NCBI GenBank assembly: GCA_009392915.1
Contig: CP045477.1
Coordinates: 1-64,000, forward strand
Source of the DNA: Candidatus Forterrea multitransposorum CG_2015-17_Forterrea_25_41
GTDB taxonomy: Archaea > Iainarchaeota > Iainarchaeia > Iainarchaeales > CSSED10-239
Reading direction: 5' to 3'
DNA length: 64,000 nt
Part shown: positions 1 through 64,000 of the stretch, one piece after another
Layout of the letters: every line of letters begins with the position of its first letter
Position numbering within the stretch: position 1 is the stretch's first letter
The notes under the pieces: generated by a model
Databases searched by the model: none
Seen by the model: the letters and a program-made list of their open reading frames with translations, nothing else
What the model was told of the DNA's origin: nothing
Position numbers and translations under genes: made by a program

Positions 1-1092
1 ATGCCAATTTCAAAAAAAAACATATTTTCAAATGTTAAAAACATAGAAGAGTCTATCTTTAAAGATGAACAAGTCTTTTATCCAGACTTTACTCCAGAAA
101 ACATTTTTTCAAGAGATTCACAAATTAAAGAACTTTCTTTTTCTTTAAAACCATTAATTTCAAATAAAAAAGCAAATAATTTTTTAATATATGGACCTCC
201 AGGAACAGGTAAAACTTTAACTTCAAGATTTGTTTTAGAAGAACTTATAAATTATTCTTTAAAAGTTAAATATCTATATGTTAATTGTATACAAGATAAT
301 ACAAGATTTTCTGTATTTTCAAGAATAGTTTCTTTCTTTGGAGGAATAATGCCAAGAAGAGGTCTTGCAGTTGATGAAATTTGGCAAAGAATTAAAGAAC
401 TTTTTTCAAAATCTTCTTTTTCACCAGTAATTATTTTAGATGAAATTGATAAACTTAAAAAAGAAGATCTTTCTGTACTTTTATATGATCTTTCAAGATT
501 TTCTTCAAATAATAAATATTTTACATTAATCTTAATTACAAACAATAAATCTTTTATTTTAGACTTAGATTCAAGAACCCAAAGCTCTTTATTTTTAAAA
601 GATTTAGAATTTAAAAAATATTCTTCTCAAGACCTAAAACTAATCTTAAAAGAAAGAGTTAATTATGGGCTTATTGAGAATGCAATTTCAGAAGATTTAA
701 TAGGGTATATTGCAGGATATGCAGCAATAAGAGATGGAGATGCAAGAATTGCTATTGATCTACTATATAAAGCTGCAAAGCAATCTGAAAGAGAGGGTAA
801 TTTGATGATCTCTAAAGAGGTTTTATTGTCTGTTTCAAACTTAATAGATTCTATTAAACTTAATGAAAAGATAGCTTCTCTTTCAAAAGAAGAATTTATG
901 TTTTTAAAATCTCTAAAAGAAGATCAAACAACAACAGAAGCATATTCTTCTTTAAAAGAAATTGCTCAAAGAACAAAAAGTAGATATCTTTTAAAATTTG
1001 AAAAATTAGGTTTTATTTCTTTTTCTCCAGTAAAAGAAGGAAAAGGTAATGTTAGAATAATATCTTTAAATTTTAATAAAGAATTATTATAA
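1..1092 (+). CDS. cdc6: Orc1/Cdc6 replication initiator (AAA+ ATPase plus winged helix)
   Basis: Walker A GPPGTGKT, Walker B ILDEID, Orc1-type N-terminal and C-terminal winged-helix region; 363 aa. Confidence 0.85.
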   Translation: MPISKKNIFSNVKNIEESIFKDEQVFYPDFTPENIFSRDSQIKELSFSLKPLISNKKANNFLIYGPPGTGKTLTSRFVLEELINYSLKVKYLYVNCIQDNTRFSVFSRIVSFFGGIMPRRGLAVDEIWQRIKELFSKSSFSPVIILDEIDKLKKEDLSVLLYDLSRFSSNNKYFTLILITNNKSFILDLDSRTQSSLFLKDLEFKKYSSQDLKLILKERVNYGLIENAISEDLIGYIAGYAAIRDGDARIAIDLLYKAAKQSEREGNLMISKEVLLSVSNLIDSIKLNEKIASLSKEEFMFLKSLKEDQTTTEAYSSLKEIAQRTKSRYLLKFEKLGFISFSPVKEGKGNVRIISLNFNKELL

Positions 1093-1111
1093 AAAAACAG
1101 GTGATTAAATC

Positions 1112-1366
1112 ATGGGCTTTTTAAAAACTGATAAAAAAAAAGTAGAAGTTAAAGATGGAGATAAAGTAATTAAAGCTGCAGAAAAATTAGGTGTGCCTTT
1201 TAGTTGTAGAGAAGGTATTTGTGGTACTTGTAAAGTAAAGGTTGTAGATGGTTATGATAATTTAGCTGAAAAAACAAGTAATGAAGAATTTATGGATTTA
1301 AAAAAAAATGAAAGATTAATGTGTCAATGTAAACTTAAGTCAGGAGAAGTAAAAATTAAATTTTAA
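1112..1366 (+). CDS. 2Fe-2S ferredoxin-like protein
   Basis: CREGICGTCK (Cx4CxxC) motif plus a downstream Cys; 84 aa; RBS-like GGTGA upstream; convergent with the OFOR genes. Confidence 0.55.
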   Translation: MGFLKTDKKKVEVKDGDKVIKAAEKLGVPFSCREGICGTCKVKVVDGYDNLAEKTSNEEFMDLKKNERLMCQCKLKSGEVKIKF

Positions 1367-2207
1367 TTATTTTTTTTAGTTTCTCTAAATTTCTTTTTCT
1401 TTTAAAAAGAGGATTTTTATTTTTTTGATAAACATTTTGCATTTCTTCAAAGGTTTTTTTCTTTTTAGAAATATAAATTATTCCTAAAGGCATTTTTTCA
1501 GTTTCTAAAGCTTTTAAAATTGCATTTTCTTTATTTTCTGGATTATAATCTTTTTCTAAATAATATGTGTTTTCTTTAAACCATTCAAAAGTATTTATTT
1601 TATTAAAAGTTACACATGGTTGAAGAATATCTACAATTGATAAGCCTTTATGATAAATTGCTTTTTGTAAGATTTCTTTTGTTTCTTTCAAGTCCCCTAT
1701 GTTTGCTCTAGCAACAAAAGATGCATCTAAAGAAATAGCTAGAGAAATTGGGTTTAAGGGCTCTAAAATAACCCCTGTTGTCTGAACTATAGTTTTCATT
1801 CCTTTTTTACTTGTAGGAGATGCTTGTCCTTTTGTTAAACCATAAATCATATTGTTGTGCACAATTATTGTAATATCTGGATTTCTTCTAATAGCATGTA
1901 AAAAATGATTTCCACCTTCTCCATACATATCTCCATCTCCACTTGTAACAATTACTTTTAAATCAGGATTAACAGCTTTAATAGCGGTTGCAGGAGGAAG
2001 TGATCTTCCGTGAAGTCCATTAAAAAAATTTGTATTAATATATTGTGGTGTTTTTGCCGCTTGTCCTATTCCTGAAACTAAAACTATATTTTCTGGTTTT
2101 AGTTTGGTTTCTTCTAGTACTTTTTTTAAAACTAAGTGTATTCCAAAATTTCCACATCCAGGGCACCATGCAATTTCTGTTTGGTTTGAAAAATCTATTT
2201 TGTTCAT
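1356..2207 (-). CDS. korB: 2-oxoacid:ferredoxin oxidoreductase beta (TPP-binding) subunit
   Basis: N-terminal WCPGCGNFGI and TPP-binding GDGD motif; 283 aa; immediately downstream of the fused gamma-alpha ORF. Confidence 0.85.
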   Translation of the reverse strand: MNKIDFSNQTEIAWCPGCGNFGIHLVLKKVLEETKLKPENIVLVSGIGQAAKTPQYINTNFFNGLHGRSLPPATAIKAVNPDLKVIVTSGDGDMYGEGGNHFLHAIRRNPDITIIVHNNMIYGLTKGQASPTSKKGMKTIVQTTGVILEPLNPISLAISLDASFVARANIGDLKETKEILQKAIYHKGLSIVDILQPCVTFNKINTFEWFKENTYYLEKDYNPENKENAILKALETEKMPLGIIYISKKKKTFEEMQNVYQKNKNPLFKRKRNLEKLKKIIKI

Positions 2208-2210
2208 ATT

Positions 2211-5093
2211 TTAATCTAACCTCTCTGTTATTTCTTGCATGACCTCTTCTACAAAGAATTGCAATCCATTATATTTTAATATTTTAATAACTTCTTTATT
2301 TGTTTCTTTTTTAATAAGTTCTGCAAATTGCCCTGTTGCATTTCCTTCAATAACTATTATTTTTTTTGCAGATTTAAGTAAGTCTTTTGTTCCAGGATAA
2401 ATTGGATATAATTGTTCATAATGAAGATATTTTATTTTTTTATTATCTATTTTTTCAACAGCTTCTTTAATTGTTTCAAAAGTACTTCCCCATCCAATAA
2501 TAATTATTTCATTACCTTTTCCAATAATTGTTGGCTTTAAACTTTCAAAAGTTATATCTTCTATTCTTTTTAATCTTTTTTTAACCATTTTAATTCTTAA
2601 AGAAAAATCTTCTGTAATATGTCCTGTTTGGTCATGTTCGTCACTATCCACACAAACTAAACCTTTTCCAAAGCCAGGGATTGCTCTAGGGGAAATTCCA
2701 CTTTCTGTAAAAGCATATCTTTGATAATCTTTTTTACTTTCTATAATATATTTTTCTTTATCTTCTTTTATTTCTATTTTTTCAAAAGGATAAAGATTTT
2801 CCATAAAATATTGATCTGTTAATATAAAAACAGGAATTTGGTATTTTTGAGAATCAATAAAAGCTTTGTTTGTAATCTCTACAGCACTTTTTAAATTTTT
2901 AGGAGCATATACAATTCTTGCAAATTCTCCATGTCCAGCGTGCATAACTAAATTTAAATCTTCTTGAGCTGTTCTTGTTGGAAGTCCAGTTGCAGGTCCT
3001 GGTCTTTGAGCTACATGTATGACTAATGGAGTTTCTATCATTCCTGCAAGGCTTACACCTTCACACATAAGTGCAAATCCTCCACCAGATGTGTTTGTAA
3101 GTGATCTTGCACCTGCAAAAGATGCTCCTAAACACATGTTTATTGCTGAAATTTCATCTTCTGCTTGTTCTACAATAATATCAAAATTTTCTCTTAATTT
3201 TGCTAGATTTTGTAAAACACCTGTTGATGGTGACATTGGGTATGCTGATATAAAATCACACCCTCCAGCAATTGCTCCGTATGCTATTGCTTGAGCACCT
3301 GTAAATAAATTATTTAATTTTATTTGTTTATTTTTTTTAATTTTTGGTAAATTTTTAACTATTTTTAAAATTTCTTTTCCTTTTAAAATACCTTTTTCTG
3401 CTGCTTGAATATTTTTTAAAACAATTTCTTTTCCTTTTTTTGAAAAACTTTCTTTTAGTTGTTTTATAAAATATTTTTTATTAATATTTAGTATTCCTAA
3501 AAGAGTTCCTGTTGCAACAGTGTTTGCAAAAACTTTATTTCCTATTTTTTCTGCAATTTCTTTAAAGGAAACATCAATTGTTTTATTTTTAAGCCCTAAT
3601 TTTCTAACTTCTTCTTTATTTCCAATAATAATTGTATTTTCATCAATTCTTTCTTTTAAATGTTCTATAGTATTTTTATCTAAAGCAAGTAAAATATCTA
3701 TTTTTTTTAAATTTCCTCTTCTTTCTTTTTCTGTAAGTCTAATAGATATGGTGTTAACTCCTCCTCTAACTCTTGACATATATTCAGAGTTTGAAGAAAA
3801 GTAAAAACCTTCTTCTTTAAGTATTTTAAGTAAAACATTTTGAACAGATACAAGACCTTGGCCTGCTTCTCCAGAAAGTACAATTGATAATTCTTTTTCA
3901 TCTATTTTTTTATTTTTAATTTCTTTTTTAAAAAGTTCTTTTGTTTTTTCAGTAATTATCTTTGAAAATTCATTTAATTTTTTAAAGTTTTCTTTTTTAG
4001 GAATTCCTGTTGAAATTTCTCCTAAAATAACTTCTGCTTCAAAATTATTTGTAATATTTTCAAATTCTTTAAAGGCTTCCCCACCCCATTCTTTAGATCC
4101 AATAAATCCAATAATTTTTGTTTTTGGTTTTAATTTATTTAAAGTACTAACTGTTGTTGAAACAATAGGGTGAAGCCCACCTAAAAAAGTAGGAGATGCT
4201 ATAATTAAAGTTGACGCATCTACCATTTCAATTGCAAGTTGTCCTATCTCTGTAGTTGTAAGATTATATTCTTTAACTTTATTGCCTTGGTTAATAAGTT
4301 TAGAAGTTAAATATTCAACCATTTTTTTTGTACTTCCGTGCATAGAAGTATACCCAATAATTATTTTTGGTTTGGTTTCTTTTTTTGACCAATTATAGTA
4401 TTTATCAATTATCCAATCAACATCTTGGTATATTTTTCCATGACTTGGAGCTATTATTTTTGGATTATATTCTTTTATTTTTTCTAAGTTTTTAAGAATA
4501 TAATTTCTAAAAGGCATCATTATTTCTGCATAATATCTTTTAGCAGGTAATTCTATTTCTTTTGTATCTTTAACAAATAATTCGCTTGTTGCAAGATGTG
4601 CTCCAAAAAAATCACAAGAAAACAAAATTTTATCTTCTTTTAAAAAAGTAGACATAGTTTCTGGCCAATGAACCCAAGGAGTATAAATAAATTTTAAGGT
4701 TTTATCTCCTAAGCTAATTTCTTCTAAGTCTTTAATAACTTGTATTCTTTTTTCCTCAATTACCATTTCATCTAAAAGTATTTTTTTACAAAGAGGATTA
4801 CAAATTAATTTTGCTTTTGGAAATTTATTTAAAATTATAGGTATTGATCCAGAGTGATCTTGTTCTGCATGATTAGATATAATATAATCTATATTTTTAA
4901 TATTTAATTTTTCTAAGTTTAAAATAAGTTCTTCTGTTTTTGTAATGTCAACAGTGTCTATTAAAGCTGTTTTTTTAGATCCAATTATTAAGTATGAATT
5001 GTAGCTAGTTCCATCTGGAAGATAGATTAGTTCATCAAAAAGCTTTCTATCCCAATCAATGGCTCCAACTGAATATATGTTTTTCTTAATCAT
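2211..5093 (-). CDS. Fusion protein: flavodiiron protein (MBL-like diiron domain plus flavodoxin domain) joined to OFOR gamma and alpha subunits
   Basis: N-terminal ~400 aa carry the FDP diiron ligand motif NHAEQDHSGS and downstream His/Asp ligands, then a flavodoxin-type SMHGSTKKM; a lysine-rich linker; a KorC-like segment (LSGEAGQGLV); a KorA-like segment (TGAQAIAYGAIAGGCDFISAYPMSPST). Single uninterrupted 960-aa ORF. Confidence 0.7.
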   Translation of the reverse strand: MIKKNIYSVGAIDWDRKLFDELIYLPDGTSYNSYLIIGSKKTALIDTVDITKTEELILNLEKLNIKNIDYIISNHAEQDHSGSIPIILNKFPKAKLICNPLCKKILLDEMVIEEKRIQVIKDLEEISLGDKTLKFIYTPWVHWPETMSTFLKEDKILFSCDFFGAHLATSELFVKDTKEIELPAKRYYAEIMMPFRNYILKNLEKIKEYNPKIIAPSHGKIYQDVDWIIDKYYNWSKKETKPKIIIGYTSMHGSTKKMVEYLTSKLINQGNKVKEYNLTTTEIGQLAIEMVDASTLIIASPTFLGGLHPIVSTTVSTLNKLKPKTKIIGFIGSKEWGGEAFKEFENITNNFEAEVILGEISTGIPKKENFKKLNEFSKIITEKTKELFKKEIKNKKIDEKELSIVLSGEAGQGLVSVQNVLLKILKEEGFYFSSNSEYMSRVRGGVNTISIRLTEKERRGNLKKIDILLALDKNTIEHLKERIDENTIIIGNKEEVRKLGLKNKTIDVSFKEIAEKIGNKVFANTVATGTLLGILNINKKYFIKQLKESFSKKGKEIVLKNIQAAEKGILKGKEILKIVKNLPKIKKNKQIKLNNLFTGAQAIAYGAIAGGCDFISAYPMSPSTGVLQNLAKLRENFDIIVEQAEDEISAINMCLGASFAGARSLTNTSGGGFALMCEGVSLAGMIETPLVIHVAQRPGPATGLPTRTAQEDLNLVMHAGHGEFARIVYAPKNLKSAVEITNKAFIDSQKYQIPVFILTDQYFMENLYPFEKIEIKEDKEKYIIESKKDYQRYAFTESGISPRAIPGFGKGLVCVDSDEHDQTGHITEDFSLRIKMVKKRLKRIEDITFESLKPTIIGKGNEIIIIGWGSTFETIKEAVEKIDNKKIKYLHYEQLYPIYPGTKDLLKSAKKIIVIEGNATGQFAELIKKETNKEVIKILKYNGLQFFVEEVMQEITERLD

Positions 5094-5159
5094 TCTAGAG
5101 TCTATATATAAAACACCTCATAATAAAAAAAAGAAAAATAGTTTTTTTAAAATAAAAAA

Positions 5160-5912
5160 CTATTCTTGGTCAACTCTTGGTGCTAAGAAATATCTAATAG
5201 CAGAAGAGCCGATTGTGTAATTAATTTCAAGTGGCATATCGTCTTTAAGTTTTAAAGTGATTATGCTTTTTGCATTCTTAATCATATTTTGTAAATAGTC
5301 TAAAGTATACATTGCTTTTGCTTTGCTTCCTGAAATTAAAAGATTATTATCATTTGCTTCAATCTCTTGTTTGAATTTCCCTTTACTACTTTGTGTTTCT
5401 AAATAAAATTTATTATTTTCAACTTTTAAAGTGATATGGGAGCTAAAAAGACTTGCATCTTTTAAACCTGCAAGTAATTGATCAGAAGAGATTTGAACTG
5501 TTACATCAAATTGTATTTTAGGAAGAGGTTGTTCTTGTTCTGATACATCTATTAAAGGGATATGGAAGCTTCTTTTTGATTTTCCAATAAGTTCTATTAA
5601 GATAAATGATTTATCATCTTTAATTTCTAAACTTAATTTATCGTCACTTGATGAGTGGTTTAAGATTTGTAAGAAATTATTTATATTTATTCCAAAAGCA
5701 ATATTTTTTTCATCATCTTTAATATCTACTAAAAATTCTTCAAATGAATCTTTTGGCATTACAAAATCAACTAAACTTATTTGTCCAGGATCTGTTGCTC
5801 TTAAAAACATTTTTTCACTATCGATTGTAAATAAACCTTCGTTTATTAATACTCCAATAGCATCCATACTTTTTTGGAATTCTTTTACATCTTTTATTAT
5901 TAATTTAATCAT
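5160..5912 (-). CDS. pcn: DNA polymerase sliding clamp PCNA
   Basis: 250 aa; typical archaeal PCNA N-terminus MIKLIIKDVKEFQKSMDAI and two-domain length. Confidence 0.8.
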   Translation of the reverse strand: MIKLIIKDVKEFQKSMDAIGVLINEGLFTIDSEKMFLRATDPGQISLVDFVMPKDSFEEFLVDIKDDEKNIAFGININNFLQILNHSSSDDKLSLEIKDDKSFILIELIGKSKRSFHIPLIDVSEQEQPLPKIQFDVTVQISSDQLLAGLKDASLFSSHITLKVENNKFYLETQSSKGKFKQEIEANDNNLLISGSKAKAMYTLDYLQNMIKNAKSIITLKLKDDMPLEINYTIGSSAIRYFLAPRVDQE

Positions 5913-5976
5913 CTTTAAATCTCCCCCTTAGCTAATATATTATATAAGCGATAATATTAAAATACTAATCATTTGT

Positions 5977-6495
5977 TTATAAAACTAATAATACATAAAC
6001 CCAACCTAATATTAAAACTACTCTTATTAAAAAAGATTGATCTAATACTTTAAATAACCAAGAAAGTATTAAAATTAGAATAGTTAAAGGAAGTAGTAAT
6101 ATCTTATAAAACCACTTAAACAAAGATTGTTTCAATCTGTAGCTTTTTTTTACAGAATCAAAAATGTTATTTGCATCTTGTCTTGAAGGTATTGAAAAGA
6201 AAAGCGCTGATATTGAAACCCATATAATTAATAATTTATAAATTAAAATCATTTCTTTTTTTAAAAGCAAAATTCCTATTATGGCTATTGCAATATTAAA
6301 AAAGAACGGAAATATAGAAATTATTATATTTTTATAAGATCTAGATTCATCATGAACTACATAACCATCTGAAAAACTAAATAATTTAATTTTTCTAATC
6401 CTTACTCCTAAAATAATACATGCAAATGCATGTGCAAGTTCATGGATAGTAATTCCAATAAATAATATTTTGGAAATAAAAACATTAAGGTTCAT
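5977..6495 (-). CDS. Polytopic membrane protein with HExxH motif (putative intramembrane zinc metalloprotease)
   Basis: HELAHAF within a hydrophobic segment; several predicted TM helices; 172 aa. Confidence 0.3.
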   Translation of the reverse strand: MNLNVFISKILFIGITIHELAHAFACIILGVRIRKIKLFSFSDGYVVHDESRSYKNIIISIFPFFFNIAIAIIGILLLKKEMILIYKLLIIWVSISALFFSIPSRQDANNIFDSVKKSYRLKQSLFKWFYKILLLPLTILILILSWLFKVLDQSFLIRVVLILGWVYVLLVL

Positions 6496-6497
6496 AA

Positions 6498-6887
6498 TTA
6501 TTTTTTCTCAATATATATTTTTTTATTTTCTTTTCTAAAGAGGATTGTTTCTTTTTTAATTTCTCTAAAATCTACTTTAATTTCAATATTACTTTCTAAA
6601 AAATATTCTTTTTCTTCATTTGATATTTTATATTTTGAATCTATTTTTTCAATAGTCCATGTCTTTTTAGGTAATGCTTGAATCTCTTCAGAATAATTTT
6701 CTAATATTTCAGAAATATCTATATTTCCTTGTAATTTTTCAGAAAAACTTTTAATCTCTCTATTATCTATTATTTGCATATTTTTAGAATAAAGAGAGGT
6801 TGCTTGAATAATAATTAAGGAAAGCACAACTACAATAGAAAGCGATATTAAGATATACTCTAAACTAACTTGTGCTTTTTCATTCAC
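6498..6887 (-). CDS. Archaeal type-IV-pilin-like protein (class III signal peptide)
   Basis: N-terminus MNEKAQVSLEYILISLSIVVVLSLIII: short polar n-region then a hydrophobic helix typical of archaeal pilin/archaellin N-termini. Confidence 0.45.
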   Translation of the reverse strand: MNEKAQVSLEYILISLSIVVVLSLIIIQATSLYSKNMQIIDNREIKSFSEKLQGNIDISEILENYSEEIQALPKKTWTIEKIDSKYKISNEEKEYFLESNIEIKVDFREIKKETILFRKENKKIYIEKK

Positions 6888-6901
6888 AGTTAATTTTTCC
6901 T

Positions 6902-7093
6902 TTAGTCTATTTTTTCTATTTGTTTAAACACATCATCTGCTTTGTCATCAACAGTTTTATTTGCTTTAGTTGTTGTTTTTTGTAACTGTGTTACAACTAC
7001 TAAAACTATAGCGATTATTGCAGCTATTAAAATTATCATTTCAGCAGAAATTTGTGCTTTTTGATCTTTAAATAAATATTTTAATTTATTCAT
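6902..7093 (-). CDS. Small archaeal type-IV-pilin-like protein (class III signal peptide)
   Basis: KAQISAEMIILIAAIIAIVLVVV N-terminal motif; 63 aa. Confidence 0.5.
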   Translation of the reverse strand: MNKLKYLFKDQKAQISAEMIILIAAIIAIVLVVVTQLQKTTTKANKTVDDKADDVFKQIEKID

Positions 7094-7169
7094 AATTCTT
7101 CAAATAATTTATTGGTTATAAGATTATTTAAACCTTTTGTTCTTTATTTTTATTAAATATAATTAATAA

Positions 7170-7919
7170 ATGATTATCATGCAAAGATTAATAATTGTAA
7201 CTGGTGCAACTGGTGATTTAGGTAAAGAATATGTGAAAGTTTATTCCAAATTATCAGAAAATAAAGTTTATGCTATTTCAAGGCGAAAAGAAGACTTTCC
7301 AATAGAAGGTGTAATTTATCTTAATTGTGATTTAGAAAATAAAGATATAACTTTAAATGAAATTAATAAAATTTCTTTAGAGCACACCACTGAAATAGTA
7401 TTTATTCATCCTGTTGGAAAATTTAAGTTTGAAGAAAATGGAGACTTAATAAATAGTATTGATCAAGAAATATTTAAATCTAATTTAGATAGTTTTCATA
7501 ATGTTTTAAACCCTTTATTATTATTAAGAAAAGATAAAAATATTTTAATTAAATTAATTGCTTTTGGATCTTTAAGTGATTCTTTTAATGTACCTTGGTG
7601 GATTTCTTATAGTAAATCAAAACTTGCACTGAGAGCTGATATGAAGTCAATTTCTTTTTCTAAAAAAAATATTTGTTCTCTTTTTTTAAATTTAAGTAGT
7701 GTGAAAACTTTTAATGAACATAAAACAAGACCTTTTGCAGAAACTTCTTTTTGGCTTTCAGTTGATGAAATTGTAAAGAGATCTTTATCTATAATTGATT
7801 CTTTAAAAGAAAAATATACTGAAATTAATTTATATAATAATTCTCCTGAATATTATGAAGGTTATTACAAAGATTTTAATTTTTTAAAAGAAAAATGGTT
7901 AAAAGAAATGAAGGGCTAG
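7170..7919 (+). CDS. NAD(P)-binding Rossmann-fold protein (SDR-like)
   Basis: VTGATGDLG glycine-rich dinucleotide-binding motif at the N-terminus; 249 aa. Confidence 0.4.
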   Translation: MIIMQRLIIVTGATGDLGKEYVKVYSKLSENKVYAISRRKEDFPIEGVIYLNCDLENKDITLNEINKISLEHTTEIVFIHPVGKFKFEENGDLINSIDQEIFKSNLDSFHNVLNPLLLLRKDKNILIKLIAFGSLSDSFNVPWWISYSKSKLALRADMKSISFSKKNICSLFLNLSSVKTFNEHKTRPFAETSFWLSVDEIVKRSLSIIDSLKEKYTEINLYNNSPEYYEGYYKDFNFLKEKWLKEMKG

Positions 7920-7934
7920 AAGTCTTCTTTTTAT

Positions 7935-10253
7935 TTGTTTTTATCTATAATATATATATTTATGATTAAATCAATATATCTTGAAAATTGGAAAACCCAC
8001 CTTGATTCTAAGCTTTCCTTTCAAAAAGGAACAAACATACTCTTAGGTGTAATTGGTTCTGGAAAATCAAGTGTTGTTGATGCTATTTGTTATGCTTTAT
8101 ATGGTACATTTCCAACACTTTCAAACAGGAAAATAACTTTAGATGAAACTATAATGTTTAAACCTGTACAAAAAGAAAGTTTTAAGGTTATTTTAGAGCT
8201 TGTTCAAGAAAATAAATTATATTTAATAGAAAGAGAAGTATTTTCTGGAAATAAATCAAACTCTGCAAAAGTATATCTTGAAGGAAAGTTATTGGCTGGT
8301 CCTAAAAAAAGTGATGTTGATGAATTTATTTCAAAACTTTTAGGTATTGATTATAATCTTTTTATAAAAGTTGTATATTCTCAACAAAATGAAATTGATT
8401 ATTTTTTAAAAATAGCTCCTTCTAAAAGAAAAGAACAGTTTGATGATCTTTTTGGTATATCTCATTTTGAAAATATTAAAGTTTCAACAAGAGAAATTGA
8501 TAGACTTTTAAATCATGAAATTGATAAAAATGAACTTTTATTAAAACAAATAACTACTCAAATTTCAAATTATAATATAGAAGAACTTTTAGAAAAAGAA
8601 AAAGAAATAGCTGAAAAAATAACTTCTCTTGAAAAAGAAATTTTAGAAAAAGAAGTAAAAACTTTTTCTTTAAGTAAAGTAATTTCTGAAAAGAAGCTAG
8701 TTAAAGAAAAGCATGAATCCTTAACTTCTCAAATATCTTTATTTTCGTCCAGGCTTGAAGACTTTAATAAAGAATATACCTCTCTTTTAGAAAAAACTAA
8801 TCTTTCTTCTAAAGAAGAACTTGATCTCTTTGAAAAAGAGGTTTTTAAGAAAGAAAAATTCTTTAAAGAAAAACAAAATAAAAACAAAGAAACTGAGATT
8901 TTAAAAAAATCTTTAGATAACAAAATTTCTTTTTATGAAAATAATATTTTTCAAAACCAAGAAAGGATAAAAGAGCTTCTTTTAAAAATAGAAAAAGAAG
9001 AATTAACTATTCCTTTAATAGAGGAAAAGAAAAAATATCTTTTAGAAGAAATTGATTCTCTTAATATTTTAAAAATATCTTTACTTTCAAAACAAAAAGA
9101 TTTAGAAAAATCTTTTTATGAAATTTCTAAAGGCTTTTCAAACTGTCCTGTCTGTCAAACCCCTTTTACTGCAGATAAATTAACTGAAACTAAAGAGCAT
9201 ATAGATAAAGAGCTTTCAAGTCTATCTTTAAACCTAAAGGATTATTTAGAAAAAATAAAAGAAAAAGAAGATTTATTAAATCTGTTAAAAATAAAAGAAA
9301 AAACTTTAGAAAGAAATTTCTTAATTGAAAAACAAATTGAACAATTAAACAAAATAATTCTAGAAAATACTTATTTAAAAGAAAATGCCTTAACTGAAAT
9401 TAATTCTTTAGAAAAAATAGATGACTTGTCTGCTTTAGAAAAAGAAATTTTAAAAATAAAAGAGAGTCTTTCTCTTAAAAAAGAACTTTTAAAAATATCT
9501 GAAAAAATAAAAGAATACACCGAAAAAACAAAATTACAAAAAGAAGAGCTTTCAAAAATAAATTTTTCTCAAGAAGAATATCTAAATCTTTTAACAGATT
9601 ATAAAGGCTTAGAAAATAATTTCCTGCAAATAAAAGAATCCTTAACAAACTATAAATCCTTAAAAGAAAATTTAAAAAAACAATTAGAAAACCTAACCTC
9701 TCTTTCAAAACAAAAAGAAGAAGTAAGCCTTTCTTTTACAAAAATAAATAATAAAAAACAAGATCTTTCTTATTTTTTAAAAGCAATTGATAATAGCCAA
9801 CTACAGTTAAGAAAAGTTTTAATAGATAACATAAATCAAGCTCTTTCAATCATCTGGCCAAAAGTATATCCTTACAAAGATTATTTATCAGCAAGATTAA
9901 ATGCAGATAATGATTATATCTTAGAGGTCTTAACTTTAAAAAATAACTGGATAAGGGTTGAAGGTTTATTAAGTGGAGGAGAGAGGGCTTGTGCTTCACT
10001 TTCCATAAGGATTGCAATTTCTTTGATTCTTACAAAGAAATTAGGCCTTTTAATTCTTGATGAACCAACACATAATTTAGATGAAAAATCAATAGAGGCT
10101 TTATCAAATGTCTTAGAGGAAGAGCTTCCTGATCTTGTTGAGCAAATATTTATTGTGACTCATGATAATAAGCTTCTTGAAACAGTAAATGCAACTAAGT
10201 TTATAATAGAGAGAGATAAAGAAAACGATTCTGCTTCAAGAGTTAATTTTTAA
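7935..10253 (+). CDS. rad50: Rad50/SbcC-like SMC ATPase with zinc hook
   Basis: Walker A GVIGSGKSSVVDAI, long coiled coil, CPVC zinc-hook motif mid-protein, signature LSGGER, Walker B LLILDEPTHNLD. True start possibly the Met at 7962. Confidence 0.7.
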   Translation: MFLSIIYIFMIKSIYLENWKTHLDSKLSFQKGTNILLGVIGSGKSSVVDAICYALYGTFPTLSNRKITLDETIMFKPVQKESFKVILELVQENKLYLIEREVFSGNKSNSAKVYLEGKLLAGPKKSDVDEFISKLLGIDYNLFIKVVYSQQNEIDYFLKIAPSKRKEQFDDLFGISHFENIKVSTREIDRLLNHEIDKNELLLKQITTQISNYNIEELLEKEKEIAEKITSLEKEILEKEVKTFSLSKVISEKKLVKEKHESLTSQISLFSSRLEDFNKEYTSLLEKTNLSSKEELDLFEKEVFKKEKFFKEKQNKNKETEILKKSLDNKISFYENNIFQNQERIKELLLKIEKEELTIPLIEEKKKYLLEEIDSLNILKISLLSKQKDLEKSFYEISKGFSNCPVCQTPFTADKLTETKEHIDKELSSLSLNLKDYLEKIKEKEDLLNLLKIKEKTLERNFLIEKQIEQLNKIILENTYLKENALTEINSLEKIDDLSALEKEILKIKESLSLKKELLKISEKIKEYTEKTKLQKEELSKINFSQEEYLNLLTDYKGLENNFLQIKESLTNYKSLKENLKKQLENLTSLSKQKEEVSLSFTKINNKKQDLSYFLKAIDNSQLQLRKVLIDNINQALSIIWPKVYPYKDYLSARLNADNDYILEVLTLKNNWIRVEGLLSGGERACASLSIRIAISLILTKKLGLLILDEPTHNLDEKSIEALSNVLEEELPDLVEQIFIVTHDNKLLETVNATKFIIERDKENDSASRVNF

Positions 10254-10273
10254 ACTTTTTATTAAAAATAACC

Positions 10274-11557
10274 TTGTTTTTAAACATTTTTATCTATATA
10301 TTATTTATGTCTTATATCCCTGATTTTCATAAGATTAAATACTTTACAGAAAAGTTTAAAGAATACTATCAAAATAATTATATCTCTTGTATATTGGATG
10401 TTTCAAAAAGAGAGTTTGGAATTGGTACTATACAATCTAAAATAAGTCAAAGACATTTATCTTTTGTATCTTTAGAAGATTTTAATAATTATTTAAGAAT
10501 TACTCCTCCTTTTTATGTTTCTTATTCAACAAGTTATTTTAAATATCCAGATAGAAGACCAATGGATAATAAAATATGGGAAGGTTCAGACATTGTTTAT
10601 GAGTTTGATTCAGATGATTATGATCTACCATGCCATGATAGACATAATACTTGGCAATGTACAAGTGAAGAATGTAATGAATGGGGTTATGGAAATTTAA
10701 CAGAATGCCCTAAATGTTTTTCAAAAACAAAGATTACAGAATGGACTTGTGATGAATGTTTAGGAAAAGCAAAAGAAGATACCTTAAGATTAGTTGATTT
10801 TTTAGAAAAAGAATTTAAATTAAATCCAGCAAGCTTTATTATTAGTTTTTCAGGTGCTAAAGGGTATCATGTAAGAATAACTGATAGAACAATAATTTCT
10901 TTATCTAAACCTGCAAGACTACAGATGATGAACTATATTTTAGCAAATGATTTAGAGCTTGAAAAATTAGGTTTTATAAAACAGAAAAAACTTTGGAAAA
11001 TACCACCTATAAAAGAAGCAGCTGGATGGTCTAAAAAGATTTTACATGGAATAATTGATATTTTTTCTTATGATGAAAAAAAGCTTATTAATTTATTTGG
11101 ACTTTCTCCAAAAAAAGCAAAACTTTTAAAGGATACAAAAGAAGATATTTTAAATAAGATGTATCATAATAATATATTAGTTGCTGATTTTTCTTCAAGT
11201 GATAAATTCTTTGAAGATGTTATAAATCATGTAATAAACAAGACTAGACTTAAAATAGACCCTCAATCATCTTCAGATATTTTTAAGATAATGAGGGTTC
11301 CAGATACTATTCATGGTGGTACTGGTTTTTTATCAACATATATTAAGACAAAAGAAGATTTAATTAATTTTGATCCTTTCAAAGATCCTGTTGTTTTAGG
11401 TACTATGGATCTAAAAAAAATAAAATTATTAAAACCAACACCTAAATTTAGAATAATTGACCAATATTATGGTCCTTATAATAAAGATGAGGTTTTAAAA
11501 CTTCCAGAAAAAGTATCAATGTTTTTAGTTCTTAAAGGGGTGGCAAATTTTGAGTGA
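10274..11557 (+). CDS. priS: DNA primase small (catalytic) subunit PriS, archaeo-eukaryotic primase family
   Basis: Acidic EFDSDDYD motif, AEP signature SFSGAKGYHVRI, zinc-binding CPKC/CDEC pair; the Met at 10307 is a plausible alternative start. Confidence 0.65.
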   Translation: MFLNIFIYILFMSYIPDFHKIKYFTEKFKEYYQNNYISCILDVSKREFGIGTIQSKISQRHLSFVSLEDFNNYLRITPPFYVSYSTSYFKYPDRRPMDNKIWEGSDIVYEFDSDDYDLPCHDRHNTWQCTSEECNEWGYGNLTECPKCFSKTKITEWTCDECLGKAKEDTLRLVDFLEKEFKLNPASFIISFSGAKGYHVRITDRTIISLSKPARLQMMNYILANDLELEKLGFIKQKKLWKIPPIKEAAGWSKKILHGIIDIFSYDEKKLINLFGLSPKKAKLLKDTKEDILNKMYHNNILVADFSSSDKFFEDVINHVINKTRLKIDPQSSSDIFKIMRVPDTIHGGTGFLSTYIKTKEDLINFDPFKDPVVLGTMDLKKIKLLKPTPKFRIIDQYYGPYNKDEVLKLPEKVSMFLVLKGVANFE

Positions 11558-12116
11558 AGATTATAGTTTAGATTACGATGAATTAAGAAAAATTTATAGA
11601 CTTGAAACAAAGTCTCCCAAACTTACAAAATTAAATACTGATTTTTATAAGGAACTTAAAAAATTTCTTTCAGATGAAAGAAAAAAATATACTTCAGAGA
11701 TTGAAGAGTCTTTTTCTCATGCCACTATAAAAAAGTTTGAAACTTTAAAAAAAATGGTTGAAAAAATAAGAGAAATAAGAATGAAAAAATGTCTTAACCT
11801 TTGTTTAATGTATAGTAGAACAAATGATTTTGAAGAAGAAGGTTTAATTGATTTTGAAATTGATTTTGCAAAAGGTGTGATTAAATTAATTGATAAACAA
11901 ACAGAATTTTCACAAAATGTTTTTGGACTTTCTAAAAAAGCTAAAAAAATTGAAAATCAAAATCTTTGTAAAGTAAAATTTTTAGAGGAAGTTCCAACAT
12001 TTATTGGTGCTGATTTAAAGGAGTATGGTCCTTTTGAAAAAGAACAGGTTTGTGAGATTCCTGAAGATATGATTAAAATATTAGAATCAAAAAATCTTAT
12101 TAAAAAAATAGATTAA
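11550..12116 (+). CDS. Hypothetical protein, possibly GINS51/Gins15-type subunit
   Basis: 188 aa, helical; overlaps the priS stop by 8 nt (operonic). gins15 sits adjacent to priS in many archaea; assignment rests on context and size only. Confidence 0.3.
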   Translation: MSEDYSLDYDELRKIYRLETKSPKLTKLNTDFYKELKKFLSDERKKYTSEIEESFSHATIKKFETLKKMVEKIREIRMKKCLNLCLMYSRTNDFEEEGLIDFEIDFAKGVIKLIDKQTEFSQNVFGLSKKAKKIENQNLCKVKFLEEVPTFIGADLKEYGPFEKEQVCEIPEDMIKILESKNLIKKID

Positions 12117-12132
12117 AAAGAGTTGATAATTA

Positions 12133-12897
12133 ATGGTTGATTTTCCAAATATAAACGATGTGGTAATTTGTAAAGTTACAAAAATAGCTGATTTTGGTGT
12201 TTTTGCAGAGCTTTTAGAGTATGATAATATGGAAGGGTTTGTGCATATTTCACAAATATCTTCTACATGGATAAAAAATATTCATAACCATGTAAAACAA
12301 AATCAAATAAGAGCTGCAAAAGTTTTAAAAGTTGATGAAGAAAAAAAACATATTGATATTTCTTTTAGTAGGATCACAGCTGCAGATGAAAAAAGAAAAA
12401 TTTCTGAATATAGATTATTTTTAAGATCTCAAAGTCTTTTGGGTGTAATTGCTCAAGAAATTGGTGAGTCTCAAGAAAAAATTTGGGAAGAAGTTGCAGA
12501 TCCAATTATTGAAGAAGAAAATTCTCTTTATAAAGGATTTTTAAATATCTTAAAACATGGTGGAGATTATTATTCTCAAATTGATCCTAAATATCATAAA
12601 GTTTTATTTGAAATTTTAGATAAAAATATTACTTTGAAAGATAAAGATATTTTAGGAATTATGACAATTACTTCAAGTAATTCAAATGGTTTTGAAAATA
12701 TTAAAAAAGTACTTTCTGAAGTTACTGAAAAATATCCTGACTGTAGAATAATTTATTTAGGTCCTGGAAAATATGAACTTAAAGTAACTTCTAAAGAATT
12801 TAAAACTTCTGCAAAAAAATTTGATTTAATTGTAGATGAAATTTCTAAAGGATTAAAGAAACATGCTTCTTTTGAAGTTGTTAAAAAAGATTCTTAA
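12133..12897 (+). CDS. eif2a: Translation initiation factor aIF2 alpha subunit
   Basis: N-terminal S1 domain (GFVHISQISSTWIKNI) followed by helical and alpha-beta domains; 254 aa. Confidence 0.8.
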   Translation: MVDFPNINDVVICKVTKIADFGVFAELLEYDNMEGFVHISQISSTWIKNIHNHVKQNQIRAAKVLKVDEEKKHIDISFSRITAADEKRKISEYRLFLRSQSLLGVIAQEIGESQEKIWEEVADPIIEEENSLYKGFLNILKHGGDYYSQIDPKYHKVLFEILDKNITLKDKDILGIMTITSSNSNGFENIKKVLSEVTEKYPDCRIIYLGPGKYELKVTSKEFKTSAKKFDLIVDEISKGLKKHASFEVVKKDS

Positions 12898-12911
12898 ATA
12901 TTTATATAAAG

Positions 12912-13730
12912 GTGAGTTGTAATATGGTTACAGAAATAAAATTAATTAAAAACATAAAAACTTTAAAAAACCCAGTTCTTTTTGTAGGACTTCCTGGAAT
13001 TGGTTTAGTTGGAAAAATATCTGTTGATTATTTAATTAAAGAATTATCTCCAAAACCAACATTGATTGGAAAAATATTTTCTGATTCATTTCCTCCTGCA
13101 GTTCACGAAAAGAATTCTGTTTTAGAGCTTATTTATGATGAAATTTATTTATATAAAACAAAAACAAAAGATTTTTTATTTATAGCAGGCCCTGTACAAC
13201 CTCCTTTAACAAACACAATTAATAGTGATCAACATTATGAATTTTCAGAAAAAATTGCTTTATTTGCAAAAAAACATAAAATTAAGGAAATATATACTTT
13301 TGCAGGTCTTAATATAGGTGATAAAAGAATAACTTCTAAACCAAAAGTAATTTGTGTTTCTACAGACTTAAAAACTAAAGAAAATATTTTAAAAAAGAAA
13401 ATATCAAATCTTCATTTTCAAGATAAAGGACAAGATGCTTTAATCTCTGGAGTTGCAGGTTTACTTTTAGGTATTTCTTTTGAATCTTATAAAATCCCAG
13501 GTGCTTGTTTAATGGGTGAGACAAATAGTAAATTAACTTATGGAGATCCTTCTTCTGCAAAACAACTTTTAGAAGTAGTTGATTCTTTATTTAAATTAAA
13601 AATTAATTTGAAAAAAATAGATGAGAGTGCAAAAAAGATTGAAAAATCATTTAGTGAAATTTCAAAAAATTTAGAACAAATTTCTCAAAAACAAGAAGGT
13701 CCTTCAACTCAATCTAATTATATAAGATAA
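12912..13730 (+). CDS. PAC2-family (proteasome assembly chaperone 2-like) protein
   Basis: FVGLPGIGLVGKIS motif characteristic of the PAC2/COG1938 family; 272 aa. Confidence 0.55.
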   Translation: MSCNMVTEIKLIKNIKTLKNPVLFVGLPGIGLVGKISVDYLIKELSPKPTLIGKIFSDSFPPAVHEKNSVLELIYDEIYLYKTKTKDFLFIAGPVQPPLTNTINSDQHYEFSEKIALFAKKHKIKEIYTFAGLNIGDKRITSKPKVICVSTDLKTKENILKKKISNLHFQDKGQDALISGVAGLLLGISFESYKIPGACLMGETNSKLTYGDPSSAKQLLEVVDSLFKLKINLKKIDESAKKIEKSFSEISKNLEQISQKQEGPSTQSNYIR

Positions 13731-13751
13731 TTTTTTTGGTGAAAAATAAAT

Positions 13752-15299
13752 ATGGTCTTTAAAGAAAATGAACTTGGAATTGTTGTTTCAACAATGGATT
13801 CACCTTCAACTTCAAAGATCACTTTTGTTTGTACCAAAAAAGTTTATAAAGGACAGTATGTTCAAATAGAATACTCTCAAGGTAGTTTAATTGGGCTTGT
13901 AACAGATGTATCTTCTCAGAATAGATATTTTGAAAATAATGAATCTGTAAAAGAATTTGAAAGTTCTGATTATAATATCAATGATCAATTTCCAACTAGT
14001 GATTGGGAATTTTTAATTGCAAATATAAAGCCTTTAGGGGTTCTTTCAAAAGAAAATTTTTTTGTAAGATCTACTCTTCCAGTATCTCCTGGTTCAAAAG
14101 TTTTAATTTGTGAAAAAGAAGTTTTATTTAAATTTCTTCATTTAAAAAAGAATGGACTTAATCTTGGACAAATTGAATTTCCTACTCTTCCTGTTACTTT
14201 TTGTATGGATAGACTTTTACAAAAACATTTAGCAATTTTAGCACAGTCTGGGGCAGGAAAAAGTTATTTAACCTCTGTTGTTTTAGAAGAACTTTTAGAC
14301 AGAACTAAAGAAGAAGGGCAAGTTGCAATTTTATTATTTGATGTTCATGGAGAGTATTCTCATTTTTCACACCCTATAAAAGATTCTTCTCAACATAAAG
14401 ATTATTCTTCAAAGACAATAAAGATTAATTCTTTTGAAATAAAGATTGGAGTTTCTACTCTTTCTTTAAATTTCTTTTCATCTCTTTTACCTTCTTTAAG
14501 TTCTGCACAAAAACGTGAACTTGGAAGTGTTTTAAAAAAATTAAATGAAGATAAAAAAAATGGTTTAGGTCCTTTTGATCTAAAAGACATTATTAAAGAA
14601 ATTGAAAGACAAGAAGTTAAAGAAAATGTTTCAAAACCTTTAATTAATGCTTTAGGTGAACTTTTAGATTATCATCTTTTTGCAAAAATAGATTCACCTT
14701 CAATTTTTGATATTGTAAAACCTGGAAAATTAACCATTATTGATTTATCTAGAGAGATAAATCTTAAAAAGAAACAATTAATACTTTATTATTTTGCACA
14801 TAAACTTTTTTACTCAAGAACAAATCCTTCTTTAAATGTACCTCCATTCCTTTTAGTTGTTGAAGAAGCCCATCAATTTGCTCCAGAAAGTGCAAGTAAA
14901 GATAGAGCTATGGCAAAATCAATTTTAGAAACTATTGCAAGAGAAGGTAGAAAGTTTGGATCTTGTCTTTGTTTAATTTCTCAAAGACCTGTAAAATTAT
15001 CTACCACTGTGCTTTCACAGGCAAACACACATATAATTTTAAGAATAACTAATCCTTATGACTTAAAACATATAGGAGAATCATCTGAAGGACTTGATTC
15101 TAAATCAGTAGAAATGATAACTTCTTTAAGAGTTGGAGAGGCTTTAGTTGTTGGTGAAGCTTCATCTTATCCTGTGTTTTTTAAAGTTAGAAAAAAATAT
15201 TCTCAAGATTCTCATTTAGATGTTTCTCTTTCAGGGCTTGCTAAAAATTATTTAAAAAATACTTCTAATCAAGAGAAAGATATTGAAGGCTTTTTATAG
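13752..15299 (+). CDS. herA: HerA/FtsK-like ATPase (DUF87 family)
   Basis: Walker A AQSGAGKSYLT, Walker B LLVVEEAHQFAP, conserved GSCLCLISQRP region; 515 aa. Confidence 0.6.
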   Translation: MVFKENELGIVVSTMDSPSTSKITFVCTKKVYKGQYVQIEYSQGSLIGLVTDVSSQNRYFENNESVKEFESSDYNINDQFPTSDWEFLIANIKPLGVLSKENFFVRSTLPVSPGSKVLICEKEVLFKFLHLKKNGLNLGQIEFPTLPVTFCMDRLLQKHLAILAQSGAGKSYLTSVVLEELLDRTKEEGQVAILLFDVHGEYSHFSHPIKDSSQHKDYSSKTIKINSFEIKIGVSTLSLNFFSSLLPSLSSAQKRELGSVLKKLNEDKKNGLGPFDLKDIIKEIERQEVKENVSKPLINALGELLDYHLFAKIDSPSIFDIVKPGKLTIIDLSREINLKKKQLILYYFAHKLFYSRTNPSLNVPPFLLVVEEAHQFAPESASKDRAMAKSILETIAREGRKFGSCLCLISQRPVKLSTTVLSQANTHIILRITNPYDLKHIGESSEGLDSKSVEMITSLRVGEALVVGEASSYPVFFKVRKKYSQDSHLDVSLSGLAKNYLKNTSNQEKDIEGFL

Positions 15300-15341
15300 C
15301 AAAGATGTTTTTATATATCTTATGATATAATATTATATAGT

Positions 15342-15809
15342 ATGTACAAAGTATCGTGGACAGAGTTTGAAAGTCTAGCAATTGATCTTACTAAAAAGAT
15401 TAAATCTTCAAATAAAAACTTTTCATTTATAGTTGGGGTTAGTAGAGGTGGTCTTTTACTTTCAAGATTATTATCTTCAACTTTAGATTTACCTATGGGT
15501 GTAATTGCAGCAAAACATGTAGATGGAATTTATCATGTTGATAATTATATATCAACAATATATGATGTTGAAGGGGATATTCTTTTAGTTGATGATGTTA
15601 TGGATCAAGCTTCTGTTAATGTAATTTCAAAAATAAATAAAAATTATAAAAATATAAATTCTATAACTTCAGCATGTGTTTTTTATAAAGGTACAGAAAA
15701 AAGTTTTAAACCTGATTTTTATACAAGTAAAGTTGATGATTTTATAACCATTGTTTTTCCTTATCAAGAAAAATCAATTTTGAAAAATTTAGAAAACTGT
15801 GAGGATTAA
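15342..15809 (+). CDS. Phosphoribosyltransferase-domain protein
   Basis: PRPP-binding-like ILLVDDVMDQAS motif; 155 aa. Confidence 0.45.
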   Translation: MYKVSWTEFESLAIDLTKKIKSSNKNFSFIVGVSRGGLLLSRLLSSTLDLPMGVIAAKHVDGIYHVDNYISTIYDVEGDILLVDDVMDQASVNVISKINKNYKNINSITSACVFYKGTEKSFKPDFYTSKVDDFITIVFPYQEKSILKNLENCED

Positions 15810-15817
15810 GATTAATT

Positions 15818-16279
15818 ATGAAAAAAAAAATGTCTAATAAACAAAATTTAATAATAGCTTTATTAATTATTTTAATAATTTTAGTAATATTTTTTATTGT
15901 TATATTTTCTGCAAATATTTTATATAGTAATATAAAAGAAAATAATTTAGATAATATAGATTATAATTTAACAATTTCAAAAGTAGATTTTAATTCTGAT
16001 AGGTTAGTAAATGTAGAAAATGATGTGAATTTGTCAGAATTAAATGAATTTACTTTACCAGAAAGTAAGCTTATTAATGAATATTTAATCACAAGTATAA
16101 ATATTTCTGATTTAAGAAATAAATATTCTTTTTTATTTGATGAAGCCTTAGTTTCTTCTTATGGTTATCTTCAAACAGAAAAAGGAGATTATATTTTAGA
16201 ATATAAAGATTATATTTTAGTTTTTAATAAAGATGAAAATCAAACAAAAAGTATCTGGATGATTGAATATTTAGAATAA
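15818..16279 (+). CDS. Hypothetical membrane-anchored protein
   Basis: Single N-terminal TM helix (LIIALLIILIILVIFFIVIF); no recognisable domain. Confidence 0.3.
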   Translation: MKKKMSNKQNLIIALLIILIILVIFFIVIFSANILYSNIKENNLDNIDYNLTISKVDFNSDRLVNVENDVNLSELNEFTLPESKLINEYLITSINISDLRNKYSFLFDEALVSSYGYLQTEKGDYILEYKDYILVFNKDENQTKSIWMIEYLE

Positions 16280-16297
16280 TTTTAAATTTTAAAAAAT

Positions 16298-18844
16298 GTG
16301 TTTTTTATGGATGATGCAAATTTAATGCTTTTAAAAAAGAAAGTAAAAGCTATAAAACAATATAAAGGCCAAGGTACTCAACTTATAAGTCTTTATCTTC
16401 CACCTGATGCAGATAGAAGTTCTGCAACAAAACAATTAACTGATGAAATGAGTCAATCTTCAAATATTAAGAGTGCTCAGACTAGAAAAAATGTACAAGC
16501 AGCTTTAAAAAGAATTATTAATTATTTAAAACAAATTGATTTTAAACTTCCTGAAACAGGTTTAGTTTTATTTTCTGGAGATGTTTCAACTAATCCTTCT
16601 AAATCAGATGTAATTTTACTTGCAATTGCACCTCCTGTAAGACTTACAACTAAGCTTTATTGGTGTGATTCAACATTTCACATAGCTCCTTTAGAAGATA
16701 TGGCACAAACAGATGATGTTTATGGTTTAGTTGTTCTTGACAAACGAGAAGCAACAGTTGCTATTTTAAGAGGAAAATCTAAAGAAATTCTTTTTTCAGA
16801 AACCTCAAATGTTCCTGGTAAAACAAAAGCCGGGGGGCAATGTTTAAAAGATGCTTTTGTATCTTTATCTGATGGGAATTTAATAGATGTTAGTGAAATT
16901 TCTAAAAAGGATATTCTTTCTTCTATGAATTTTAAACAAAATAAATTAATTAATTCTAAGGTTTTAGATAATTGGTCAGTTTCTAAAAATAAAACATATA
17001 TTATTAAAACAAAAGCTCCTGGTACAGAAATAAAAGCTAGTGAAGATCATATATTTTTTGTTTTAACTCCAGATGGTGTTGTTGAAAAAGCTTCAAAAGA
17101 TTTAACTTTAAATGATTATTTGTTATTTCCAGAAAAATTATCTTATAAAAATAAAATTTGGTCTTTTGATACTAAAAAATATATTTCTAAATTAAATAAA
17201 CCTTCTATAAAGATACCTATAAAACTTAATAATGTATTTGCTAAATTTTTAGGTTATTTATTAGGTGATGGTTCTATTGAAACTGATAGATTAACTTTTT
17301 ATGAATCTAGAAAAGATGTTATTTTAGAATATAAAAAGTTATTTGATAAATATTTTAATGTAAATTCTTCTTTAACTTTTAGAGATTCTAAAAATTATTA
17401 TCAATTAAGAGTTAATTCAACTGCTCTTGTAAGATTAATTAAAGAAGAATTTAAGGAAATTAAAAAAGCAAGAGATTCTTTAATACCTTCTAAAATATTA
17501 ACTTCTTCTAATAAAATATTAGCTAATTTTTTAAAAGGATTTTATGATGCTGAAGGTTATATTAATACTTCTAGAAAATCAATAGATATTGGAATAAATA
17601 ATAAAAAAATTGCACAACAACTTCAATTATCATTATTAAGATTTTCAATTATTGGATCTTTACAAGAATATGATAATAAACAAAATCCTTATACAAATAA
17701 CCATAGGTTTGTGATTTCAATTTCTGATAAAGAGTCAATAGATTCTTTTGAAAAAAATATTAATTTTACTTCTTTTGAAAAGCAAAAAAAAATAAAAAAA
17801 ATTCAAAAATTAAAAACAAACATGAGTTTCTCAAGAACACTTCCTGTATATGGTAGTCAGGTTAGATCTGTTGTTACAAAACATGGTTATAATTTAGAAC
17901 TTTTCCCAAAAGTGAGTAGTTTTTTCAATAATAATAGAATGCTTAGTAAATGCTTTTTTAAAAGTTCTGTTTTAGATTATGTTAAAGATAAATCTCTTTT
18001 AAAAGATTTAATTAAATTTTATAATATGCCATTTTTTGCTGCAAAGATAAATTCTATATTTATTGAAAAAAAGAAAACAATTATGACAGACATTTCTGTT
18101 GCTAATAAATCTTTTATTGCAAATGGATTAATTGTTCATAATTCAGCACATAGATTCGAAAGACTAAGAGATAAATATGAAGAAGAGTTTTATAAGAGAG
18201 TAGGTTCTAAAGTAAATACTGCTTTTGTAGATCTTGATAATTTTAAAGGAATGATTGTTGGTGGTCCTGGACTTACTAAAAATGAATTTTTAGAAATTGG
18301 TGATTTAGACCACAGAATAAAAGATAAAGTTTTAGGAACTGTAGATACTTCTTATACAGATGAGTCAGGTATAAAAGAAGTTTTAGATAAATCTGAAGAT
18401 ATTTTAAAAGAAACTGGTTTAGTTCATGAAAGAAAATTAATTAATAAGTTTTTTGAAGACTTAGCAAAAACAGGCCTTGCAAATTATGGTTTTCAAGATG
18501 TAATTGATGCCTTAAATATTGGTAAAGCTTCAACTGTTTTAGTGTCTGAAGGTTTAGAATGGACTGTTTTAATTTTTAAATGTTTATCAGACAAATCTAG
18601 ATTTATAAAAATTGTTAAAGATAAACATGAAGTTTCTGATACTATCTCAAAATTTGAAAATTCTCCAACAGATTGTCCAGAAGGTAAAGCAGAACTTGTT
18701 GAAGAAGTTGATATATATGATTATTTTATAGATATTTCTAAAAATACAAGTGCAAAAGTTGAACTTATTTCTATTGAAACTTTAGAAGGTAAACAATTTT
18801 TTGAAACTTTTGGAGGGCTTGCAGCTTTCTTAAGATATAGGTAA
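16298..18844 (+). CDS. prf1: Peptide chain release factor aRF1 interrupted by an intein
   Basis: NIKS motif (SSNIKSAQ), GGQ motif immediately followed by the intein's Cys; C-extein SAHRFERLR... is the aRF1 continuation; the exteins sum to 414 aa. Confidence 0.85.
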   Translation: MFFMDDANLMLLKKKVKAIKQYKGQGTQLISLYLPPDADRSSATKQLTDEMSQSSNIKSAQTRKNVQAALKRIINYLKQIDFKLPETGLVLFSGDVSTNPSKSDVILLAIAPPVRLTTKLYWCDSTFHIAPLEDMAQTDDVYGLVVLDKREATVAILRGKSKEILFSETSNVPGKTKAGGQCLKDAFVSLSDGNLIDVSEISKKDILSSMNFKQNKLINSKVLDNWSVSKNKTYIIKTKAPGTEIKASEDHIFFVLTPDGVVEKASKDLTLNDYLLFPEKLSYKNKIWSFDTKKYISKLNKPSIKIPIKLNNVFAKFLGYLLGDGSIETDRLTFYESRKDVILEYKKLFDKYFNVNSSLTFRDSKNYYQLRVNSTALVRLIKEEFKEIKKARDSLIPSKILTSSNKILANFLKGFYDAEGYINTSRKSIDIGINNKKIAQQLQLSLLRFSIIGSLQEYDNKQNPYTNNHRFVISISDKESIDSFEKNINFTSFEKQKKIKKIQKLKTNMSFSRTLPVYGSQVRSVVTKHGYNLELFPKVSSFFNNNRMLSKCFFKSSVLDYVKDKSLLKDLIKFYNMPFFAAKINSIFIEKKKTIMTDISVANKSFIANGLIVHNSAHRFERLRDKYEEEFYKRVGSKVNTAFVDLDNFKGMIVGGPGLTKNEFLEIGDLDHRIKDKVLGTVDTSYTDESGIKEVLDKSEDILKETGLVHERKLINKFFEDLAKTGLANYGFQDVIDALNIGKASTVLVSEGLEWTVLIFKCLSDKSRFIKIVKDKHEVSDTISKFENSPTDCPEGKAELVEEVDIYDYFIDISKNTSAKVELISIETLEGKQFFETFGGLAAFLRYR
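16841..18142 (+). mobile_element. Intein (434 aa) with LAGLIDADG homing-endonuclease domain, inserted in the aRF1 GGQ motif
   Basis: Begins with Cys right after AGGQ, ends with HN followed by Ser; LAGLIDADG-like blocks LGYLLGDGSI and LKGFYDAEGYI. Confidence 0.8.
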
Positions 18845-18856
18845 GGTGTTATTTTT

Positions 18857-19363
18857 TTGATAAAGACATTTAAAGCAAGAAAGATTACAAAAACTAATAT
18901 TGGTTCTAAATGTGGAATCGTAGATATTCGTAAAAGAATTCTAGAAAATAAAACTTATTCTATTTCCTATACTATAAAAGGTAAGTCTTTAGAACTTAAT
19001 TTTTTAAAACGATATCGAAAATCTAATCTTAGTGATTTTAAAAATATTTATTCTGATCTTTTAAATATTGCAAAAGAAAAAAAAGTTAAAAAAATATATA
19101 CTAGTTCTTGGGTATTTTCAGAAACTAAAGGTTTATCTGAAAGATTAGGTTTTAAACTTGTTAAGGGTACTGATAAAAAATTAAATCTAATTAAAGAAAA
19201 ATATCCTGATTATAAAATTATAGGTATTGAACAAAGATTTTCTACAGATTCAATAAATTATGGTGTAATTCCTTGTTTAGTTTTAGAAAATAAATCTTTA
19301 AAAAAAGAAGTTATAATAAATATGGATAAAAATATGCTCCCAATATATGTAAAGGAACTTTAA
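18857..19363 (+). CDS. Hypothetical protein
   Basis: 168-aa ORF co-directional with and directly downstream of aRF1; no motif recognised. Confidence 0.3.
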   Translation: MIKTFKARKITKTNIGSKCGIVDIRKRILENKTYSISYTIKGKSLELNFLKRYRKSNLSDFKNIYSDLLNIAKEKKVKKIYTSSWVFSETKGLSERLGFKLVKGTDKKLNLIKEKYPDYKIIGIEQRFSTDSINYGVIPCLVLENKSLKKEVIINMDKNMLPIYVKEL

Positions 19364-19366
19364 ATT

Positions 19367-20638
19367 ATGGATTATAGATATGTTACAGATACAAAAGGTT
19401 TAGGTGGAAGAATAAAACAACTTCCACAAGATTTCATTGTTGAGGAAATTGGTTTAGATTATGAAACTTCTGTAAAATACTTGCCTGATAAAAAAATAGA
19501 AACTATTGATTGGGAAAAAATATTTGAAAATAAAGAAGAAGGAAAAGATCATTTAATTTTAGATTTAGAAAAACATAATCTTTCTACTATGCAGGCAATT
19601 TCTCAAATGTCAAGATTTTTAAGACTTTCAAAATCAAGATTTGGTTATGCTGGATTAAAAGATAAAAGATCTATTTCTTCTCAAAAAATTTCTCTTTATA
19701 ATCCTGAATTGGAAAGACTTTCAAAATTTTATTTTAAAGACATTAAAACATATAACCCTTTTTGGTCTTCTAAAAAAATAGATATTGGTGATTTAAAAGA
19801 AAATAGATTTATTATAACTATTAGACAAATAGAAGGATTATCAAAAGAAGAAATAAAAGAAATTATTGAAACAAATTTTCTTAAAATAAATCAAAAAGGA
19901 TTAATTAATTATTTTGGTGAACAAAGGTTTGGAGGAGCAAGGGAAGTTACTGCTAAAGTTGGAAAACATTTAATATTAAAAGAATATAAAAAAGCAATTA
20001 TGCTATACTTAACCTCTCCTTCTCCTTATGAAGATCAAGATTTAAAAAATGCAAGAGAAGATATTTTAAAAACAAATGATTTTAAAAAATGGGCTTCTTC
20101 TTTTCCATCTAAATCTGGTTTTGAAGTTCCTATTTTAAATCATTTAGCAATTAATCCTGAAGATTATTTAGGAGCTTTTAAATCTCTTTCAAAATCTATG
20201 CAATATTTATTTATTCATGCTTATCAATCTTATTTGTTTAATGAAATTATTAATTATAGAATTGATAAAGGTTTATTTTTAAAACCATTAGATGCTGATA
20301 ACGTTATAAATGGTGTTTTACATTTACCTTTATTTGGTTATGATTCTAAATTTTTAGATGGTAGGGCAGGAGAAATTGAAAAAGAAATTTTTAAAAGAGA
20401 AGGAATTGATTTTAGACATTTTTTTAATAAAGATTATTCTGTTCTTTCTTGTAGAGGAGACTTAAGGCCAGTTATTACTTTTCCAAAAGAATTAAAGTTA
20501 ATTTCTATAGAGGAAGATGATTTAAATCAAGAAGAAATTCCAGGATCAAAAAAAGCAACAATTTCTTTTATTTTAGATAAAGGGCAATACGCCACTGTCT
20601 TGATTAGAGAGATTATTAAAAAAGAAAATATTGGTTAA
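19367..20638 (+). CDS. truD: tRNA pseudouridine synthase TruD/Pus7 family
   Basis: N-terminal IKQLPQDFIVEEI and catalytic GLKDKRS motif; 423 aa. Confidence 0.7.
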   Translation: MDYRYVTDTKGLGGRIKQLPQDFIVEEIGLDYETSVKYLPDKKIETIDWEKIFENKEEGKDHLILDLEKHNLSTMQAISQMSRFLRLSKSRFGYAGLKDKRSISSQKISLYNPELERLSKFYFKDIKTYNPFWSSKKIDIGDLKENRFIITIRQIEGLSKEEIKEIIETNFLKINQKGLINYFGEQRFGGAREVTAKVGKHLILKEYKKAIMLYLTSPSPYEDQDLKNAREDILKTNDFKKWASSFPSKSGFEVPILNHLAINPEDYLGAFKSLSKSMQYLFIHAYQSYLFNEIINYRIDKGLFLKPLDADNVINGVLHLPLFGYDSKFLDGRAGEIEKEIFKREGIDFRHFFNKDYSVLSCRGDLRPVITFPKELKLISIEEDDLNQEEIPGSKKATISFILDKGQYATVLIREIIKKENIG

Positions 20639-20803
20639 AATAAATATATTTGTTTTTTAGTGGAAAAATAATTTATGGTCCAAAAGGAATTCAGTGGATT
20701 TATAAACCTCCATTATATCTAAAGGACATAAAAAAAAGTACTTTGGAGATTTAACTTAAAATCTAAATAATATAATAAATTGAATTGATATAAATAAAAA
20801 GGA

Positions 20804-21088
20804 GTGATGAAAAATATGAAAAAAGAAGTTTTAGAAAAACTAAATATATTATTAACTAGTGCTTTTGGTTTAGTTGCTGCTCTTGCATGGAATGATGCTA
20901 TTAAAGCTTTGTTCGTTGCTATTTTTGGACAAGCTGGAACAATAATTGCAATGTTTTTATATGCTATAGTGGTTACAATAATAGTTGTTTGGGTTACAAT
21001 GAGACTTTCTATTTTTTCTGAAAAAACTGGTGACTTAGCAAATAAAGTTGTAAGTACTGCTAAAAAACCTTTAAAGAAAAAGAAGTAA
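20804..21088 (+). CDS. Small membrane protein
   Basis: Two predicted TM helices, lysine-rich C-terminus; GGAG RBS upstream. Confidence 0.3.
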   Translation: MMKNMKKEVLEKLNILLTSAFGLVAALAWNDAIKALFVAIFGQAGTIIAMFLYAIVVTIIVVWVTMRLSIFSEKTGDLANKVVSTAKKPLKKKK

Positions 21089-21126
21089 CTTATTTTTTAA
21101 AAAAAGTGAAAAAGTAAAGAAAAATT

Positions 21127-23268
21127 TTATTCTTTCTTTATTTTTTCATTTATTGTTTTTTCTTGATATTCAATTTTTAATTCTTTTAAAGTATCAAGTC
21201 CAAATTTTCCAACTAAATTAATAAATTTGTCAGTATTATTTTTAATATCGTTAGCGCTCTTTATACCATTATTAAAAAGTCTTCTAGCTCTTACTCTTCC
21301 AATATTTCTAAGTTCAACTAATGGAACAAGTTCTTGTTTAATACCATACTTAATCCTAGAAAGAAGATTTGAATATTCTTTTATAGTTATAATACTTGAT
21401 TTAGTGTGTTTTAAAAGTTCAATTGTAGAGTGACAGATCCATTCTGCTCTTGATATTAAATCTCTTATTTGTCCTGGTGTGGTATTATACTCATCAATAA
21501 TGTAGTTTTCTTCTTTTTCTTCAATCCAGTCAGCTATAAGTTTTGTTAAATATATTTTTTGTAAAAGATAAATATCTTCATAATCAAAGAAAATATTAGG
21601 TCTAATTTCTTCAAAGATTGTAAATATATTATTTTCTTTTTCTTGTTTATATTTTAAATATGGATACATTTCAGATGTGTTTGAAATAGTAAATATTTTT
21701 TCCATAATTTTAGTATCTTTATTTTTTTTAATCTCAAGATCTTTTAAAATATTATTTGCAGATAATGGATCAATGTATAAATAACATACTTTTTTACCAA
21801 GAGAAGTTATTAAAAAATCATTTTCATTTTTCTCTAAAAAACCATATTCATAGAATTCATAGACAATATCTTGTATATTTTTTCTAATTTCATGATTATC
21901 TCCATATGTGAAATAGTAAAATGTTTTTGATAAATAATTAATAAGTTCTTCTATACTTTTTAGTTCATTAACTAAAATCATAGAAAGCAAATGTCCTCTA
22001 AGAATATTTATTTTAGAAAGTTGAGAATCTATATTGGAAGGACCAGAAATAATATATGTGTTGTATATCTTTGGAATATCACTTTCTTTATTTACAACAC
22101 AAATAGCTTCTCCTTTTTTATCATATTTAGGTCTTCCTGCTCTTCCTGCCATTTGTTGAAATTCATTAACCGGTATTGGAACCATTGATCCTTCTGAAAA
22201 TCTAAACACACTATTAATAACAACTCTATATGCAGGTAAATTAATTCCTGCTGCAAGAGTTGGTGTTGCAAAAATTGCTTTAATATTTCCTTTTTTAAAA
22301 TTATTTTCAACAATTTCTCTTTGTTTATAAACAAGTCCTGCATGATGGAAAGCAGACCCCATTAAAAGAGAAAGAGAAAGTTCTTCACATTGTTTTGTAG
22401 GATTTTCTAAGGCTTCAAGAGCTTCTTTTGAAATTTGTCTTAGTTTTTTATATTCTTCTGGATTTATATGGGTTGATATTATTTTTCCATATTTTTTAGC
22501 AAACGACATTGCATTTTTTCTAGATGCACAAAAAACAATAATTTGTTTTTCTTTTTTTAAAGTGTCTCTAATGATTGATCCTAAATTAATGTTTTTAACT
22601 GCAAGAGAAGTTAAATCTTCTTTTCTATCTTCAAAATAAATAGAGTCGTTATAAAAAACCCCAGTCTCTAAAGGAACTGGCCTATAATTACTTAAAACTA
22701 GTTTTGCAGAAAGCCAATCAGATATTTCTTTTGAATTTTTAATAGTTGCAGATAAACCTAAAAGAGTAATTTCCTTGTAGTTATGTTTTAGTTGTGTTAT
22801 TATTACTTCTAAGGTAGATCCTCTGTTTGATCCAAGTTCATGTATCTCATCAATGGTTAAAAGTCCAACTTGTTTAAGCCAGGATGGCTCATGTCTTATG
22901 ATTGAATCAAATTTTTCGTATGTTAAAAATAAAACATCATAACTTTCAAGATATTTATTACTTGAATCAAGATCTCCTGTTGAGAGTGCTATTTTTACAT
23001 CAAGTTCTTTTGCAAACTTTCTTTTAGTTTCAAGATAATGTTCTGTAGTTAATGCTTTTAAAGGAGATATATATATTACTTTTTTTTTCTTATTTAAAAG
23101 ACAATCAAGCATATACATTTCAAAGACTGTTGTTTTACCTGAAGCAGTAGGTGTTGTTATGAGTGTATTTTCTCCTATGTTTTCTTTTGCTAAGATTTGC
23201 ATAGGGTTAAGTTTATCATAACCGTTAATCTTTAAGATTTTTTGAATAATTTCTTCTTTTGAATGCAT
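21127..23268 (-). CDS. hel308: Ski2-like DNA helicase Hel308/Hjm
   Basis: Walker A PTASGKT, DEIH box (TIDEIHEL), helicase C motifs (QMAGRAGR), C-terminal winged-helix/HhH region; 713 aa. Confidence 0.8.
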   Translation of the reverse strand: MHSKEEIIQKILKINGYDKLNPMQILAKENIGENTLITTPTASGKTTVFEMYMLDCLLNKKKKVIYISPLKALTTEHYLETKRKFAKELDVKIALSTGDLDSSNKYLESYDVLFLTYEKFDSIIRHEPSWLKQVGLLTIDEIHELGSNRGSTLEVIITQLKHNYKEITLLGLSATIKNSKEISDWLSAKLVLSNYRPVPLETGVFYNDSIYFEDRKEDLTSLAVKNINLGSIIRDTLKKEKQIIVFCASRKNAMSFAKKYGKIISTHINPEEYKKLRQISKEALEALENPTKQCEELSLSLLMGSAFHHAGLVYKQREIVENNFKKGNIKAIFATPTLAAGINLPAYRVVINSVFRFSEGSMVPIPVNEFQQMAGRAGRPKYDKKGEAICVVNKESDIPKIYNTYIISGPSNIDSQLSKINILRGHLLSMILVNELKSIEELINYLSKTFYYFTYGDNHEIRKNIQDIVYEFYEYGFLEKNENDFLITSLGKKVCYLYIDPLSANNILKDLEIKKNKDTKIMEKIFTISNTSEMYPYLKYKQEKENNIFTIFEEIRPNIFFDYEDIYLLQKIYLTKLIADWIEEKEENYIIDEYNTTPGQIRDLISRAEWICHSTIELLKHTKSSIITIKEYSNLLSRIKYGIKQELVPLVELRNIGRVRARRLFNNGIKSANDIKNNTDKFINLVGKFGLDTLKELKIEYQEKTINEKIKKE

Positions 23269-23405
23269 ATTTATTTTTTTAAAAAATTTATTTTTCTGTT
23301 TATATATTATTTTTTTCTTTCTATATATTATTATAAAGAAGATAATATAATACCTCTTTTTATTAATTAATTACTTTTAAAAAGATTATTATAAATAATA
23401 TATTT

Positions 23406-23609
23406 ATGGATATAAATAATAAATTATCTAAAAATCTAAAGTTAGCTTTTAAAGCATATGAAACAAGAAGTATTTCTTTATCAGAGGCAGCAGACATCGC
23501 TGGTATTTCATATAAGGATTTTTTAGATAAAATGGCTGTAAATAATGTTAAGTTTGATTTTTCAAGTATTGGAAAAGATGTGAACTATTTTGTTAAGAAA
23601 ACTAAGTAG
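23406..23609 (+). CDS. UPF0175-family small protein (antitoxin-like), orphan
   Basis: 67 aa; LAFKAYETRSISLSEAADIAGISYKDFLDKM resembles UPF0175; no DUF3368/PIN partner adjacent. Confidence 0.35.
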   Translation: MDINNKLSKNLKLAFKAYETRSISLSEAADIAGISYKDFLDKMAVNNVKFDFSSIGKDVNYFVKKTK

Positions 23610-23622
23610 TTTAATCTTTTTT

Positions 23623-24739
23623 TATAATTGTGTTGCATAACTCTTTTTAAAAGTATTGTCTAACCTATTTTATTACTAGATAAAGGAGGTTAGACAATAT
23701 GAATATTAAGAACGAAAAGATTAATAAAAGGAACTGGTCAAAGATAAATTATGGAAAAACAAGACAAATCTTGTTTTTACTAGATAAAAACATTATTTTT
23801 AGTGAAAATGAAAGACTAGTTTCCCAAAATAAAAACAAACCAGGAAGACAATTTATATATAGTGATAGAATAATAGAACTATTAATTGATCTTAAAAATT
23901 ATTTTAAATTTGATTATCGTAAACTACAGGCATTCTGCCTGTTGTTTAATAATGTTATAAAAATAAAAACACCTGACTTTACAACTATTTGTAGAAGAAT
24001 GCACAAATTAGAATTATTTCTAAAAAATATAAAAACAAAAAAAGAACCAACCTTTATAGCTATAGATGGTTCTGGACTTCAAACTACTAATCGAGGAGAA
24101 TGGCTTAGATTAATACACAAAAAAGGAAAAATAAACTTAAGAAATGGATTTGTAAAATTAGTGATTGCAACAGATGTTGCATCTGGAGAAATAACTGGAG
24201 TGTATATTTCAGATGATTCTGATTTTGAAAATAAAAGCTTATCAGATTTATTATACCAAACAATAAATAATCAAAACCAAGAAGTCAAAGGACTTCTTGG
24301 AGATGGGGCATACGATTCTTATGATAACTTTGATATGCTTGATGATATGGGAATAAAACCAATTATCAAAATCAGAAAGAATGCAATTACAACAGAACCT
24401 AATGACGATTATTTAAAAAGAAGAAGAAAACTTGGAAAAAAGAAAAAAATAAAAAGAATTGAAGTTGCAAAAAAGCAACTTAAAAATGTAGATGACTGGA
24501 AACAAAAAAATGAGTATAATAAAAGGTGGGTTGTTGAATACACGTTTAGTGTATTCAAAAGACTATTCGGACATAGTGTGTACTCTAAAAGAAAGAAATA
24601 TGTCAAAAATGAAGTAATTTCTAAAGTAAATTTGTATAATAAATTATTAAATATCAATTAAGAAAAAAATAAAATGAATTAAAAAAAGAAATAAGCTAAA
24701 AATATTGTGTAAAACACAATATTTGTGCAACACAATTTT
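23623..24739 (+). mobile_element. IS5-family-like insertion sequence with ~17-bp imperfect terminal inverted repeats
   Basis: Left end ATAATTGTGTTGCATAA (23623-23639) and right end TTGTGCAACACAATTTT (24723-24739) are reverse complements, with a 12/12 core AATTGTGTTGCA (23626-23637) / TGCAACACAATT (24726-24737); single transposase ORF inside. Confidence 0.6.
23699..24661 (+). CDS. DDE transposase, IS5-like (DDE_Tnp_1 type)
   Basis: IAIDGSGL (D), LLGDGAYDS (D), C-terminal VVEYTFSVFKRLFG (E...K) typical of IS5/IS4-type transposases; 320 aa. Confidence 0.75.
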   Translation: MNIKNEKINKRNWSKINYGKTRQILFLLDKNIIFSENERLVSQNKNKPGRQFIYSDRIIELLIDLKNYFKFDYRKLQAFCLLFNNVIKIKTPDFTTICRRMHKLELFLKNIKTKKEPTFIAIDGSGLQTTNRGEWLRLIHKKGKINLRNGFVKLVIATDVASGEITGVYISDDSDFENKSLSDLLYQTINNQNQEVKGLLGDGAYDSYDNFDMLDDMGIKPIIKIRKNAITTEPNDDYLKRRRKLGKKKKIKRIEVAKKQLKNVDDWKQKNEYNKRWVVEYTFSVFKRLFGHSVYSKRKKYVKNEVISKVNLYNKLLNIN

Positions 24740-24818
24740 TTTTATCTTTTTTAGTTACATTTATAAATATAATCTTCTTTAATATTAGTACCTTATATAT
24801 ATTATACTCAGATCATTT

Positions 24819-26192
24819 ATGGCTATAGACAAAAGATTTTTTTTAGGGATAACTATTAGTAAAAAAAGAAAAGCAATTTCTCCTTTAATTGCCACTATTC
24901 TTTTAATAGTTGTTGCCGTTGCAATTATAGCTATTATTGTTTCCTGGGGAAAAGGATTTACCAATGATTCTTTAAGCAAAGCCTCTGGTCTTGAAATTTA
25001 CACTGAATCAGAAACTTCTTTTTACTTGCAAGTAAAAAATTCAATAAACGGAAGAACTGTTGTTCAATATAATCCTCCTTATAATTCTCCTCACACCTCT
25101 TTAACCATAACAGGTTATAGCCTACATGGTAACACGAATATTAATCCCATAGATCCACCAATTACAATAACTGCAAACCAAACTGCAGTTATTGATCATG
25201 GTATTTTATTTCCAGAATTAAATTTAGTTTTATATTTGGATAATGATCGAATGATTATTAAAACTGATCTTTTACAAACTATTAAATCTCCTCTTTCTTG
25301 TCCAGAAGGTTATGTTTCTGTTCCAGGAAACCACTTATATGGAACTATGAATGAAAGTGGGGGTTTTTGTGTTTCAAAATATGAGATGAAAATGGATAGA
25401 ACAGGAGATGGAATAGGAAATCTTGTAGCTGATTATCCTGATTGTAACACCGGTTCTTTAACATATAATACTTATAGTTATGAATTATGCCCTACACCAG
25501 GCACTTTAGTTTCTACTCCAGAAGGTTCTCCCATAGCAAGAATCACACAAACTGAAAGCATATCAGCCTGTGAAGCTATTGGTGGTCATTTAATAACAAA
25601 TAACGAATGGATGACCATTGTACGAAACATAGAACAAGTTCCATCTAATTGGTCAGGTGGAGCAGTTGGTGATGGCTACCTTCCAAGAGGGAATTCATCT
25701 TCTTCAGGAGCTATGGAAGGCTTTGATCAACTTTCAGGAACTACCAAAAGAACCTTGACCTTAACAAACGGAGAGGTAATTTGGGATTTAGCAGGAAATG
25801 TAAGACAATGGACCAGTGACACTATTCAAAGAAAGGACCAGCCTGATGGTTTTAATAATGTAGATGATAGTAATAATACTTCTGGTTTTAATTGGTTTGA
25901 TTATTTTAAGGGCGGTGGAGTAGATCAATATATTTATTCTGATAATTTAGGTAACACCACCTTAAAGTATAAAGATTTATTTTTATTAACTAGTAATACT
26001 TATAATGCAACAGATAATGGTGTTGGAAGGATTTATACTTATAGTGATTTTAGTGATACTAGTACAACTGAGTACGCGTTTTTGCGCGGTGGTCACTGGG
26101 GCAATGGCACTAATGCCGGGGTCTTGCACCTGGTCTTGAACAAGACTCCTGGGTCCCGGAGCATCCTCATCGGCCTGCGCTGTGTCAAGTAG
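24819..26192 (+). CDS. DGR target: pilin-like (class III signal peptide) surface protein with C-terminal FGE/C-type-lectin-fold variable region
   Basis: N-terminus KAISPLIATILLIVVAVAIIAII (archaeal pilin-like); C-terminus YAFLRGGHWGNG...LIGLRCVK resembles the FGE-sulfatase/CLec fold used by DGR variable proteins; its last ~120 nt form a GC-rich VR matching the TR. Confidence 0.75.
   Translation: MAIDKRFFLGITISKKRKAISPLIATILLIVVAVAIIAIIVSWGKGFTNDSLSKASGLEIYTESETSFYLQVKNSINGRTVVQYNPPYNSPHTSLTITGYSLHGNTNINPIDPPITITANQTAVIDHGILFPELNLVLYLDNDRMIIKTDLLQTIKSPLSCPEGYVSVPGNHLYGTMNESGGFCVSKYEMKMDRTGDGIGNLVADYPDCNTGSLTYNTYSYELCPTPGTLVSTPEGSPIARITQTESISACEAIGGHLITNNEWMTIVRNIEQVPSNWSGGAVGDGYLPRGNSSSSGAMEGFDQLSGTTKRTLTLTNGEVIWDLAGNVRQWTSDTIQRKDQPDGFNNVDDSNNTSGFNWFDYFKGGGVDQYIYSDNLGNTTLKYKDLFLLTSNTYNATDNGVGRIYTYSDFSDTSTTEYAFLRGGHWGNGTNAGVLHLVLNKTPGSRSILIGLRCVK
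26072..26192 (+). repeat. DGR variable repeat (VR), 3' end of the target gene
   Basis: ~55% GC in a ~25% GC genome; near-identical to 27297-27417 with 13 mismatches, 12 of them at template adenines; identical 3' 24 nt CATCGGCCTGCGCTGTGTCAAGTAG (IMH-like). Confidence 0.8.
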
Positions 26193-26498
26193 TTTTTAGA
26201 AAAAATATATTTCATCCCCAAACCATGTATTTAGACGGGTGAGACGGCAAGACGGCCAGACGGAAGAAGCCATGGCAACCTAAACGTTTCAAGATTGTTT
26301 TTGCAAAAAAATGAAAAAACGTATTTGTGAAGTTTTAAAAAAAAGAAATGAGTGTGATTTTTGCAAATTTTTTTGATTTTTTTCAAAAAAATTTGCTAGC
26401 CGTTAAACCAAATGGTTTTTTAATGTAAAAATAATTTTTATAATAATTAAGTTTTAAAGAAAAAATACTTTATATCTTGGACAAACAATGTGATTTAA

Positions 26499-26885
26499 AT
26501 GAGTTTAGTTGGAAATGAAAAAGGAATTCTAAATTTTGGTGTTTACAAGGAGCTTTTCCCAATCGTTATTGAAACTTATAATTTTTTAGAAAATAATAAA
26601 TCTTTATTTAAAGTAGATTTTGTTTATACAGATACTGTTAAAAATTTAATAGATATTCTTTCTTTTCTTTCCAAAGGGTATAATAAATTTCATTCTAATG
26701 AAAAATCTTTACTTTACTCTTATTCAAGAGATTGTGTTTCTACAACCCAATCTAATCTTTTAATATTATCTGAACTTAATAAAGATCTCTCAAAAGAAAA
26801 AACCTTATATTTTTATAATCAATTTGAGGATAAAATAAAGTATTTTAATGGTTTAATAAAAAAGATTGAAGAAAATAAAAACTAG
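26499..26885 (+). CDS. Hypothetical protein inside the DGR cassette
   Basis: 128-aa ORF between the target gene and avd; no recognisable motif. Confidence 0.3.
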   Translation: MSLVGNEKGILNFGVYKELFPIVIETYNFLENNKSLFKVDFVYTDTVKNLIDILSFLSKGYNKFHSNEKSLLYSYSRDCVSTTQSNLLILSELNKDLSKEKTLYFYNQFEDKIKYFNGLIKKIEENKN

Positions 26886-26896
26886 GGTATATTATT

Positions 26897-27226
26897 ATGT
26901 TATTTGACTTAAAGTTATATAAAGAAACTTATAACTTTTTACTTTATATTTATCCTGAAATAAATAAATTCCCTAAATCAGATAAATATTCTTTAGGAGA
27001 GGATATTAAAAAAACAACTATTTCTTTAATGTCAAATATTGTTCTTTTTTCAAAGCATAATGAAAATACTTTAAAAGAAGCAGATAAAAACTTAGAATTA
27101 CTAAGAATATATATTAGGCTTTCTTTTGATTTAAAAATAATCTCTTTTAAAAAATATGAGGTTATTTCAAGGCAATTAAATGATATTGGTAATTTATTAG
27201 GTGGTCTTTTAAAACAAAAGATTTAA
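26897..27226 (+). CDS. avd: Accessory variability determinant (Avd)-like four-helix-bundle protein
   Basis: 109 aa, predicted all-helical, basic; sits immediately upstream of TR and RT (canonical avd-TR-RT order). Confidence 0.55.
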   Translation: MLFDLKLYKETYNFLLYIYPEINKFPKSDKYSLGEDIKKTTISLMSNIVLFSKHNENTLKEADKNLELLRIYIRLSFDLKIISFKKYEVISRQLNDIGNLLGGLLKQKI

Positions 27227-27296
27227 ATATTTTTTCAACTAATAGTTATGTTGTTCTTTTAAATAAAAAGAATAGGGCTTTTACAGAAAAAAACAG

Positions 27297-27417
27297 GTGC
27301 GCGTTTTTGCGCGGTGGTAACTGGAACAATGGCACTAATGCCGGGGTCTTGAACCTGAACTTGAACAATACTCCTGGGAACCGGAACAACAACATCGGCC
27401 TGCGCTGTGTCAAGTAG
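27297..27417 (+). repeat. DGR template repeat (TR)
   Basis: GC-rich noncoding copy of the VR containing AAC/AAT codons (would encode N-rich ...NWNNGTNAGVLNLNLNNTPGNRNNNIGLRCVK); located between avd and the RT. Confidence 0.8.
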
Positions 27418-27678
27418 TTTCTCCTTATTATTTTTAATAATAAGGTTTTATCAGAGTTTGTATGTTTATTTTTTTATCTAAAAAAACATATAAAGCGAAT
27501 ATTTTAAAAAACTACATCTGTAAAATGTTTCCTGATTGCACATAATGTGTGCCATAAGAACTATTTTGTTTTTATGTTAAAAAATCAAATATAAAGATAA
27601 GTTATTACATTTAGTATTTTTATAGTCTGTAAAAAGAAATCTGTAATAACTCTTAACTTTAAATAAGGCTTTTTAAAA

Positions 27679-28695
27679 ATGAAATCATACAATAACCTTT
27701 GGCAAGAATTCACTTCTTTTAAAAATATTTTTAATGCCTATAAAAAAGCAAGAAAGTCCACACCAAACAAAAAGTATATCTTGCAATTTACCACAAATTT
27801 AGAAAAGGAGTTATTCTTATTACAAGATCAATTAATTTCAGAAAATTTTCAATTTTCTCCTTACAGAAGTTTTAAAGTTTATGAACCTAAAGAAAGAACA
27901 ATAAGTGCACCTATTTTCAGGGATGTTGTTGTTCAGCATGCCATAATAAACATTATTGAACCTATTTTTGATAAAACCTTTATAGATAACTCTTTTGCTT
28001 GTAGAAAAGGAAAAGGCACACATAAAGGGCTTTTTGAAATTAAAAAAGTAATTCAAACCCCAAATCATCCAAAATACTATTTAAAACAAGATGTAAAGAA
28101 ATACTTTCCTTCAGTTCATAAACCTACCTTAAAAGAAATAATTTTTAAAAGAATTAAGGATGCAAGATTACTTTCTCTAATATATAAAATAATTGATAGT
28201 TATTCTTTTGATTTAAATCAAATTCAAAAAGGTATCCCTATAGGTAATTTAACCTCTCAGTTGTTTGCAAATATTTATTTAAACCATTTAGATCAGTATG
28301 TTAAGCATTCTTTAAAAATTAAACATTATTATAGATATGTAGATGATTTTTTAATATTTTCAAACAATAAAAGAAAATTACATGTTTTTAGAAGAAAAAT
28401 AAAATTATTTTTAAGTAAAGAACTATTATTAGATGTTCCAAAAAATAAAACTTATATAAACTTAGTAAGTAAAGGAGTTGATTTTTTAGGTTATAAGGTA
28501 TTTCCTTCAAACATAAGATTAAGAAAATCAAATCTTAAAAGATTTCTTCTAAGACAAAATAAAAATAACTTTCTTCTAAAAAAAAATCAAATTTCTAAAC
28601 TTAACTATAATTTTTCTCTTTTTTCTTTTTTAGGTTATGCAAAGCATGCAAACTCTTATAATCTCTTAAGTACTTTAAATATTAATGAGTTATAG
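27679..28695 (+). CDS. DGR-type reverse transcriptase
   Basis: RT motifs: ISAPIFRDVVVQHAI, IGNLTSQLFANIYL (the DGR-specific SQ variant of QGxxxSP), YYRYVDDF (YxDD catalytic motif); 338 aa. Confidence 0.85.
   Translation: MKSYNNLWQEFTSFKNIFNAYKKARKSTPNKKYILQFTTNLEKELFLLQDQLISENFQFSPYRSFKVYEPKERTISAPIFRDVVVQHAIINIIEPIFDKTFIDNSFACRKGKGTHKGLFEIKKVIQTPNHPKYYLKQDVKKYFPSVHKPTLKEIIFKRIKDARLLSLIYKIIDSYSFDLNQIQKGIPIGNLTSQLFANIYLNHLDQYVKHSLKIKHYYRYVDDFLIFSNNKRKLHVFRRKIKLFLSKELLLDVPKNKTYINLVSKGVDFLGYKVFPSNIRLRKSNLKRFLLRQNKNNFLLKKNQISKLNYNFSLFSFLGYAKHANSYNLLSTLNINEL
28589..28687 (+). repeat. 99-bp direct repeat, copy 1 (3' end of the RT gene)
   Basis: Identical to 30138-30236. Confidence 0.85.
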
Positions 28696-28838
28696 TTTAT
28701 TTTTATTATGGGCACTTGAGCGTCTATTTTAAACTTAAATTATAATCTTTTACTAACGCACTATACCTTAATTATAATCTTCTATCAAAAGACTATATTT
28801 AAAAATGTTTTTATTATATATTATATTAGTGATAAAAT

Positions 28839-30104
28839 ATGGATAAAGCTTTTTTAAGAAACGTTGTTTCTGACCAGTATGAAGATTTAAAAGATGTTTC
28901 AAAAACAATACAAAGATATGATTCAAAAGAAATAGCGCGCTTTGTAAATAATCCTGCTATATCTATAATTTCAGGAGTAAGGCGTTGTGGTAAGTCCACT
29001 TTTTTAGAGCAGATAATAAATTTATATTATAAAAATAACTTTTATTATTTTGATTTTTCTGATGAAAGAATTGCAAAATTTGAAACTGCTGACTTTCAAA
29101 CATTATATGAGGTGTTTTTAGAAAAATTTGGAAAAAGACAGGCTTTTTTCTTTGATGAAATACAAGGAGTTCCAGAATGGAATAAATTTGTTAATAGAAT
29201 GAAAAAGATTGGGCATAAATGTTTTGTAACCGGTTCAAATTCAAATTTGTTAAGTCAAGAAATATCTACTTATCTAACAGGAAGACATATTGATAAAATC
29301 TTATTCCCTTTTTCCTTTAAAGAATATTTAACGTATAAAAATATTAATGTAGATTTAGATTCTACAAAATCAAGAACCTTAATTATTAAAGAGTTTAAAA
29401 ATTACTTTAAAATAGGTGGTTTTCCAGAGGTTGTTTTAACAAACGATACTTCAATTTTATTAAATATTTATTCTGACATAATTTCTAAAGATATAATTGA
29501 AAGATTTAGGATTAATGATGTTTCTTTATTTAAAGAATTTTGTAATTATGTAATTTCTTTATCTACGAATGAATTTACTTTTAAATCATTAAAAGATAAT
29601 TTTAATATTCAGAATATTACTACTGTTTCAAACTATCTTGATTATCTTAAATTAACTTACCTTGTTTATGAAGTTAAAAGATTTTCTTCTTCATTACAAA
29701 AATTAAATAAATATCCAAAAAAATATTATTGTATAGATAATGGTTTATTAAATAAAGTGGGTTTTGGATATTCAATAGAGGAAACTAGATTTTTAGAAAA
29801 TCAAGTTTTTATTGAACTTTGGAGAAATAATCCGCAATCTGAAATTTATTATTATAGAGATAAGGATAATAAAGAATGTGATTTTTTATTGTTAAATGAT
29901 AGAAAAGTAGTTAAGGCTATTCAAGTGTGTTTTGCTTTTAAAAAGATAGATACTAGAAAAAGAGAAATAGAAGGTTTACTATCTGCTTTAAAAGAGTTTA
30001 ATCTAAATTATGGCGAAATTATTACTTTTGAGCATAAAGAAAAATTAAAGATAGATGGAAAAGTAATAGAGATGATTCCTGTATATGAGTGGTTATTAAA
30101 ATAA
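28839..30104 (+). CDS. AAA+ ATPase of the COG1373 / DUF4143 family
   Basis: Walker A SGVRRCGKST, Walker B FFFDEIQ, C-terminal DUF4143-like region; 421 aa. Confidence 0.65.
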   Translation: MDKAFLRNVVSDQYEDLKDVSKTIQRYDSKEIARFVNNPAISIISGVRRCGKSTFLEQIINLYYKNNFYYFDFSDERIAKFETADFQTLYEVFLEKFGKRQAFFFDEIQGVPEWNKFVNRMKKIGHKCFVTGSNSNLLSQEISTYLTGRHIDKILFPFSFKEYLTYKNINVDLDSTKSRTLIIKEFKNYFKIGGFPEVVLTNDTSILLNIYSDIISKDIIERFRINDVSLFKEFCNYVISLSTNEFTFKSLKDNFNIQNITTVSNYLDYLKLTYLVYEVKRFSSSLQKLNKYPKKYYCIDNGLLNKVGFGYSIEETRFLENQVFIELWRNNPQSEIYYYRDKDNKECDFLLLNDRKVVKAIQVCFAFKKIDTRKREIEGLLSALKEFNLNYGEIITFEHKEKLKIDGKVIEMIPVYEWLLK

Positions 30105-30137
30105 TTTTTTTTAATTTTAAAAAAGGCTTTACCTTTA

Positions 30138-30236
30138 AAATTTCTAAACTTAACTATAATTTTTCTCTTTTTTCTTTTTTAGGTTATGCAAAGCATGCAA
30201 ACTCTTATAATCTCTTAAGTACTTTAAATATTAATG
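30138..30236 (+). repeat. 99-bp direct repeat, copy 2 (duplicated RT 3' end)
   Basis: Identical to 28589-28687; here it reads ...INGFIV* instead of the RT's ...INEL*. Confidence 0.85.
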
Positions 30237-30336
30237 GTTTTATAGTGTAGATTCTCTTTGCATTAAAAATATTGTTTTTGAAAAAAACAAAGCTTTAAAT
30301 TTTGTTTATTTATATAATATATTAGGTGAAAGCAAT

Positions 30337-30549
30337 ATGAAATATAGAGTTTTAATAGAACAAGACGAAGATGGTATCTTTGTTGCTGAATGCCCTAGTC
30401 TTCCAGGTGCAATTTCTCAAGGAAAAACAAGAGAAGAAGCAATAATAAATATTAAAGAAGCCATAAAAGGTTATCTTGAAAGTTTAAAGATAGCTAATGA
30501 ACCAATTCCTTCTCCAATATCTGAAGAAATAATTGATATTTATGGATAA
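30337..30549 (+). CDS. hicB: HicB-family antitoxin (UPF0150)
   Basis: MKYRVLIEQDEDGIFVAECPSLPGAISQGKTREEAIINIKEAI is a classic HicB/UPF0150 fold signature; overlaps hicA by 17 nt. Confidence 0.7.
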   Translation: MKYRVLIEQDEDGIFVAECPSLPGAISQGKTREEAIINIKEAIKGYLESLKIANEPIPSPISEEIIDIYG

Positions 30550-30766
30550 ACTGCCTATTATATCTGGTCAAGATTTAATCAAATTACTTCTAAAATTAGA
30601 TTATCAAGTTCATCATCAAACTGGATCACATATTATCTTAAGACAAAATAAAGAACCTTTTAGAAGATTAACAATTCCAAACCATAAAGAAATTTCAATA
30701 GGGACTTTAAGAGCAATTATAAGGCAAGTTGGAATAACAAGAGAAGAATTTGTTAAATTATTCTAA
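30533..30766 (+). CDS. hicA: HicA-family mRNA interferase toxin
   Basis: QTGSHIILRQ ... motif of the HicA/YcfA family; 77 aa. Confidence 0.7.
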   Translation: MIFMDKLPIISGQDLIKLLLKLDYQVHHQTGSHIILRQNKEPFRRLTIPNHKEISIGTLRAIIRQVGITREEFVKLF

Positions 30767-31041
30767 ATTAAATTGTTCTTTTAATTATTATTTTTAATTT
30801 TTTTAAAGTAAAATAAATAATTTTTAACCTAATTTAAATGTTTTTAAGTAATTTATAATATTTTTTTAATTTACTACATAAAAACAAATCTTTTTAAGCA
30901 ATTCGGTCTATAATTATATTATATAAAAAATCTACTTTTATAAATATCCTATTTTTTGCGGCTGTTTTAATTATTAAAAACAGTAGTAGATAGGTTATTG
31001 ATTTTTAGTTTCTATGATTAGAAGACAAGAGGTTAATTAAC

Positions 31042-31719
31042 ATGATAAAAACAAAAGATATTATTGAAATTGATCTAATTTTAAAAGATGTAAATACTAA
31101 TGAAATTTTAGATACTACAAAAAAAGAAATTGCGAAAGAAAATAATTTAAATTTAAAAAATGAATATAAACCTTTAAATTATGTTTTTGGTACTGGAGAA
31201 CTTTTAAAAGGTATTGAAGATAATATTTCTGATTTAGAAGTTTCTAAAACAAAAACATTTGTTTTAAAAAAAGAACAAGCTTTCAAAGATAAAGACCCTA
31301 AAAAAATAGAATTAGTTTCTTTAAATGAATTTAAAAAAGAAAATGTAAGACCAGAAGTTGGTTTATTTGTAAATATTGGAAATAGATCTGGAAAAATAAT
31401 TTCTGTTTCTGGTGGAAGAGTTAAAGTTGATTTTAATCCTATTTATGCAGGAAGAGATTTAGAATATACTGTAACAATAAATAAAGTTATTTCTAAAGAT
31501 TCTGATAAACTTCCTTTACTTTTAGAAAAGGCATTTTATTTTATGCCAAAAGAACAAATTAATTTAATTTCTAAAGAAGATGAAATTGAAGTTGAAATGC
31601 CTTTAGGTGTTCCTCAAGAAATTGATTATTTTAAACAATTTTTTGCAAAACTAGTTTTTGATTCAACTAATTATGAAAATGTTAAGTTTGTTCAAAAATT
31701 AACTAAGAAAAAAGGGTGA
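31042..31719 (+). CDS. FKBP-type peptidyl-prolyl cis-trans isomerase (SlyD-like with insert domain)
   Basis: LNYVFGTGELLKGIED and VDFNPIYAGRDLEYTVTI motifs typical of archaeal FKBPs. Confidence 0.65.
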   Translation: MIKTKDIIEIDLILKDVNTNEILDTTKKEIAKENNLNLKNEYKPLNYVFGTGELLKGIEDNISDLEVSKTKTFVLKKEQAFKDKDPKKIELVSLNEFKKENVRPEVGLFVNIGNRSGKIISVSGGRVKVDFNPIYAGRDLEYTVTINKVISKDSDKLPLLLEKAFYFMPKEQINLISKEDEIEVEMPLGVPQEIDYFKQFFAKLVFDSTNYENVKFVQKLTKKKG

Positions 31720-31725
31720 ATTATT

Positions 31726-32331
31726 TTGAATGATAAAACATTAAAAACAGGTACAACAACAGTTGGAATTGTTGCAAAAGATGGTATTGTTTTAGCAGCT
31801 GATATGCAAGCTACAATGGGTAATTTAGCAGTTAATAATAATACTACTAAAATATACAAAATTAATGATTCTATTGCAATGACAATTGCAGGTTCTGTAG
31901 GGGATGCTATGGTTTTAATTAGATATCTTCAAAATCATGCAAATCTTTATGAACTTGAACATAAGAGGGCTTTAAGTACAAAATCATGTGTAACTCTTTT
32001 GTCAAATATTTTAAATTCTAGTAAAATGCTTCCGTTCTATTCTCAATTAATTCTTGCAGGAGCAGATCAAGAACTTTATTCTCTAGATATGCTTGGAGGA
32101 TTTTCAAAAGAAGATAATTTTTCATTTTCAGGTTCAGGTTCAGAACTTGCTTTAAGTGCACTTGATAAAGGTTATAAATCTAATATTTCTATTAAGGATA
32201 CTATTGAACTTGCAAAAGAAGCTATTACTTCTGCTAAGAAAAGAGATGTTTTTACTGGCGGAGATGGAATAAAAGTTGTAATTATTAAAAAAGATGGTAT
32301 TGAAGAACTACCTATTGAAAAATACAAATAG
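31726..32331 (+). CDS. psmB: Proteasome beta subunit
   Basis: TGTTTVGIVAKDGIVLAADMQAT, with the catalytic Thr after the propeptide; 201 aa. Confidence 0.85.
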   Translation: MNDKTLKTGTTTVGIVAKDGIVLAADMQATMGNLAVNNNTTKIYKINDSIAMTIAGSVGDAMVLIRYLQNHANLYELEHKRALSTKSCVTLLSNILNSSKMLPFYSQLILAGADQELYSLDMLGGFSKEDNFSFSGSGSELALSALDKGYKSNISIKDTIELAKEAITSAKKRDVFTGGDGIKVVIIKKDGIEELPIEKYK

Positions 32332-32483
32332 TTCTTTTTTTATTTTTTTTTAAAAATTACTTTTAAATTTTTTATACTTTATAATCTTTATATTTATTTT
32401 AAATAAATTATAAAGAAAATTAATCTAAATTATACAATTAAATATATGATATTTATACTTTTTTAAAAATAATGTGAACAAAT

Positions 32484-34376
32484 ATGGACTTATTCGATAA
32501 TATTAAAAAACAAATTTCTTCTCTCTTAAATGAGAAAAAAATGTCGTTTTCAAAGATAGAACCTGAAGCTTCAGAGATTGCTATCTATACAAATGACCCT
32601 TATTCTTTTTTCAGTAATAAAACAATTGTTGGTGAAATTGCTGATAAATTTAAAAAAAGAATTAACATTAGAACTGAAAAATCATCTCTTATGGATTCAG
32701 CTGAAGCCTATAATAAAATAAAAGAAATAATTCCAGAAGATGCTGGTATTAAATCAATTGCTTTTGATGGAGTTTTTTCAGAAGTTGTAATTGAAGCAGA
32801 TAAGCCTGGTGTAGTTATTGGAAAACAAGGAGATGTTTCAAAATCAATTATAAAAGAAACAAAATGGATTCCAAAAATATTAAGAGCACCACTTGAACCT
32901 TCTGAAATAATTAAAAAAATAAGAGGGTATGCAATTAAAAATAATACTGAAAGAAGACAATTTCTAAAAGAAGTTGCAAAAAAAATATATTCTCCTCCTG
33001 TTAGTAATAAAGAATGGGTTAGAATGACAGCTCTTGGTGGTTTTAGAGAAGTTGGAAGAAGTGCTATACTTTTAGAAACTCCTGATACAAAAATACTTTT
33101 AGATTGTGGAATTAATCCTGCAGATAAAAATGAAGAAGCACCTTTCTTTGGTGTTATAAGATTTCCTTTAGATGAACTTGATGCTGTAGTAATTACACAC
33201 GCTCACATAGATCACGTAGGATTTTTACCATATCTTTTTAGAGCAGGTTATAGAGGTCCTGTATATTGTACAGAACCTACAAAAGATATTATGGCTCTTT
33301 TACTTTTAGATGCAATTTCAGTTTCTGAAAAAACAGGTAGAGAAGCTCTTTATGGAGAAGAAGATGTTAAGGAAGTTATAAAACACTGTATAACTAAAAA
33401 CTTTAGAGAAGTTACAGATATCGCTCCTGGAATAAGACTTACTTTCCATAATTCAGCACATATTTTAGGTTCTGCTTCTGCACACTTACATATAGGTGAT
33501 GGAAAACATAACTTAGTTTATTCTGCAGATATTAAATATGGTTTTACAAGATTATATAACAATATGGATGCAAATTATCCTAGAGTAGATACTTTAATTT
33601 TAGAAAGTACTTATGGTGGTAAACCATTAAATCCTTCTAGAAATAAATCAGAAGATCGTTTAATAGAAGTTTTAAATGAAACACATGATAAAGGAGGAAT
33701 TACTTTAATTCCTGTTTTTTCTGTAGGTCGTGCTCAAGAAGTTATGATTGTTTTAGAAGAATATTTTAGACGTGGAAAATTAAAAGCAGAAAATGTTTTT
33801 ATAGATGGTATGACAAGAGAAGCTTCTTTAATACATACTGTTTATCCTGAATATTTAAAAATGAATATTAAAACTAGAGTTTTACAAAATAATTCTCCAT
33901 TTTCTTCAAAACTTTTTAGATCAGTTGATTATGAAGAAAATTCTAGAGAAAATGTTTTAAATTCTCCTGGTTCAATTATTATAGCATCATCAGGTATGCT
34001 TACAGGTGGACCTTCAGTTGCATATTTTAATGAACTTGCAGATAACCCTAATAATTCTTTAGTTTTTGTTGGTTATCAAGCAAGAAATAGTTTAGGACAA
34101 AAGGTGCAAAAAGGTTTAAAATCAATGATTATTAATGATTCTAAAGGAAAAACAAAAACATTAAATGTTAATCTTAGAATTGAAACTATTGATGCCTTTT
34201 CAGGTCACGCTTATCGTCAAGAGTTACTAAATTATGTTACAAGTTTAAATCCTAAACCAAAAACAATTTTAGTAAATCACGGTGATTCTTGTCCTGAATT
34301 TGCAAGATTTGTTGCAAAGAAATTCCATATTAATACACTTTCAATTCAAAATTTAGAGAGTGTTAGATTAAGGTAA
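32484..34376 (+). CDS. Archaeal CPSF1 homolog (KH domains plus MBL plus beta-CASP ribonuclease)
   Basis: N-terminal KH region, MBL motif HAHIDHVGFLP, beta-CASP region, ~630 aa typical of aCPSF1. Confidence 0.8.
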   Translation: MDLFDNIKKQISSLLNEKKMSFSKIEPEASEIAIYTNDPYSFFSNKTIVGEIADKFKKRINIRTEKSSLMDSAEAYNKIKEIIPEDAGIKSIAFDGVFSEVVIEADKPGVVIGKQGDVSKSIIKETKWIPKILRAPLEPSEIIKKIRGYAIKNNTERRQFLKEVAKKIYSPPVSNKEWVRMTALGGFREVGRSAILLETPDTKILLDCGINPADKNEEAPFFGVIRFPLDELDAVVITHAHIDHVGFLPYLFRAGYRGPVYCTEPTKDIMALLLLDAISVSEKTGREALYGEEDVKEVIKHCITKNFREVTDIAPGIRLTFHNSAHILGSASAHLHIGDGKHNLVYSADIKYGFTRLYNNMDANYPRVDTLILESTYGGKPLNPSRNKSEDRLIEVLNETHDKGGITLIPVFSVGRAQEVMIVLEEYFRRGKLKAENVFIDGMTREASLIHTVYPEYLKMNIKTRVLQNNSPFSSKLFRSVDYEENSRENVLNSPGSIIIASSGMLTGGPSVAYFNELADNPNNSLVFVGYQARNSLGQKVQKGLKSMIINDSKGKTKTLNVNLRIETIDAFSGHAYRQELLNYVTSLNPKPKTILVNHGDSCPEFARFVAKKFHINTLSIQNLESVRLR

Positions 34377-34382
34377 GGTATT

Positions 34383-34877
34383 ATGTATTTTGTAATAACA
34401 GGTTCTGTTGCAAGCGGTAAAACTACGCTTGCACAAGAAGTTAAAAAAAAATTTCCTTTTCAAAAGTTTTTAGTTGTTAATGATAAAGATTTTTCTAAAG
34501 AAAATAATATTGCTATCTTAAATGAAGAAACAAAAGAATATGAAATAGATACTTCACTTCTTTCAAAAAAATGTTTAGAACTTTTAAAAAAGAAAAAAAA
34601 TATTATTTTTGAAGGACATTTGTTTTGTGAAGTTTCTAAACTTTTTTTAAAAAAAATGGATTTTGTTTTTTTATTATTATCTTCTGAAAAATTATTAAGA
34701 GATAGAATGTCTGAGAGAAATTATTCTGTTTTAAAAATTGAAGAAAATATTCTTTGTCATAAGACAAGTTATTTTCAAGAAAAATTAAATTCTAAAAAAA
34801 TAGATTATATTCCTATAGAGGTTTCAAAAGACCTTAAATTAAATTTAAAAAAAATAAATAAATATTTAAAATTATAA
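34383..34877 (+). CDS. P-loop NTPase / nucleoside(-monophosphate) kinase-like protein
   Basis: Walker A ITGSVASGKTTLA at the N-terminus; 164 aa. Confidence 0.4.
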   Translation: MYFVITGSVASGKTTLAQEVKKKFPFQKFLVVNDKDFSKENNIAILNEETKEYEIDTSLLSKKCLELLKKKKNIIFEGHLFCEVSKLFLKKMDFVFLLLSSEKLLRDRMSERNYSVLKIEENILCHKTSYFQEKLNSKKIDYIPIEVSKDLKLNLKKINKYLKL

Positions 34878-34890
34878 AATGTGATAAAAA

Positions 34891-35724
34891 ATGGTTCAAG
34901 CATTAGTTTCTGCAAAAACACAAACTGTTAAAGAAATTAAAAAGAAATCTTCTATTAAAAGAAGAAATAAATTAATTGTTAAATTGATTTTAATAACTAT
35001 TGTTGCAATATTAATTGCATTGATATTAAGCAAAATAGTTGTTGAAACAAGAACTTCTTTTACAAATAATGATATTGACTTTAAATCAGTAAACTTTCAT
35101 ATACATGAAGGTTTTGAAATATTTGGAACTGATAAAAATTATTTATTAGTTTTTAATTACTATTACCAAGATACAAATTATTTATCTTCAGTAATTGATG
35201 GCCTTGTATTTTCTCAATCCATGCTTTCTGCTAAAAATAAAAATACAATTCTTTTAATTTCTGTAATTGATAATGAAAATAATCTTCTTTATTGTCAATC
35301 AAATAATGGAAATGTTTTAGAAAATATTGAACTTACAAGTGAAGAATGTTTATCTCTTTTAGATACTAATCATTCTGTAATTATGGTTAATTATCCTTTT
35401 GGAGATGTTGAAAAATCAGAAGTTGTTTTAAATTTAAATGAAAAATTATTATTAATTAATCCTAAATCAAAAGAATTTGTTTATGACTCTTTATATGTTT
35501 CTTTTAATCAAATGTATAAAGATGCTAAAATGATTGAAGATTCTTTAACAGATATTCAAAATAAATTAAGCACTTCTAAAGAAAAGTCTTTGGTTGATAA
35601 AAATATTATTGATGAAAATATTGTTGATGAAAACTTTTATGATCAAAATATTTTAATTGATGAAAATTTTTCTGATGATAATTCTTTAAACGATGATAAC
35701 TTTTCACAAGATATTAATAATTAA
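34891..35724 (+). CDS. Membrane-anchored hypothetical protein with C-terminal acidic D-E-N repeats
   Basis: N-terminal TM helix; C-terminal degenerate repeats IDENIVDENFYDQNILIDENFSDDNSLNDDNF. Confidence 0.3.
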   Translation: MVQALVSAKTQTVKEIKKKSSIKRRNKLIVKLILITIVAILIALILSKIVVETRTSFTNNDIDFKSVNFHIHEGFEIFGTDKNYLLVFNYYYQDTNYLSSVIDGLVFSQSMLSAKNKNTILLISVIDNENNLLYCQSNNGNVLENIELTSEECLSLLDTNHSVIMVNYPFGDVEKSEVVLNLNEKLLLINPKSKEFVYDSLYVSFNQMYKDAKMIEDSLTDIQNKLSTSKEKSLVDKNIIDENIVDENFYDQNILIDENFSDDNSLNDDNFSQDINN

Positions 35725-35786
35725 ATATTTTTTTAAAAATAACTTTATAAAACAATTTATATTGTTTATGTTCTATAATTATAATT

Positions 35787-37157
35787 ATGTCTTCAATAAA
35801 TCTTGATAAATCAAAAGTATCAATTTATAGAGATACTAGAAAGAAATTACTTTCTCAAATCAAACCTAGTACTTCTCAAAATATAAAAGAAAAAAGATTT
35901 ATTGATAATGTTATTAAAAAAATAGAAAAGATGCCAGGACCACATTTATCTGCTGTTTGTGCAGGTTCTTTTGGAAAAGGTACTAATTTAAAAGATACAA
36001 AAGATTTTGATGTTTTTGTAATTTATCCTCCTTCTCTTGAAAAAACAAAATTTATTGAAGAAGGTTTAATGTTAGGTCAAAAAGCTTTTAAAGGATATTT
36101 TTGGGAAAAAGCATATTCTCAACATCCTTATATAAGAGGTGTAATTGACGGACATAAAGTTGAAGTTGTGCCTGCATATAAAATAGAACCTAATGAACCT
36201 ATAATTTCTGCAGTTGATAGAACTGTTTTACATTTAATGTTTGTTTTAAAAAATATGTCTGAAACACAAAAAGATGAAACTAGACTTTTAAAATATTTTT
36301 TAAAACAAATAGGGTCTTATGGTGCAGATACTTCTGTATCTGGATTTTCTGGTTATTTATGTGAACTTTTAATTCTATTTTATGGAGATTTTATAACTGT
36401 TTTAGAGAATGCTTCAAATTGGCAATATCCTATAAAATTTACTTTACTTAAAGAACAACATGTTAACTTAGCAAGATTTTCTGAAAGCTTAGTTGTAATT
36501 GATCCTATTGATGATACTAGAAATGTAGCATCTGCTGTAAGTTTAAAACAATTAAGTTTATTTATAGCTTCTTCAAGAAAATTTTTAGAAAATCCTTCTA
36601 TTGATTTCTTTAATACTAAAGTTATTCCAAAAGTTACATATCATCAATTAATAGGGAAACTTGAAAATTTTTCACTAGTAATTGTAAGTTTTGAAGTAAA
36701 AGATATGTTAAAAGAAATTATTTGGTCTAAAGTTAAAAGTAATACTTCAAAGTTAATTACTCATTTAGAATTTTCTGATTTTGATATTTTAAAATATGAA
36801 GTTTATCATAAAGAAGGTCAAGATAGATGTTATCTTGTATTATTATTAAATACTTTAGAACTTCCTAAATTTAAAAAAATTAATGGACCTTTAGTTTCTG
36901 ATTTTAAAAGTTCTCAAAATTATTTAACTAATAATCGTTCTGTACTTGGTCCATATATTAAAGAAGATAGATGGTATGTTGTAAGAAAAAGAGATAAAAC
37001 TTCTGCAAAGGCAATAATTTTAGATTTCTCACAAGTCTTTAATTTAAAATCTAAGATTTATTCTGGAACAGAGATCAATGATTTATTTTTAGAAGATGAT
37101 GACTTATCTGAATATTTAACTGATTTTTTTATTACTAAAGAGAAATTTTTAATTTAA
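35787..37157 (+). CDS. cca: CCA-adding enzyme (archaeal class I tRNA nucleotidyltransferase)
   Basis: Nucleotidyltransferase motif GSFGKGTNLKDTKDFDVFV; ~450 aa typical of archaeal CCA enzymes. Confidence 0.7.
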   Translation: MSSINLDKSKVSIYRDTRKKLLSQIKPSTSQNIKEKRFIDNVIKKIEKMPGPHLSAVCAGSFGKGTNLKDTKDFDVFVIYPPSLEKTKFIEEGLMLGQKAFKGYFWEKAYSQHPYIRGVIDGHKVEVVPAYKIEPNEPIISAVDRTVLHLMFVLKNMSETQKDETRLLKYFLKQIGSYGADTSVSGFSGYLCELLILFYGDFITVLENASNWQYPIKFTLLKEQHVNLARFSESLVVIDPIDDTRNVASAVSLKQLSLFIASSRKFLENPSIDFFNTKVIPKVTYHQLIGKLENFSLVIVSFEVKDMLKEIIWSKVKSNTSKLITHLEFSDFDILKYEVYHKEGQDRCYLVLLLNTLELPKFKKINGPLVSDFKSSQNYLTNNRSVLGPYIKEDRWYVVRKRDKTSAKAIILDFSQVFNLKSKIYSGTEINDLFLEDDDLSEYLTDFFITKEKFLI

Positions 37158-37617
37158 TTTTTTTAGTTATATATAAGTTAATTATTTAATATTAATATCT
37201 TATTTTTTCCTTTTTTATCCTAAGTAATTATAATCTGGTATGTTATTTTAGATTAAGGTGTTTTTTTTTGTACACTTATTTAGGGTTAATATATATATAT
37301 TACACAAATTATAGTTATATTGGATTTGAGACCTTGGAGACAAGTAGTTTCCTAAAGAATGATTTTCAGGTGAGTTTTTTCATCTAGGAGGTGGTGATAA
37401 AGTAATATGACGATAAACGACTCGAACGATAGTTAGGGAAGCAAACCCAAACCAGGTTTATATGGTAAACTGATGTGATTTGAAGGCTTCCCTATCTTTA
37501 ACAAATATTTTTTCTATTTCTCTAATTTTATTTAAATTCTATAAGCTTTATATATCTTTTCTATATATATTATATATATAGTACCTTTTTTTTATCAAAG
37601 ACTATATGGTAAAAAAT

Positions 37618-37699
37618 GCAGAGGTGGCGGAGTGGTCAAACGCGCCAGCCTTGAGAGCTGGAGCCTTGCGCTACACGAGTTCGAATCTCGTCCTCTGCG
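37618..37699 (+). tRNA. tRNA-Ser (anticodon UGA)
   Basis: Cloverleaf with acceptor stem GCAGAGG/CCTCTGC, anticodon loop CUUGAGA, long variable arm, T-arm ACGAG-TTCGAAT-CTCGT; no encoded CCA. Confidence 0.8.
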
Positions 37700-37730
37700 C
37701 TTTATCTTTTAAAATATAGGAATTTTTATT

Positions 37731-38063
37731 ATGATTAAAGAAAACATTTCTTTTCAAGATTTTTTAAAACTTGATATAAGAATTGGAACAATTGTTGAGG
37801 CTGAAGCTGTTGAGGGTTCTGATAAATTAATAAAATTAATAATTGATTTTAAAGATTTTAAAAGACAGATTTTAGCTGGTATTAAAACAAAATATCAACC
37901 AACTGATTTATTAAACAAACAAATTCCTGTTATTGTAAATTTAGAACCTAGAAAAATGATGGGTTTTGAAAGTCAAGGAATGATCTTAGCTGTTGGAGAT
38001 AAAACTTTAGATGCTTTACTTTTACCATCTGAGCCTGTATCGGAAGGCTCGATTGTACACTAA
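37731..38063 (+). CDS. tRNA-binding domain protein (CsaA/Trbp111/EMAP-like OB fold)
   Basis: LDIRIGTIVEAEAVEGSDKL ... PVIVNLEPRKMMGFESQGMILAV is the canonical Myf/tRNA-binding domain signature; 110 aa. Confidence 0.75.
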   Translation: MIKENISFQDFLKLDIRIGTIVEAEAVEGSDKLIKLIIDFKDFKRQILAGIKTKYQPTDLLNKQIPVIVNLEPRKMMGFESQGMILAVGDKTLDALLLPSEPVSEGSIVH

Positions 38064-38084
38064 TTTTTTTTTAAAACTAAAAAT

Positions 38085-38166
38085 GCAGAGGTGGCGGAGT
38101 GGTCAAACGCGCAAGCCTGGAAAGCTTGAGCCTCGTGCTACGCGAGTTCGAATCTCGTCCTCTGCG
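38085..38166 (+). tRNA. tRNA-Ser (anticodon GGA)
   Basis: Near-identical backbone to tRNA-Ser(UGA); anticodon loop CUGGAAA. Confidence 0.8.
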
Positions 38167-38197
38167 CTTTTTTCTTTTTTAATTTAATATTTATTTT

Positions 38198-38286
38198 GCA
38201 GAGATGGCGGAGTGGTCAAACGCACAAGTTTCGAAAACTTGATTAAGGTTTTTTCCTTTACATGAGTTCAAATCTCATTCTCTGCG
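38198..38286 (+). tRNA. tRNA-Ser (anticodon CGA)
   Basis: Acceptor GCAGAGA/TCTCTGC, anticodon loop UUCGAAA, ~20-nt variable arm with AAGG/CCTT stem, T-arm ATGAG-TTCAAAT-CTCAT. Confidence 0.7.
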
Positions 38287-38462
38287 TAGCTGGTTTCGGT
38301 CAGCTAGCACCCAATGATTTTGCGTTTGTTAACGCTTATTTAAACTTTCTTTTTAAAAGAAGTGATTTTCCCCCAAAACTTTTTTTCTTTAAAAATTGTG
38401 TTTTAAAAATTTTTAATCTATTTTATATCTATTTAAAATACTTTTGCCTCTCTTTAATATTT

Positions 38463-39584
38463 ATGACTGAAAAAATGATTGTAAATCCATACCAAGTAGA
38501 AGGAGAAGTTGATTACCAAAGACTTGTAAAAGAATTTGGTCTTCAAGAAATAACTCCTGAAATTTTAGAAAAAATAAAACAAATAACTAAAGGTCTTCAT
38601 CCAATGTTAAAGAGAAAAATCTTTTTTGCACATAGAGACCTTAACTGGGTGTTAGATGAATATCTAAAAGGAAATAAATTTTTTCTATATACAGGTTGTG
38701 GTCCATCAGGTCCAATCCATCTAGGGCATGCATTAGTATGGTATTTTACAAAATACTTACAAGATACTTTTGATGTTGAATTATATTTTCAGTTTACAGA
38801 TGATGAAAAATTTTTATACAAAGATAAACCTTATGAAGAAATACAAAAATGGGTCTATGAAAACATGCTTGATGTTATAGCTATAGGTTTTGACCCTAAA
38901 AAAACATTTTTCATAGTAGACACAAAGCATGCTGGTCTTCTTTACCCAGAGGCAATAAAGGTTGCAAAGAAATTAACTTTTTCAACAGTTAAATCTTCTT
39001 TTGGTTTTACAGATAGCAATAATGTTGGATCTATTTTTTATACCTCTATGCAAGCAGTTCCTTCTTTTTTGCCATCAGTTTTAAAAAAGAAAAACATTCC
39101 TTGCCTTATTCCTCATGCAATAGATCAAGATAATCATTTTAGAATAACAAGAGATATTTTACCAAAGCTTGGTTTTTATAAACCTGCAAGCATACAATGT
39201 TCTTTTCTTCCTCCATTAACAGGAGCTTTTGGAAAAATGAGTAGTACTGGAGAAGCTAAAGGAATATTCATGACAGACTCTCCAAAAGAGATTAAAGATA
39301 AAATAAATAAATATGCCTTCTCTGGAGGACAACCAACTTTAGAAGAACATAGAGAAAAAGGTGGAAACACAGAGATTGACATTCCTTTCCAATATTTAAA
39401 ATATCTTTTCGAAGAGGATGATGAAAAATTAGCAGAGATTGAAAAAGATTATTCTTCTGGAAAGATGTTAACTGGAGAGATTAAAAAATATTTAATTGAT
39501 AAAATAACTGCTTTCCTTTTAGCTCATCAAGAAAGAAGAAAAGATGCTCACAAGAAAATAGATGATTTTCTTTTAAAGGTTTAA
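38463..39584 (+). CDS. trpS: Tryptophanyl-tRNA synthetase (class I aaRS; Trp versus Tyr not fully resolved)
   Basis: HIGH-type motif GCGPSGPIHLGH and KMSKS-type motif KMSSTGE; 373 aa counted from the Met at 38463 (the upstream part of the reported ORF overlaps the tRNA and is not coding). Confidence 0.65.
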   Translation: MTEKMIVNPYQVEGEVDYQRLVKEFGLQEITPEILEKIKQITKGLHPMLKRKIFFAHRDLNWVLDEYLKGNKFFLYTGCGPSGPIHLGHALVWYFTKYLQDTFDVELYFQFTDDEKFLYKDKPYEEIQKWVYENMLDVIAIGFDPKKTFFIVDTKHAGLLYPEAIKVAKKLTFSTVKSSFGFTDSNNVGSIFYTSMQAVPSFLPSVLKKKNIPCLIPHAIDQDNHFRITRDILPKLGFYKPASIQCSFLPPLTGAFGKMSSTGEAKGIFMTDSPKEIKDKINKYAFSGGQPTLEEHREKGGNTEIDIPFQYLKYLFEEDDEKLAEIEKDYSSGKMLTGEIKKYLIDKITAFLLAHQERRKDAHKKIDDFLLKV

Positions 39585-39596
39585 ATTAGGTGTTTT

Positions 39597-40364
39597 ATGA
39601 ATTTATTATTTTTAGGATTAGGTAATACAGGTATTTCTATTGCCGATAGATTATCTAAAAATAATAATATATTCTATTATGATGTAGTTAAAAAAAATGT
39701 AGCTTATAAGTATTTACCTTTAACAAAGTTAAAAAAATCTAATTTTGATTATATAATAGTTACACTTTCTTCAATTTCGATATTAAACCGACTTAAATTA
39801 TGCTCTAAATATAATACTACTTATGATTTAAGAAAATATGAGTTGGTTAAAAATAAAAATAGTTTGAAAAAAATTATAAATTACCTCCCTAATTCTAAGG
39901 TAATTGTAGTTTCTAATCCTGTGGATGATATTGTTACTTTTTTATCAAAAAATACTAATTTAGATGTAATTGGTTTTGGGATTTCTTTAGATGCTTTAAG
40001 ATATTCTAATTATTTTAAACAAAAAATTAATTGTATTGGTTTACATGGTTTTTCAGTTCCTTTAAAGGTATTAAAAAGTAAAACTCATTTTTTAAAAAGT
40101 TATTCGGCGGTTGATCTAAAATTATTTAACTCTTTTAAAGTTAATGGTATTAATTATGATCTAGTATCAAAAGAATTTGAATTATTTTTTAATAAACTTA
40201 ATTCAGATAAACAAAATACATTATATTTATCTAAATATATTTCAAAAGACATTCTAGGATTAGAAAATATATCTTTATCTCTCCCTTATTTTGTAAAAAA
40301 AGGAAAAGTAGTTGGTCTTAAACAAATAAAACTAACTAGTCTTGAAAAAAATCTATTAAAATAA
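39597..40364 (+). CDS. Lactate/malate dehydrogenase-family protein (short or degenerate)
   Basis: GLGNTG N-terminal dinucleotide-binding motif and VIVVSNPVDD motif of the LDH/MDH family; only 255 aa. Confidence 0.4.
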   Translation: MNLLFLGLGNTGISIADRLSKNNNIFYYDVVKKNVAYKYLPLTKLKKSNFDYIIVTLSSISILNRLKLCSKYNTTYDLRKYELVKNKNSLKKIINYLPNSKVIVVSNPVDDIVTFLSKNTNLDVIGFGISLDALRYSNYFKQKINCIGLHGFSVPLKVLKSKTHFLKSYSAVDLKLFNSFKVNGINYDLVSKEFELFFNKLNSDKQNTLYLSKYISKDILGLENISLSLPYFVKKGKVVGLKQIKLTSLEKNLLK

Positions 40365-40366
40365 AA

Positions 40367-40879
40367 TTATTTTCCTAATTTTCCAGGTCTTTCAAAGACA
40401 ATTGATTTATGAGCAGAAAATCTAGTTAAGTTCATTATTAAATCTGCAAGAAGTTTTGCATATATAGGTGGAAAGTTTAAAAATTCAACAAAACCAATAA
40501 CCATTATAAAAATAACAATTACTGCAGAAAAGTTAATTACATAATATCTTCCAAAAGCAAAAAGGTTTTTCTTAGAAAAAGCTTTTACATCATTTTTAAA
40601 AACAAATTTTTTATGAAGATTAAAATTTGTAAATGTTTTTACAAAATCAGAAATAAATGTAACCCATAAGTAATTATAAGCAAGTATATTATGTAAACCA
40701 AAAATCATTAATATATCTATTATTGTTCCTGCAAGACCTAAGACTGCATATTTTAAAAATCTCTTCATTCTATACATTAAAGGAAAAGAAATTAACCAAT
40801 AATATATTTGATATACAAAATTACTTTTTTTAATAGTAATTAATGAATGTGTGAATTTATCATTTTTATCTAAAGCCAT
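40367..40879 (-). CDS. GtrA-family membrane protein
   Basis: Four TM helices; NFNLHKKFVFK motif matches the GtrA signature. Confidence 0.55.
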   Translation of the reverse strand: MALDKNDKFTHSLITIKKSNFVYQIYYWLISFPLMYRMKRFLKYAVLGLAGTIIDILMIFGLHNILAYNYLWVTFISDFVKTFTNFNLHKKFVFKNDVKAFSKKNLFAFGRYYVINFSAVIVIFIMVIGFVEFLNFPPIYAKLLADLIMNLTRFSAHKSIVFERPGKLGK

Positions 40880-41013
40880 ATTTTAAAAACTCTAATTAAC
40901 TATATTATATATTATTTATAACCCTTAAGTTTTAAAAAGAATAACTATTTATATCTTTTACATATATAATATATTGTTATGATTTTTTAATAACTATTAA
41001 ACTTTGATAAAAT

Positions 41014-44000
41014 ATGTCCGTAGAGAAATATAAAGCAACAAATGATAAAGATTTATTTGATGAAGTAGAATCTTCTAATAGAAAGTATGTTAATGAAGAT
41101 ACTATTAAAGATATTGAAGATAAATTAAAAAAATCAAGAGAAGAACATCCTTTAGAAGATGTTGAAAATTTTTCTGAAATTGATGATTCTGAAGATGATG
41201 ATTCTGAAGATGATGATAACTTAGATGAAGTTGATTTAGAAGAAAACTCTGAAGATGAAAATTCAGAAGATAATAATTCAGAAGATAATAATTCAGAAGA
41301 TAATAATTCAGAAGATAATAATTCAGAAGATAATAATTCAGAAGATAATAATTCAGAAGATAATAATTCTGAAGATAATGATATAGATGAAGCTGATTTA
41401 GAAGAAGACTCTGAAGATAATAATTTAGAAGAAGATAATGTTGAAAAAGACCTAAATGAAATTGATTCTAAAGAATCAGATTTAAAAGAAGATTTTACTA
41501 AAAACTCAAATATATCAAAAGAGATTACTAAAGATAAAGATATACCTGCTAAAAGTTCAGAAATTATAATTAAACCAGCACTTAAATTCTTAGAAGATTT
41601 ACAAGACCCTAATGTAGTTTATTTAGGTAGAAAAAAATCTGTTTTAAAACAATATGGAAAGATAGCTACAGCATATATAGGAAAAGTTGCTGAAAATCAA
41701 CAAGAAGGCAAACAAGTTAACATAGATGGTCTAAATCCACACGTTATTTTCTTAGATGGTGCTAGAGGAACAGGTAAGAGTTATCTTTTAGGGGTAATAG
41801 CAGAAGAGCTTGCAAGAACAAACCCATATATAGGGCAAATAGTAATTGATCCTGTAGGTGTTTTCTGGTCAATGAAATTTCCAAACAGAGATTCAAAAGA
41901 ATTAAAAATTTTAGAAGAATGGGGTTTAAAGGCAGAAGGTCTTAAAAACTTAAAAGTCTTTGTTCCAGAAGGTATAGTTTCTCAAGTTTCAAAAGATACT
42001 TATGATGACACTTTTTCAATGTTTCCTTCTCTTTTAACTCCAGAAGATTGGTGTTTAACTTTTGGTATTGAAAGATTTTCTCCATCAGGCTTACTTTTAG
42101 AAAAAACTTTAGAGTCTGTAAAGAAAGGATATGTTACAGGTGGAACAAAAGATGTTCCTGATGTTAAAAAAATATCAGCAAAAGGAAATCATTTTACTTT
42201 AGAAGATATTATTAACTGTCTTCAAAACAATTCTGAATTTCAATCTTCTCAAAAAGGTTATAAACCAGATTCTATAAGAGCTTTAGTTTCAAGATTTGAA
42301 GCTGCAAGATCTTGGGGTATATTTTCAGATTCTGGAACTCCTCTTTCAAAACTTTCAAGAGAAAATCAATTAACTGTGCTTGATACTTCTTTTTTAGATG
42401 AAAATATTACTGCTTTAGTTATTGGTATTTTAGCTAGAAGAATTCTTTCTGCAAGAAAACTTCTTGCAAGACAAGAAGCTGTTAAAAAATATGGTGATTC
42501 AACACAAAAAGCAGAAGAACTTTTAGAAATTGAAATTCCTCCAACATGGATGTATATTGATGAAGCACACACTTTAATTCCTTCTGGAAATTCTCAAACA
42601 CCAGCAACTGCAGGAATTATAGAGTATGTTAAGCAAGGAAGAAGACCTGGTTGTTCTTTAGTTTTTGCAACACAACAGCCTTCTGCAATAAACACTAAAG
42701 TTTTATCACAAGTTGATATATTAATCTCAAATAAATTAGTTTTTAATGATGATATTTCTGCAATTCAAAAAAGAATGCCTGCAATAATACCAAAGCAATA
42801 TAAAGAACCAAATTTTATAAAGACTTTGCCTTTTGCAACTGCTCTTGTAGGAGATAGATCAGAAGAAACTTCTAGAGCTTTTATTTTAAGAGCAGCACCA
42901 AGAAGATCTCAACATGAAGGTCGTGATGCAGAAACAATTAGAGAGATTCCTAAAAAAAATAAATCTGAAGTTTTAGAAATTGCTTTTAAAATGGTTTATG
43001 AAAAATTAGAAAAAACAAAAGAAATTAAAGTGTCTTTTGCAAAAGATATTTTAGATGTTATTAATATTAAATATAGAGGAACTGTTGAATATGATGAACT
43101 TTTAGAAAAACTTTTAGAAAAAAATGTTTTACTTAAAGAAGATCTTCTATATCTTAATGAAAATTTTTTCAAAGAATATAATCAAGAAGAAAAATTAGTT
43201 TCTAATGATTCCGAAAATACTGATGAAATAAATTCTTTAGATGAAAATGAGCTTGAAAATATTGAAGAAAATTTAGAACATGTTAAAAGTAGTGTTTCAA
43301 AAGTAAAAGTAAGAAATACTATTGCAGAAAGAATTTCAAAAGCAAATATTGAAGAAATTGCAAATCAAAATATTAAAAAATCTTTATTATTTAAACCAAA
43401 AGAAGAAATTTTAAATATTGTTTTAAAATATAGAACAATTTATAAAATAAGTTATAATGTTTATGATTCACAAGATTCTTTTAAGACAAATACTTGTTTT
43501 GTGGATTCTGTAACTGGTGAGTTTATACATTTTTTAAATGGAGAGTTTAAGATTTCTTCTGGTTTAAATGTTTTAGATAAAATTAATGAAGATTATTTAG
43601 AGATTCTTTATCTTTTAAATAAACAACATACTTTGTTTTCTTTAAATCAAGAAACAGATATTGAAGAAAAAGATTTAATTGAAATGATTGATTCTTTTAA
43701 AGAATTAAATTTAATTACTGTTAAAAATAATTCTGGTATAGATGTTTATAAAATAGATTCAAAAGCTTTTGATATTCCTTTTAACCCGACTATTAAAGTT
43801 CTTTCATCTTTAGATGTTTTACCTTTAAAAAAACAAGATGTTGAGTTTTTAGAATCAATAAACTATTCTTTAAATGTTATTCAAGATAATTTAAAGAAAT
43901 TATGGGGTGAAATTGAATTTACTTCTCTTCAAGAAATCTATTGGCCAATTTGGCAAATTACTTATAATAATAAAGAAGGAAATAGAGTTTTAAAAGTAGA

Positions 44001-44025
44001 TGCTGTAACAGGCAAAAAAATGTGA
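41014..44025 (+). CDS. Large HerA/FtsK-like P-loop ATPase with N-terminal acidic tandem-repeat region
   Basis: Walker A LDGARGTGKSYLL, Walker B MYIDEAHTL, conserved GCSLVFATQQPSAINTKVLSQVD block paralogous to the 13752-15299 ATPase; N-terminal SEDNN repeats; 1003 aa. Confidence 0.5.
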   Translation: MSVEKYKATNDKDLFDEVESSNRKYVNEDTIKDIEDKLKKSREEHPLEDVENFSEIDDSEDDDSEDDDNLDEVDLEENSEDENSEDNNSEDNNSEDNNSEDNNSEDNNSEDNNSEDNNSEDNDIDEADLEEDSEDNNLEEDNVEKDLNEIDSKESDLKEDFTKNSNISKEITKDKDIPAKSSEIIIKPALKFLEDLQDPNVVYLGRKKSVLKQYGKIATAYIGKVAENQQEGKQVNIDGLNPHVIFLDGARGTGKSYLLGVIAEELARTNPYIGQIVIDPVGVFWSMKFPNRDSKELKILEEWGLKAEGLKNLKVFVPEGIVSQVSKDTYDDTFSMFPSLLTPEDWCLTFGIERFSPSGLLLEKTLESVKKGYVTGGTKDVPDVKKISAKGNHFTLEDIINCLQNNSEFQSSQKGYKPDSIRALVSRFEAARSWGIFSDSGTPLSKLSRENQLTVLDTSFLDENITALVIGILARRILSARKLLARQEAVKKYGDSTQKAEELLEIEIPPTWMYIDEAHTLIPSGNSQTPATAGIIEYVKQGRRPGCSLVFATQQPSAINTKVLSQVDILISNKLVFNDDISAIQKRMPAIIPKQYKEPNFIKTLPFATALVGDRSEETSRAFILRAAPRRSQHEGRDAETIREIPKKNKSEVLEIAFKMVYEKLEKTKEIKVSFAKDILDVINIKYRGTVEYDELLEKLLEKNVLLKEDLLYLNENFFKEYNQEEKLVSNDSENTDEINSLDENELENIEENLEHVKSSVSKVKVRNTIAERISKANIEEIANQNIKKSLLFKPKEEILNIVLKYRTIYKISYNVYDSQDSFKTNTCFVDSVTGEFIHFLNGEFKISSGLNVLDKINEDYLEILYLLNKQHTLFSLNQETDIEEKDLIEMIDSFKELNLITVKNNSGIDVYKIDSKAFDIPFNPTIKVLSSLDVLPLKKQDVEFLESINYSLNVIQDNLKKLWGEIEFTSLQEIYWPIWQITYNNKEGNRVLKVDAVTGKKM
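41266..41385 (+). repeat. 15-bp coding tandem repeat (GAAGATAATAATTCA, ~7.5 copies; encodes [SEDNN]n)
   Basis: Perfect copies at 41266, 41281, 41296, 41311, 41326 and 41341, then degenerate copies. Confidence 0.9.
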
Positions 44026-44031
44026 TAAAGT

Positions 44032-44328
44032 ATGGTTTTAACTGAAAAAGATTTTATACAAGATACATGTAAAGCAACACCAGGATTTGAATATTATCCA
44101 AAGAAGTTCTTAGAATTAAATGTTTCAAAATTACTCCCTATATTAAAAGAAAATGATTTTTATATATCTAAAGATAATTCTCCTTTTTATCTGCATGTAA
44201 AAAAAAAAGAATTAGAAGCATCTATTTTTTCATCAGCTAAGATAATTATTAAGAATACTACTGTTGAAGAAGATGCTAGTTTATTTTTACTTGATATTTT
44301 AGTTTGTTTAAATAAAGTTATGGAATAA
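44032..44328 (+). CDS. Hypothetical protein
   Basis: 98-aa ORF directly downstream of the large ATPase. Confidence 0.25.
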   Translation: MVLTEKDFIQDTCKATPGFEYYPKKFLELNVSKLLPILKENDFYISKDNSPFYLHVKKKELEASIFSSAKIIIKNTTVEEDASLFLLDILVCLNKVME

Positions 44329-45328
44329 TTTTTTTTAAAATTTTTTCCATTCTTTCAATAACTTCTCTTTTTTCTTTTTTTTCAATATATTTTTTATGTC
44401 TTTTAATTATTTCTTTTCTAGCAGCTTCTTTAATTTTCTCTTCATTTATAATTGAGCTTTTAACTGTATTTATGCCCATATCTGTAGGAGATTTATACTC
44501 GTGCATTTTATTTTTTTTTGAAATAATTTTGTTAATTATTTTTTTTAAAATTTTAAAATTTTCAATATCTCTATTATAGTTAATAGCTGTAATTCCATAT
44601 GCTTTTTTATGATAAGGGTCAATAATATTTTTATCTCCAATATCTGCTGTTGCAGCTTCATATGCAAGATTAATAGGATGATTTAAAGGAAGATTAAATA
44701 CTGGGAAAGTTTCAGATTTAAAATATCCTGAATTAATTTTATTTTTTGAATCTAAAAATATTTGTGCTAAACAAATCCCCATTTTTCCTGAATTTGCAAC
44801 TGCACCAATTACAACATTTATTTTTTTATTTGTTTGGATATATGGTTGTTCAATAAATCCTTTTTGTCCTAATATTTCATCTAAATCATTTGGATAGTCT
44901 TTAATTGTTTTTGAGAAATAAACTTTTATGTTTTTCTTTTTCATTTCTTTTTCTAAAACTTTTCCTGAATTTTCATTTTTATATCTTGTTATTACTATAT
45001 CAATTTTTTCAAATTTTTTATGCAATTTTTCAATTTCTTCTAATACTAATTTTCTAAATTCTAGATTACTATTATAATCTCTTCCATTTTCTAGATGTTT
45101 TGAATAAATACAATATATTATTCCTACATCTTTTTTTATTTTTTCAAGAATCTTTACTTTTGTATCTTTTTTATAATCTATTAATACTCTATTTGCATGA
45201 TAGTCTCTTAAAAGATGTCCTCCAAACTCAATATAGACTTTATCAAAGTTTTTAATTCTTTTTTTAATTTCATTTACTTGTAATTGAATATATTTATCTT
45301 CATCAAATGCTATTTTCTTTGTAATCAT
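44318..45328 (-). CDS. Hypothetical conserved protein
   Basis: 336-aa ORF; no motif confidently recognised. Confidence 0.3.
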   Translation of the reverse strand: MITKKIAFDEDKYIQLQVNEIKKRIKNFDKVYIEFGGHLLRDYHANRVLIDYKKDTKVKILEKIKKDVGIIYCIYSKHLENGRDYNSNLEFRKLVLEEIEKLHKKFEKIDIVITRYKNENSGKVLEKEMKKKNIKVYFSKTIKDYPNDLDEILGQKGFIEQPYIQTNKKINVVIGAVANSGKMGICLAQIFLDSKNKINSGYFKSETFPVFNLPLNHPINLAYEAATADIGDKNIIDPYHKKAYGITAINYNRDIENFKILKKIINKIISKKNKMHEYKSPTDMGINTVKSSIINEEKIKEAARKEIIKRHKKYIEKKEKREVIERMEKILKKIIP

Positions 45329-45398
45329 AATTATTTTTTCCTATATCTTTAATATACGATATTACTATCAAAGAGATTATAAATATTTATCTTTATAA

Positions 45399-47465
45399 AT
45401 GTTTTGGTTTTCTTTTTTATATATGTATCTTAATAAAAATGCTATTTCTCCATTAATAGCAAGCATTTTAATTATTGTTGTAGTTGTTGCAGTTATTGGT
45501 GTGATTCTATTATGGGGTAAAAACTTTACAAATGAAAGTTTAACTTCCACTTATACTTTTTCACAAGATAAAACTGTTTCTGATTTTGTTTGGCAAGATG
45601 ATATTACTGGTAAAAATCTTTTTATAAAAAACACACATATATCATTAAGTAAAACTATTATTGGTTATAAAATAAACAGTTCCTTAGATTATGCTTATCT
45701 TAATAAATATCATTATCTTGATGAATCTTTTTTATTATCTAAAAATTCCATTGCTCAATTAACTTTAGGTTGTGTTCCAGAAAAGAATTTTTCAATTGAA
45801 CTTTTAACAGACTCTAATGAATATATTTCTTTTCCTGTCACTTCTAAGTTTTTTGATCCTTCAGAATGTACTTTTTCTTTTTCAATAACTTCTCCTTTGG
45901 AAAATTCAATCAATGCTTTAAATTCTAGTATTTCATTTACTTCTGAAATTTTAAATTCTTCAGGTACTCCTTCTTGTACTTGGATTTCTTCAATTGATGG
46001 TACTTTTTCAACATCTTGTGATGCAACTTATTCTTCTTTATCTTCTGGTTCTCATGATATTAATTTAGTTGTTGAAGATTCTGGTGATATTTTAACACAA
46101 TCAACTTCAATTATTGTAAAAGATTCTTTAGAAAGTATTATTTCTACTCCTTCAAATTCATCAAATCATTTATTTAGTGATACAATTTCATTTAGTGGTA
46201 CTGCAGATAATAATTTTGGTTCTCACACTTGTTCTTGGACTTCTTCTTTAGATGGTTCTCTTTCAAGTGATTGTAGTTTTAGTTCTAGTTTATCTCCAGG
46301 CACACATACTATTACTTTACAAGTAACTGATTCTCTTGAAACAGCATCTTCAAATATTTCTATAGATGTTTATGCTTTATTAGTTGCTTCTGTTTCTCTT
46401 CCTGCTAATAATTCTACAAAATCTTTAGGAAGTCCTATCTCTTTTTCATCAAGCATTTCTGGAGGCGATGGATCTTATTCTTGTAGTTGGACAGATAATG
46501 GTTCTCCTTTAAGTTCTAGTTGTTCATTTAGTCATACTTATCCACAAGGAAGTTGGTCTGAATATCAAGATATGCCTCAAGGTAGAGATTATCATGATTG
46601 TGTAGGTGTTGGTGATAAACTATATTGTTTTGGAGGAGATGATTCTACTTATAATGTAGAAAGAACTACTCAAATTTATAATTCTACAACAAATACTTGG
46701 TCTTTAGGTGCAAATATGCCTGCAGATAGAGAGCTTCCAGCATGTAGTTATTATAATGGAATAATTTATTGTATAGGAGGATTTAATAGTTCTTGGGATT
46801 ATGTTAATTCAAATTATGCTTATAATATTTCTACAAATTCTTGGTCTAGTAAAACTTCTATGCCAACAGTAAGAGCTGAACATGATTGTACTGCCTTAGA
46901 TGGAAAAATTTATTGTTTTGGTGGAAATAAAGATGGTGGAGGTGCAAGTAATCTTCTTGAAATATATAATATTTCAACAAATTCTTGGTCAACAGGTACA
47001 AGTTCACCTTCAGGAAAAGCAAATCATAATTGTGAGGGTTTAAATAATAAGGTTTATTGTATTGGTGGTACAACTACTACTTTAATATATGATGTTTTAT
47101 CTGATTCATGGTCTACAGGTACAACTATCTCAACATCAAAATCATCTGGAGCTTCTGATTTATATGGTACTAAAATTTATTATGGAGGAGGTTCTTCTGC
47201 TGCACTTTTAGTTTACGATACTGTTTTAAATAGTTGGTCAACTCTTGCTAGTTTACCTTATTCTAACAGATCTTATATAGGTTGTGGAATTGCAGATAAT
47301 ACTTTTTATTGTGCAGGAGGAGATTCAAGTCAAGGTAGAGAAACATACATGGATAAATTACATGGATATTCTATAGGTGCTACAGGAACACATGAAATTG
47401 AATTAAATGTAAGTGATGGTTATGGTCAAACTGCTTCTAATACAATAAATATTAATGTTCAATAG
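45399..47465 (+). CDS. Pilin-like (class III signal peptide) surface protein with Ig/PKD-like Ser/Thr-rich repeats and a Kelch-type beta-propeller
   Basis: N-terminus NAISPLIASILIIVVVVAVIGVILLWGKNFTNESLT (paralogous to the DGR target N-terminus); repeated ...CSWTS(S)LDGS... modules; Kelch-like repeats LYCFGG / IYCIGG / IYCFGG / VYCIGG. Start probably the Met at 45423. Confidence 0.55.
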   Translation: MFWFSFLYMYLNKNAISPLIASILIIVVVVAVIGVILLWGKNFTNESLTSTYTFSQDKTVSDFVWQDDITGKNLFIKNTHISLSKTIIGYKINSSLDYAYLNKYHYLDESFLLSKNSIAQLTLGCVPEKNFSIELLTDSNEYISFPVTSKFFDPSECTFSFSITSPLENSINALNSSISFTSEILNSSGTPSCTWISSIDGTFSTSCDATYSSLSSGSHDINLVVEDSGDILTQSTSIIVKDSLESIISTPSNSSNHLFSDTISFSGTADNNFGSHTCSWTSSLDGSLSSDCSFSSSLSPGTHTITLQVTDSLETASSNISIDVYALLVASVSLPANNSTKSLGSPISFSSSISGGDGSYSCSWTDNGSPLSSSCSFSHTYPQGSWSEYQDMPQGRDYHDCVGVGDKLYCFGGDDSTYNVERTTQIYNSTTNTWSLGANMPADRELPACSYYNGIIYCIGGFNSSWDYVNSNYAYNISTNSWSSKTSMPTVRAEHDCTALDGKIYCFGGNKDGGGASNLLEIYNISTNSWSTGTSSPSGKANHNCEGLNNKVYCIGGTTTTLIYDVLSDSWSTGTTISTSKSSGASDLYGTKIYYGGGSSAALLVYDTVLNSWSTLASLPYSNRSYIGCGIADNTFYCAGGDSSQGRETYMDKLHGYSIGATGTHEIELNVSDGYGQTASNTININVQ

Positions 47466-47517
47466 ACTTTATATAAAATAAATATGTTTTTAAACATTAA
47501 CTCTATATAATTATATA

Positions 47518-48375
47518 ATGAACTATAAAATTATATTTTTATTTTTAACATTAATTATATTAACTCCAGGGATTTTTTCTCATGTTAATTTATCAGTAGA
47601 TCCTTCTGTTTCAAATAATACTGTTTATTTATCAAAAAATATTTCAAAAGATGTTTTATTTAATTATACTTCAAATTATTCTTCAACAATTAATAATACT
47701 TATAGAGCTGAATATGATTTAAAAATATATTCTCAAGAACTAAAAGAAATAGATTTATCTTTATCAAAAACAGAAGAATATTTTGTTTCAGATGTCTTTT
47801 CATCTTTTGCTTTAAATATAAGAAGTTTAAATTATATTGATCAAACAATTAATTTAAGAATAAAAGTTTCAGTCTATGATTCTTTAAATAATTTGGTTGA
47901 TAGTGATTATTTATTTTTAAAAATAATTTCAAATAATTCTGAATATGAATTTTCAGAGTCTCCAATAAATAAAGTTCCAGAATATAAAGGTTATTCTTTA
48001 TCTAGAGATAAGATGATACTTTTAAATTATTTAGATAAAGATAAGATTTCAATTAAAAATCATGTAGATTATTCTTTTGTATATGATGTTAATTGTACTT
48101 CAAATAGTAAAGATCTTTCTTTAGATTTAAGATATGATGGAGATAATAAACATATTTTAGAAGTTTCAATAGCTAATAATTCTGTTCAAGAAGATTTATT
48201 TTATATATCTTGTTATGCTTTTAATAAAGATGATATTAAAGACATTAGAACAATTACTGTTAATTATTTAAATCAAGATATTAATGTTAGTGATGAAACT
48301 ATTATTGAAGAAGAAGTTATAGAAGATAACAAAATTAAAACTTTTTTTAAAAATATTTTTGAAAAATTAAAATAA
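47518..48375 (+). CDS. Secreted or membrane-anchored hypothetical protein
   Basis: N-terminal signal peptide/TM (IIFLFLTLIILTPGIFS); Asn/Ser-rich. Confidence 0.3.
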   Translation: MNYKIIFLFLTLIILTPGIFSHVNLSVDPSVSNNTVYLSKNISKDVLFNYTSNYSSTINNTYRAEYDLKIYSQELKEIDLSLSKTEEYFVSDVFSSFALNIRSLNYIDQTINLRIKVSVYDSLNNLVDSDYLFLKIISNNSEYEFSESPINKVPEYKGYSLSRDKMILLNYLDKDKISIKNHVDYSFVYDVNCTSNSKDLSLDLRYDGDNKHILEVSIANNSVQEDLFYISCYAFNKDDIKDIRTITVNYLNQDINVSDETIIEEEVIEDNKIKTFFKNIFEKLK

Positions 48376-48383
48376 GTTTATTT

Positions 48384-48812
48384 CTAAAAACTATCTGCAA
48401 GTAAGTGTACTACAACTCCTAAAAAACCTGCAAAGAAATAAACTGGATCTAAAAAAAGTAAAGGACTTGCTGTTAATATTCCAAAAGTAAAAGAATGAAG
48501 TGGCCCTCTATGTTTAATGACAGTTAAAATAATTTCTAATAATAAAAGTATCCCTGCAATAATTAAAGCTGTTTGATCATTATTAATAATACTTATTCCT
48601 GTAAAAAATATTAATAAAAGAATAATTATTTTATCTAATTGTTTTCTTATCCATGAATTATTTTTATCAATATCTGGAAGAAGTGTGTATACTATGAATA
48701 TAAAGTATGCAATTAATATTTTTTCAATCTCAAGTTCCATTAAGTTTGAGATTACAACATATACAAAAGTAAATATAAATGTTGCAAATAGAACATGCCC
48801 TAATTTATTCAT
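48384..48812 (-). CDS. Small polytopic membrane protein (possibly DUF457/YdjM-like membrane-bound hydrolase)
   Basis: Four TM helices; LLPDIDK and HSFTFG motifs. Confidence 0.3.
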   Translation of the reverse strand: MNKLGHVLFATFIFTFVYVVISNLMELEIEKILIAYFIFIVYTLLPDIDKNNSWIRKQLDKIIILLLIFFTGISIINNDQTALIIAGILLLLEIILTVIKHRGPLHSFTFGILTASPLLFLDPVYFFAGFLGVVVHLLADSF

Positions 48813-48915
48813 TTCTAAAAAATCCTTTTTTTCTTATAATATATATACTATAGATTTATTTATAAATTCTTATCTTCTTTAATATATATTAAATATATTT
48901 TAAAATAGACTAAAA

Positions 48916-49746
48916 ATGAATGAAATAATAAGTTATATAATAATTGGTATTTTACAAGGGGTAGTTGAATGGCTTCCTATAAGTTCTCAAGGAAACTTAA
49001 TGGTTTATTTATCAAATGTTTTAAATTTATCTTCTCAATTAAGTTTAAATTATTCTATTCTTTTACACATAGGTACTCTTTTAGCAGCTATTGTTTATTT
49101 TTATAAAGAAATTAAATCTCTTTTAACTGTTAAAAATATTTCTTTACTTTTTAAATATAATTTTAAATTATTAAAAATTAAAGAAAGTAATTTAGATAAA
49201 GATTTTTCTTACTTAAGATTTATTTTTATAACAGTTATTGTAACTCTTTTAATTTCAGGTCCAATTTATTTTTTAATAAGTGATGGAATAAATAATTTCA
49301 ATATACTTTTAATAAATTTAATTATTGGTCTATTATTATTTATTACTGGTTTTTTAATATTCTTTTCAAGAAAAATATTTTCAAAAAAACCTGTTCTTTC
49401 AATAAAAAATTCTTTTCTTTTAGGTTTATTTCAAGGTTTTTCAATACTTCCAGGGTTAAGTAGAAGTGGGCTTACAACTTCTTTACTTCTTTTTAGAGGT
49501 TTTAGTCCAGAGAAAGCTTTCAGAATTAGTTTTTTAGTTTCAATTCCAACTATTTTTATTGGAGAAATAGCACTTTTAGTTTTTAATGGTTTATTTTTCT
49601 CTCCATATATTTTAATTTCAATAGTTGTTTCTTTTATTGTTGGTTATTTTACAATTGATCTTTTGATTAAATTTGCAAAGAAAATTAATTTTTCATATTT
49701 TTGTTTTATTTTAGGATTTATATATATTCTAACTTATTTTATTTAA
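48916..49746 (+). CDS. uppP: Undecaprenyl-diphosphatase UppP/BacA
   Basis: VVEWLPISSQGNL and LPGLSRSGLTTS motifs diagnostic of UppP; 276 aa, polytopic. Confidence 0.8.
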   Translation: MNEIISYIIIGILQGVVEWLPISSQGNLMVYLSNVLNLSSQLSLNYSILLHIGTLLAAIVYFYKEIKSLLTVKNISLLFKYNFKLLKIKESNLDKDFSYLRFIFITVIVTLLISGPIYFLISDGINNFNILLINLIIGLLLFITGFLIFFSRKIFSKKPVLSIKNSFLLGLFQGFSILPGLSRSGLTTSLLLFRGFSPEKAFRISFLVSIPTIFIGEIALLVFNGLFFSPYILISIVVSFIVGYFTIDLLIKFAKKINFSYFCFILGFIYILTYFI

Positions 49747-50320
49747 ATTCTAATAATATTCCTTTAATTCTTTCATATGTGATTTTAGGATCATTCAATC
49801 TTATTAGTAATTCATTTATGTGATTTTTATTATTTTTTAATTTTTTAATCAAAACATTTGTTATATTTTCTTTTTTAATTTTAGGTATTTTTTTTAAGAA
49901 TTTCGCAAAATTAATTATTATTTCTCTTGCTTCTTTTGAATTATAATTAAGAGAAACTAATGATATTATTTCTTTTGCTTTCTTAGAAGAAACTTCTTTA
50001 TTGATTAAAAACTTTAAATATATTTTTTTTTGTGCTGTAGTTAGTTTCTCTTCTTCGACAACTTTTCTTTTACTAACTTTTTTTAAGATTTCTTCTTCTT
50101 TTTTTAAACTGTTAAAAAACTGTTTTACACTAAACTTATTTTCTTCAATAGATTTTTTTATTCTTTCATAAATAATAGGATCTTTTTTAATGGTTTTTGT
50201 TAAAAGATTAATTTCGTTTATAGTTAAGTCTAGCCTATAAAGTTCAGGATATTTTTTATCCATTTTAACTAAAACTTCTTTTGTTCTTTTTAATGCTCTA
50301 TTATTTATATTTCTTGGCAT
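49739..50320 (-). CDS. Hypothetical lysine-rich protein
   Basis: 193-aa ORF; helical and basic; no motif recognised. Confidence 0.3.
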   Translation of the reverse strand: MPRNINNRALKRTKEVLVKMDKKYPELYRLDLTINEINLLTKTIKKDPIIYERIKKSIEENKFSVKQFFNSLKKEEEILKKVSKRKVVEEEKLTTAQKKIYLKFLINKEVSSKKAKEIISLVSLNYNSKEAREIIINFAKFLKKIPKIKKENITNVLIKKLKNNKNHINELLIRLNDPKITYERIKGILLEFK

Positions 50321-50425
50321 GTTTAATCTTTCTTTTATTTATATTTATTTAGAAGATGTATATTCTTTTAAATGTATTCTATAATATATATATTATATAA
50401 AAATATTTCAAGGAGTGAATTAAAT

Positions 50426-50743
50426 ATGTCAGAAAATGTAACTGAATTAAATGATACTAATTTTAAAGAAACAATTACTGGAAAAGAAATTGTAGTTGTT
50501 GATTTTTGGGCTGCATGGTGTGGACCTTGTCAGATGTTTGCTTCAATTTTTGAAAATTTTGCAAAAGAAAATACTAATGTTTTTTGTGTAAAAGTTAATG
50601 TTGATGATTCTCCAAATATTTCTAAAGAATATCAAGTAATGTCAATTCCTACAATACTTTTTATAAAAAATGGAGAAGTTGTTAAAAAACAAGTAGGTGT
50701 ACTTTCTAAAGAAATTATTAAGCAAATTGTTAATGAATTATAA
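50426..50743 (+). CDS. trxA: Thioredoxin
   Basis: WAAWCGPCQM active site; AAGGAGTGA RBS 8 nt upstream of the Met at 50426 (the reported ORF start at 50372 is likely too far upstream). Confidence 0.85.
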   Translation: MSENVTELNDTNFKETITGKEIVVVDFWAAWCGPCQMFASIFENFAKENTNVFCVKVNVDDSPNISKEYQVMSIPTILFIKNGEVVKKQVGVLSKEIIKQIVNEL

Positions 50744-50782
50744 AATTATTTTTTTTAAAAATTTAAAAGGAGTTTATCAAAA

Positions 50783-52288
50783 ATGAAACTAGAATTAAAA
50801 ATAAAAATATTAGATATTTATGCAAATTATCCAATAGTTATTATGCATCCAAGATCATCATTAAGTTTAGGTGCACAAAATTTAGATAGATTAGAAGTTA
50901 AAAATGAAAAAATTGATACAGCTTTTGTTTTAGACACTTCAAATTCTTATGTTACAGAAAATGAATTAGGTATTTTTAAAGATACAGCAAAAGATCTAAG
51001 TTTAAACAACGGAGATAAAGTAGTTGTAAAATTACAAACACCTCCTCTTGCAACTAAATATATAATGGATAAAATAAAAAATAAAACTTTAGAAAAAGAA
51101 GAAATTGATGAAATTGTAAAATCTATAGAAAACAATTCTTTATCAGAAGTTGAATTATCTGCTTTTGTAACTGGAGTTTTCATAAATGGTCTTAATTTAG
51201 AAGAAACTAAATTTTTATGTAATTCTTTAGTTGATATTGGAGATAGAATTGATTTTGGAGAAAACATTATTTTAGATAAACATTCTATTGGTGGAATTAA
51301 TGGTAGAGTTTCAATGATATTAACTCCAATTATTGCATCTTTAGGTTATAAAATTCCAAAAACAGCGTCTAGATCAATAACTTCTGCAGCAGGTACTGCT
51401 GATGCCATGGAAGTTTTAGCTCCTGTAAGCTTTGATGTTGAAGAAATTAAAGAAATTATAAATAAAGCAGGTGGAGTTGTTGCATGGGAAGGTAAATTTG
51501 ATCTTTGTCCTGTAGATAATAAATTAATTGATATTGAACATGCTTTAGGAATTAATCCAGAAGGAATAATGATTGCATCTATTCTTTCAAAGAAAAAAAG
51601 TATAGGTTCAACTCATCTTGTAATTGATATTCCTGTTGGAAGAGATGTTAAAGTTAAAAATAAAGAAGATGGAGAACGTCTTGCAAAGAAATTTATAACT
51701 ATTAGTGAATCTTTAGGTATTAAATCTAAGGTTGTTTTAACTGATGGTGATAAACCTTGTGGGGATTTCTTTGGTCCAGCTCTTGAAGCTAAAAATGTTT
51801 TAGAACTTTTAGAAGGTAAATATCAAGACTCTGTTTTAGAGAAAGCATGTCTTCTTGCAGGTGAACTTTTAGAGCTTGTTGGAAAATCAAAAAATGGAGA
51901 AGGTTATCTTCTTGCAAAAGAAATTGTAACTTCTGGAAAAGCTTTAGATAAATTTATTGAAATTATTAAAATTCAAGGTGGAAGTATTTTAAGATCAGAA
52001 GATGTTCCAAAAGCTAAGTTTATACAAAAGATTTATTCTTCACAAGCAGGGGATGTAAATAATTTTGATGTTTCAAAAATAACTCATTTAGCAAAACTTT
52101 TAGGTGCTCCAAAAGATATTGAAGCAGGTGTTGTTTTATTCTGTCAAGTAGGAGATTCTGTACAAGTAAATGATGCTATATTAGAGTTCCATGCAAATAC
52201 AGAAGAAAAAATATCAAGAGCTATTGAGTATTTAAAAGATAATAATCCTGTTATCTTTGATAAAATGGTTTTAGAAGAGTTTGAATAA
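50783..52288 (+). CDS. AMP phosphorylase / thymidine phosphorylase-family protein (glycosyltransferase family 3)
   Basis: ~500 aa with an N-terminal extension as in archaeal AMP phosphorylase (DeoA type); phosphate/nucleoside-binding core SIGGINGRVS, TASRSITSAAGTAD. Confidence 0.65.
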   Translation: MKLELKIKILDIYANYPIVIMHPRSSLSLGAQNLDRLEVKNEKIDTAFVLDTSNSYVTENELGIFKDTAKDLSLNNGDKVVVKLQTPPLATKYIMDKIKNKTLEKEEIDEIVKSIENNSLSEVELSAFVTGVFINGLNLEETKFLCNSLVDIGDRIDFGENIILDKHSIGGINGRVSMILTPIIASLGYKIPKTASRSITSAAGTADAMEVLAPVSFDVEEIKEIINKAGGVVAWEGKFDLCPVDNKLIDIEHALGINPEGIMIASILSKKKSIGSTHLVIDIPVGRDVKVKNKEDGERLAKKFITISESLGIKSKVVLTDGDKPCGDFFGPALEAKNVLELLEGKYQDSVLEKACLLAGELLELVGKSKNGEGYLLAKEIVTSGKALDKFIEIIKIQGGSILRSEDVPKAKFIQKIYSSQAGDVNNFDVSKITHLAKLLGAPKDIEAGVVLFCQVGDSVQVNDAILEFHANTEEKISRAIEYLKDNNPVIFDKMVLEEFE

Positions 52289-52304
52289 AACTCTTTTTCT
52301 TTTT

Positions 52305-53102
52305 TTATTTTTTAATTAAATTATATATTTTTTCAAATTCCTTTACAGATATTTGTTTTACTTTTTTAGTCTGTAATTTTTCTGGAATAAGTTTTATTTT
52401 ATCTAAAGAAATTATTTCTTTATTTTCAGAATTAGAATGTTTAAAGCTATTAACTATATCTTTATTTGGATATCTAAAAATATTTTTAATAAACTGATTA
52501 TAATTATCATCTACTTTTGTGTTCTTTTTTGGAATTATTGAAACTATTGAAGAATCAACTTTTGGTTTTGGAAAAAAAGATGCTTTTCTAATGTTTCTAA
52601 TATTTTTTATATCACTATGTGATTGTAAAAGTACACTGATTGAAACATAATTTGCAAAACCTTCATATGCAACTAATTTTTCTGCAAATTCTTTTTGTAC
52701 AACTAGACATGCTGGTTTAGTTGCTATTATCTTATCAATTATTTTTAAAGATATTGAATAAGGAATAAATCCAACAATTTTATCAAATTTAAGTTTAGAT
52801 AGATCTACTTCTAAAAAATCAGAATGGATTATTTCTAGATTTTTATCTGGATATTCTTTTTTTAAGATTTCAACCATTATTGGATCTTTTTCAATAGCAA
52901 TTACTTTTTTAAAAACTTTTAAAAGTTCTTTTGTTACAAATCCAAGTCCAGGCCCAATTTCTAGAACTGTTTCTTCTTTATTAGGTTTAATTGTTTCAAT
53001 TACTTTAGAAATAGAGTTTTTATCTATTATAAAATTTTGATCTAATTTATGGTTAGGTTTAAATCCATGAATAAGCATTAATCTATATATTTCTTTTTGC
53101 AT
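52305..53102 (-). CDS. rsmA: 16S rRNA (adenine1518/1519-N6)-dimethyltransferase KsgA/Dim1
   Basis: SAM-binding VLEIGPGLGFVT motif; 265 aa; conserved position next to DUF655/rpoF/rpl21e. Confidence 0.8.
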   Translation of the reverse strand: MQKEIYRLMLIHGFKPNHKLDQNFIIDKNSISKVIETIKPNKEETVLEIGPGLGFVTKELLKVFKKVIAIEKDPIMVEILKKEYPDKNLEIIHSDFLEVDLSKLKFDKIVGFIPYSISLKIIDKIIATKPACLVVQKEFAEKLVAYEGFANYVSISVLLQSHSDIKNIRNIRKASFFPKPKVDSSIVSIIPKKNTKVDDNYNQFIKNIFRYPNKDIVNSFKHSNSENKEIISLDKIKLIPEKLQTKKVKQISVKEFEKIYNLIKK

Positions 53103-53116
53103 AATAATTAATTTTT

Positions 53117-53638
53117 TTATTTTTTAATAAGATATGGCATTGTAAATAAATTATATTTAATTTCTTCGCCACCGATGATTTCATCAATAACCCTATTTAC
53201 AACAACCTTTACAGGATCTGGCATCATTTCTATTTCTCTAATGTCATCAAAAGAAGTGAATTTACCTTTTTTCTTAATATGTTCAATGATTGCCATTCTA
53301 TGTTTTACACCTATCATTGGTAAAAGATCAAGTTGATGTCTTCTAAGACCAATTGGTTTTGCATTATTGAAAAAATTTACAAATTTATCTGAGTGTTCAG
53401 TTACAATTGTTTCAATTGCTTTGTCAAGTTCTTTTTTTCCAACATTTGATAATCTATTATAATTTATTCTTCTTACAATTAAATTTTCTGTGGAAATTTT
53501 TTCTTGAATCTTATGATTTTCTGAAGTAACAATTTCAAGTAAAGAAAAGTTAGAGCTACCAATACAGTGAATAACATCTGTTTGTTTAAATTTAATATCT
53601 TTCTTTAGTCTATCTAAAACTATTGCTTCTTTCATCAT
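53117..53638 (-). CDS. DUF655/COG1491-family predicted nucleic-acid-binding protein
   Basis: 173 aa; sits between ksgA and rpoF as in many archaea. Confidence 0.45.
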   Translation of the reverse strand: MMKEAIVLDRLKKDIKFKQTDVIHCIGSSNFSLLEIVTSENHKIQEKISTENLIVRRINYNRLSNVGKKELDKAIETIVTEHSDKFVNFFNNAKPIGLRRHQLDLLPMIGVKHRMAIIEHIKKKGKFTSFDDIREIEMMPDPVKVVVNRVIDEIIGGEEIKYNLFTMPYLIKK

Positions 53639-53647
53639 AAAATTTAA

Positions 53648-53971
53648 TCACTCTTTTTTGTATTTCTTTAAAATTTCTATGATTTTTTCTTTTTTATCAT
53701 CATCAATATCTTTTTCTTTTTCTAATATTAAGTTTAATTCTGTAACATTAGGCAAGATATCAGTTATTTTTGTTGCAAGTTCATCAGATAATTCTATTTC
53801 AATTAAAGCTGATTTTAACTTTTCTGCTGTTGCAGGAGTTAAACTTGCAAATAACTTTGCATGCTCGTGTGCATGTTTTTGTTCGAAATTTAATTCTTTT
53901 TCTTTTGCTTTTTCAGTTAATACTTTCTTAACTTCATTTAATGTTACGTCTTCAACATATTTATAATTCAT
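53648..53971 (-). CDS. rpoF: DNA-directed RNA polymerase subunit Rpo4/F
   Basis: 107-aa acidic helical protein in the conserved L21e-RpoF-DUF655-KsgA neighbourhood. Confidence 0.5.
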   Translation of the reverse strand: MNYKYVEDVTLNEVKKVLTEKAKEKELNFEQKHAHEHAKLFASLTPATAEKLKSALIEIELSDELATKITDILPNVTELNLILEKEKDIDDDKKEKIIEILKKYKKE

Positions 53972-54288
53972 TTTTTCACCTTTTTAACTTTAGGTATTTG
54001 TTTTATAGGTTTTAAATGAACTCTTTCAGTTATAACTTTCTTTTTTAAATTTCCATCATAAATTTCCATAACTGGGGCTTTTCCTTGGAAAGAAACTAAT
54101 TTACCTGTTTTTCCTTGCATTCTTTTATGAGGAAGTCCTTGATGTTTAGAACTGTTAATGTTTATTTGGTATGTTCCACCAATTTCAACTGGTTTTAGTA
54201 CTTCATTAACTGTTGTTTTTGCTCTAACATTTCTTTTCATTAAACTTCTTGTTTTTGCTCTTTTTCCGTGTGCTTTTTTTCCTGACAT
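53968..54288 (-). CDS. rpl21e: 50S ribosomal protein L21e
   Basis: MSGKKAHGKRAKTRSL... basic N-terminus and L21e length. Confidence 0.8.
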   Translation of the reverse strand: MSGKKAHGKRAKTRSLMKRNVRAKTTVNEVLKPVEIGGTYQININSSKHQGLPHKRMQGKTGKLVSFQGKAPVMEIYDGNLKKKVITERVHLKPIKQIPKVKKVKK

Positions 54289-54527
54289 ATTTAATTACCT
54301 TTTTTTATATTTTTTAAGACTTTGAAAAATTAAGTCACTAGACTAATAAATATCAAAATCTATTAATTATTCAATATATATTAATAGAATAGATATGTTT
54401 TAAAAGAGATTCTTAGGGGAAGAGGGTTTTGAAAATTCATTTTATTTATATTCCTTTAAATACCCCTTTATAAATATTTTGCTTTATAATATATCTAAAG
54501 TGCATATATAAAAATAGGTGATTTCTT

Positions 54528-55136
54528 ATGTCTTATAAAATACAAAATTTAGTTGCATCTTCTAATCTTGAAACTACATTAGATCTTTATAATCTTGCAG
54601 CTGCAATACCTGATGTTGAATACGAACCAGAACAATTTCCAGGAGCTATATTTAAACTTAAAGAACCAAAAGTAACTTTACTTTTATTTAAGAATGGAAA
54701 ATTAATAATCTCTGGAGCTTCAAATGAAGATGATATTGTTGCAGGAATTAAAAAAGCAACAAAGTTAATTAATGAAATTCAAAAAGAAGTTAAAATTAAA
54801 AAATCAGTAAATTATACCATTGTTAATTTAGTTGCAACTTCAAATCTTAATAAACCAGTTGATTTATTCCAAGCTGCAGTAACTTTAGATGATATTGAAT
54901 ATGAACCAGAACAATTTCCTGGTGCAATAATTAGAATTCATAATCCAAAAATTACAATTCTTTTATTTAAGAATGGTAAAATGATTTGTGCTGGTGCAAA
55001 ATCAGAAGCAGATATTAAGAAAAGTATTACTGTTGTAAAGAAATTATTAAAAGACAACAATTCTGAAGGTGAAGAAAAGTTATCTTTTAAACCAGAAAAG
55101 AAAGCAATTGCAAAGAAATCAGTTAAAAAGAAATGA
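54528..55136 (+). CDS. tbp: TATA-box-binding protein
   Basis: Two direct repeats (IQNLVASSNLETTLDL...YEPEQFPGAIF and IVNLVATSNLNKPVDL...YEPEQFPGAII); TATA/BRE-like TTTATAAATATTTTGC ~70 nt upstream. Confidence 0.85.
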   Translation: MSYKIQNLVASSNLETTLDLYNLAAAIPDVEYEPEQFPGAIFKLKEPKVTLLLFKNGKLIISGASNEDDIVAGIKKATKLINEIQKEVKIKKSVNYTIVNLVATSNLNKPVDLFQAAVTLDDIEYEPEQFPGAIIRIHNPKITILLFKNGKMICAGAKSEADIKKSITVVKKLLKDNNSEGEEKLSFKPEKKAIAKKSVKKK

Positions 55137-55211
55137 TTTCTTTTTTTCTTATTTTTTAATAAAATATTTAAAAAGAATCTATTTATAAACTTTGTGGTTC
55201 TTATTATTTAT

Positions 55212-55327
55212 GTTAGCGGCCATAGGGATGGAGAAACACCTGGACCCTTTCCGAACCCAGAAGTTAAGTCTATTGCCGTTTTAGTTCGCTGTTAGTTCAT
55301 GCTAGTAGCGTCTTTAAAGCTGCTAAC
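55212..55327 (+). rRNA. 5S ribosomal RNA
   Basis: GTTAGCGGCCATAGGGATGGAGAAACACCTGGACCCTTTCCGAACCCAGAAGTTAAGTC matches the 5S helices I-III/loop C consensus; terminal helix pairs GTTAGCGGC with GCTGCTAAC; AT-rich divergent 3' half. Confidence 0.75.
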
Positions 55328-55537
55328 ATTTAATATTTTCTATTTTATAAAAAAGAATTATTAAAAGCTATTTTTTTTAAAAATAATTTTTCTACAAGCA
55401 AAACTTATTTTTTTATAAATAATTTAGTTCTTGTTTAGATAAACTTAAATTAAATCTATTTTTTAAAATTAAATATCTTTTAATATATTTCCCTACACAT
55501 TTATTTATTATAATTATTTATTTAAGGGGAAAAATAT

Positions 55538-57490
55538 ATGATAGATACAAAAACAGAATCAAATGCATTTAATACTTTTTTTACAAAACATAAAAAAATT
55601 ATATTTATATTACTTATTTTTTTAATGGCTTTTGCTGTTAGGGGACATCTTTTAAAATATGACAATATGTTTGAATTTGATACATATTGGCACTTAAGAA
55701 TGACAGGTTATGTTCTTCAAGGAGATTTACCTGATTATGATCCATTAGGTTTCTATGCAGAAGGAGGAACTCCACTTTCAGATAGACCCTCTTTTGTATG
55801 GTATTTAACTTCATTTTTATATATTTTATTTACTCTCGGAGCTCCCTACAATAAAGCTTTACTTATGGAGTTTGCAAGGTTTTTGCCAGCAATCTTTGGT
55901 GCTTTAATCTCAGTTGCAATGTATTTTTTAGGTAAAGAAATTTATAATCGTAAAGCTGGATTTATAATGGCAATAGTTACAGCTACAATTCCTGCATTTG
56001 TTTATAGAACCATGGCTGGTTTTTATGAAGAAGATGCTTTAGGATTTTTATGGATGATTTTAGGTTTTATTTTCCTTGTTAAAGCAATAAAAAATATGCA
56101 TTCAAGAAAACAAAATATAAGATACTCTTTATTATCTGGTTTGTTTTTTGGACTTATGGCTTTTACTTGGTCTGCATTTATTTTGATACCTTTAATTATA
56201 GTTTCATTTTTAATTGCAAATTTAATATACATGGCTTATAAGAATTATTCAAATAAAGATATTGCTTTATTTTTAAAAACCATTGTAATTTCTTTTGTAA
56301 TTTTTGCAGCTTTAGCTTCAATTGCTCAACCTGGTTGGGTAAAGACTACAGGTAATTATGTAATTGATAATATACCTTTAAATAAAGAAAACATAGATAA
56401 ACTTTCAAATAATGTAACTTCAGAAACTGATGTTGTAAAAGCATCTGTTGGTGAGGAAAATACAGGAAAGCAATTTTTCTTATATAAGTATAGTTTCCTT
56501 TTATGGATTCCGTTTGTTGTACTTTTAATAATGCCACTTAATTTATTATTTTCAAAAAAGAAAGATAATTTAACTTTATTACTTTTCTTTTGGATTTTAA
56601 TAACTTTATTGATGGCTTGGTCAAAATTAAAGTTTACATTTTATTTTGGAATACCGATAGCTGTATCTGCTGGATTTTTAATTTATTTTATAAATGAATG
56701 GATTAATAAAAATTCTACAGTTTTAAGAAAAAGAGTGTTTGCAATATTTATTGGTTTAATATTATTAACATCTATTGCTGCAGGTACACATGAAGTTTAT
56801 TCTAAAGTTCCACATATTGTTGAAAAAACAGATTGGAGGGAATCAATCTTTTGGATTGCAGAAAATACGTCTCCTGATGCAAAAATATTTAACTGGTGGG
56901 ATTATGGTCACTGGATAACTTATTTTTCAGAAAGAAAGGCCAGTACTGATAATACTAATTCCAATATATCAGGTACTAGTGACTTTGGATTATTTATTTT
57001 AAGTCAAGATTTAAATTATACAGCAAATCTTATGAAAAAATATGATGCTGATTATTTTATAGCAGATAATGGTTATTTTAATAGATATGCTTCATTTGGA
57101 TCTTACGGTTTTATTACTACAAATTATCAAGACCCAAGAATTAAAAGTTATGTTTCATTTTCTTTAGATTGTTATCCTGGCTCTGTAGGTGATGGTAAAC
57201 TTGCATACAAATGTGGAGAAAATATATTTACAGAAGAAGAATTTAATTCATTTCCAACAGTCTGGAATGATAAACCAAAAGATGTAATGAATGGAGTTCC
57301 AATCTTTATGTATCGTTTAGAAGATAACTCTAAATTATTTATTTTAAATACATCTTCAAATAATTCTACATTTGCAAAAATATGGTTTAATGAAAATATT
57401 CATTCTCAATTATTTTCTTTAGCTTATGAAAATGGGGCTGTAAGAATCTATGAAGTTAATAAAGAAAAAGTGAACGAGTATGCAGAATAG
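55538..57490 (+). CDS. aglB: Oligosaccharyltransferase AglB (STT3 homolog)
   Basis: Polytopic N-terminal domain and diagnostic WWDYGHWI motif; 650 aa. Confidence 0.85.
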   Translation: MIDTKTESNAFNTFFTKHKKIIFILLIFLMAFAVRGHLLKYDNMFEFDTYWHLRMTGYVLQGDLPDYDPLGFYAEGGTPLSDRPSFVWYLTSFLYILFTLGAPYNKALLMEFARFLPAIFGALISVAMYFLGKEIYNRKAGFIMAIVTATIPAFVYRTMAGFYEEDALGFLWMILGFIFLVKAIKNMHSRKQNIRYSLLSGLFFGLMAFTWSAFILIPLIIVSFLIANLIYMAYKNYSNKDIALFLKTIVISFVIFAALASIAQPGWVKTTGNYVIDNIPLNKENIDKLSNNVTSETDVVKASVGEENTGKQFFLYKYSFLLWIPFVVLLIMPLNLLFSKKKDNLTLLLFFWILITLLMAWSKLKFTFYFGIPIAVSAGFLIYFINEWINKNSTVLRKRVFAIFIGLILLTSIAAGTHEVYSKVPHIVEKTDWRESIFWIAENTSPDAKIFNWWDYGHWITYFSERKASTDNTNSNISGTSDFGLFILSQDLNYTANLMKKYDADYFIADNGYFNRYASFGSYGFITTNYQDPRIKSYVSFSLDCYPGSVGDGKLAYKCGENIFTEEEFNSFPTVWNDKPKDVMNGVPIFMYRLEDNSKLFILNTSSNNSTFAKIWFNENIHSQLFSLAYENGAVRIYEVNKEKVNEYAE

Positions 57491-58508
57491 TGTTTTATTC
57501 TTTATATTTTTAGGTTTTTCTTTTTTCTTTTCTTTATTTTTATCTTTATTTTTAGTTCCAATGTTTATTAAAATTATTTCTAAGACTTCATATTTAGGAA
57601 AAGATATGAATAAATACAATAAAAATTTAGTTTGTGAACTTGGAGGAGTTCCAGTTTTTTTAAGTTTTATTTTTTCAATTTTTTTAATAATGTTATTAAA
57701 TTTTGTTTTAATTTCAATTTTTAGTTTTAATTTTTCAGTAATTGATTTCATTCAGTTTAGTTTAATTATTATTGCTTTATTTTCAATCTTTTTTGTAGGA
57801 TTTATTGATGATATTTTAGGTTGGAAAAAAGGAATTAGTCAAATTCAACATTTTATATATCCTTTAGTATTTTCAATTCCTTTAATCATATATGCTTTAA
57901 TTTATGAAATTACAACTCTTTATGTTCCTTTACTAGGTGTTTTTAATGTTGGCTTACTTTATGCATTTATTCTAGTTCCAATTGCATTTACTGCAACTAC
58001 AAATCTTTTAAATTTACTTGCTGGATTTAATGGTCTTGAAGCTGGTATGGGAATTATAGTTTTTTTAACAATTTCAATTTTTTCTATTTTTCAAGGAAAC
58101 ATTACTCTTGTAATTATTTTATTTGCATGGATTGGTGCACTTTTAGGTTTTTTAAAATTTAATAAATTTCCATCTAAAATGTTTCCAGGAGATATTATTA
58201 CTTTAATTAATGGATCTTTAGTTGGAATTTCTGCAATTGTTTTAGGTTTAGAATTATTAATTGCTTTTTTAATTGTTCTTTTTATAATTGAATTTATAAT
58301 TAAAGCAAAACACAAGTTTAAAACAGAATGTTTTGGATTAATTTCAAAATCTGGAATTATAAAACCAAATCCTAAGGGTGGTTCTTTAACTCATGTAGTT
58401 TTAAGCAAAGGAAGGTTTACTGAAAAGAAATTAGTTAATGTTTTTTATATTTTACAAGGAGTAATTTCTGCAATTTCATTAATTCTTTTCTTTATTGTGT
58501 ATATTTGA
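57480..58508 (+). CDS. Glycosyltransferase family 4 (MraY/WecA/AglH-like polyprenyl-phosphate sugar-1-phosphate transferase)
   Basis: Polytopic; NLLNLLAGFNGLEAG motif (the NxxNxxDGxDGL equivalent); overlaps the aglB stop. Confidence 0.6.
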   Translation: MQNSVLFFIFLGFSFFFSLFLSLFLVPMFIKIISKTSYLGKDMNKYNKNLVCELGGVPVFLSFIFSIFLIMLLNFVLISIFSFNFSVIDFIQFSLIIIALFSIFFVGFIDDILGWKKGISQIQHFIYPLVFSIPLIIYALIYEITTLYVPLLGVFNVGLLYAFILVPIAFTATTNLLNLLAGFNGLEAGMGIIVFLTISIFSIFQGNITLVIILFAWIGALLGFLKFNKFPSKMFPGDIITLINGSLVGISAIVLGLELLIAFLIVLFIIEFIIKAKHKFKTECFGLISKSGIIKPNPKGGSLTHVVLSKGRFTEKKLVNVFYILQGVISAISLILFFIVYI

Positions 58509-58514
58509 TGTATT

Positions 58515-59348
58515 ATGAGGTTAATTTCTTTTAATAAATTTTTAATAATTTCAAGGCCTATTCTTTTCCCACTTATTTTTATTTGTTTATTGGTTGCTTT
58601 TTTTTATACTTTTAAATCTTTTAAATTTTTAAATTTAATTGATTTAATATTTATTTTATTATTAACTTTTTTAGTTCCTTTTTTTACATTTTCAATAAAT
58701 GACCTTGGAGATTATTATTCTGATAAAAAAAATGTTAGGAAAAAAAATATTCTTTTTGGTAAATTTCAAAAAGATTTATTATTTTTTAAAGATTCAATTT
58801 ATTTATACAATTTTTTAATATTTTTAATTTTATTTATTTATTCTTTAATATTTTATAATTTAGAAACAGTAATTATTTTGTTATTACTTTTATTTTTTAT
58901 TTATTTTTATTCTGCAAAACCAATTAGATTTAAAGAAATTTTTATTTTAGATTTTTTATCAAACGGAATAATTACATTGCTTTGTTTTGCTTTAATTTAT
59001 TCTTTTAAATATTCTTTTTTTGATTTACCATTAGGAATTTATTTAATTTCTTTGGCAATTTCTTCCTATCATTTAATTGCTGCTCAATTAGATTATTCTC
59101 CAGATAAACTTGCAAATCAAAAGACAACTATAATATTAATAAATAATAGACATATAATTTATTCATTAACTTTATTACTAAATGTACCTTTATTTTTAAT
59201 TTCTTTTAATTCTATTTTTAGATATTTAGTTTATTTAAATATAATAATAATCTTAACTTTATGGTTTTTTCCAAAGATAAATAAAAAAATAGTTTTTTGT
59301 GTATTTATTATTTTTTGGACTTTTATTTGTATTTTTTATTTTATTTAA
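58515..59348 (+). CDS. UbiA-family-like polytopic prenyltransferase
   Basis: Multiple TM helices; INDLGDYYSDKKN resembles the Asp-rich NDxxDxxxD UbiA motif. Confidence 0.4.
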   Translation: MRLISFNKFLIISRPILFPLIFICLLVAFFYTFKSFKFLNLIDLIFILLLTFLVPFFTFSINDLGDYYSDKKNVRKKNILFGKFQKDLLFFKDSIYLYNFLIFLILFIYSLIFYNLETVIILLLLLFFIYFYSAKPIRFKEIFILDFLSNGIITLLCFALIYSFKYSFFDLPLGIYLISLAISSYHLIAAQLDYSPDKLANQKTTIILINNRHIIYSLTLLLNVPLFLISFNSIFRYLVYLNIIIILTLWFFPKINKKIVFCVFIIFWTFICIFYFI

Positions 59349-60412
59349 AAATCAAATATTCTTTTTTGAAATTTCAATCCTTTTAAAATTTCTGATTTTT
59401 GCAAAATCCATTTAAGATTTAAATTTTCTTTAATATATTCAATTACTTGATTTAAATCTTCAAAAACAATTTCTTCTTTTTCTAAAGATTCTTTTATTGC
59501 TTCTCTTATAACCCAAACTCCTTTAGAATTATATTTTTCATCAATATCTCTAAGGACAATAACGCTTGCTTTTTTATTTATTTTTTTTAAATATTCTAAA
59601 ACAACTTCTCTTGCTGCATAGTATGCACCAGTTATTTGATTTGCATATTCTTTTTTAGGTGAATTTATTTCATAGTCCTGAGCAATTAAATTTCCATTAA
59701 CATACTCAAACATTTCAAAACTCCAAGAATACGGCATAAATATAACATAAAATGTGTTGTTATAAAAACTATATTTATGCATCTTAAATCTATCAATTGT
59801 TTGATTGTTTTCAACATCTTTAAAAAATTCTTTTCCTAAAATATCATCAATTGATGTTATTGACCATCTAGTAGGTACAAAAATCCTATTTTTTTTAAGA
59901 CCTAAAAGACCAATAGATAATAGTTGTTCAATCTTATATACATCATTTGTTTTATTATAATATTCAACAATTGCATCTTTTGCTTTTATTTGAGTATCTC
60001 CTGTAATTTTATCTACAGTTCTTGAAACTTTAATATTGTCTACTATTTTTATTTTTTCAAGTTCTAAAGCTTTATTATTTATTCCTGTTATTTTTTCATT
60101 AATGTTTATTTTTTTAATATTGTAATTAATTTCAACTTCAGTTTCTTTATCTGATTTTATTAAATTTTGAATTTCAATAATTTCATTTTTATTTTTAACA
60201 GCATCTATTTTAGAATAATTTTTAACTGCAAAAACTTGTTTTTGTCTATTTTTTTCAACTTCAGATATTTCACTTTTGATCCATTTTTCAGGAGTATTTG
60301 AAAAAGCTTCTTTTTTATCATTAAATATTCCTGGACCTATCATTAAGTTAGGATAATTGTTTTCATAAACTATGTTATATGGCTTTGAATAGGCTTGTTT
60401 TTTAATACTCAT
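59345..60412 (-). CDS. Hypothetical protein with C-terminal PIP-box-like motif
   Basis: 355 aa; C-terminus ...KFQKRIFDF. Confidence 0.3.
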   Translation of the reverse strand: MSIKKQAYSKPYNIVYENNYPNLMIGPGIFNDKKEAFSNTPEKWIKSEISEVEKNRQKQVFAVKNYSKIDAVKNKNEIIEIQNLIKSDKETEVEINYNIKKININEKITGINNKALELEKIKIVDNIKVSRTVDKITGDTQIKAKDAIVEYYNKTNDVYKIEQLLSIGLLGLKKNRIFVPTRWSITSIDDILGKEFFKDVENNQTIDRFKMHKYSFYNNTFYVIFMPYSWSFEMFEYVNGNLIAQDYEINSPKKEYANQITGAYYAAREVVLEYLKKINKKASVIVLRDIDEKYNSKGVWVIREAIKESLEKEEIVFEDLNQVIEYIKENLNLKWILQKSEILKGLKFQKRIFDF

Positions 60413-60573
60413 ACTATTTTTCTATTTTCTCTTCTTTTAACTATATATTATTTTAAGATAGGTTTATAAATTATTTTATAGATAATTAATATATTATATT
60501 TATCGTTTCGCCATAGAAACAAAATTATAAAGGATTTTATAAGACCTTTAAAAAAAAGGATAGTGATTAGTGT

Positions 60574-61053
60574 ATGTTTAAATTTTTAAGTTTATTTATT
60601 GATAAAAGCAAATCTCCTAAAATGTCAAGGAGAAATAATATTGCAATTTTTGTAGATGGTCCTAATATTTTAAGAAAAGAATTTAATGTTGATTTATCAA
60701 AAATAAGAAGATATTTACAAAAAGAAGGTGTTTTAAAAGTTGCAAGAGTATATCTTAATCAATATGCAACTGATAAGCTTATGGAAGCAGTTGTTAATTT
60801 AGGTTTTGAAACAATAATTACAGTTGGAGATGTTGATGTTGCAATGGCAGTTGATGCAACAGATATTGTTCACAATAAAGAAATAGATACTATTGTTTTT
60901 GTAACTAGAGATTCAGATTATCTTCCTGCAATTTTAAAAGCTAAAAAGCATGGAAAGAATACAATGGTTTTCTTAGTTGAAGAAGGTTCTGCAACAGCTC
61001 TTAAAAACACAGTTGATAAAGTTGTTTTCATGGACAAATTAAAATATGAATAG
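60574..61053 (+). CDS. NYN-domain (LabA-like, PIN-related) ribonuclease-family protein
   Basis: IAIFVDGPNILRK plus downstream acidic residues (VGDVDVAMAVDA, TRDSDY) typical of the NYN domain. Confidence 0.6.
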   Translation: MFKFLSLFIDKSKSPKMSRRNNIAIFVDGPNILRKEFNVDLSKIRRYLQKEGVLKVARVYLNQYATDKLMEAVVNLGFETIITVGDVDVAMAVDATDIVHNKEIDTIVFVTRDSDYLPAILKAKKHGKNTMVFLVEEGSATALKNTVDKVVFMDKLKYE

Positions 61054-61056
61054 ATT

Positions 61057-61551
61057 ATGAATTTACCAATATCAAAACCAATAGTTGAAAATGTTTTCTT
61101 AGATGTAATAGATCCAGTTAAATTGTTATCTGATCTTAATCAAAAGCAATTTACTGGCTTTATTTATCTTACTATTCATTCTTTGAATAATTTTGAAGAA
61201 AATATTTTATTGTTTTTAAAAGGTAATATTTCTGGTTCTATTTATTTAAATAATACTTATAATGTTGAAATTTTTGGAAAAGAAGCATTTGATTTTTCAA
61301 TTAATAATTTAGGTTATAATGATGGGACAATAAATATTTATGAATTGTCTGCAGAACAATTAAAATTAATATTAATTTTTAATGATAAAATAAAATATGA
61401 AACAAAAATTGATGAAAAATCACTCTCTAAATTAAGTTTTAAATACAATGAAGATTTATTTAGAGAAAGATTGAAAAATAAGATTTTAAATGTTAAATTA
61501 AGAGAAGAATTATTTGACAAATTTAAAATTAATGAGTTATTAAGGTTATAA
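61057..61551 (+). CDS. Hypothetical protein
   Basis: 164-aa ORF in an operon-like arrangement with the Roadblock and MinD genes. Confidence 0.25.
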   Translation: MNLPISKPIVENVFLDVIDPVKLLSDLNQKQFTGFIYLTIHSLNNFEENILLFLKGNISGSIYLNNTYNVEIFGKEAFDFSINNLGYNDGTINIYELSAEQLKLILIFNDKIKYETKIDEKSLSKLSFKYNEDLFRERLKNKILNVKLREELFDKFKINELLRL

Positions 61552-61554
61552 TTT

Positions 61555-61995
61555 ATGAAAAAAATATTATCTAGATTTCTAACAAGATTATCTACAAAAA
61601 TGTTAAATATTGATGATTTAAAAACTCCTAAAGAGTTAGAACCATTATTAGAGTATAGGCCAGTTAATTTATGTTCAAAAAACTTAGATGATTTTTTATT
61701 AAAATTAAGACATAAACATCTTGTAAATCATATAATTGTAACTGATCTTGAAGGAATAGTAATTGGTAGTACAGAAAAAGACTTAAGAGAGGGTTTTAAA
61801 AGTGCTGCAATGTATAATTATATTAATACAGAAATTAAAGAATTATCAATCATCTTAATTGAATCAAAAGGATGGAACATAATATTTAAATATAGTGACA
61901 ATGTATATTTTATTAAAGCAAATGATAGTCTTAGTAGAATAGAAGTAATGGCTATTGTAAATGATTTAGAAAATTATTTAAAAGTTATAAAGTGA
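61555..61995 (+). CDS. Roadblock/LC7-domain-like protein
   Basis: HLVNHIIVTDLEGIVIGST resembles the Roadblock/MglB fold signature; 146 aa. Confidence 0.35.
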   Translation: MKKILSRFLTRLSTKMLNIDDLKTPKELEPLLEYRPVNLCSKNLDDFLLKLRHKHLVNHIIVTDLEGIVIGSTEKDLREGFKSAAMYNYINTEIKELSIILIESKGWNIIFKYSDNVYFIKANDSLSRIEVMAIVNDLENYLKVIK

Positions 61996-62002
61996 AATTT
62001 AT

Positions 62003-62791
62003 ATGGGTGAAATATTAACAATTGCATCAGGAAAAGGCGGTGTTGGAAAAACAACACTAACAGCTAATTTAGGGATTGCTTTAAGTGATTTAGGTTTTAA
62101 AGTATTATTGATAGATGCAGATATTGCAATGTCAAATCTTAGTCTATTAATTGGTCTTGAAAATCCACCAATTACTTTACATGATATTTTATTAGGTTCT
62201 TCTTCAGCTCAAGATGCAGTTTATGATGGACCTAATGGAATTAAGATTATCCCTTCTGGACTTTCAATTTCTAATTATCAAAGAGTAGATGCTGAAAGAT
62301 TAATTTCTGTTGCAAAAAGTTTAATTTCAGATTTTGATTATATTTTAATTGATGCTCCTGCTGGTATTGATAAAAATGTTTTATCAGCAATTTCAGCTTC
62401 AACACAAGTTTTATTAATAACTGAACCAACATCTCCTTCTGTAGCAGATGTTTTTAAAGTTAAAATTGTTTGTGAAAGATTAAATCAAAAAGTTTTAGGA
62501 ATTGTTGTAAATAAAGTAAGTAGTACTAAGGGTGAAATTTCTGAAAAAGAAATTATGAAAATGCTTGAACTTCCAAGTTATGGAACTATACCTTACAGTG
62601 CAGACATTAGAGAGTCTTTCTTACTTAAAAAAATAAAACCTATCTTAATACATAATCCTAATAGTCCTTCTGCAAATTCTTTTAGATATATTGCAATAAG
62701 ATTATCAGGAAGAGAAGTTAAAGTTAAAGACGAAAAAAAGAAAAGTGGCTTTTTTAGTTTTTTAAAAAGATTATTTTCAAAAAAAAAATAA
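62003..62791 (+). CDS. minD: MinD/ParA-family ATPase (archaeal MinD-like)
   Basis: Deviant Walker A ASGKGGVGKTT, LLIDAD, IVVNKV motifs. Confidence 0.8.
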   Translation: MGEILTIASGKGGVGKTTLTANLGIALSDLGFKVLLIDADIAMSNLSLLIGLENPPITLHDILLGSSSAQDAVYDGPNGIKIIPSGLSISNYQRVDAERLISVAKSLISDFDYILIDAPAGIDKNVLSAISASTQVLLITEPTSPSVADVFKVKIVCERLNQKVLGIVVNKVSSTKGEISEKEIMKMLELPSYGTIPYSADIRESFLLKKIKPILIHNPNSPSANSFRYIAIRLSGREVKVKDEKKKSGFFSFLKRLFSKKK

Positions 62792-62802
62792 GGTGATTTA
62801 AA

Positions 62803-63033
62803 ATGAGTGATTCAAAAATAACAAGACCATTTGACATGTTAAATAATGCAATAAATAAGCAAGTTTTAATACAGTTAAAAGAAAATGTTCAAGTTAGAGG
62901 TAAATTAAAAGCATTTGATGTACATATGAATATAGTTATTGAAGATGCTGAAGAAATAATTGATGGAAAGATGAAAACTAAATATGTTGAAACTTTAGTT
63001 AGAGGAGATAATATAGTTTGGATAACTGTTTAA
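62803..63033 (+). CDS. Sm-like archaeal protein (LSm/SmAP)
   Basis: Sm1/Sm2 motifs (VLIQLKENVQVRGKLKAFDVHMNIVIEDAEE ... VRGDNIVWI); 76 aa. Confidence 0.75.
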   Translation: MSDSKITRPFDMLNNAINKQVLIQLKENVQVRGKLKAFDVHMNIVIEDAEEIIDGKMKTKYVETLVRGDNIVWITV

Positions 63034-63054
63034 AATTTAATTTTAAAATAAGAT

Positions 63055-63999
63055 GTGTGTTATATGATATTGGCTATATTTACTAAATTTATTGAAAATT
63101 TTAATAATAATGTTAAAGATAGCCTTTATGATATAATTCCTCTTAACTATATTTTTATTTTTGTAATTATAATATTTGTTTTAGTTGCAATTTTAGTTTT
63201 CTCAACACTAATTTTACCGTTATTTAAAAAGTCTTCAAAAAGACTTTATAAAAGATATCTTTTTTTAAGAGATGAAATGAAAAGAGTAGATACTCTTTAT
63301 TCTCAAAAAAAAATTATATTTGATGAATATGTATCTTTACAGTTTCAGAATGCACAAGAATATTATCAAATTGTAAAAATATTATCTTCAGATCCAAAAT
63401 TTAAATCTAAACTTCAAAGTTACACTCTTCAGGATAATTTATCAAACCCAAAACCTCCTTCAAGAAAACCTTTAACAAAAGAAGAAAAAGATTTACAACA
63501 AATTGAAAAATTAACTTCTGTTTTAAAACCAAGAGCTAGTGATTTTACAAAAGAAGATATATATAGTGTTTTGCTTTATGAAGGTTTTGAAGAAAATATT
63601 ATTCAAAGTGTATTAAAAGCTTTAGTCTCTCAGAATGTGACCTTTTCAAAAATATCTTCTACTGAAAATAAAAAAGATTTATCTTCTTTCTTAGATAATT
63701 TAATTAAAGGAAAAGAATCTGATCTTAAAAATCAAGGTGAAACTTCTCAATCAATTTCATTTGATAAAAATAAAGAGAATGATTTCTTTAAAGAAGATTT
63801 TAAAAGAAAAGAACTTAATTTTGATAATATTAAAGATGTTGATTATACTTTTAAGGTTGAACCTGAAAAGAAAGAAAAAGTTGGTTTCTTTAAAAGACTA
63901 TTTGGAAAAAAGAAAAAACCACCTGTTAAAGCATCTATAACAGAAGTTGACAGTATCTTAAAGAATATTGAAAATGAATTAAAGACTAAAGAAATTTAA
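63055..63999 (+). CDS. Membrane-anchored hypothetical protein
   Basis: One N-terminal TM helix; lysine-rich helical remainder. Confidence 0.3.
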   Translation: MCYMILAIFTKFIENFNNNVKDSLYDIIPLNYIFIFVIIIFVLVAILVFSTLILPLFKKSSKRLYKRYLFLRDEMKRVDTLYSQKKIIFDEYVSLQFQNAQEYYQIVKILSSDPKFKSKLQSYTLQDNLSNPKPPSRKPLTKEEKDLQQIEKLTSVLKPRASDFTKEDIYSVLLYEGFEENIIQSVLKALVSQNVTFSKISSTENKKDLSSFLDNLIKGKESDLKNQGETSQSISFDKNKENDFFKEDFKRKELNFDNIKDVDYTFKVEPEKKEKVGFFKRLFGKKKKPPVKASITEVDSILKNIENELKTKEI

Positions 64000-64000
64000 T

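Follow-up and report, generated by a model that had tools for sequence, protein, structure and literature searches.

The window analysed here, a 64-kb stretch of DNA from the DPANN archaeon Candidatus Forterrea multitransposorum, holds a locus that brings together a flavodiiron protein (FDP) and a 2-oxoacid:ferredoxin oxidoreductase (OFOR). Positions 2211..5093 of the minus strand (stop codon 2211-2213) form one stop-free ORF of 960 aa in the ORF listing of the window. According to domain searches and relatives, it starts with a complete FDP core, which a linker of 18 residues connects to an OFOR alpha subunit of the two-subunit type. The initial annotation had read the ORF as one polypeptide combining both enzymes, and the uninterrupted 960-codon frame and the Pfam and NCBIfam domains bear it out; ODP, Lactamase_B, a weak flavodoxin match, POR and POR_N were all recovered. 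It had also described a fusion of gamma and alpha subunits. The KorC-like and KorA-like parts are indeed present, but together they make up the normal alpha subunit of a two-subunit OFOR (TIGR03710), with no fusion event between them, and the sole unusual join in the 960-aa protein is that of the FDP to alpha.

As also noticed earlier, the OFOR beta gene lies directly downstream (1356..2207, minus strand), its ATG 3 nt past the alpha stop, and a [2Fe-2S] ferredoxin gene (1112..1366, plus strand) is convergent with it and overlaps it by 11 nt. The beta subunit is 283 aa long (domain VI; TPP_enzyme_C and PFO_beta_C), carries no FNR extension and exceeds the cutoffs of NF008821 (462 bits vs 438) and TIGR02177 (368 vs 262). 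Its TPP motif, GDG (90-92)...NN (118-119), is conserved together with K52. Three cluster cysteines are conserved in the alignment to 5b46_B, namely C15-P-G-C18 (2154-2165) and C198 (1614-1616), and a CXGC cluster motif is known from the StOFOR beta subunit (PMC5020499). The set of four cysteine ligands is incomplete, since Gln49 (2061-2063) replaces the Cys of the StOFOR stretch 'SGIGCSGK'. The StOFOR ligand set includes Cys46, at the position of Gln49, and Cys197. The type and potential of the beta cluster are uncertain because the canonical third Cys is absent. This Gln occupies the third-Cys position in 120 of the 120 closest beta homologues, fused or unfused, and co-varies with an extra cysteine in alpha, Cys612 (3258-3260); judged from these homologues, the Gln49/Cys612 pair belongs to a subfamily as a whole and not to the fusion alone.

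The ferredoxin is an 84-aa protein of the plant type (Pfam Fer2, 3.3e-15) with Cys32, Cys37, Cys40 and Cys71. Its orthologues (52-81% identity) are adjacent or fused at 10 of 10 distinct fusion loci and at both of two loci encoding direct FDP-FNR fusions, and at none of 80 loci with unfused class-A FDPs. We propose Fer2 as a candidate dedicated electron carrier to the FDP.

Flavodiiron and oxidoreductase halves

The metallo-beta-lactamase-like diiron domain covers residues 1-235 (4389..5093, minus strand, as for all features of the ORF). It aligns to 1ycf, 1e5d and 2ohh and matches Pfam ODP at residues 31-219 (2.7e-27, 96 bits vs a cutoff of 27.2) and Lactamase_B at 29-218. The diiron ligands are contained in the motif H75-x-E77-x-D79-H80 (4854-4871) and, by alignment, in H142 (4668-4670), D161 (4611-4613) and H218 (4440-4442); all seven are invariant in 21 fusion proteins. 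A flavodoxin-like FMN domain follows directly (residues 240-383, 3945..4376). It was recognised by the 1ycf alignment and by weak matches to Flavodoxin_5 and TIGR01753, and the Pfam flavodoxin domain at 245-322 stays under its cutoff (20 vs 27 bits). Its FMN loop reads Y248-T-S-M-H252-G-S-T255, with Y248, H252 and G253 invariant in the alignment of fusion proteins. In the AF2 model the diiron domain has a pLDDT of about 90, and the FMN domain shows an alternating strand/helix fold at 85-93. Moreover, in the PDB search Moorella FprA (1ycf) aligns with residues 4-379 (1.6e-64), without a break to residue 379 of 398. The earlier view that the FDP core is complete, with both a diiron site and an FMN domain, is thus confirmed by the seven ligands and this alignment.

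The substrate preference of such a core can be read in two ways, and its O2/NO determinants are mixed. It may be primarily an NO reductase, converting NO to N2O with OFOR electrons in defence against nitrosative stress: Asp49 takes the place of Asp52 in the E. coli flavorubredoxin (FlRd), which is NO-selective, the top PDB match (1ycf) bears the deposition title 'nitric oxide reductase', and among the FDP models of NCBIfam the flavorubredoxin ones match best (residues 2-384, 2e-69). We consider this reading improbable. The flavorubredoxin score is far under the equivalog cutoff (234 vs 635 bits), the FMN-loop His252 (SMHGST) is that of the O2-specific methanogen FprA proteins, the F420H2 oxidases, where the E. 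coli protein has Ser, and the genes neighbouring the fusion in relatives are related to peroxide and O2 (AhpC, TrxR-like, photolyase) and not to denitrification.

The OFOR half consists of three domains. First, the gamma-like domain III (residues 402-570, 3384..3890) contains a GEAGQG motif and matches Pfam POR at 410-569 (2e-30). Second, the TPP-binding domain I (residues 599-840, 2574..3299) matches POR_N at 606-838 (2.4e-56). Third, domain II (residues 857-960, 2214..2525) is matched weakly by PFOR_II (862-942) and Transketolase_C, has a pLDDT of 86-92, and is covered up to residue 955 by TIGR03710 OAFO_sf, which spans residues 402-955 (model positions 2-561) with 613 bits vs a cutoff of 482.75. 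Domain I carries Y618-P-M-S-P622, a YPITP motif with Thr changed to Ser, and QAEDEI (643-648), and in the alignment to 5b48_A its R697 and D818 correspond to Arg344 and Asp468 of StOFOR; all four elements are invariant or nearly so in the family. The roles of the YPITP-motif, Arg344 and Asp468 equivalents are known from StOFOR (PMC5020499). The alpha part reaches 228 bits against MmOGOR (6n2n) and only 372 against the archaeal alpha equivalog of the Sulfolobus type (NF041170, cutoff 800), and its closest unfused relatives are bacterial-type proteins with 48-52% identity. Both enzymes look competent from their conserved residues. In StOFOR, domains III and VI shape the pocket that docks an external ferredoxin beside the sole cluster (PMC5020499), and it is to domain III that the FDP is tethered.

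Junction, conservation and relatives of the fusion

The linker (residues 384-401, TKELFKKEIKNKKIDEKE; 3891..3944) is encoded by A-rich DNA with A5-A7 runs, and such homopolymers could suggest that a sequencing or assembly indel has wrongly joined separate fprA and korA genes. Shorter entries that cover alpha alone also exist in the databases, P0390 with 564 aa and P0394 with 559 aa, as does one pair of separate FDP and alpha entries (P0388/P0389). Nevertheless, P0390 comes from an NCBI contig (L093) that matches the window at 100% identity and has the same open 960-codon frame; its annotation begins alpha at an ATA codon and omits the FDP part. P0388 reads across the junction into alpha, which places its frameshift inside alpha, so the split entries are not split at the junction. 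There is no in-frame ATG, GTG or TTG between residues 376 and 438, and a complete alpha therefore cannot start separately. In addition, 960-aa proteins with at least 90% identity are recorded on dozens of contigs (JGI, ENA, NCBI, Logan), and the frame is kept over linkers of 18-241 aa in about 23 protein clusters from four data sources. The frame at the junction, where the initial annotation had called for a check, is open, and an artefactual join is extremely improbable, being effectively refuted by the frame of the identical contig and by its retention in relatives. These comparisons show that the fusion is not an artefact but a real, selectively maintained gene fusion in DPANN archaea.

The linker is also the least conserved segment of the protein, with a majority-residue frequency of 0.32 vs 0.58-0.78 in the domains. 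Groups A-C have linkers of 18-24 aa, and those of group D measure 27-241 aa. In the AF2 model of the 960-aa protein, two well-folded modules are connected by a disordered linker (pLDDT <50 at residues 390-397) with a pTM of 0.57, which fits a mobile tethered FDP domain; AF2 predicted neither docking of the FDP onto the OFOR nor a fixed interface.

The same fusion, for which a search in related archaea had been suggested, was found in about 23 protein clusters of independent DPANN assemblies, with 45-100% identity. An exhaustive search of 1.84 billion representatives gave only P0014 and P0020, both of this fusion family, as matches to both halves. In the tree of the alpha half, 20 of 20 fused alpha domains are monophyletic (85% bootstrap), and this tree and that of the FDP half are congruent, showing the same groups A-D. 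The two halves were co-inherited, and the fusion is old.

The beta subunit of most relatives continues into an FNR-like NAD(P)H module, in some cases followed by a 2Fe-2S ferredoxin (beta-FNR or beta-FNR-Fer2), and beta-FNR was found only in the FDP-alpha fusion system. In sister genomes, the same neighbourhood encodes an FDP joined directly to an FNR. These FDP-FNR fusions are the closest relatives of the fused FDP, their FNR is 53% identical to that on beta, and their loci retain the same Fer2 without any OFOR. Since both beta-FNR and FDP-FNR forms exist, the FDP belongs to an FDP/Fer2/FNR oxidase system into which an OFOR alpha-beta pair was inserted, nested within the FDP-FNR gene. It is a clean natural case of an operon (korAB) that sits in frame within a different gene, and the sister lineages illustrate the 'before' and 'after' states. 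The window represents the minimal version, with FDP-alpha, beta and ferredoxin: group A (the window and L087) has lost the FNR and kept these three tightly linked. No FNR module was found in the 64-kb window, and an FNR or rubredoxin partner could be encoded outside it.

Comparison with known systems

FDP classes A-H share the core of a metallo-beta-lactamase-like diiron domain and a flavodoxin FMN domain with all seven ligands; Moorella FprA (1ycf) is an example of class A, and C. difficile CD1623 and T. vaginalis TvFDPF are self-sufficient fusions of class F. The extensions of classes B-H listed in PMC6033852 are rubredoxin, short rubredoxin, NROR or flavin-reductase modules, while the C-terminal partner in the window is a 560-residue OFOR alpha. 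Because this extension consists of POR, POR_N and PFOR_II, the protein falls outside classes A-H, and so do the sister FDP-FNR fusions (FAD_binding_6/NAD_binding_1). Unlike classes A-H, the window system additionally requires a second subunit and a separate ferredoxin. Natural FDP-reductase fusions are described in PMC6033852 and PMC9364112 as self-sufficient oxidases; as the partner here comes from a 2-oxoacid oxidoreductase with TPP and Fe-S centres, of which it is the alpha subunit, electrons would be supplied by a 2-oxoacid and not by NAD(P)H. A conserved covalent union of this kind would define a new FDP class with a metabolite as reductant.

The OFOR side resembles the two-subunit enzymes StOFOR1/2 of Sulfolobus tokodaii (5b46-5b48) and MmOGOR of Magnetococcus (6n2n), described by TIGR03710 and NF008821, both of whose cutoffs are passed. 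They share the alpha order III-I-II, a beta of domain VI with TPP and a single cluster, the lack of ferredoxin domain V, and the YPITP-type motif, Arg344, Asp468 and beta Lys49 or their equivalents. Unlike them, the window protein bears a 400-residue FDP on the alpha N-terminus, and the beta of its relatives is extended by FNR with or without Fer2. A further difference from StOFOR is that Gln stands for the third cluster Cys in the beta subfamily, and that alpha has an additional Cys which co-varies with it.

Pyruvate:NADP+ oxidoreductase (PNO), known from Euglena and Cryptosporidium, is an OFOR-family enzyme fused to flavodoxin-like FMN and FNR-like FAD/NADPH modules. In the FNR-bearing relatives, too, a single complex combines an OFOR with a flavodoxin-like domain and an FNR. 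However, PNO has no diiron domain, carries its flavoprotein C-terminal to a homodimeric PFOR and uses NADP+ instead of O2 as acceptor, whereas the window protein lacks domain V and a CPR-like module and has its flavoprotein, with a diiron site, at the N-terminus. PNO itself is mentioned in PMC6856725.

Small plant-type 2Fe-2S modules that feed non-haem, often diiron, iron are known from FNR-[2Fe-2S] reductases (PaaE, MmoC, BenC, phthalate dioxygenase reductase) and from YfaE. The best NCBIfam matches of the window Fer2 are the Fer2 domains of BenC, PaaE, YfaE and MmoC, all far under the cutoffs, so it is not a member of these families; group D relatives have the FNR-Fer2 order of PaaE and PDR. 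In contrast to the oxygenase reductases, the acceptor of Fer2 would be an FDP, with FMN as entry point.

A parallel in logic is the O2-scavenging chain of anaerobic protists, which leads from PFOR over a [2Fe-2S] ferredoxin to FDP, as in the Trichomonas hydrogenosome: an O2-labile oxidoreductase oxidises pyruvate, and ferredoxin connects it to a terminal FDP that turns O2 into water. Smutna et al. reportedly found in 2009 that the Trichomonas FDP takes pyruvate-derived electrons via ferredoxin. A fusion of the carrier to the FDP has a precedent in Stygiella, whose FDP bears a ferredoxin at its C-terminus (PMC4989108; PMC6856725), and an FDP fused to ferredoxin resides in an organelle that contains a PFO (PMC4989108). 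The protists use separate proteins, or FDP-Fd only, and a large homodimeric PFOR with three clusters, while in the window the oxidoreductase itself, of the single-cluster two-subunit type, is covalently joined to the FDP. We found no published account of an FDP-OFOR alpha fusion in the literature, in agreement with the earlier remark that no characterisation of the architecture was known. It is also partly hidden by current database annotation, as NCBI records of the same sequence give only a 564-aa 'alpha subunit', with the FDP half unannotated.

Proposed function

FDPs, which remove O2 and NO, and OFORs, which catalyse some of the steps in central metabolism that O2 harms most readily, are textbook enzymes of anaerobes, and the locus is consistent with an O2-reducing module fed by, or protecting, an OFOR. 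With the fusion, the cell can probably transfer electrons directly from acids such as pyruvate to oxygen, and we favour, with some reserve, the reading that FDP-alpha, beta and Fer2 form a self-contained, soluble, water-forming 2-oxoacid:O2 oxidoreductase. Beta, taken as co-transcribed with FDP-alpha, would supply the TPP site and one Fe-S cluster. A 2-oxoacid (pyruvate and/or 2-oxoglutarate) would be decarboxylated with CoA on TPP, and electrons would exit via the beta cluster ([4Fe-4S]) at the surface of the ferredoxin-docking pocket bordered by domain III. From there they could reach the [2Fe-2S] ferredoxin, or directly the tethered flavodoxin-like domain, and then pass from FMN across the head-to-tail FDP dimer interface to the diiron site, where O2 would be reduced to water. 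Such a homodimer sets the FMN of one chain beside the Fe-Fe site of the other (PMC9364112). The net reaction would be 2 oxoacid + 2 CoA + O2 -> 2 acyl-CoA + 2 CO2 + 2 H2O, and the stoichiometry fits because the OFOR (alpha-beta)2 and the FDP are both obligate dimers. The cell would benefit because O2 is removed right where an O2-labile enzyme works and, if fermentative and devoid of a respiratory chain, because it gains an electron sink that reoxidises ferredoxin. The predicted new activity is directly testable with the three genes of the window.

Another view is that the FDP is an on-board O2 scavenger that shields the OFOR and is reduced mainly by other donors, such as NAD(P)H via FNR in relatives or an unlinked reductase in the window organism; the fusion would then secure 1:1 stoichiometry and proximity, not an electron wire from OFOR to FDP. 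Several observations speak for it: the nearest FDP kin are FDP-FNR fusions with an FNR 53% identical to that of beta, beta-FNR is confined to the fusion system, AF2 shows no fixed interface, and Fer2 and FNR alone can feed this FDP, since FDP-FNR loci keep Fer2 without an OFOR. With this kinship, and with most loci having beta-FNR, NAD(P)H may be the main donor of the family and the OFOR link partly structural. Co-localisation without channelling seems unlikely to us, though not remote. Group A dropped the FNR and yet kept the other three parts together, so that no electron source but the OFOR is built into the system of the window lineage. Reducing ferredoxins is what OFORs are made for, the carrier that both enzymes would share is most obviously Fer2, and the FDP is attached at domain III, on the edge of the ferredoxin pocket (PMC5020499). 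In the FNR-bearing relatives, NAD(P)H would provide a second entry or exit point for electrons.

Operation in the opposite direction, in which 2-oxoacids are made by reductive carboxylation and the flavodoxin domain of the FDP serves as electron input, could be argued from two-subunit OFORs that work reductively, e.g. MmOGOR, and from flavodoxins that, as the family name implies, can serve PFORs. We give it very little credence: an intact and invariant diiron O2/NO site would be pointless, the FMN and diiron potentials of FDPs are far above the roughly -500 mV needed for reductive carboxylation, and DPANN genomes of this kind are generally fermentative, not autotrophic.

The oxidoreductase reading can be extended, more speculatively, to a membrane-free 'soluble respiratory' module, FDP-alpha/beta(-FNR)(-Fer2), with O2 as terminal acceptor of 2-oxoacid oxidation and acyl-CoA then usable for substrate-level ATP synthesis. 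FNR-bearing versions would be three-way hubs of 2-oxoacid, NAD(P)H and O2, created through the in-frame insertion of an OFOR operon into an FDP-FNR gene. This is a doubtful but possible extension. If it is true, ultra-small DPANN archaea, supposedly strict fermenters, become facultative micro-aerobes, and a new activity, 2-oxoacid:oxygen oxidoreductase (H2O-forming), would be added, with a ninth or tenth FDP class. Already the conserved union of FDP and OFOR would give a concrete molecular answer to how DPANN cells free of a respiratory chain cope with, or even profit from, oxygen at oxic-anoxic interfaces. Near the fusion in relatives, besides the genes for AhpC, TrxR-like protein and photolyase, a 2-hydroxyacid dehydrogenase gene lies directly downstream and a malic enzyme gene is close.

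The fusion gene, its partners and its relatives

The gene at 2211..5093 (-) is one uninterrupted open reading frame encoding 960 aa, with zero internal stops. Its Pfam domains follow in the order ODP/Lactamase_B (residues 29-219), flavodoxin (a weak match, 245-322), POR (410-569), POR_N (606-838) and PFOR_II (862-942), so that, as the initial annotation had stated, a flavodiiron protein (FDP) and the alpha subunit of a 2-oxoacid:ferredoxin oxidoreductase (OFOR) do lie on one polypeptide. Among the NCBIfam models, TIGR03710 (two-subunit 2-oxoacid:acceptor oxidoreductase alpha) covers residues 402-955 and scores 613 bits (cutoff 483), and flavorubredoxin (FDP) models match residues 2-384 at 2e-69, under their equivalog cutoffs. 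Moorella FprA (1ycf, 1.6e-64) aligns end to end with residues 4-379, and D. gigas ROO and methanogen FprA align likewise. The join of gamma to alpha, which had also been taken as a fusion event, is the normal alpha of this OFOR type (TIGR03710); the sole unusual join in the protein is that of FDP to alpha. The beta gene was found immediately downstream as described (1356..2207, (-); NF008821, 462 bits against a cutoff of 438), with 3 nt between the alpha stop and the beta ATG. The convergent 2Fe-2S ferredoxin is also present, as a Fer2-type protein of 84 aa (1112..1366, (+)) whose gene overlaps that of beta by 11 nt.

We consider the fusion virtually certain to be genuine. Following the suggestion to look for the same fusion in related archaea, we searched 5.8 billion proteins by word index and obtained about 23 clusters that share the ODP + Lactamase_B + POR + POR_N architecture (942-1186 aa, 45-100% identity). 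JGI, ENA, NCBI and Logan assemblies all contribute members, and those that are named belong to Woesearchaeota or Nanoarchaeota MAGs. When 1.84 billion representatives were scanned exhaustively with HMMER, only two further 50%-identity representatives matched both halves (P0014 and P0020, of the same family), so the architecture is rare and restricted to this group. When 21 members are aligned, no substitutions are seen at the seven diiron ligands, in the FMN-loop residues or in the OFOR motifs. Conservation is lowest in the linker (majority-residue frequency 0.32 versus 0.58-0.78 in the domains), whose length ranges between 18 and 241 residues among members, with the frame never broken. Between residues 376 and 438, no in-frame start codon (ATG, GTG or TTG) is present.

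An indel splitting the frame into separate genes had been named as the finding that would refute the fusion, and we checked the apparent split entries in the databases; none of them breaks at the junction. First, two alpha-only entries, P0390 (564 aa) and P0394 (559 aa), were ruled out as split genes, as annotation placed their starts at ATA and TTG codons within a frame that is open. The source contig of P0390 (L093; GCA_009994675.1, JAACQY010000017.1) is 100% identical to window positions 1001-6000 and has the 960-codon frame open. Its public record gives a 564-aa "alpha subunit" from the linker ATA codon and assigns no gene to the 1.25 kb that codes for FDP, which makes the fusion invisible there. 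Second, the pair P0388/P0389 was rejected because the frameshift lies inside alpha, on a 4.5-kb contig, and P0388 continues through the junction into alpha.

Electrons pass from PFOR through ferredoxin to FDP in anaerobic protists, which is a precedent for the same functional logic. The extra modules of FDP classes A-H are only rubredoxin, short rubredoxin, NROR and flavin-reductase (PMC6033852; PMC9364112); these classes include neither FDP-OFOR-alpha nor FDP joined to an NAD(P)H reductase-like module (FNR). In Stygiella, ferredoxin is fused to an organellar FDP (PMC4989108). Literature searches gave no published description of an FDP-OFOR alpha fusion and nothing else relevant, in agreement with the earlier supposition that the architecture is uncharacterised, and the joining of the oxidoreductase itself to FDP is new as far as the literature searched.

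Gene neighbourhoods and origin of the fusion

The window is an ordinary archaeal chromosome of about 24% G+C and not a mobile element, with genes for Orc1/Cdc6, PCNA, a Rad50-like protein, HerA, aRF1, TruD, FttA, the CCA-adding enzyme, AglB and Nre. The ten distinct fusion loci can be divided into four arrangements. Group A (the window and L087) has FDP-alpha, beta (283-285 aa) and convergent Fer2, and group B (L001, L088) has FDP-alpha, a beta-FNR fusion (~513 aa) and convergent Fer2. In group C (L006, L089) the order is RNase_T, divergent Fer2, FDP-alpha and beta-FNR, and in group D (L003, L004, L090, L091) an FDP-long linker-alpha gene is followed by beta-FNR-Fer2 (631-715 aa). The FNR addition in groups B-D is similar to PaaE/PDR-type FNR-Fer2 reductases of diiron oxygenases, and these groups also distantly resemble PNO. 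In group D loci L004 (1683-12167) and L090 (870-11791), the gene immediately 5' of the fusion operon encodes a TrxR-like Pyr_redox_2 protein, AhpC is encoded farther out on that side, and a 2-hydroxyacid dehydrogenase gene comes after the operon; L091 has a malic enzyme gene close by (10608-11774). These neighbours fit oxidative stress and supply of 2-oxoacids. A cytochrome b5 gene is also found upstream of the operon in L090, and two photolyase-family genes lie 3' of it in L089 (7970-10891).

Window-type Fer2 is adjacent or fused in all ten fusion loci and is absent from all 80 unfused FDP loci of the same clade. This negative control consists of the best 80 loci from a contig scan with the FDP+junction alignment, among which there is no fusion and ordinary class-A FDPs sharing WVHWPETM / KRYYAEIM dominate. 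The beta-FNR(-Fer2) fusions form about 17 clusters; for at least 10 of these, the longest contig is also that of an FDP-alpha cluster, and none of the ~17 was found outside the FDP-alpha system. No FNR module was found in the 64-kb window (tblastn, E > 0.9). Some of the unfused class-A FDP loci, about 10 of 80 and drawn from unrelated phyla, have genes for an OFOR alpha-beta pair no more than 8 kb away from FDP, including L035 and L072 (Pirellulales), L034, L046 and L070 (Chloroflexi/Dehalococcoidia), and L040, L045, L068 and L081. A looser, recurrent association of FDP with OFOR may lie behind this pattern.

We built neighbour-joining trees (numpy NJ) with bootstrap, which are distance-based only and weak at deep nodes. 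The trees of the FDP half and the alpha half are congruent, which points to a single ancient fusion whose halves were then inherited together. Support is 85% for monophyly of the fused alpha domains and 99-100% for each of groups A, B, C and D. The same groups are recovered in the FDP-half tree, where monophyly of all fusions plus the FDP-FNR proteins has 40%.

These FDP-FNR fusions are the closest FDP relatives of the fused half. P0044, P0048 (52-56% identity) and P0201 consist of an FDP core and FAD_binding_6/NAD_binding_1 (~620-660 aa), and are probably self-sufficient NAD(P)H:O2 oxidoreductases. P0044 and P0048 each have a small divergent Fer2 gene. The two loci encoding these proteins (L092 3423-5399; L094 521-2491) read RNase_T, Fer2, FDP-FNR in L092, and Fer2, FDP-FNR and then the contig end in L094, which corresponds to the group C order lacking alpha and beta. 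The flanking RNase_T genes are 52% identical, the Fer2 genes 62-67%, and the FNR on the L006 beta is 53% identical to that of P0044/P0048. From these comparisons, the OFOR alpha-beta pair lies in-frame inside what is elsewhere a single FDP-FNR gene, separating its FDP and FNR parts. Two histories would account for this: korAB entered an FDP-FNR gene and was afterwards lost from the P0044/P0048 lineage, or it underwent precise excision. In both cases, FDP, Fer2 and FNR form an ancestral functional set, into which OFOR was recruited. P0044/P0048 are sister of group C (98%) within the (A,B,C) clade (98%) in the FDP tree, and this nesting favours loss in that lineage, despite the weak deep nodes.

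Other unusual FDP-core fusions are seen in the precomputed Pfam labels of closer relatives, namely P0052 (FDP + hemerythrin + ScdA_N), P0056 (FDP + EamA transporter domain) and P0063 (FDP + PALP). The same OFOR-alpha family is also fused to cytochrome b5 and DUF2231, a predicted membrane protein, ahead of POR and POR_N (P0152, 857 aa; P0161, 830 aa), so electron acceptors seem to have been attached repeatedly at the OFOR-alpha N-terminus.

Catalytic sites and a putative electron route

The diiron ligands and FMN loop of the FDP part are conserved, and its AF2 model has pLDDT of ~85-95 across residues 1-388. In alpha, YPMSP corresponds to YPITP of the Sulfolobus tokodaii enzyme (StOFOR; Thr to Ser) and R697 to Arg344, and QAEDEI carries the TPP-activating Glu. 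In StOFOR1, D468alpha and K49beta are required for 2-oxoglutarate use (PMC5020499). Both are kept in the window proteins, as D818 and K52, so a broad pyruvate/2-oxoglutarate specificity is plausible.

Beta contains the GDG...NN TPP motif and the CPGC loop. It has only three cysteines, and "SGIGCSGK" of StOFOR is replaced by "SGIGQAAK" (Gln49, 2061-2063). We rejected the missing cysteine as a trait of the fusion, for it is shared by the whole OFOR subfamily: Gln occupies this position in 120/120 closest beta homologues. The Gln co-varies perfectly with an extra alpha Cys seven residues before YPMSP ("GGC(N/D)F..YPMSP"; Cys612, 3258-3260), and where beta retains Cys, alpha has Leu or Val; the loci compared were L001-L006, L034, L035, L070, L072 and L087-L093 versus L040, L068 and L081. 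The fourth cluster ligand may therefore have moved to alpha, an inter-subunit [4Fe-4S] ligand swap.

We lean slightly towards a mechanism, plausible on these data, that would carry electrons from oxoacid to O2. The 2-oxoacid would reduce TPP and then the beta cluster, which would pass electrons to the [2Fe-2S] Fer2 or directly to FMN; from Fer2 they would reach FMN, Fe-Fe and O2. In StOFOR, domain III (N-terminal in alpha) and domain VI (beta) enclose a large pocket where external ferredoxin docks, and the sole cluster is close to the surface of this pocket (PMC5020499). In the window protein, an 18-residue linker connects the flavodoxin domain of FDP with domain III at its first strand. In the AF2 monomer (pTM 0.57), both modules are confidently predicted, the linker is disordered (pLDDT under 50 over residues 390-397) and no confident FDP-OFOR geometry was obtained; a mobile tethered FDP fits this model. 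FDP works as a head-to-tail dimer, as FMN and Fe-Fe are ~40 A apart within one chain (PMC9364112); since this OFOR type is (alpha-beta)2, an alpha2-beta2 carrying one FDP dimer would be stoichiometrically natural. The best comparative argument is that group A lost FNR and kept FDP-alpha, beta and Fer2, which suggests that OFOR-derived electrons alone would be enough for a useful function. With their FNR module, groups B-D would gain NAD(P)H as donor or NAD(P)+ as acceptor. The two published O2/NO selectivity positions disagree in the fused FDP, a mixed signal, and O2 is preferred over NO as substrate only on context (AhpC, TrxR-like and photolyase neighbours).

Other features of the window

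A likely diversity-generating retroelement lies at 24819-28695. Its 124-nt variable repeat (26072-26195) occupies the 3'-terminal part of an FGE-sulfatase/C-type-lectin-fold ORF (24819-26192), and the template repeat (27297-27420), 89% identical to it, is upstream of an RVT_1 reverse transcriptase (27679-28695); of the 14 positions at which the repeats differ, 12 are adenines in the copy nearer the RT gene. Beside this region there is an IS-type DDE transposase gene (23699-24661). The gene for the peptide chain release factor aRF1 (16298-18844) is split by an intein with a LAGLIDADG homing-endonuclease domain, and three tRNA-Ser genes (anticodons TGA, GGA and CGA) are clustered at 37618-38287.

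Follow-up and report, generated by a model that had tools for sequence, protein, structure and literature searches.

The described inteins that most closely resemble the one analyzed here are those of the Thermococcales V-ATPase A subunit (TliVMA and PhoVMA; 7qss, 7qsu, 7qst), which provide its best matches in sequence as well as in fold. Like them, the insert in the gene encoding the release factor aRF1, located within a 64,000-nt stretch of an Iainarchaeota genome (hereafter, the window), is predicted to combine the Hint and double-LAGLIDADG architecture (phmmer E 4e-11) and interrupts the catalytic motif of an essential protein. However, host protein and insertion site differ, identity in structural alignment amounts to 14–16%, and the aRF1 intein belongs to a mesophile-like DPANN genome (25% GC). 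PI-PfuI (1dq3) and PI-TkoII (2cw7) are likewise archaeal class-1 inteins with LAGLIDADG motifs (Foldseek E 2.5e-23 and 6.7e-17, respectively). An additional domain separates their endonuclease from their splicing lobes; the window intein also has an extra region in that position, here all-helical, which need not be equivalent. Their hosts are proteins other than aRF1, which we take to be enzymes of nucleotide or DNA metabolism and not translation factors. PI-SceI, the yeast VMA1 intein and the paradigm of intein homing, resembles what we propose for the aRF1 intein with respect to splicing and homing into empty alleles (Foldseek E ~1e-13), although its host is eukaryotic, it homes at meiosis, and the TM score is ~0.48.

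Two further groups are related by host or by sequence. Archaeal IF-2 (aIF5B) inteins also reside in a core translation factor, and in NCBIfam the insert matches best to the intein portion of PRK14845, a model for IF-2 (E 1e-16). They differ in that their host acts in initiation rather than termination and in their insertion motif, presumably situated in the GTPase domain as opposed to the peptidyl-tRNA hydrolysis loop used in aRF1. The nearest non-aRF1 relatives recovered were inteins of GlmS (glutamine-fructose-6-phosphate aminotransferase; P0023, E 5e-16, and L083), which are class-1 inteins with LAGLIDADG motifs that end in HN or SN ahead of a Ser residue, but which are only ~30% identical to the window intein and reside in a metabolic enzyme.

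No description of an intein in a release factor (aRF1 or eRF1), DPANN included, was found in the searchable literature. The archaeal intein survey PMC4760082 counts aIF2 among the hosts, and its main text does not mention release factors. A giant-virus paper naming both inteins and release factors draws no link between them, and a paper on Anaeramoeba inteins mentions neither eRF1 nor GGQ. This fits the statement in the first-pass annotation that aRF1 is not among the commonly listed hosts; any impression of rarity does not hold, the allele being widespread in DPANN archaea yet invisible to annotation. The window aRF1 is identical to NCP72471.1, which NCBI names 'hypothetical protein', and proteins of relatives are annotated as 'LAGLIDADG family homing endonuclease, partial'. 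Because aRF1 is filed under such names, automated surveys could miscall it as missing from these reduced genomes. The list of intein hosts gains a translation-termination factor, and the list of insertion sites gains the catalytic GGQ loop, in agreement with the rule that inteins insert into the best-conserved DNA coding for active sites.

Host gene, intein borders and splicing residues

The NCBIfam aRF1_eRF1 model (TIGR03676) matches the interrupted ORF (E 1e-124; 416.5 bits, cut-off 234.7) in two stretches parted by the insert (Table 1), and Pfam eRF1_1, eRF1_2 and eRF1_3 all match the flanks, indicating that the three eRF1 domains are present. The C-extein supplies the remainder of domain 2 as well as domain 3, the latter with a lineage-specific insertion. 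An alternative GTG start lies upstream at 16298; the ATG at 16307 corresponds to the start in most relatives. No ORF of at least 80 aa was found on the minus strand beneath the aRF1 region, and no Rfam family reached the gathering threshold there (three tRNAs and a 5S rRNA were detected elsewhere in the window). Neither the eight other large ORFs of the window nor the two short neighbors of aRF1 contain further inteins. The exact 845-aa protein was found on 16 contigs, the longest of 839,632 bp, and it recurs, with 0–1 substitutions, in independent NCBI, JGI and ENA assemblies; therefore, the interrupted aRF1 is not an assembly artefact.

Table 1. Features of the intein-containing aRF1 gene, in positions of the window
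Feature	Position	Strand	Details
aRF1 precursor gene	16307..18844	+	845 codons and stop; ORF list, TIGR03676 match
N-extein	16307..16840	+	178 aa; domain 1 and start of domain 2; Pfam eRF1_1, 4af1_A alignment
NIKS stop-codon recognition motif	16463-16474	+	residue 53, N-extein
YxCxxxF motif (YWCDSTF)	16658-16678	+	residue 118, N-extein
Intein (aRF1 GGQ site)	16841..18142	+	434 aa; Pfam, AlphaFold, Foldseek
Splicing block A (CLKDAFVSLSDG)	16841..16876	+	Cys1, N-terminal nucleophile; C1 and G12 invariant in A2
Splicing block B, S67-E-D-H70	17039..17050	+	TxxH motif, Ser for Thr; H70 invariant in A2
Homing-endonuclease core	17231..17758	+	residues ~131-306; DSSP of model, Foldseek
LAGLIDADG motif 1 (FAKFLGYLLGDGS)	17237..17275	+	residues 133-145; catalytic Asp143 at 17267-17269
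LAGLIDADG motif 2 (LANFLKGFYDAEGY)	17519..17560	+	residues 227-240; catalytic Glu238 at 17552-17554
Helical region, endonuclease to C-terminal splicing lobe	17774..18025	+	residues ~312-395
Splicing blocks F and G (TDISVANKSFIANGLIVHN)	18086..18142	+	Asp417, His433, Asn434
C-extein	18143..18841	+	233 aa from Ser+1 (SAHRFERLR...); Pfam eRF1_2 and eRF1_3

The insert comprises 1302 nt (434 codons), in frame and stop-free within a single ORF, and its GC content is 21.0%, as compared with 31.1% and 27.6% in the exteins. Its borders, which the first-pass annotation had placed between Gln and Ser, were confirmed to the base. The N-extein ends with VPGKTKAGGQ, and the codons of its final three residues (GGG GGG CAA) are immediately followed by the Cys1 codon (TGT, 16841–16843). 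At the other end, CAT (His433) and AAT (Asn434, 18140–18142) complete the terminal VHN and are followed by TCA (Ser+1, 18143–18145). Consequently GGQ is contiguous with S-A-H-R-F only once the protein is spliced.

All residues expected of a class-1 intein are present: Cys at intein position 1 and Ser at extein position +1, as well as S67xxH70, D417 and H433-N434. In an alignment of 12 intein sequences (A2), D417, F425, N428, H433 and N434 are all invariant. Block B has Ser in place of the usual Thr, a counter-point to canonical splicing, though its His is invariant; among the relatives in alignment A1 this position is either Ser or Thr. Pfam Intein_splicing matches the insert with an E-value of 7e-18 (65.3 bits, cut-off 35.8), and the Pfam matches on insert and flanks are far beyond chance.

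Excision of the intein leaves a 411-aa aRF1 that aligns gap-free to the solved aRF1 4af1_A (E 5e-80), and the closest intein-free alleles, P0028, P0029 and P0030 (92%, 87% and 80% identity, respectively), are exactly 411 aa long. Against both, the junction is seamless, and splicing would restore GGQ-S, as originally proposed. The intein-free allele P0028 lies on a locus (L001) that is syntenic with the window: common to the two is the gene order DUF87 protein (515 aa), PRTase (155 aa), short ORF and aRF1, followed by a 168-aa ORF and then an ORF of ~420 aa. Its empty site falls between GGTGGTCAA and TCAGCACAT, the flanks also being given as ...AAAGCTGGTGGTCAA and TCAGCACATCGTTTT... The inserted region does not align to genuine aRF1 sequence, and its interpretation as an insertion stands.

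Predicted fold and endonuclease domain

The AlphaFold model of the intein (pLDDT 94.2, pTM 0.93) has the TliVMA intein 7qss as its top Foldseek match (E 5e-25, TM 0.75), with PI-PfuI, PI-TkoII and PI-SceI among the other leading matches, and supports a Hint fold. Together with the class-1 splicing residues and the seamless junction, the predicted Hint and LAGLIDADG fold bears out the initial identification of the insert as an intein.

Both LAGLIDADG blocks noted at first reading are present, and Pfam LAGLIDADG_3 matches in two stretches (E 2e-18; 66.6 bits, cut-off 22.5). In motif 1 (LLGD143G), G142, D143 and G144 do not vary in A2; in motif 2 (YDAE238G), the same holds for D236 and A237, and E238 and G239 reach at least 90% conservation. 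According to DSSP assignment of the model, the endonuclease core consists of two alpha-beta-beta-alpha-beta-beta-alpha halves, an order that fits a pseudo-dimeric fold, and Foldseek over this core retrieved I-DmoI and I-Tsp061I (TMt 0.65–0.72). The helical region that follows, with model helices at residues 312–324, 338–347, 356–362, 370–376 and 384–394, is kept across the intein family (alignment A1) and is probably an accessory DNA-contact domain.

Occupancy of the GGQ site and mobility of the intein

Among the 80 best intein matches in GTDB species genomes, 78 are aRF1 ORFs, and the occupied sites span Iainarchaeota, Woese-, Nano- and Pacearchaeota, Aenigmatarchaeota and Micrarchaeota. At the same site, decayed endonucleases (P0034, P0021) and mini-inteins of 130–135 aa (P0024, P0025, P0027) were also found. 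Going by these sequences, the aRF1 GGQ site displays the whole spectrum of the homing cycle, and as empty, occupied, decayed and mini-intein alleles exist in one gene, it offers a natural system in which to study that cycle. A split intein was considered for relatives with halved genes and rejected, the genes having been divided by gene callers; the break in L003 is a 12-N scaffold gap, and that in P0420/P0423 falls at a poly-A tract, so that a tandem stop in L002 is the sole break without such an account.

Nucleotide identity between the window and its closest intein-bearing relative (L002) is 95–96% in the exteins and 82% in the intein, while between L002 and L004 it is 81–86% in the exteins and 95% in the intein; these switches in identity coincide with the intein borders (89-nt windows). 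The values of dS behave likewise (exteins 0.22 and intein 0.58 for window–L002; exteins 0.77 and intein 0.19 for L002–L004). The excess of intein dS between the window and L002 may in part reflect tighter codon constraint in the exteins, which would not account for the reversed pattern between L002 and L004. In distant hosts, the inteins are 51–55% identical to the window intein, whereas the C-exteins are only 39–42% identical. Furthermore, intein-bearing and intein-free alleles interleave in the extein tree.

As judged from these comparisons, in which the trees are neighbor-joining trees without support values, the history of the intein is discordant with that of the exteins, and the breakpoints lie at the intein borders. 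The combination of a border-aligned mosaic and intein-free sister alleles is hard to explain without recent transfer, and on this indirect evidence the intein appears to have been recently mobile among close relatives, in keeping with the earlier suggestion that the allele may mark mobility within the lineage. At the sequence level, so sharp a mosaic in near-identical Iainarchaeum hosts is direct evidence that DNA was recently exchanged and recombined in DPANN populations, for which gene flow is poorly documented. Searches of IMG/VR and GenBank phages for a vehicle returned only distant inteins (at most 32% identity) in other host proteins, terminase and RecA among them, and a viral or plasmid vehicle was rejected for this reason.

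Proposed splicing and homing, and alternative explanations

The insert is very probably a class-1 intein of canonical type that carries a double-motif LAGLIDADG homing endonuclease and is placed between Gln and Ser of the GGQS loop in the single aRF1 gene of this Iainarchaeota (DPANN) member. From its conserved residues, we would expect the 845-aa precursor to be translated and Cys1 to carry out an N-S acyl shift; Ser+1 would then attack the thioester, Asn434 would cyclise with the help of His433, freeing the intein, and a final O-N shift would produce the 411-aa aRF1, its GGQ loop now intact. Prior to splicing, the insert of ~50 kDa would break the peptidyl-tRNA hydrolysis loop, so that release activity would depend on splicing. 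The freed intein would act as a site-specific endonuclease that cuts the GGQ-coding DNA of intein-free aRF1 alleles, after which repair would copy the intein into the empty allele.

It is also conceivable, though we regard it as unlikely, that splicing is intact and the endonuclease inactive, the intein being a fixed, vertically inherited passenger in the lineage. The decayed endonucleases and mini-inteins found at the site elsewhere would fit this explanation, as would the two tandem in-frame stop codons, TAA TAG, in the endonuclease domain of L002, which indicate that at least one intein copy may be broken or mis-assembled. However, the window copy retains both catalytic acidic residues, Asp143 and Glu238, and every family-invariant endonuclease position. 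Purifying selection acts on the endonuclease domain, with omega at 0.09–0.21 over residues 111–320; over residues 321–405 omega is 0.07–0.27. The mosaic breakpoints at the intein borders and the intein-free sister alleles likewise argue against a passenger that is only inherited vertically, and the proposal in the first-pass annotation that the intein may be an active homing endonuclease gains indirect support from this evidence.

Conditional splicing has been documented for other archaeal inteins, and an environmental signal might gate splicing and release here, the unspliced precursor serving as a competitor that binds stop codons and is dead for hydrolysis. The insertion indeed breaks the catalytic loop and spares both domain 3 and the recognition domain with its NIKS and YxCxxxF motifs. 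Yet no sensor-like sequence feature was found, and the patchy presence of the intein among near-identical hosts argues that the host has no need of it; we hold such a switch to be quite improbable. Its redox or disulfide form was rejected, as Cys371 is the sole Cys besides Cys1 and is not conserved in the family.

A related and similarly doubtful idea is that splicing rate sets termination capacity, the intein serving as an addiction module or as a throttle that acts after translation. The loop is cut while the domains that read stop codons and bind partners are intact, and therefore unspliced precursor could sit on stop codons and leave the peptide unreleased. If true, this could help explain why the site is retained in many DPANN lineages, mini-inteins included.

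A non-splicing insertion or pseudogenised aRF1, with another gene terminating translation, would accord with the NCBI product name and with a possible second aRF1 beyond the window, but is highly improbable given an ORF unbroken over 845 codons, an extein omega of 0.03 relative to the closest relative, the conservation of all splicing residues, the presence of the same arrangement in 78 of the 80 species genomes that match best, and the retained synteny with an intein-free ortholog.

As a side finding, some aRF1 lineages have GGW, GGF or GGM at the GGQ position. GGW and GGF also replace GGQ in some syntenic orthologs that are free of the intein, and a loss of GGQ caused by the intein was rejected on these grounds.

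The aRF1 insertion and its anatomy

The first-pass annotation had described a 434-aa intein at the catalytic GGQ motif of aRF1, and reading the sequence at base level showed both its coordinates and its description to be exact. Gly-Gly-Gln (GGG GGG CAA) is followed by Cys (TGT), while the insert ends with His-Asn (CAT AAT), ahead of Ser-Ala-His-Arg-Phe (TCA GCA CAT AGA TTC). The intervening 1302 nt (434 codons) are in frame and stop-free, and on the opposite strand under the insert region the ORF list has nothing that reaches 80 aa.

Coordinates of the aRF1 gene, its intein and other features of the window
Feature	Position	Strand	Remarks
aRF1 precursor ORF	16298 (GTG)/16307 (ATG)-18844	+	one long ORF
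Intein	16841-18142	+	434 aa
N-extein			178 aa; carries NIKS and YWCDSTF
C-extein			233 aa
Helical segment	intein residues about 312-395	+	between endonuclease and C-terminal splicing lobe
A-rich tract	17776-17812		within the intein
960-aa ORF	2211-5093	-
Three tRNA-Ser genes	37618-38287		anticodons TGA, GGA, CGA; inside 670 nt
5S rRNA gene	55212-55328		lone

The flanks match Pfam eRF1_1, eRF1_2 (two stretches) and eRF1_3, and also, in two stretches, the NCBIfam aRF1 equivalog TIGR03676 (416.5 bits; cut-off, 234.7), while the insert matches Intein_splicing (E 7e-18) and, in two stretches, LAGLIDADG_3 (E 2e-18). The computed 411-aa spliced product aligns to the solved aRF1 4af1_A (E 5e-80) without a gap over the junction (vpgktkaGGQSahRFeRLR versus vpgkqrkGGQSAqRFaRLR). 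The insert is thus a true insertion that does not align to genuine aRF1, and the predicted seamless junction is found in the extein-only alignments, both to 4af1_A and to intein-free relatives.

The full class-1 splicing residue set is present: Cys1, block B (S67xxH70), block F (Asp417), block G (His433-Asn434) and Ser+1. Both LAGLIDADG helices, which the annotation had reported, close with their catalytic acids (D143 and E238). Among 12 aligned aRF1 inteins (27-50% identity), C1, H70, D143, D417, H433 and N434 do not vary, and at least 90% retain E238. An AlphaFold2 model built from the family alignment (pLDDT 94.2, pTM 0.93) has as its best PDB matches solved inteins with endonuclease, namely the TliVMA intein 7qss at the top (E 5e-25, TM 0.75), followed by PI-PfuI (1dq3), PI-TkoII (2cw7) and PI-SceI; its central part also matches free-standing I-DmoI. 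The helical segment is probably an accessory DNA-contact domain.

Most GGQ-site inteins are longer (about 505 aa), with an XRE-type HTH domain (Pfam HTH_3, HTH_19, HTH_31) that follows the N-terminal splicing lobe and precedes the endonuclease (P0001, P0002, P0003, P0010, P0013, P0017, P0020 and, in loci L005-L066, most inteins of roughly 500-510 aa); the window's intein is without it. Another assembly has the window gene as two ORFs, P0420 and P0423, split precisely at the long A-rich tract GAAAAGCAAAAAAAAAATAAAAAAAATTCAAAAA, probably through a homopolymer sequencing error and hence a source of mis-annotation.

Distribution, intein-free alleles and annotation

Run exhaustively against 1.84 billion representatives, phmmer returned 2432 matches at E ≤1e-3 (61 at ≤1e-30); among the best 150, 59 of the 145 newly returned proteins have an intein at the same aRF1 position. 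With each GTDB species represented by one genome, a further scan confirmed at least 243 relatives. Of the best 80 of these, 78 sit in aRF1 ORFs, and every readable junction reads GGx/C...HN/S. Hosts among the matches listed are Candidatus Iainarchaeum/Diapherotrites, Woesearchaeota, Nanoarchaeota, Pacearchaeota, Aenigmatarchaeota and Micrarchaeota, including the complete genome CP058998; the best of these matches is a Candidatus Iainarchaeum MAG (78% identity), which assigns the window to Iainarchaeota. The annotation had placed aRF1 outside the usual intein hosts, and we found no description of an aRF1/eRF1 intein in the literature searched; however, as the counts indicate, aRF1 is a commoner host than it supposed. 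As the intein is canonical and its host and site were without description there, we regard it as a new instance of a known element type.

A search with the spliced extein recovered intein-free alleles, each exactly 411 aa, in close relatives (P0028, 92% identity; P0029, 87%; P0030, 80%; P0031-33, 74-79%). The contig encoding P0028 (L001, from JGI) matches the window in gene order (DUF87, 515 aa; PRTase, 155 aa; short ORF; aRF1; 168-aa ORF; ORF of about 420 aa, annotated TruD in relatives), and its uninterrupted site reads ...GCTGGTGGTCAA directly followed by TCAGCACATCGT...

The public record of the window protein, NCP72471.1, bears the name 'hypothetical protein GW835_03730 [archaeon]', so intein-split aRF1 genes go unannotated, and surveys of DPANN genomes could score them as missing. 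Its relatives are filed under 'LAGLIDADG family homing endonuclease, partial' or likewise under 'hypothetical protein'. For GyrA and two radical-SAM proteins, NCBIfam provides intein-aware 'exception' models; none for aRF1 appeared in the NCBIfam search of the window protein.

Mobility and proposed mechanism

In a neighbour-joining extein tree (trees are without support values), alleles with and without intein are interleaved: the intein-bearing window and L002 group with intein-free P0028, intein-bearing L004 with intein-free P0029, intein-bearing L009 with intein-free P0036 and P0039, and intein-bearing L020 with intein-free P0038. The window and L002, its closest intein-bearing relative, share 95-96% nucleotide identity in the extein versus 82% in the intein (dS 0.22 and 0.58), while L002 and L004 share 81-86% versus 95% (dS 0.77 and 0.19). 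In 89-nt windows, the identity switch falls at the intein borders. Intein and extein histories are therefore discordant by sequence comparison. Inteins of distant Woese- and Nanoarchaeota hosts (e.g., P0001, P0014, P0015) are 51-55% identical to the window intein, their C-exteins just 39-42%; as close relatives show faster evolution in the intein than in the extein, this points to transfer across lineages. The endonuclease-domain omega (0.09-0.21) would be expected only if endonuclease function is selected now or was very recently. Every stage of the homing cycle occurs at the GGQ site: empty, intact endonuclease, decayed endonuclease (P0034, in which motif 1 is lost together with motif 2's acidic residue; P0021, truncated) and mini-inteins of 130-135 aa (P0024, P0025, P0027). 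The suggestion that the allele may mark mobility within the lineage is supported by patchy distribution, discordance and border switches; these are clear signs of recent mobility, from which we infer the moves themselves.

L002 has an in-frame TAA TAG in the endonuclease domain (about 1183-1188, equivalent to window 17441-17446), where the window reads AAA GAA and L004 AAA GAG. If real, the stops would truncate an essential aRF1; possible explanations are an assembly artefact, a dead allele or something more unusual.

Ordinary intein biology is the best-supported account. The translated precursor would splice autocatalytically, yielding a 411-aa aRF1 whose GGQ loop is intact, together with a released endonuclease of about 50 kDa that would home into empty aRF1 alleles. 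The sole site-specific consequence would be that release activity must await splicing: the insert splits the hydrolysis loop and spares the stop-codon-reading domain. The unspliced precursor might conceivably act in regulation or as a dominant negative, but no feature of the sequence speaks for this; Cys371, the sole Cys besides Cys1, is unconserved, and near-identical hosts do without the intein. Read as ordinary intein biology, the element is a tidy addition to that field, to DPANN annotation and to gene-flow questions, with no new mechanism.

GGQ variants, a second site and other features

The window aRF1 has GGQ. Many DPANN aRF1 proteins have GGW, GGF or GGM for this supposedly universal motif, then SQxRY, with or without intein (proteins P0295-P0320, intein-free, and P0157, P0169, P0178, P0189-P0197; loci L058, L060, L070, L072, L080, L081, L121 at 6001-7092). 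They include syntenic orthologs from one Woese-/Nanoarchaeial clade and from some Aenigmatarchaeota. Thirty intein-free matches to a spliced Woesearchaeal query carry GGW or GGF. We found nothing on these variants in the literature searched. The GGW gene P0309 (L121) and the GGQ gene P0336 (L122) share a neighbourhood (aaRS, aRF1, ScpB, ..., GT2, ..., HTH, methyltransferase) and are therefore orthologs, not paralogs.

A second aRF1 intein site falls within the stop-codon-recognition motif YxCxxxF, directly ahead of its conserved Cys (YLYM/C...VHN/CDDHYH). It is occupied, together with the GGQ site, in P0211 (residues about 124-367), P0215 and L082 (a 1456-aa aRF1 ORF from 406), the last labelled Thaumarchaeota.

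Elsewhere in the window, the 960-aa ORF shows an unusual fusion architecture, in which pyruvate:ferredoxin oxidoreductase domains (POR, POR_N, PFOR_II) are joined to an ODP/metallo-beta-lactamase domain and to a part that weakly matches flavodoxin.

What the first reader, a model, noticed from the sequence alone, without database searches (positions are those of the whole stretch)
23400..30800. Accessory island: orphan UPF0175, IS element, DGR, AAA ATPase cassette, HicBA
Between the housekeeping genes hel308 (ending 23268) and the FKBP/proteasome genes (from 31042) lies a ~7.4-kb block made up entirely of accessory functions. It carries the only GC-rich segments in the window. The DGR gives targeted protein diversification, HicAB gives RNA-targeting toxin-antitoxin activity, and the COG1373 ATPase is often defence-associated. 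Together these suggest a host-interaction/defence island.
Basis: inference. Interest (0 to 1): 0.55.

Follow-up and report, generated by a model that had tools for sequence, protein, structure and literature searches.

The report
Mosaic accessory island with active DGR
A 7.5-kb variable island in a tiny groundwater archaeon (Iainarchaeota) was built by separate insertions around a working diversity-generating retroelement that rewrites the tip of a pilin-like surface protein; the parts are known kinds, but the locus records how such elements are gained, exchanged and lost.

Summary
The block is accessory: one relative has hel308 directly next to FKBP, and others carry different subsets.

It is a mosaic of separately gained or lost modules, not one unit:
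- an orphan UPF0175 gene;
- an IS5-family element with an 8-bp target duplication, at several sites in the population;
- a complete DGR;
- a 1.45-kb one-gene COG1373 ATPase cassette between perfect 99-nt copies of the RT gene's 3' end;
- HicBA.

The DGR target carries an archaeal type IV prepilin signal. Between assemblies the compared 6.2 kb (24800-31000) differs only in the VR, which has three haplotypes. One haplotype fits the template of a second DGR in the same genome. Two relatives lost TR and avd through VR/TR recombination. A second Avd-like gene and a conserved 4x GACGG array downstream of the VR are lineage-specific.

The GC claim is only partly right: tRNA-Ser genes, 5S rRNA and one coding segment are also GC-rich.

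The most novel lead is that COG1373 genes elsewhere are also flanked by duplicated target 3' ends, including a tRNA-Thr.

The parts
23390..30865 (.). Accessory island as a whole, between the hel308 start and the conserved FKBP upstream region
   Evidence: The L021 empty site aligns to the window up to about 23355 and again from about 30865. Relatives carry different subsets of the content.
23406..23609 (+). Orphan UPF0175 gene (67 aa) with no partner toxin ORF
   Evidence: PF03683 at 5.9e-8, above cutoff. It is present at 77-87% identity in L017, L018 and L019 and as a 71-aa PF03683 gene in L026, absent from L021, and not linked to the DGR copy at another locus, L025.
23626..24737 (+). IS5-family insertion sequence, 1112 bp. 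Transposase ORF 23699-24661. Terminal inverted repeats AATTGTGTTGCA at 23626-23637 and 24726-24737.
   Evidence: NCBIfam transpos_IS5_2 at 195 bits against a cutoff of 140. Inverted repeats shown. The identical transposase occurs at five or more genomic contexts in the same population. Many contigs end at its edges.
23618..23625 (.). Left copy of the 8-bp target-site duplication TTTTTTAT. The right copy is at 24738-24745.
   Evidence: Read directly from the sequence. The reconstructed empty site matches the L026 UPF0175-target spacer.
24819..26192 (+). DGR target gene (457 aa). The N-terminus is an archaeal class III (type IV prepilin) signal, KRKA|ISPLIATILL. The C-terminus is a C-type-lectin/FGE-sulfatase domain.
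   Evidence: TIGR02537 at 24.1 bits against a cutoff of 20, plus similarity to the UpsA pilin. PF03781 at 29.5 bits against 23.3. The signal is present in four orthologous targets (L018, L019, L026, L027) and its hydrophobic core in L025, whose ORF call starts inside the signal.
26072..26195 (+). Variable repeat (VR). The mutable part is about 26094-26169. The last roughly 28 nt are identical to the TR and act as an IMH-like end.
   Evidence: Three population haplotypes differ only here.
26234..26263 (+). Array of four GACGG motifs (spacing 9, 8, 8 nt), about 40 nt downstream of the VR. Candidate target-site marker.
   Evidence: Conserved downstream of the VR in the window, L025, L026 and L027-29, while the surrounding spacer diverges. 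It is absent downstream of the TR. Four of the five GACGG in the 64-kb window lie here.
26363..26396 (+). Perfect 13-nt inverted repeat, GCAAATTTTTTTG / CAAAAAAATTTGC, between the target gene and orf128
   Evidence: Read from the sequence. Conserved in L025 and L026, and replaced by a GC-rich hairpin in L027.
26499..26885 (+). orf128, a second and divergent Avd-like four-helix-bundle accessory gene
26897..27226 (+). avd (109 aa)
   Evidence: PF22296 bAvd at 2.2e-21. NCBIfam DivGenRetAVD at 92 bits against a cutoff of 80.
27297..27420 (+). Template repeat (TR), with 12 AAY codons
   Evidence: Identical in all population contigs.
27421..27678 (+). TR-RT spacer, a conserved structured non-coding region. 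It is probably the 3' part of the DGR RNA.
   Evidence: 97% identical to L018 and 93% to L019, against 81% and 89% for the adjacent RT gene. The fold z-score is -3.3. Nine pairs show compensatory changes across six sequences. No Rfam family matches.
27679..28695 (+). DGR reverse transcriptase (338 aa), with IGNLTSQ at residue 188 and YVDD at residue 220
   Evidence: RVT_1 at 1.5e-21. Motifs.
28589..28687 (+). Left copy of a perfect 99-nt direct repeat. It encodes the last 33 codons of RT.
   Evidence: Relatives without this cassette have this sequence only once.
28688..30137 (+). One-gene cassette holding the AAA_14+DUF4143 (COG1373) ATPase, ORF 28839-30104, with Walker A GVRRCGKS and Walker B FFFDE
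   Evidence: Pfam. PADLOC PDC-S01 at 1.5e-102. Orthologues 72-83% identical lie in unrelated contexts. Homology between cassettes spans about 28731-30120.
30138..30236 (+). Right copy of the 99-nt direct repeat, a displaced duplicate of the RT 3' end. The ancestral post-RT sequence follows it.
30337..30766 (+). hicB (30337-30549) and hicA (30533-30766), an overlapping toxin-antitoxin pair. HicA keeps its GSH motif.
   Evidence: PF15919 at 1.8e-10 and PF07927 at 1.8e-17. Sequence. The pair is absent from L017, L018, L019, L021 and L026.

Best explanation
The region is a strain-variable insertion hotspot between hel308 and the FKBP-proteasome genes of an Iainarchaeota (Diapherotrites, DPANN) genome. 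It was filled by independent events.

The oldest layer is an orphan UPF0175 gene plus a complete DGR. The DGR order is target, orf128 (Avd-like), avd, TR, structured spacer, RT.

How the DGR most likely works (inferred from the established Bordetella phage BPP-1 mechanism, not shown here):
1. An RNA covering the TR and spacer is reverse-transcribed by RT with Avd, probably together with orf128.
2. Adenines are copied unfaithfully.
3. The cDNA replaces the VR in the last 40 codons of a type IV pilin-like surface protein. This randomises up to 12 Asn-templated positions of a C-type-lectin ligand-binding face. The protein is probably used to attach to other cells or surfaces.
4. The VR is told apart from the TR by its downstream sequence, for which the conserved 4x GACGG array is the best candidate.

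What is shown: the element has been active recently in nature, and one VR haplotype carries the three bases that are specific to the TR of a second DGR in the same genome. The two loci therefore exchange information.

Later additions in this lineage are an IS5-family element (clean insertion with an 8-bp duplication), a one-gene COG1373 ATPase cassette inserted at the RT 3' end with a 99-nt duplication that keeps RT intact, and HicBA. These are selfish or defence-type modules that accumulate at a permissive site. They are not parts of one machine.
For: Island status: there is an empty site in L021, and relatives L017, L018, L019 and L026 carry different subsets.

DGR anatomy: Pfam and NCBIfam matches, RT motifs IGNLTSQ and YVDD, and TR/VR with 12 of 13 mismatches at adenines (p = 8e-8).

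DGR activity: 14 independent contigs from different samples are identical over 24800-30940 except in the VR. There they form three haplotypes; the only other differences are two contigs with an apparent 1-nt indel near 30946, in the spacer upstream of FKBP. Hap1 and hap3 differ at 18 sites, 14 of them TR adenines.

Cross-talk between DGRs: hap3 has no non-adenine mismatches to the TR of DGR-2 (L025) but three to its own TR. Those three fall exactly at the three sites where the two TRs differ in the mutable region. Hap3 keeps its own 3' end. Both DGRs are in the same MAGs, judged from their protein accession series and a shared 839,632-bp contig.

Pilin nature of the target: TIGR02537 above cutoff and a conserved KRKAISPLIATILL signal.

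orf128: always adjacent to avd and has an Avd-type fold.

GACGG array.

Structured spacer.

Independent additions:
- IS: inverted repeats, target duplication and polymorphic sites.
- ATPase cassette: direct repeats and orthologues in unrelated contexts.
- HicBA: present only in this lineage.
Against: - No reads or transcripts were available. 'Activity' therefore rests on consensus haplotypes, of which there are only three. Hap2 differs from hap1 at a single adenine site.
- Hap1 has one non-adenine difference (T to G at 26144).
- Hap3 shares 11 of 15 substituted bases with the VR of DGR-2. DNA gene conversion from VR2, rather than RNA-mediated trans-homing, could therefore explain the cross-talk.
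- No BPP-1-like hairpin lies downstream of the VR. The DNA fold is weaker than all 200 shuffles.
- The role of the GACGG array is inferred from position and conservation only.
- A four-helix bundle is a common fold, and the profile comparison of orf128 with Avd was not significant.
- A COG1373 gene lies next to the RT or its remnant in the window and in L019, and at the same site in L017. A functional link to the DGR cannot be excluded.
Confidence: 0.8

Rival explanations
1. The block is conserved core genome in this lineage, and its accessory look is only an annotation impression.
For: UPF0175 plus the target and RT genes occupy the same site in four relatives: L018, L019, L026 and the window.
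Against: L021 has hel308 and FKBP 270 bp apart with nothing between them. L017 has no DGR. The IS, the ATPase cassette and HicBA are found only in the window's population.
Confidence: 0.02
2. The 7.5 kb is one horizontally acquired element, such as an integrated plasmid, provirus or integrative element, that arrived in a single event.
For: It has sharp boundaries against conserved flanks. It contains mobile and defence-type genes.
Against: - There is no integrase, no structural or replication genes, and no tRNA at the edges.
- Composition equals the host's, 25.8% against 24.4% GC.
- Relatives carry nested subsets of the modules, which is what stepwise gain and loss would give.
- The IS and the ATPase cassette each have their own target duplications inside the island.
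Confidence: 0.06
3. The modules form one cooperating system. For example, the COG1373 ATPase and HicBA could regulate or assist the DGR, or the DGR could feed a defence function.
For: A COG1373 gene or its remnant lies directly downstream of the RT in the window and in L019, and at the same site in L017. L030 has a DGR 4.7 kb from an ATPase-A orthologue.
Against: - L026 and L025 have complete DGRs with adenine-specific VR/TR differences and no ATPase or HicBA.
- ATPase-A orthologues mostly lie in unrelated contexts.
- The window's ATPase and the L017/L019 one are only 37-39% identical, so they are separate arrivals.
Confidence: 0.1
4. The 99-nt repeat and the ATPase cassette are an assembly artefact: a chimeric join through a repeat.
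For: Two contigs (L015, L016) begin exactly at the left repeat, at 28592.
Against: The same RT-repeat-ATPase-repeat-HicBA arrangement, base for base, is found in 12 or more contigs from independent samples and assemblers. This includes k = 141 assemblies, whose k-mer is longer than the repeat.
Confidence: 0.02

Closest known systems
Bordetella phage BPP-1 DGR (mtd-avd-TR-brt), the prototype diversity-generating retroelement
   Same: - Same gene order: target, avd, TR, RT.
- The VR is at the 3' end of a C-type-lectin-fold target.
- TR/VR differences are adenine-specific and fall on AAY codons.
- The 3' end of VR and TR is identical, like an IMH.
- Avd is a four-helix bundle.
- The RT has the IGxxxSQ and YVDD motifs.
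   Different: - Chromosomal and archaeal rather than phage-borne.
- The target is a pilin-like protein, not a tail fibre.
- There is an extra Avd-like gene, orf128.
- There is no GC-rich hairpin downstream of the VR. A 4x GACGG direct-repeat array sits there instead.
- VR and TR are identical through the whole 3' end, so no distinct IMH/IMH* difference is visible.
DGRs of DPANN archaea and CPR bacteria (Paul et al. 2015, PMC4372165; Paul et al. 2017, not readable here; surveys PMC5758913 and PMC8144416)
   Same: A DPANN host from groundwater metagenomes, a C-terminal lectin-fold VR, and Avd-like small basic accessory ORFs. Diapherotrites fall within the DPANN group surveyed in PMC5758913.
   Different: - PMC8144416 states that archaeal (clade 5) targets typically show no recognisable transmembrane or other conserved domain. 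Here the target has a clear class III prepilin signal.
- The locus also shows two DGRs in one genome exchanging VR information.
- It has a tandem pair of Avd-like genes. Two avd genes were seen in 1 of 372 DGRs in PMC5758913.
IS5-family insertion sequences
   Same: A single DDE transposase ORF above the NCBIfam IS5 cutoff, an element of about 1.1 kb, terminal inverted repeats, a target-site duplication and several genomic copies.
   Different: The duplication is 8 bp. From memory this length fits the ISH1 group of IS5, but no ISfinder comparison was possible, so the subgroup is not assigned.
HicAB type II toxin-antitoxin systems
   Same: HicA (PF07927, with the GSH motif) and HicB (PF15919) are encoded by overlapping genes.
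   Different: The antitoxin gene comes first. HicB is only 70 aa and has no recognisable DNA-binding domain. Activity was not tested.
PADLOC candidate defence gene PDC-S01 (COG1373; AAA_14 + DUF4143, the latter listed as a PD-(D/E)XK-superfamily domain in PMC3424549)
   Same: Full-length match at 1.5e-102, with intact Walker A and B motifs.
   Different: No function has been demonstrated for the family. Here the gene behaves as a mobile one-gene cassette bounded by duplicated target sequence. I found no description of this in the searchable literature.
Integrative elements that target the 3' ends of tRNA genes (tyrosine-recombinase att duplications)
   Same: Direct repeats consist of the 3' end of the target gene, and the target stays intact. 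In L033 the repeat is the last 22 nt of tRNA-Thr plus 3 flanking nt.
   Different: - The repeat-bounded unit is only 1.4-1.7 kb and encodes no integrase.
- Repeat length varies from 20 to 113 nt.
- The target differs between closely related cassettes: an RT gene, a tRNA, RtcB.

Membership tests
Diversity-generating retroelement (DGR) | Reverse transcriptase of the DGR clade, with the IGxxxSQ motif in place of the group II intron QG motif, plus YxDD | tested here: met
   RVT_1 at 1.5e-21. IGNLTSQ at residue 188 and YVDD at residue 220. That this motif is diagnostic of DGR RTs comes from my own knowledge of the literature.
Diversity-generating retroelement (DGR) | A TR/VR repeat pair whose differences fall at TR adenines | tested here: met
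   124-nt pair. Twelve of 13 internal mismatches are at TR adenines, all in codon positions 1 or 2 (p = 8e-8).
Diversity-generating retroelement (DGR) | The VR lies in the C-terminal ligand-binding domain (C-type lectin fold) of a target protein | tested here: met
   The VR covers the last 40 codons. PF03781 FGE-sulfatase scores 29.5 bits against a cutoff of 23.3. The fold itself was not modelled.
Diversity-generating retroelement (DGR) | Accessory variability determinant (Avd) | tested here: met
   NCBIfam DivGenRetAVD at 92.4 bits against a cutoff of 80, and PF22296. There is also a second Avd-fold gene, orf128.
Diversity-generating retroelement (DGR) | Hairpin or cruciform downstream of the VR, as in BPP-1 | tested here: not met
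   Region 26160-26300 folded as DNA gives -7.1 kcal/mol, weaker than all 200 shuffles (z = +1.97). A 4x GACGG array occupies this position instead. This feature is not universal among DGRs.
Diversity-generating retroelement (DGR) | Ongoing mutagenic homing: VR diversity in a population with an invariant TR | tested here: met
   There are three VR haplotypes in 14 independent contigs. The TR is identical in all of them and nothing else differs across 24800-30940; the only other differences are an apparent 1-nt indel near 30946 in two contigs. This rests on consensus sequences, not on reads.
IS5-family insertion sequence | DDE transposase, terminal inverted repeats, target-site duplication and multiple copies | tested here: met
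   NCBIfam IS5 at 195 bits against 140. 12-nt inverted repeats. 8-bp duplication TTTTTTAT. Five or more contexts for the identical transposase.
HicAB toxin-antitoxin | Adjacent HicA and HicB genes with the HicA catalytic histidine | tested here: met
   PF07927 at 63.6 bits and PF15919 at 41.5 bits, both above cutoff. The genes overlap by 17 nt. A GSH motif is present.
HicAB toxin-antitoxin | Toxicity of HicA (mRNA cleavage) neutralised by HicB | not testable with these tools
   Needs expression experiments.
UPF0175 antitoxin of a type II TA pair | An adjacent cognate toxin gene, for example a PIN-domain gene | tested here: not met
   No ORF partner lies between 23269 and 23625, nor in the IS-free orthologous loci L018, L019 and L026. 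'Orphan' is correct, and it should not be called a TA system.
Anti-phage defence gene (PADLOC PDC-S01) | Sequence membership in the candidate family | tested here: met
   PDLC04787 at 1.5e-102, full length.
Anti-phage defence gene (PADLOC PDC-S01) | Demonstrated protection against viruses | not testable with these tools
   The family is itself only a candidate. No experimental paper was found.
Archaeal type IV pilin | Class III signal peptide: a basic stretch, a small residue, then a hydrophobic helix beginning (I/L)SP(L/V)IA(T/S) | tested here: met
   TIGR02537 at 24.1 bits against a cutoff of 20. The motif KRKA|ISPLIATILLIVVAVAIIAIIV is present in four orthologous targets, and its hydrophobic core is present in L025.
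Archaeal type IV pilin | Processing by a prepilin peptidase and assembly into a filament | not tested
   Pilus machinery genes were not searched for in the window. Biochemistry would be needed.
Genomic island | Present in some close relatives and absent in others, with conserved flanks | tested here: met
Genomic island | Classical hallmarks: deviant composition, flanking tRNA, integrase, terminal repeats | tested here: not met
   GC is 25.8% against 24.4%. There is no tRNA within 7 kb, no integrase and no repeats at the island edges.

The most novel reading that the evidence does not exclude
COG1373 (AAA_14 + DUF4143, PADLOC PDC-S01) genes may be autonomous one-gene mobile cassettes of a kind not yet described. 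They insert at or near the 3' ends of genes and tRNAs. They duplicate a variable stretch of the target (20-113 nt), so the target gene stays intact. They carry no integrase or transposase. This would make the ATPase and PD-(D/E)XK-like protein itself, or a host recombination pathway it recruits, the mobility function.

Evidence so far:
- The window's cassette (1450 nt) lies between perfect 99-nt copies of the RT 3' end.
- An 83%-identical orthologue lies between 25-nt copies of the 3' end of tRNA-Thr.
- Another orthologue lies between 36-nt repeats.
- Nine of 57 distant homologues have flanking repeats stronger than any of 57 mismatched controls. Among neighbouring genes only 2 of 59 do, and one of those two is an IS110.
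- In one of the nine cases the repeat is the 3' end of RtcB.
Probability: 0.25. Interest if true: 0.8.

Novelty: new member of a known kind. Interest (0 to 1): 0.5.

Why it matters
DGRs are widespread in DPANN archaea, but what they diversify has mostly been unclear. Here the target is recognisably a type IV pilin-like protein, which makes 'hypervariable adhesin for attaching to partner cells' a testable idea in a phylum with no cultures.

The set of related loci also gives a natural time series for a DGR:
- complete and active (the window, L026);
- cross-talking with a paralogous DGR in the same genome;
- disabled by VR/TR recombination that freezes the VR and deletes TR and avd (L018, L019);
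- disabled by loss of the RT (L027-29).

The conserved GACGG array and the extra Avd-like gene are concrete candidates for how this lineage recognises its target site.

Separately, the repeat-flanked COG1373 cassettes suggest that a very common 'defence-island' gene of unknown function is itself mobile. That would change how its enrichment in such islands is read.

Tried and rejected
- Rfam over 23000-31200 at E <= 1: no match. The TR-spacer RNA is not a curated family.
- DNA folding downstream of the VR to find a BPP-1-like cruciform: none.
- Profile comparison of orf128 with Avd: not significant. Only a shared ETYNFL motif aligned. The Avd-like assignment therefore rests on fold and position.
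- Pfam at E <= 10 for orf128: only noise.
- Exact search of 55 nt of the RT 3' repeat in metagenome contigs, to look for cassette-free or circular junctions: 0 hits. That collection evidently lacks these samples.
- Exact look-up of the RT protein predicted for a cassette-free allele (ending ...NINGFIV): not in the collection.
- Search for an IS-free UPF0175|target allele in the same population: none among 23 contigs.
- Direct repeats flanking HicBA: none above chance.
- Repeats at the island edges: none.
- My first GACGG pattern had the wrong spacing and found nothing. It was corrected.
- Paul et al. 2017 (PMC5436926) could not be read. I could not check whether pilin-type targets or the GACGG array were already noted there.
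- Literature searches for COG1373 and DUF4143 returned only a classification table and incidental mentions.
- The idea that L018 and L019 are avd-less DGRs of a different architecture was rejected. Their VR runs straight into the TR-downstream spacer, so the TR itself is missing.

Full report
**Observation**

The window is about 24.6% GC. Record titles of the closest genomes identify it as an Iainarchaeota/Diapherotrites (DPANN) archaeon. Each was confirmed with profile searches:
- UPF0175 at 23406-23609.
- An IS5-family transposase at 23699-24661.
- A 457-aa FGE-sulfatase-domain protein at 24819-26192.
- A 128-aa ORF with no family match at 26499-26885.
- Avd at 26897-27226.
- A reverse transcriptase at 27679-28695.
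- An AAA_14+DUF4143 ATPase at 28839-30104.
- HicB at 30337-30549 and HicA at 30533-30766.

A 124-nt repeat pair links the end of the 457-aa gene (VR, 26072-26195) with a non-coding copy (TR, 27297-27420). Twelve of its 13 internal mismatches fall at TR adenines, all in codon positions 1 or 2 (p = 8e-8).

**Is it an island?**

Yes. Five related genomes were found through Hel308 and one more through orf128. Protein and DNA comparisons show the following at this site:
- L021 (Hel308 80% identical): hel308 and FKBP are separated by 270 bp. This spacer aligns to the window up to about 23355 and again from about 30865. It is a clean empty site.
- L026: hel308, UPF0175, target, orf128, avd, TR, RT, FKBP.
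- L018 and L019: UPF0175, target and RT only.
- L017, a second contig in the same MAG as L018: UPF0175 followed by a different COG1373 ATPase (37% identical), then FKBP.

The IS, the window's ATPase and HicBA were not found in any of these relatives. It is a mosaic rather than a unit.

Its overall GC (25.8%) equals that of the rest of the window (24.4%). Only the target's lectin domain, the VR, the GACGG array and the TR are GC-rich (up to 0.60). Three tRNA-Ser genes, a 5S rRNA and one coding segment elsewhere in the window also exceed 45% GC.

**The DGR**

The RT has the IGNLTSQ and YVDD motifs, and Avd passes the NCBIfam equivalog cutoff.

*The target.* The target protein begins with a canonical archaeal class III (type IV prepilin) signal, KRKA|ISPLIATILLIVVAVAIIAIIV. 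It scores above the TIGR02537 cutoff and resembles the UpsA pilin. Four orthologous targets carry the signal; in L025 only its hydrophobic core is within the called ORF. A published survey states that archaeal DGR targets usually show no recognisable transmembrane or other domain (PMC8144416), so this is informative. The TR encodes 12 AAY (Asn) codons. By the established adenine-mutagenesis logic, this allows on the order of 10^14 protein variants.

*Downstream of the VR.* There is no stable hairpin. Instead there is an array of four GACGG motifs at 26234-26263. The array is conserved downstream of the VR in the window, L025, L026 and L027-29, while the surrounding spacer diverges. It occurs nowhere else in the 116 loci held at that point. 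It accounts for four of the five GACGG in the whole window. It is the best candidate for the feature that marks the VR, and not the TR, as the recipient. That role is inferred, not shown.

*The TR-RT spacer.* The 258-nt spacer is more conserved than the genes around it: 97% and 93% identity against 81% and 89% for the RT. It folds better than shuffled sequences (z = -3.3) and has hairpins with compensatory changes. No Rfam family matches it. It is probably the part of the DGR RNA that the RT-Avd complex handles.

**Activity in nature**

The identical RT and ATPase proteins occur in more than 60 data blocks. Fourteen independent contigs from different samples cover the VR. Across 24800-30940 they differ only in the VR; the one other difference, near 30946 in the spacer upstream of FKBP, is an apparent 1-nt indel in two contigs (L003, L010). 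In the VR they form three haplotypes, carried by 5, 3 and 6 contigs. The TR is invariant. Hap1 and hap3 differ at 18 positions, and 14 of these are TR adenines.

The three cytosine-position differences of hap3 fall exactly where the window's TR differs from the TR of a second DGR, L025. Against that second TR, hap3 has 18 mismatches and all are at adenines. Hap3 nevertheless keeps its own 3' end. Protein accession series and a shared 839,632-bp contig place both DGRs in the same genomes.

One VR state was therefore written from the other DGR. Two routes are possible:
- Trans-homing of TR2 cDNA. I favour this route.
- DNA conversion from VR2. This is plausible because hap3 and the VR2 of L025 share 11 of 15 substituted bases (p = 0.002 to 0.04, depending on the assumed substitution bias).

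**Decay in relatives**

In L018 and L019 the adenine-substituted VR runs straight into the sequence that follows the TR in the window. Recombination between VR and TR has thus deleted the GACGG array, orf128, avd and the TR, and has frozen the VR. The L019 RT also carries an in-frame stop. In L027-29 the TR is truncated at its 3' end and no RT follows. These are two distinct ways in which this DGR lineage dies.

**The IS**

The element spans 23626-24737. It has 12-nt terminal inverted repeats and an 8-bp duplication, TTTTTTAT. The reconstructed empty site matches L026.

The identical transposase lies in at least five contexts. Two of these are sites that are empty in the window: between the 277-aa gene and the CCA-adding enzyme gene, and between TBP and STT3. 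Both reciprocal flank combinations with another copy are seen. This could be real IS-mediated rearrangement or assembler joins through the repeat. No IS-free allele of this site was found in the same population.

**The ATPase cassette**

A perfect 99-nt direct repeat (28589-28687 and 30138-30236) consists of the last 33 codons of the RT. Relatives have this sequence once, and their post-RT sequence continues after the window's second copy. A 1450-nt segment holding only the ATPase gene was therefore inserted at the RT 3' end. The accompanying duplication leaves the RT intact, with its end changed from ...NIK* to ...NINEL*.

Orthologues 72-83% identical lie in unrelated neighbourhoods. One (L033) is bounded by 25-nt repeats that are the 3' end of tRNA-Thr(CGT). 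Another (L030) is bounded by 36-nt repeats.

Among 57 distant COG1373 loci with enough flank, 9 have flanking direct repeats of 20-113 nt that score above every one of 57 mismatched-flank controls. Only 2 of 59 neighbouring genes do, and one of those is an IS110 transposase (Fisher p = 0.028 and 0.003). In L089 the repeat is the 3' end of RtcB. Repeat-bounded units are 1.39-1.68 kb and hold only the ATPase gene.

I could find no description of this behaviour. The mechanism is unknown. Three candidates are:
- Single-crossover integration of a circular copy that carries a piece of the target.
- A trans-acting recombinase.
- Variable-stagger cleavage by the ATPase and PD-(D/E)XK-like protein itself.

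**HicBA and UPF0175**

HicBA occupies the position where L017 and L019 carry the other COG1373 gene. It has no flanking repeats. UPF0175 has no partner toxin in any locus, so 'orphan' is right and it should not be called a TA system.

**Verdict**

The finding is correct and its interpretation is supported. The island is a hotspot that has collected independent selfish and defence-type modules around an old, still active DGR. All parts belong to known kinds. The extra value lies in five things: the pilin-type target, the population evidence for activity and inter-DGR exchange, the decay series, the lineage-specific cis and trans accessories, and the lead that COG1373 genes are mobile cassettes.

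Noticed in passing
L019 1-12109 (JBBISB010000001.1, range 359414-381522): There is a 6.35-kb tandem duplication of the unit FKBP, ATPase remnant, RT, target, UPF0175, hel308. At the junction, hel308 is cut at residue 615 and abuts the first 25 codons of the proteasome gene. It could be a real segmental duplication or a misassembly.
   Followed up: no
window 16298-18844 (+): The release factor aRF1/eRF1 gene is interrupted by an intein that carries a LAGLIDADG homing endonuclease domain (Pfam Intein_splicing and LAGLIDADG_3). The L026 orthologue has the same insertion.
   Followed up: partly
window 55212-55328 (+): A 5S rRNA gene (Rfam, 63 bits) lies alone in the TBP-STT3 intergenic region. Other strains of the same population carry a copy of the island's IS in this same intergenic region (L120).
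   Followed up: partly
window 35725-35786: In some population contigs (L125, and probably L119) the same IS is inserted between the 277-aa gene and the CCA-adding enzyme gene. The window has no insertion there.
   Followed up: partly
window 37618-38287: A cluster of three tRNA-Ser genes (anticodons TGA, GGA, CGA). The third overlaps the long ORF call of the following class I tRNA synthetase gene. That gene's called length varies from 369 to 440 aa between assemblies.
   Followed up: no
L017 (reverse complement) about 2720-2790; L018, L019 and L026 downstream of the RT: A conserved roughly 60-nt element with paired TGCCAA/TTGGCA motifs (…AGTGCCAATAATTTAGCTTTTTTTGGCATTGTTGGTGCCAA…) lies just upstream of the L017-type COG1373 gene. 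It persists downstream of the RT in L018 and L026, where that gene is absent. It may be an operator or a cassette end.
   Followed up: no
L037 1328-2629: A periplasmic-binding-protein gene next to an ATPase-A orthologue is itself flanked by 47-nt direct repeats (85% identical). The repeats contain a TTTTCACTTTTAG motif that resembles motifs at the 3' ends of the ATPase cassettes.
   Followed up: no
L033 5192-8537; L034 1258-6253: Two COG1373 paralogues lie within 1-3 kb of each other in the same contig. The family accumulates locally.
   Followed up: no
window 28730-28793: Two tandem 32-nt imperfect repeats (72% identical) lie in the ATPase cassette's upstream region. They contain TTAATTATAATCTT and AAAAGACTATATTT. 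The latter is conserved upstream of orthologous ATPase genes and is probably the promoter or an operator.
   Followed up: no
L015 and L016 start (window 28592): Two contigs from different assemblers begin exactly at the left edge of the 99-nt repeat. This would be expected if a second path, such as a circular or tandem cassette junction, enters the repeat in those samples. It could not be checked without reads.
   Followed up: partly
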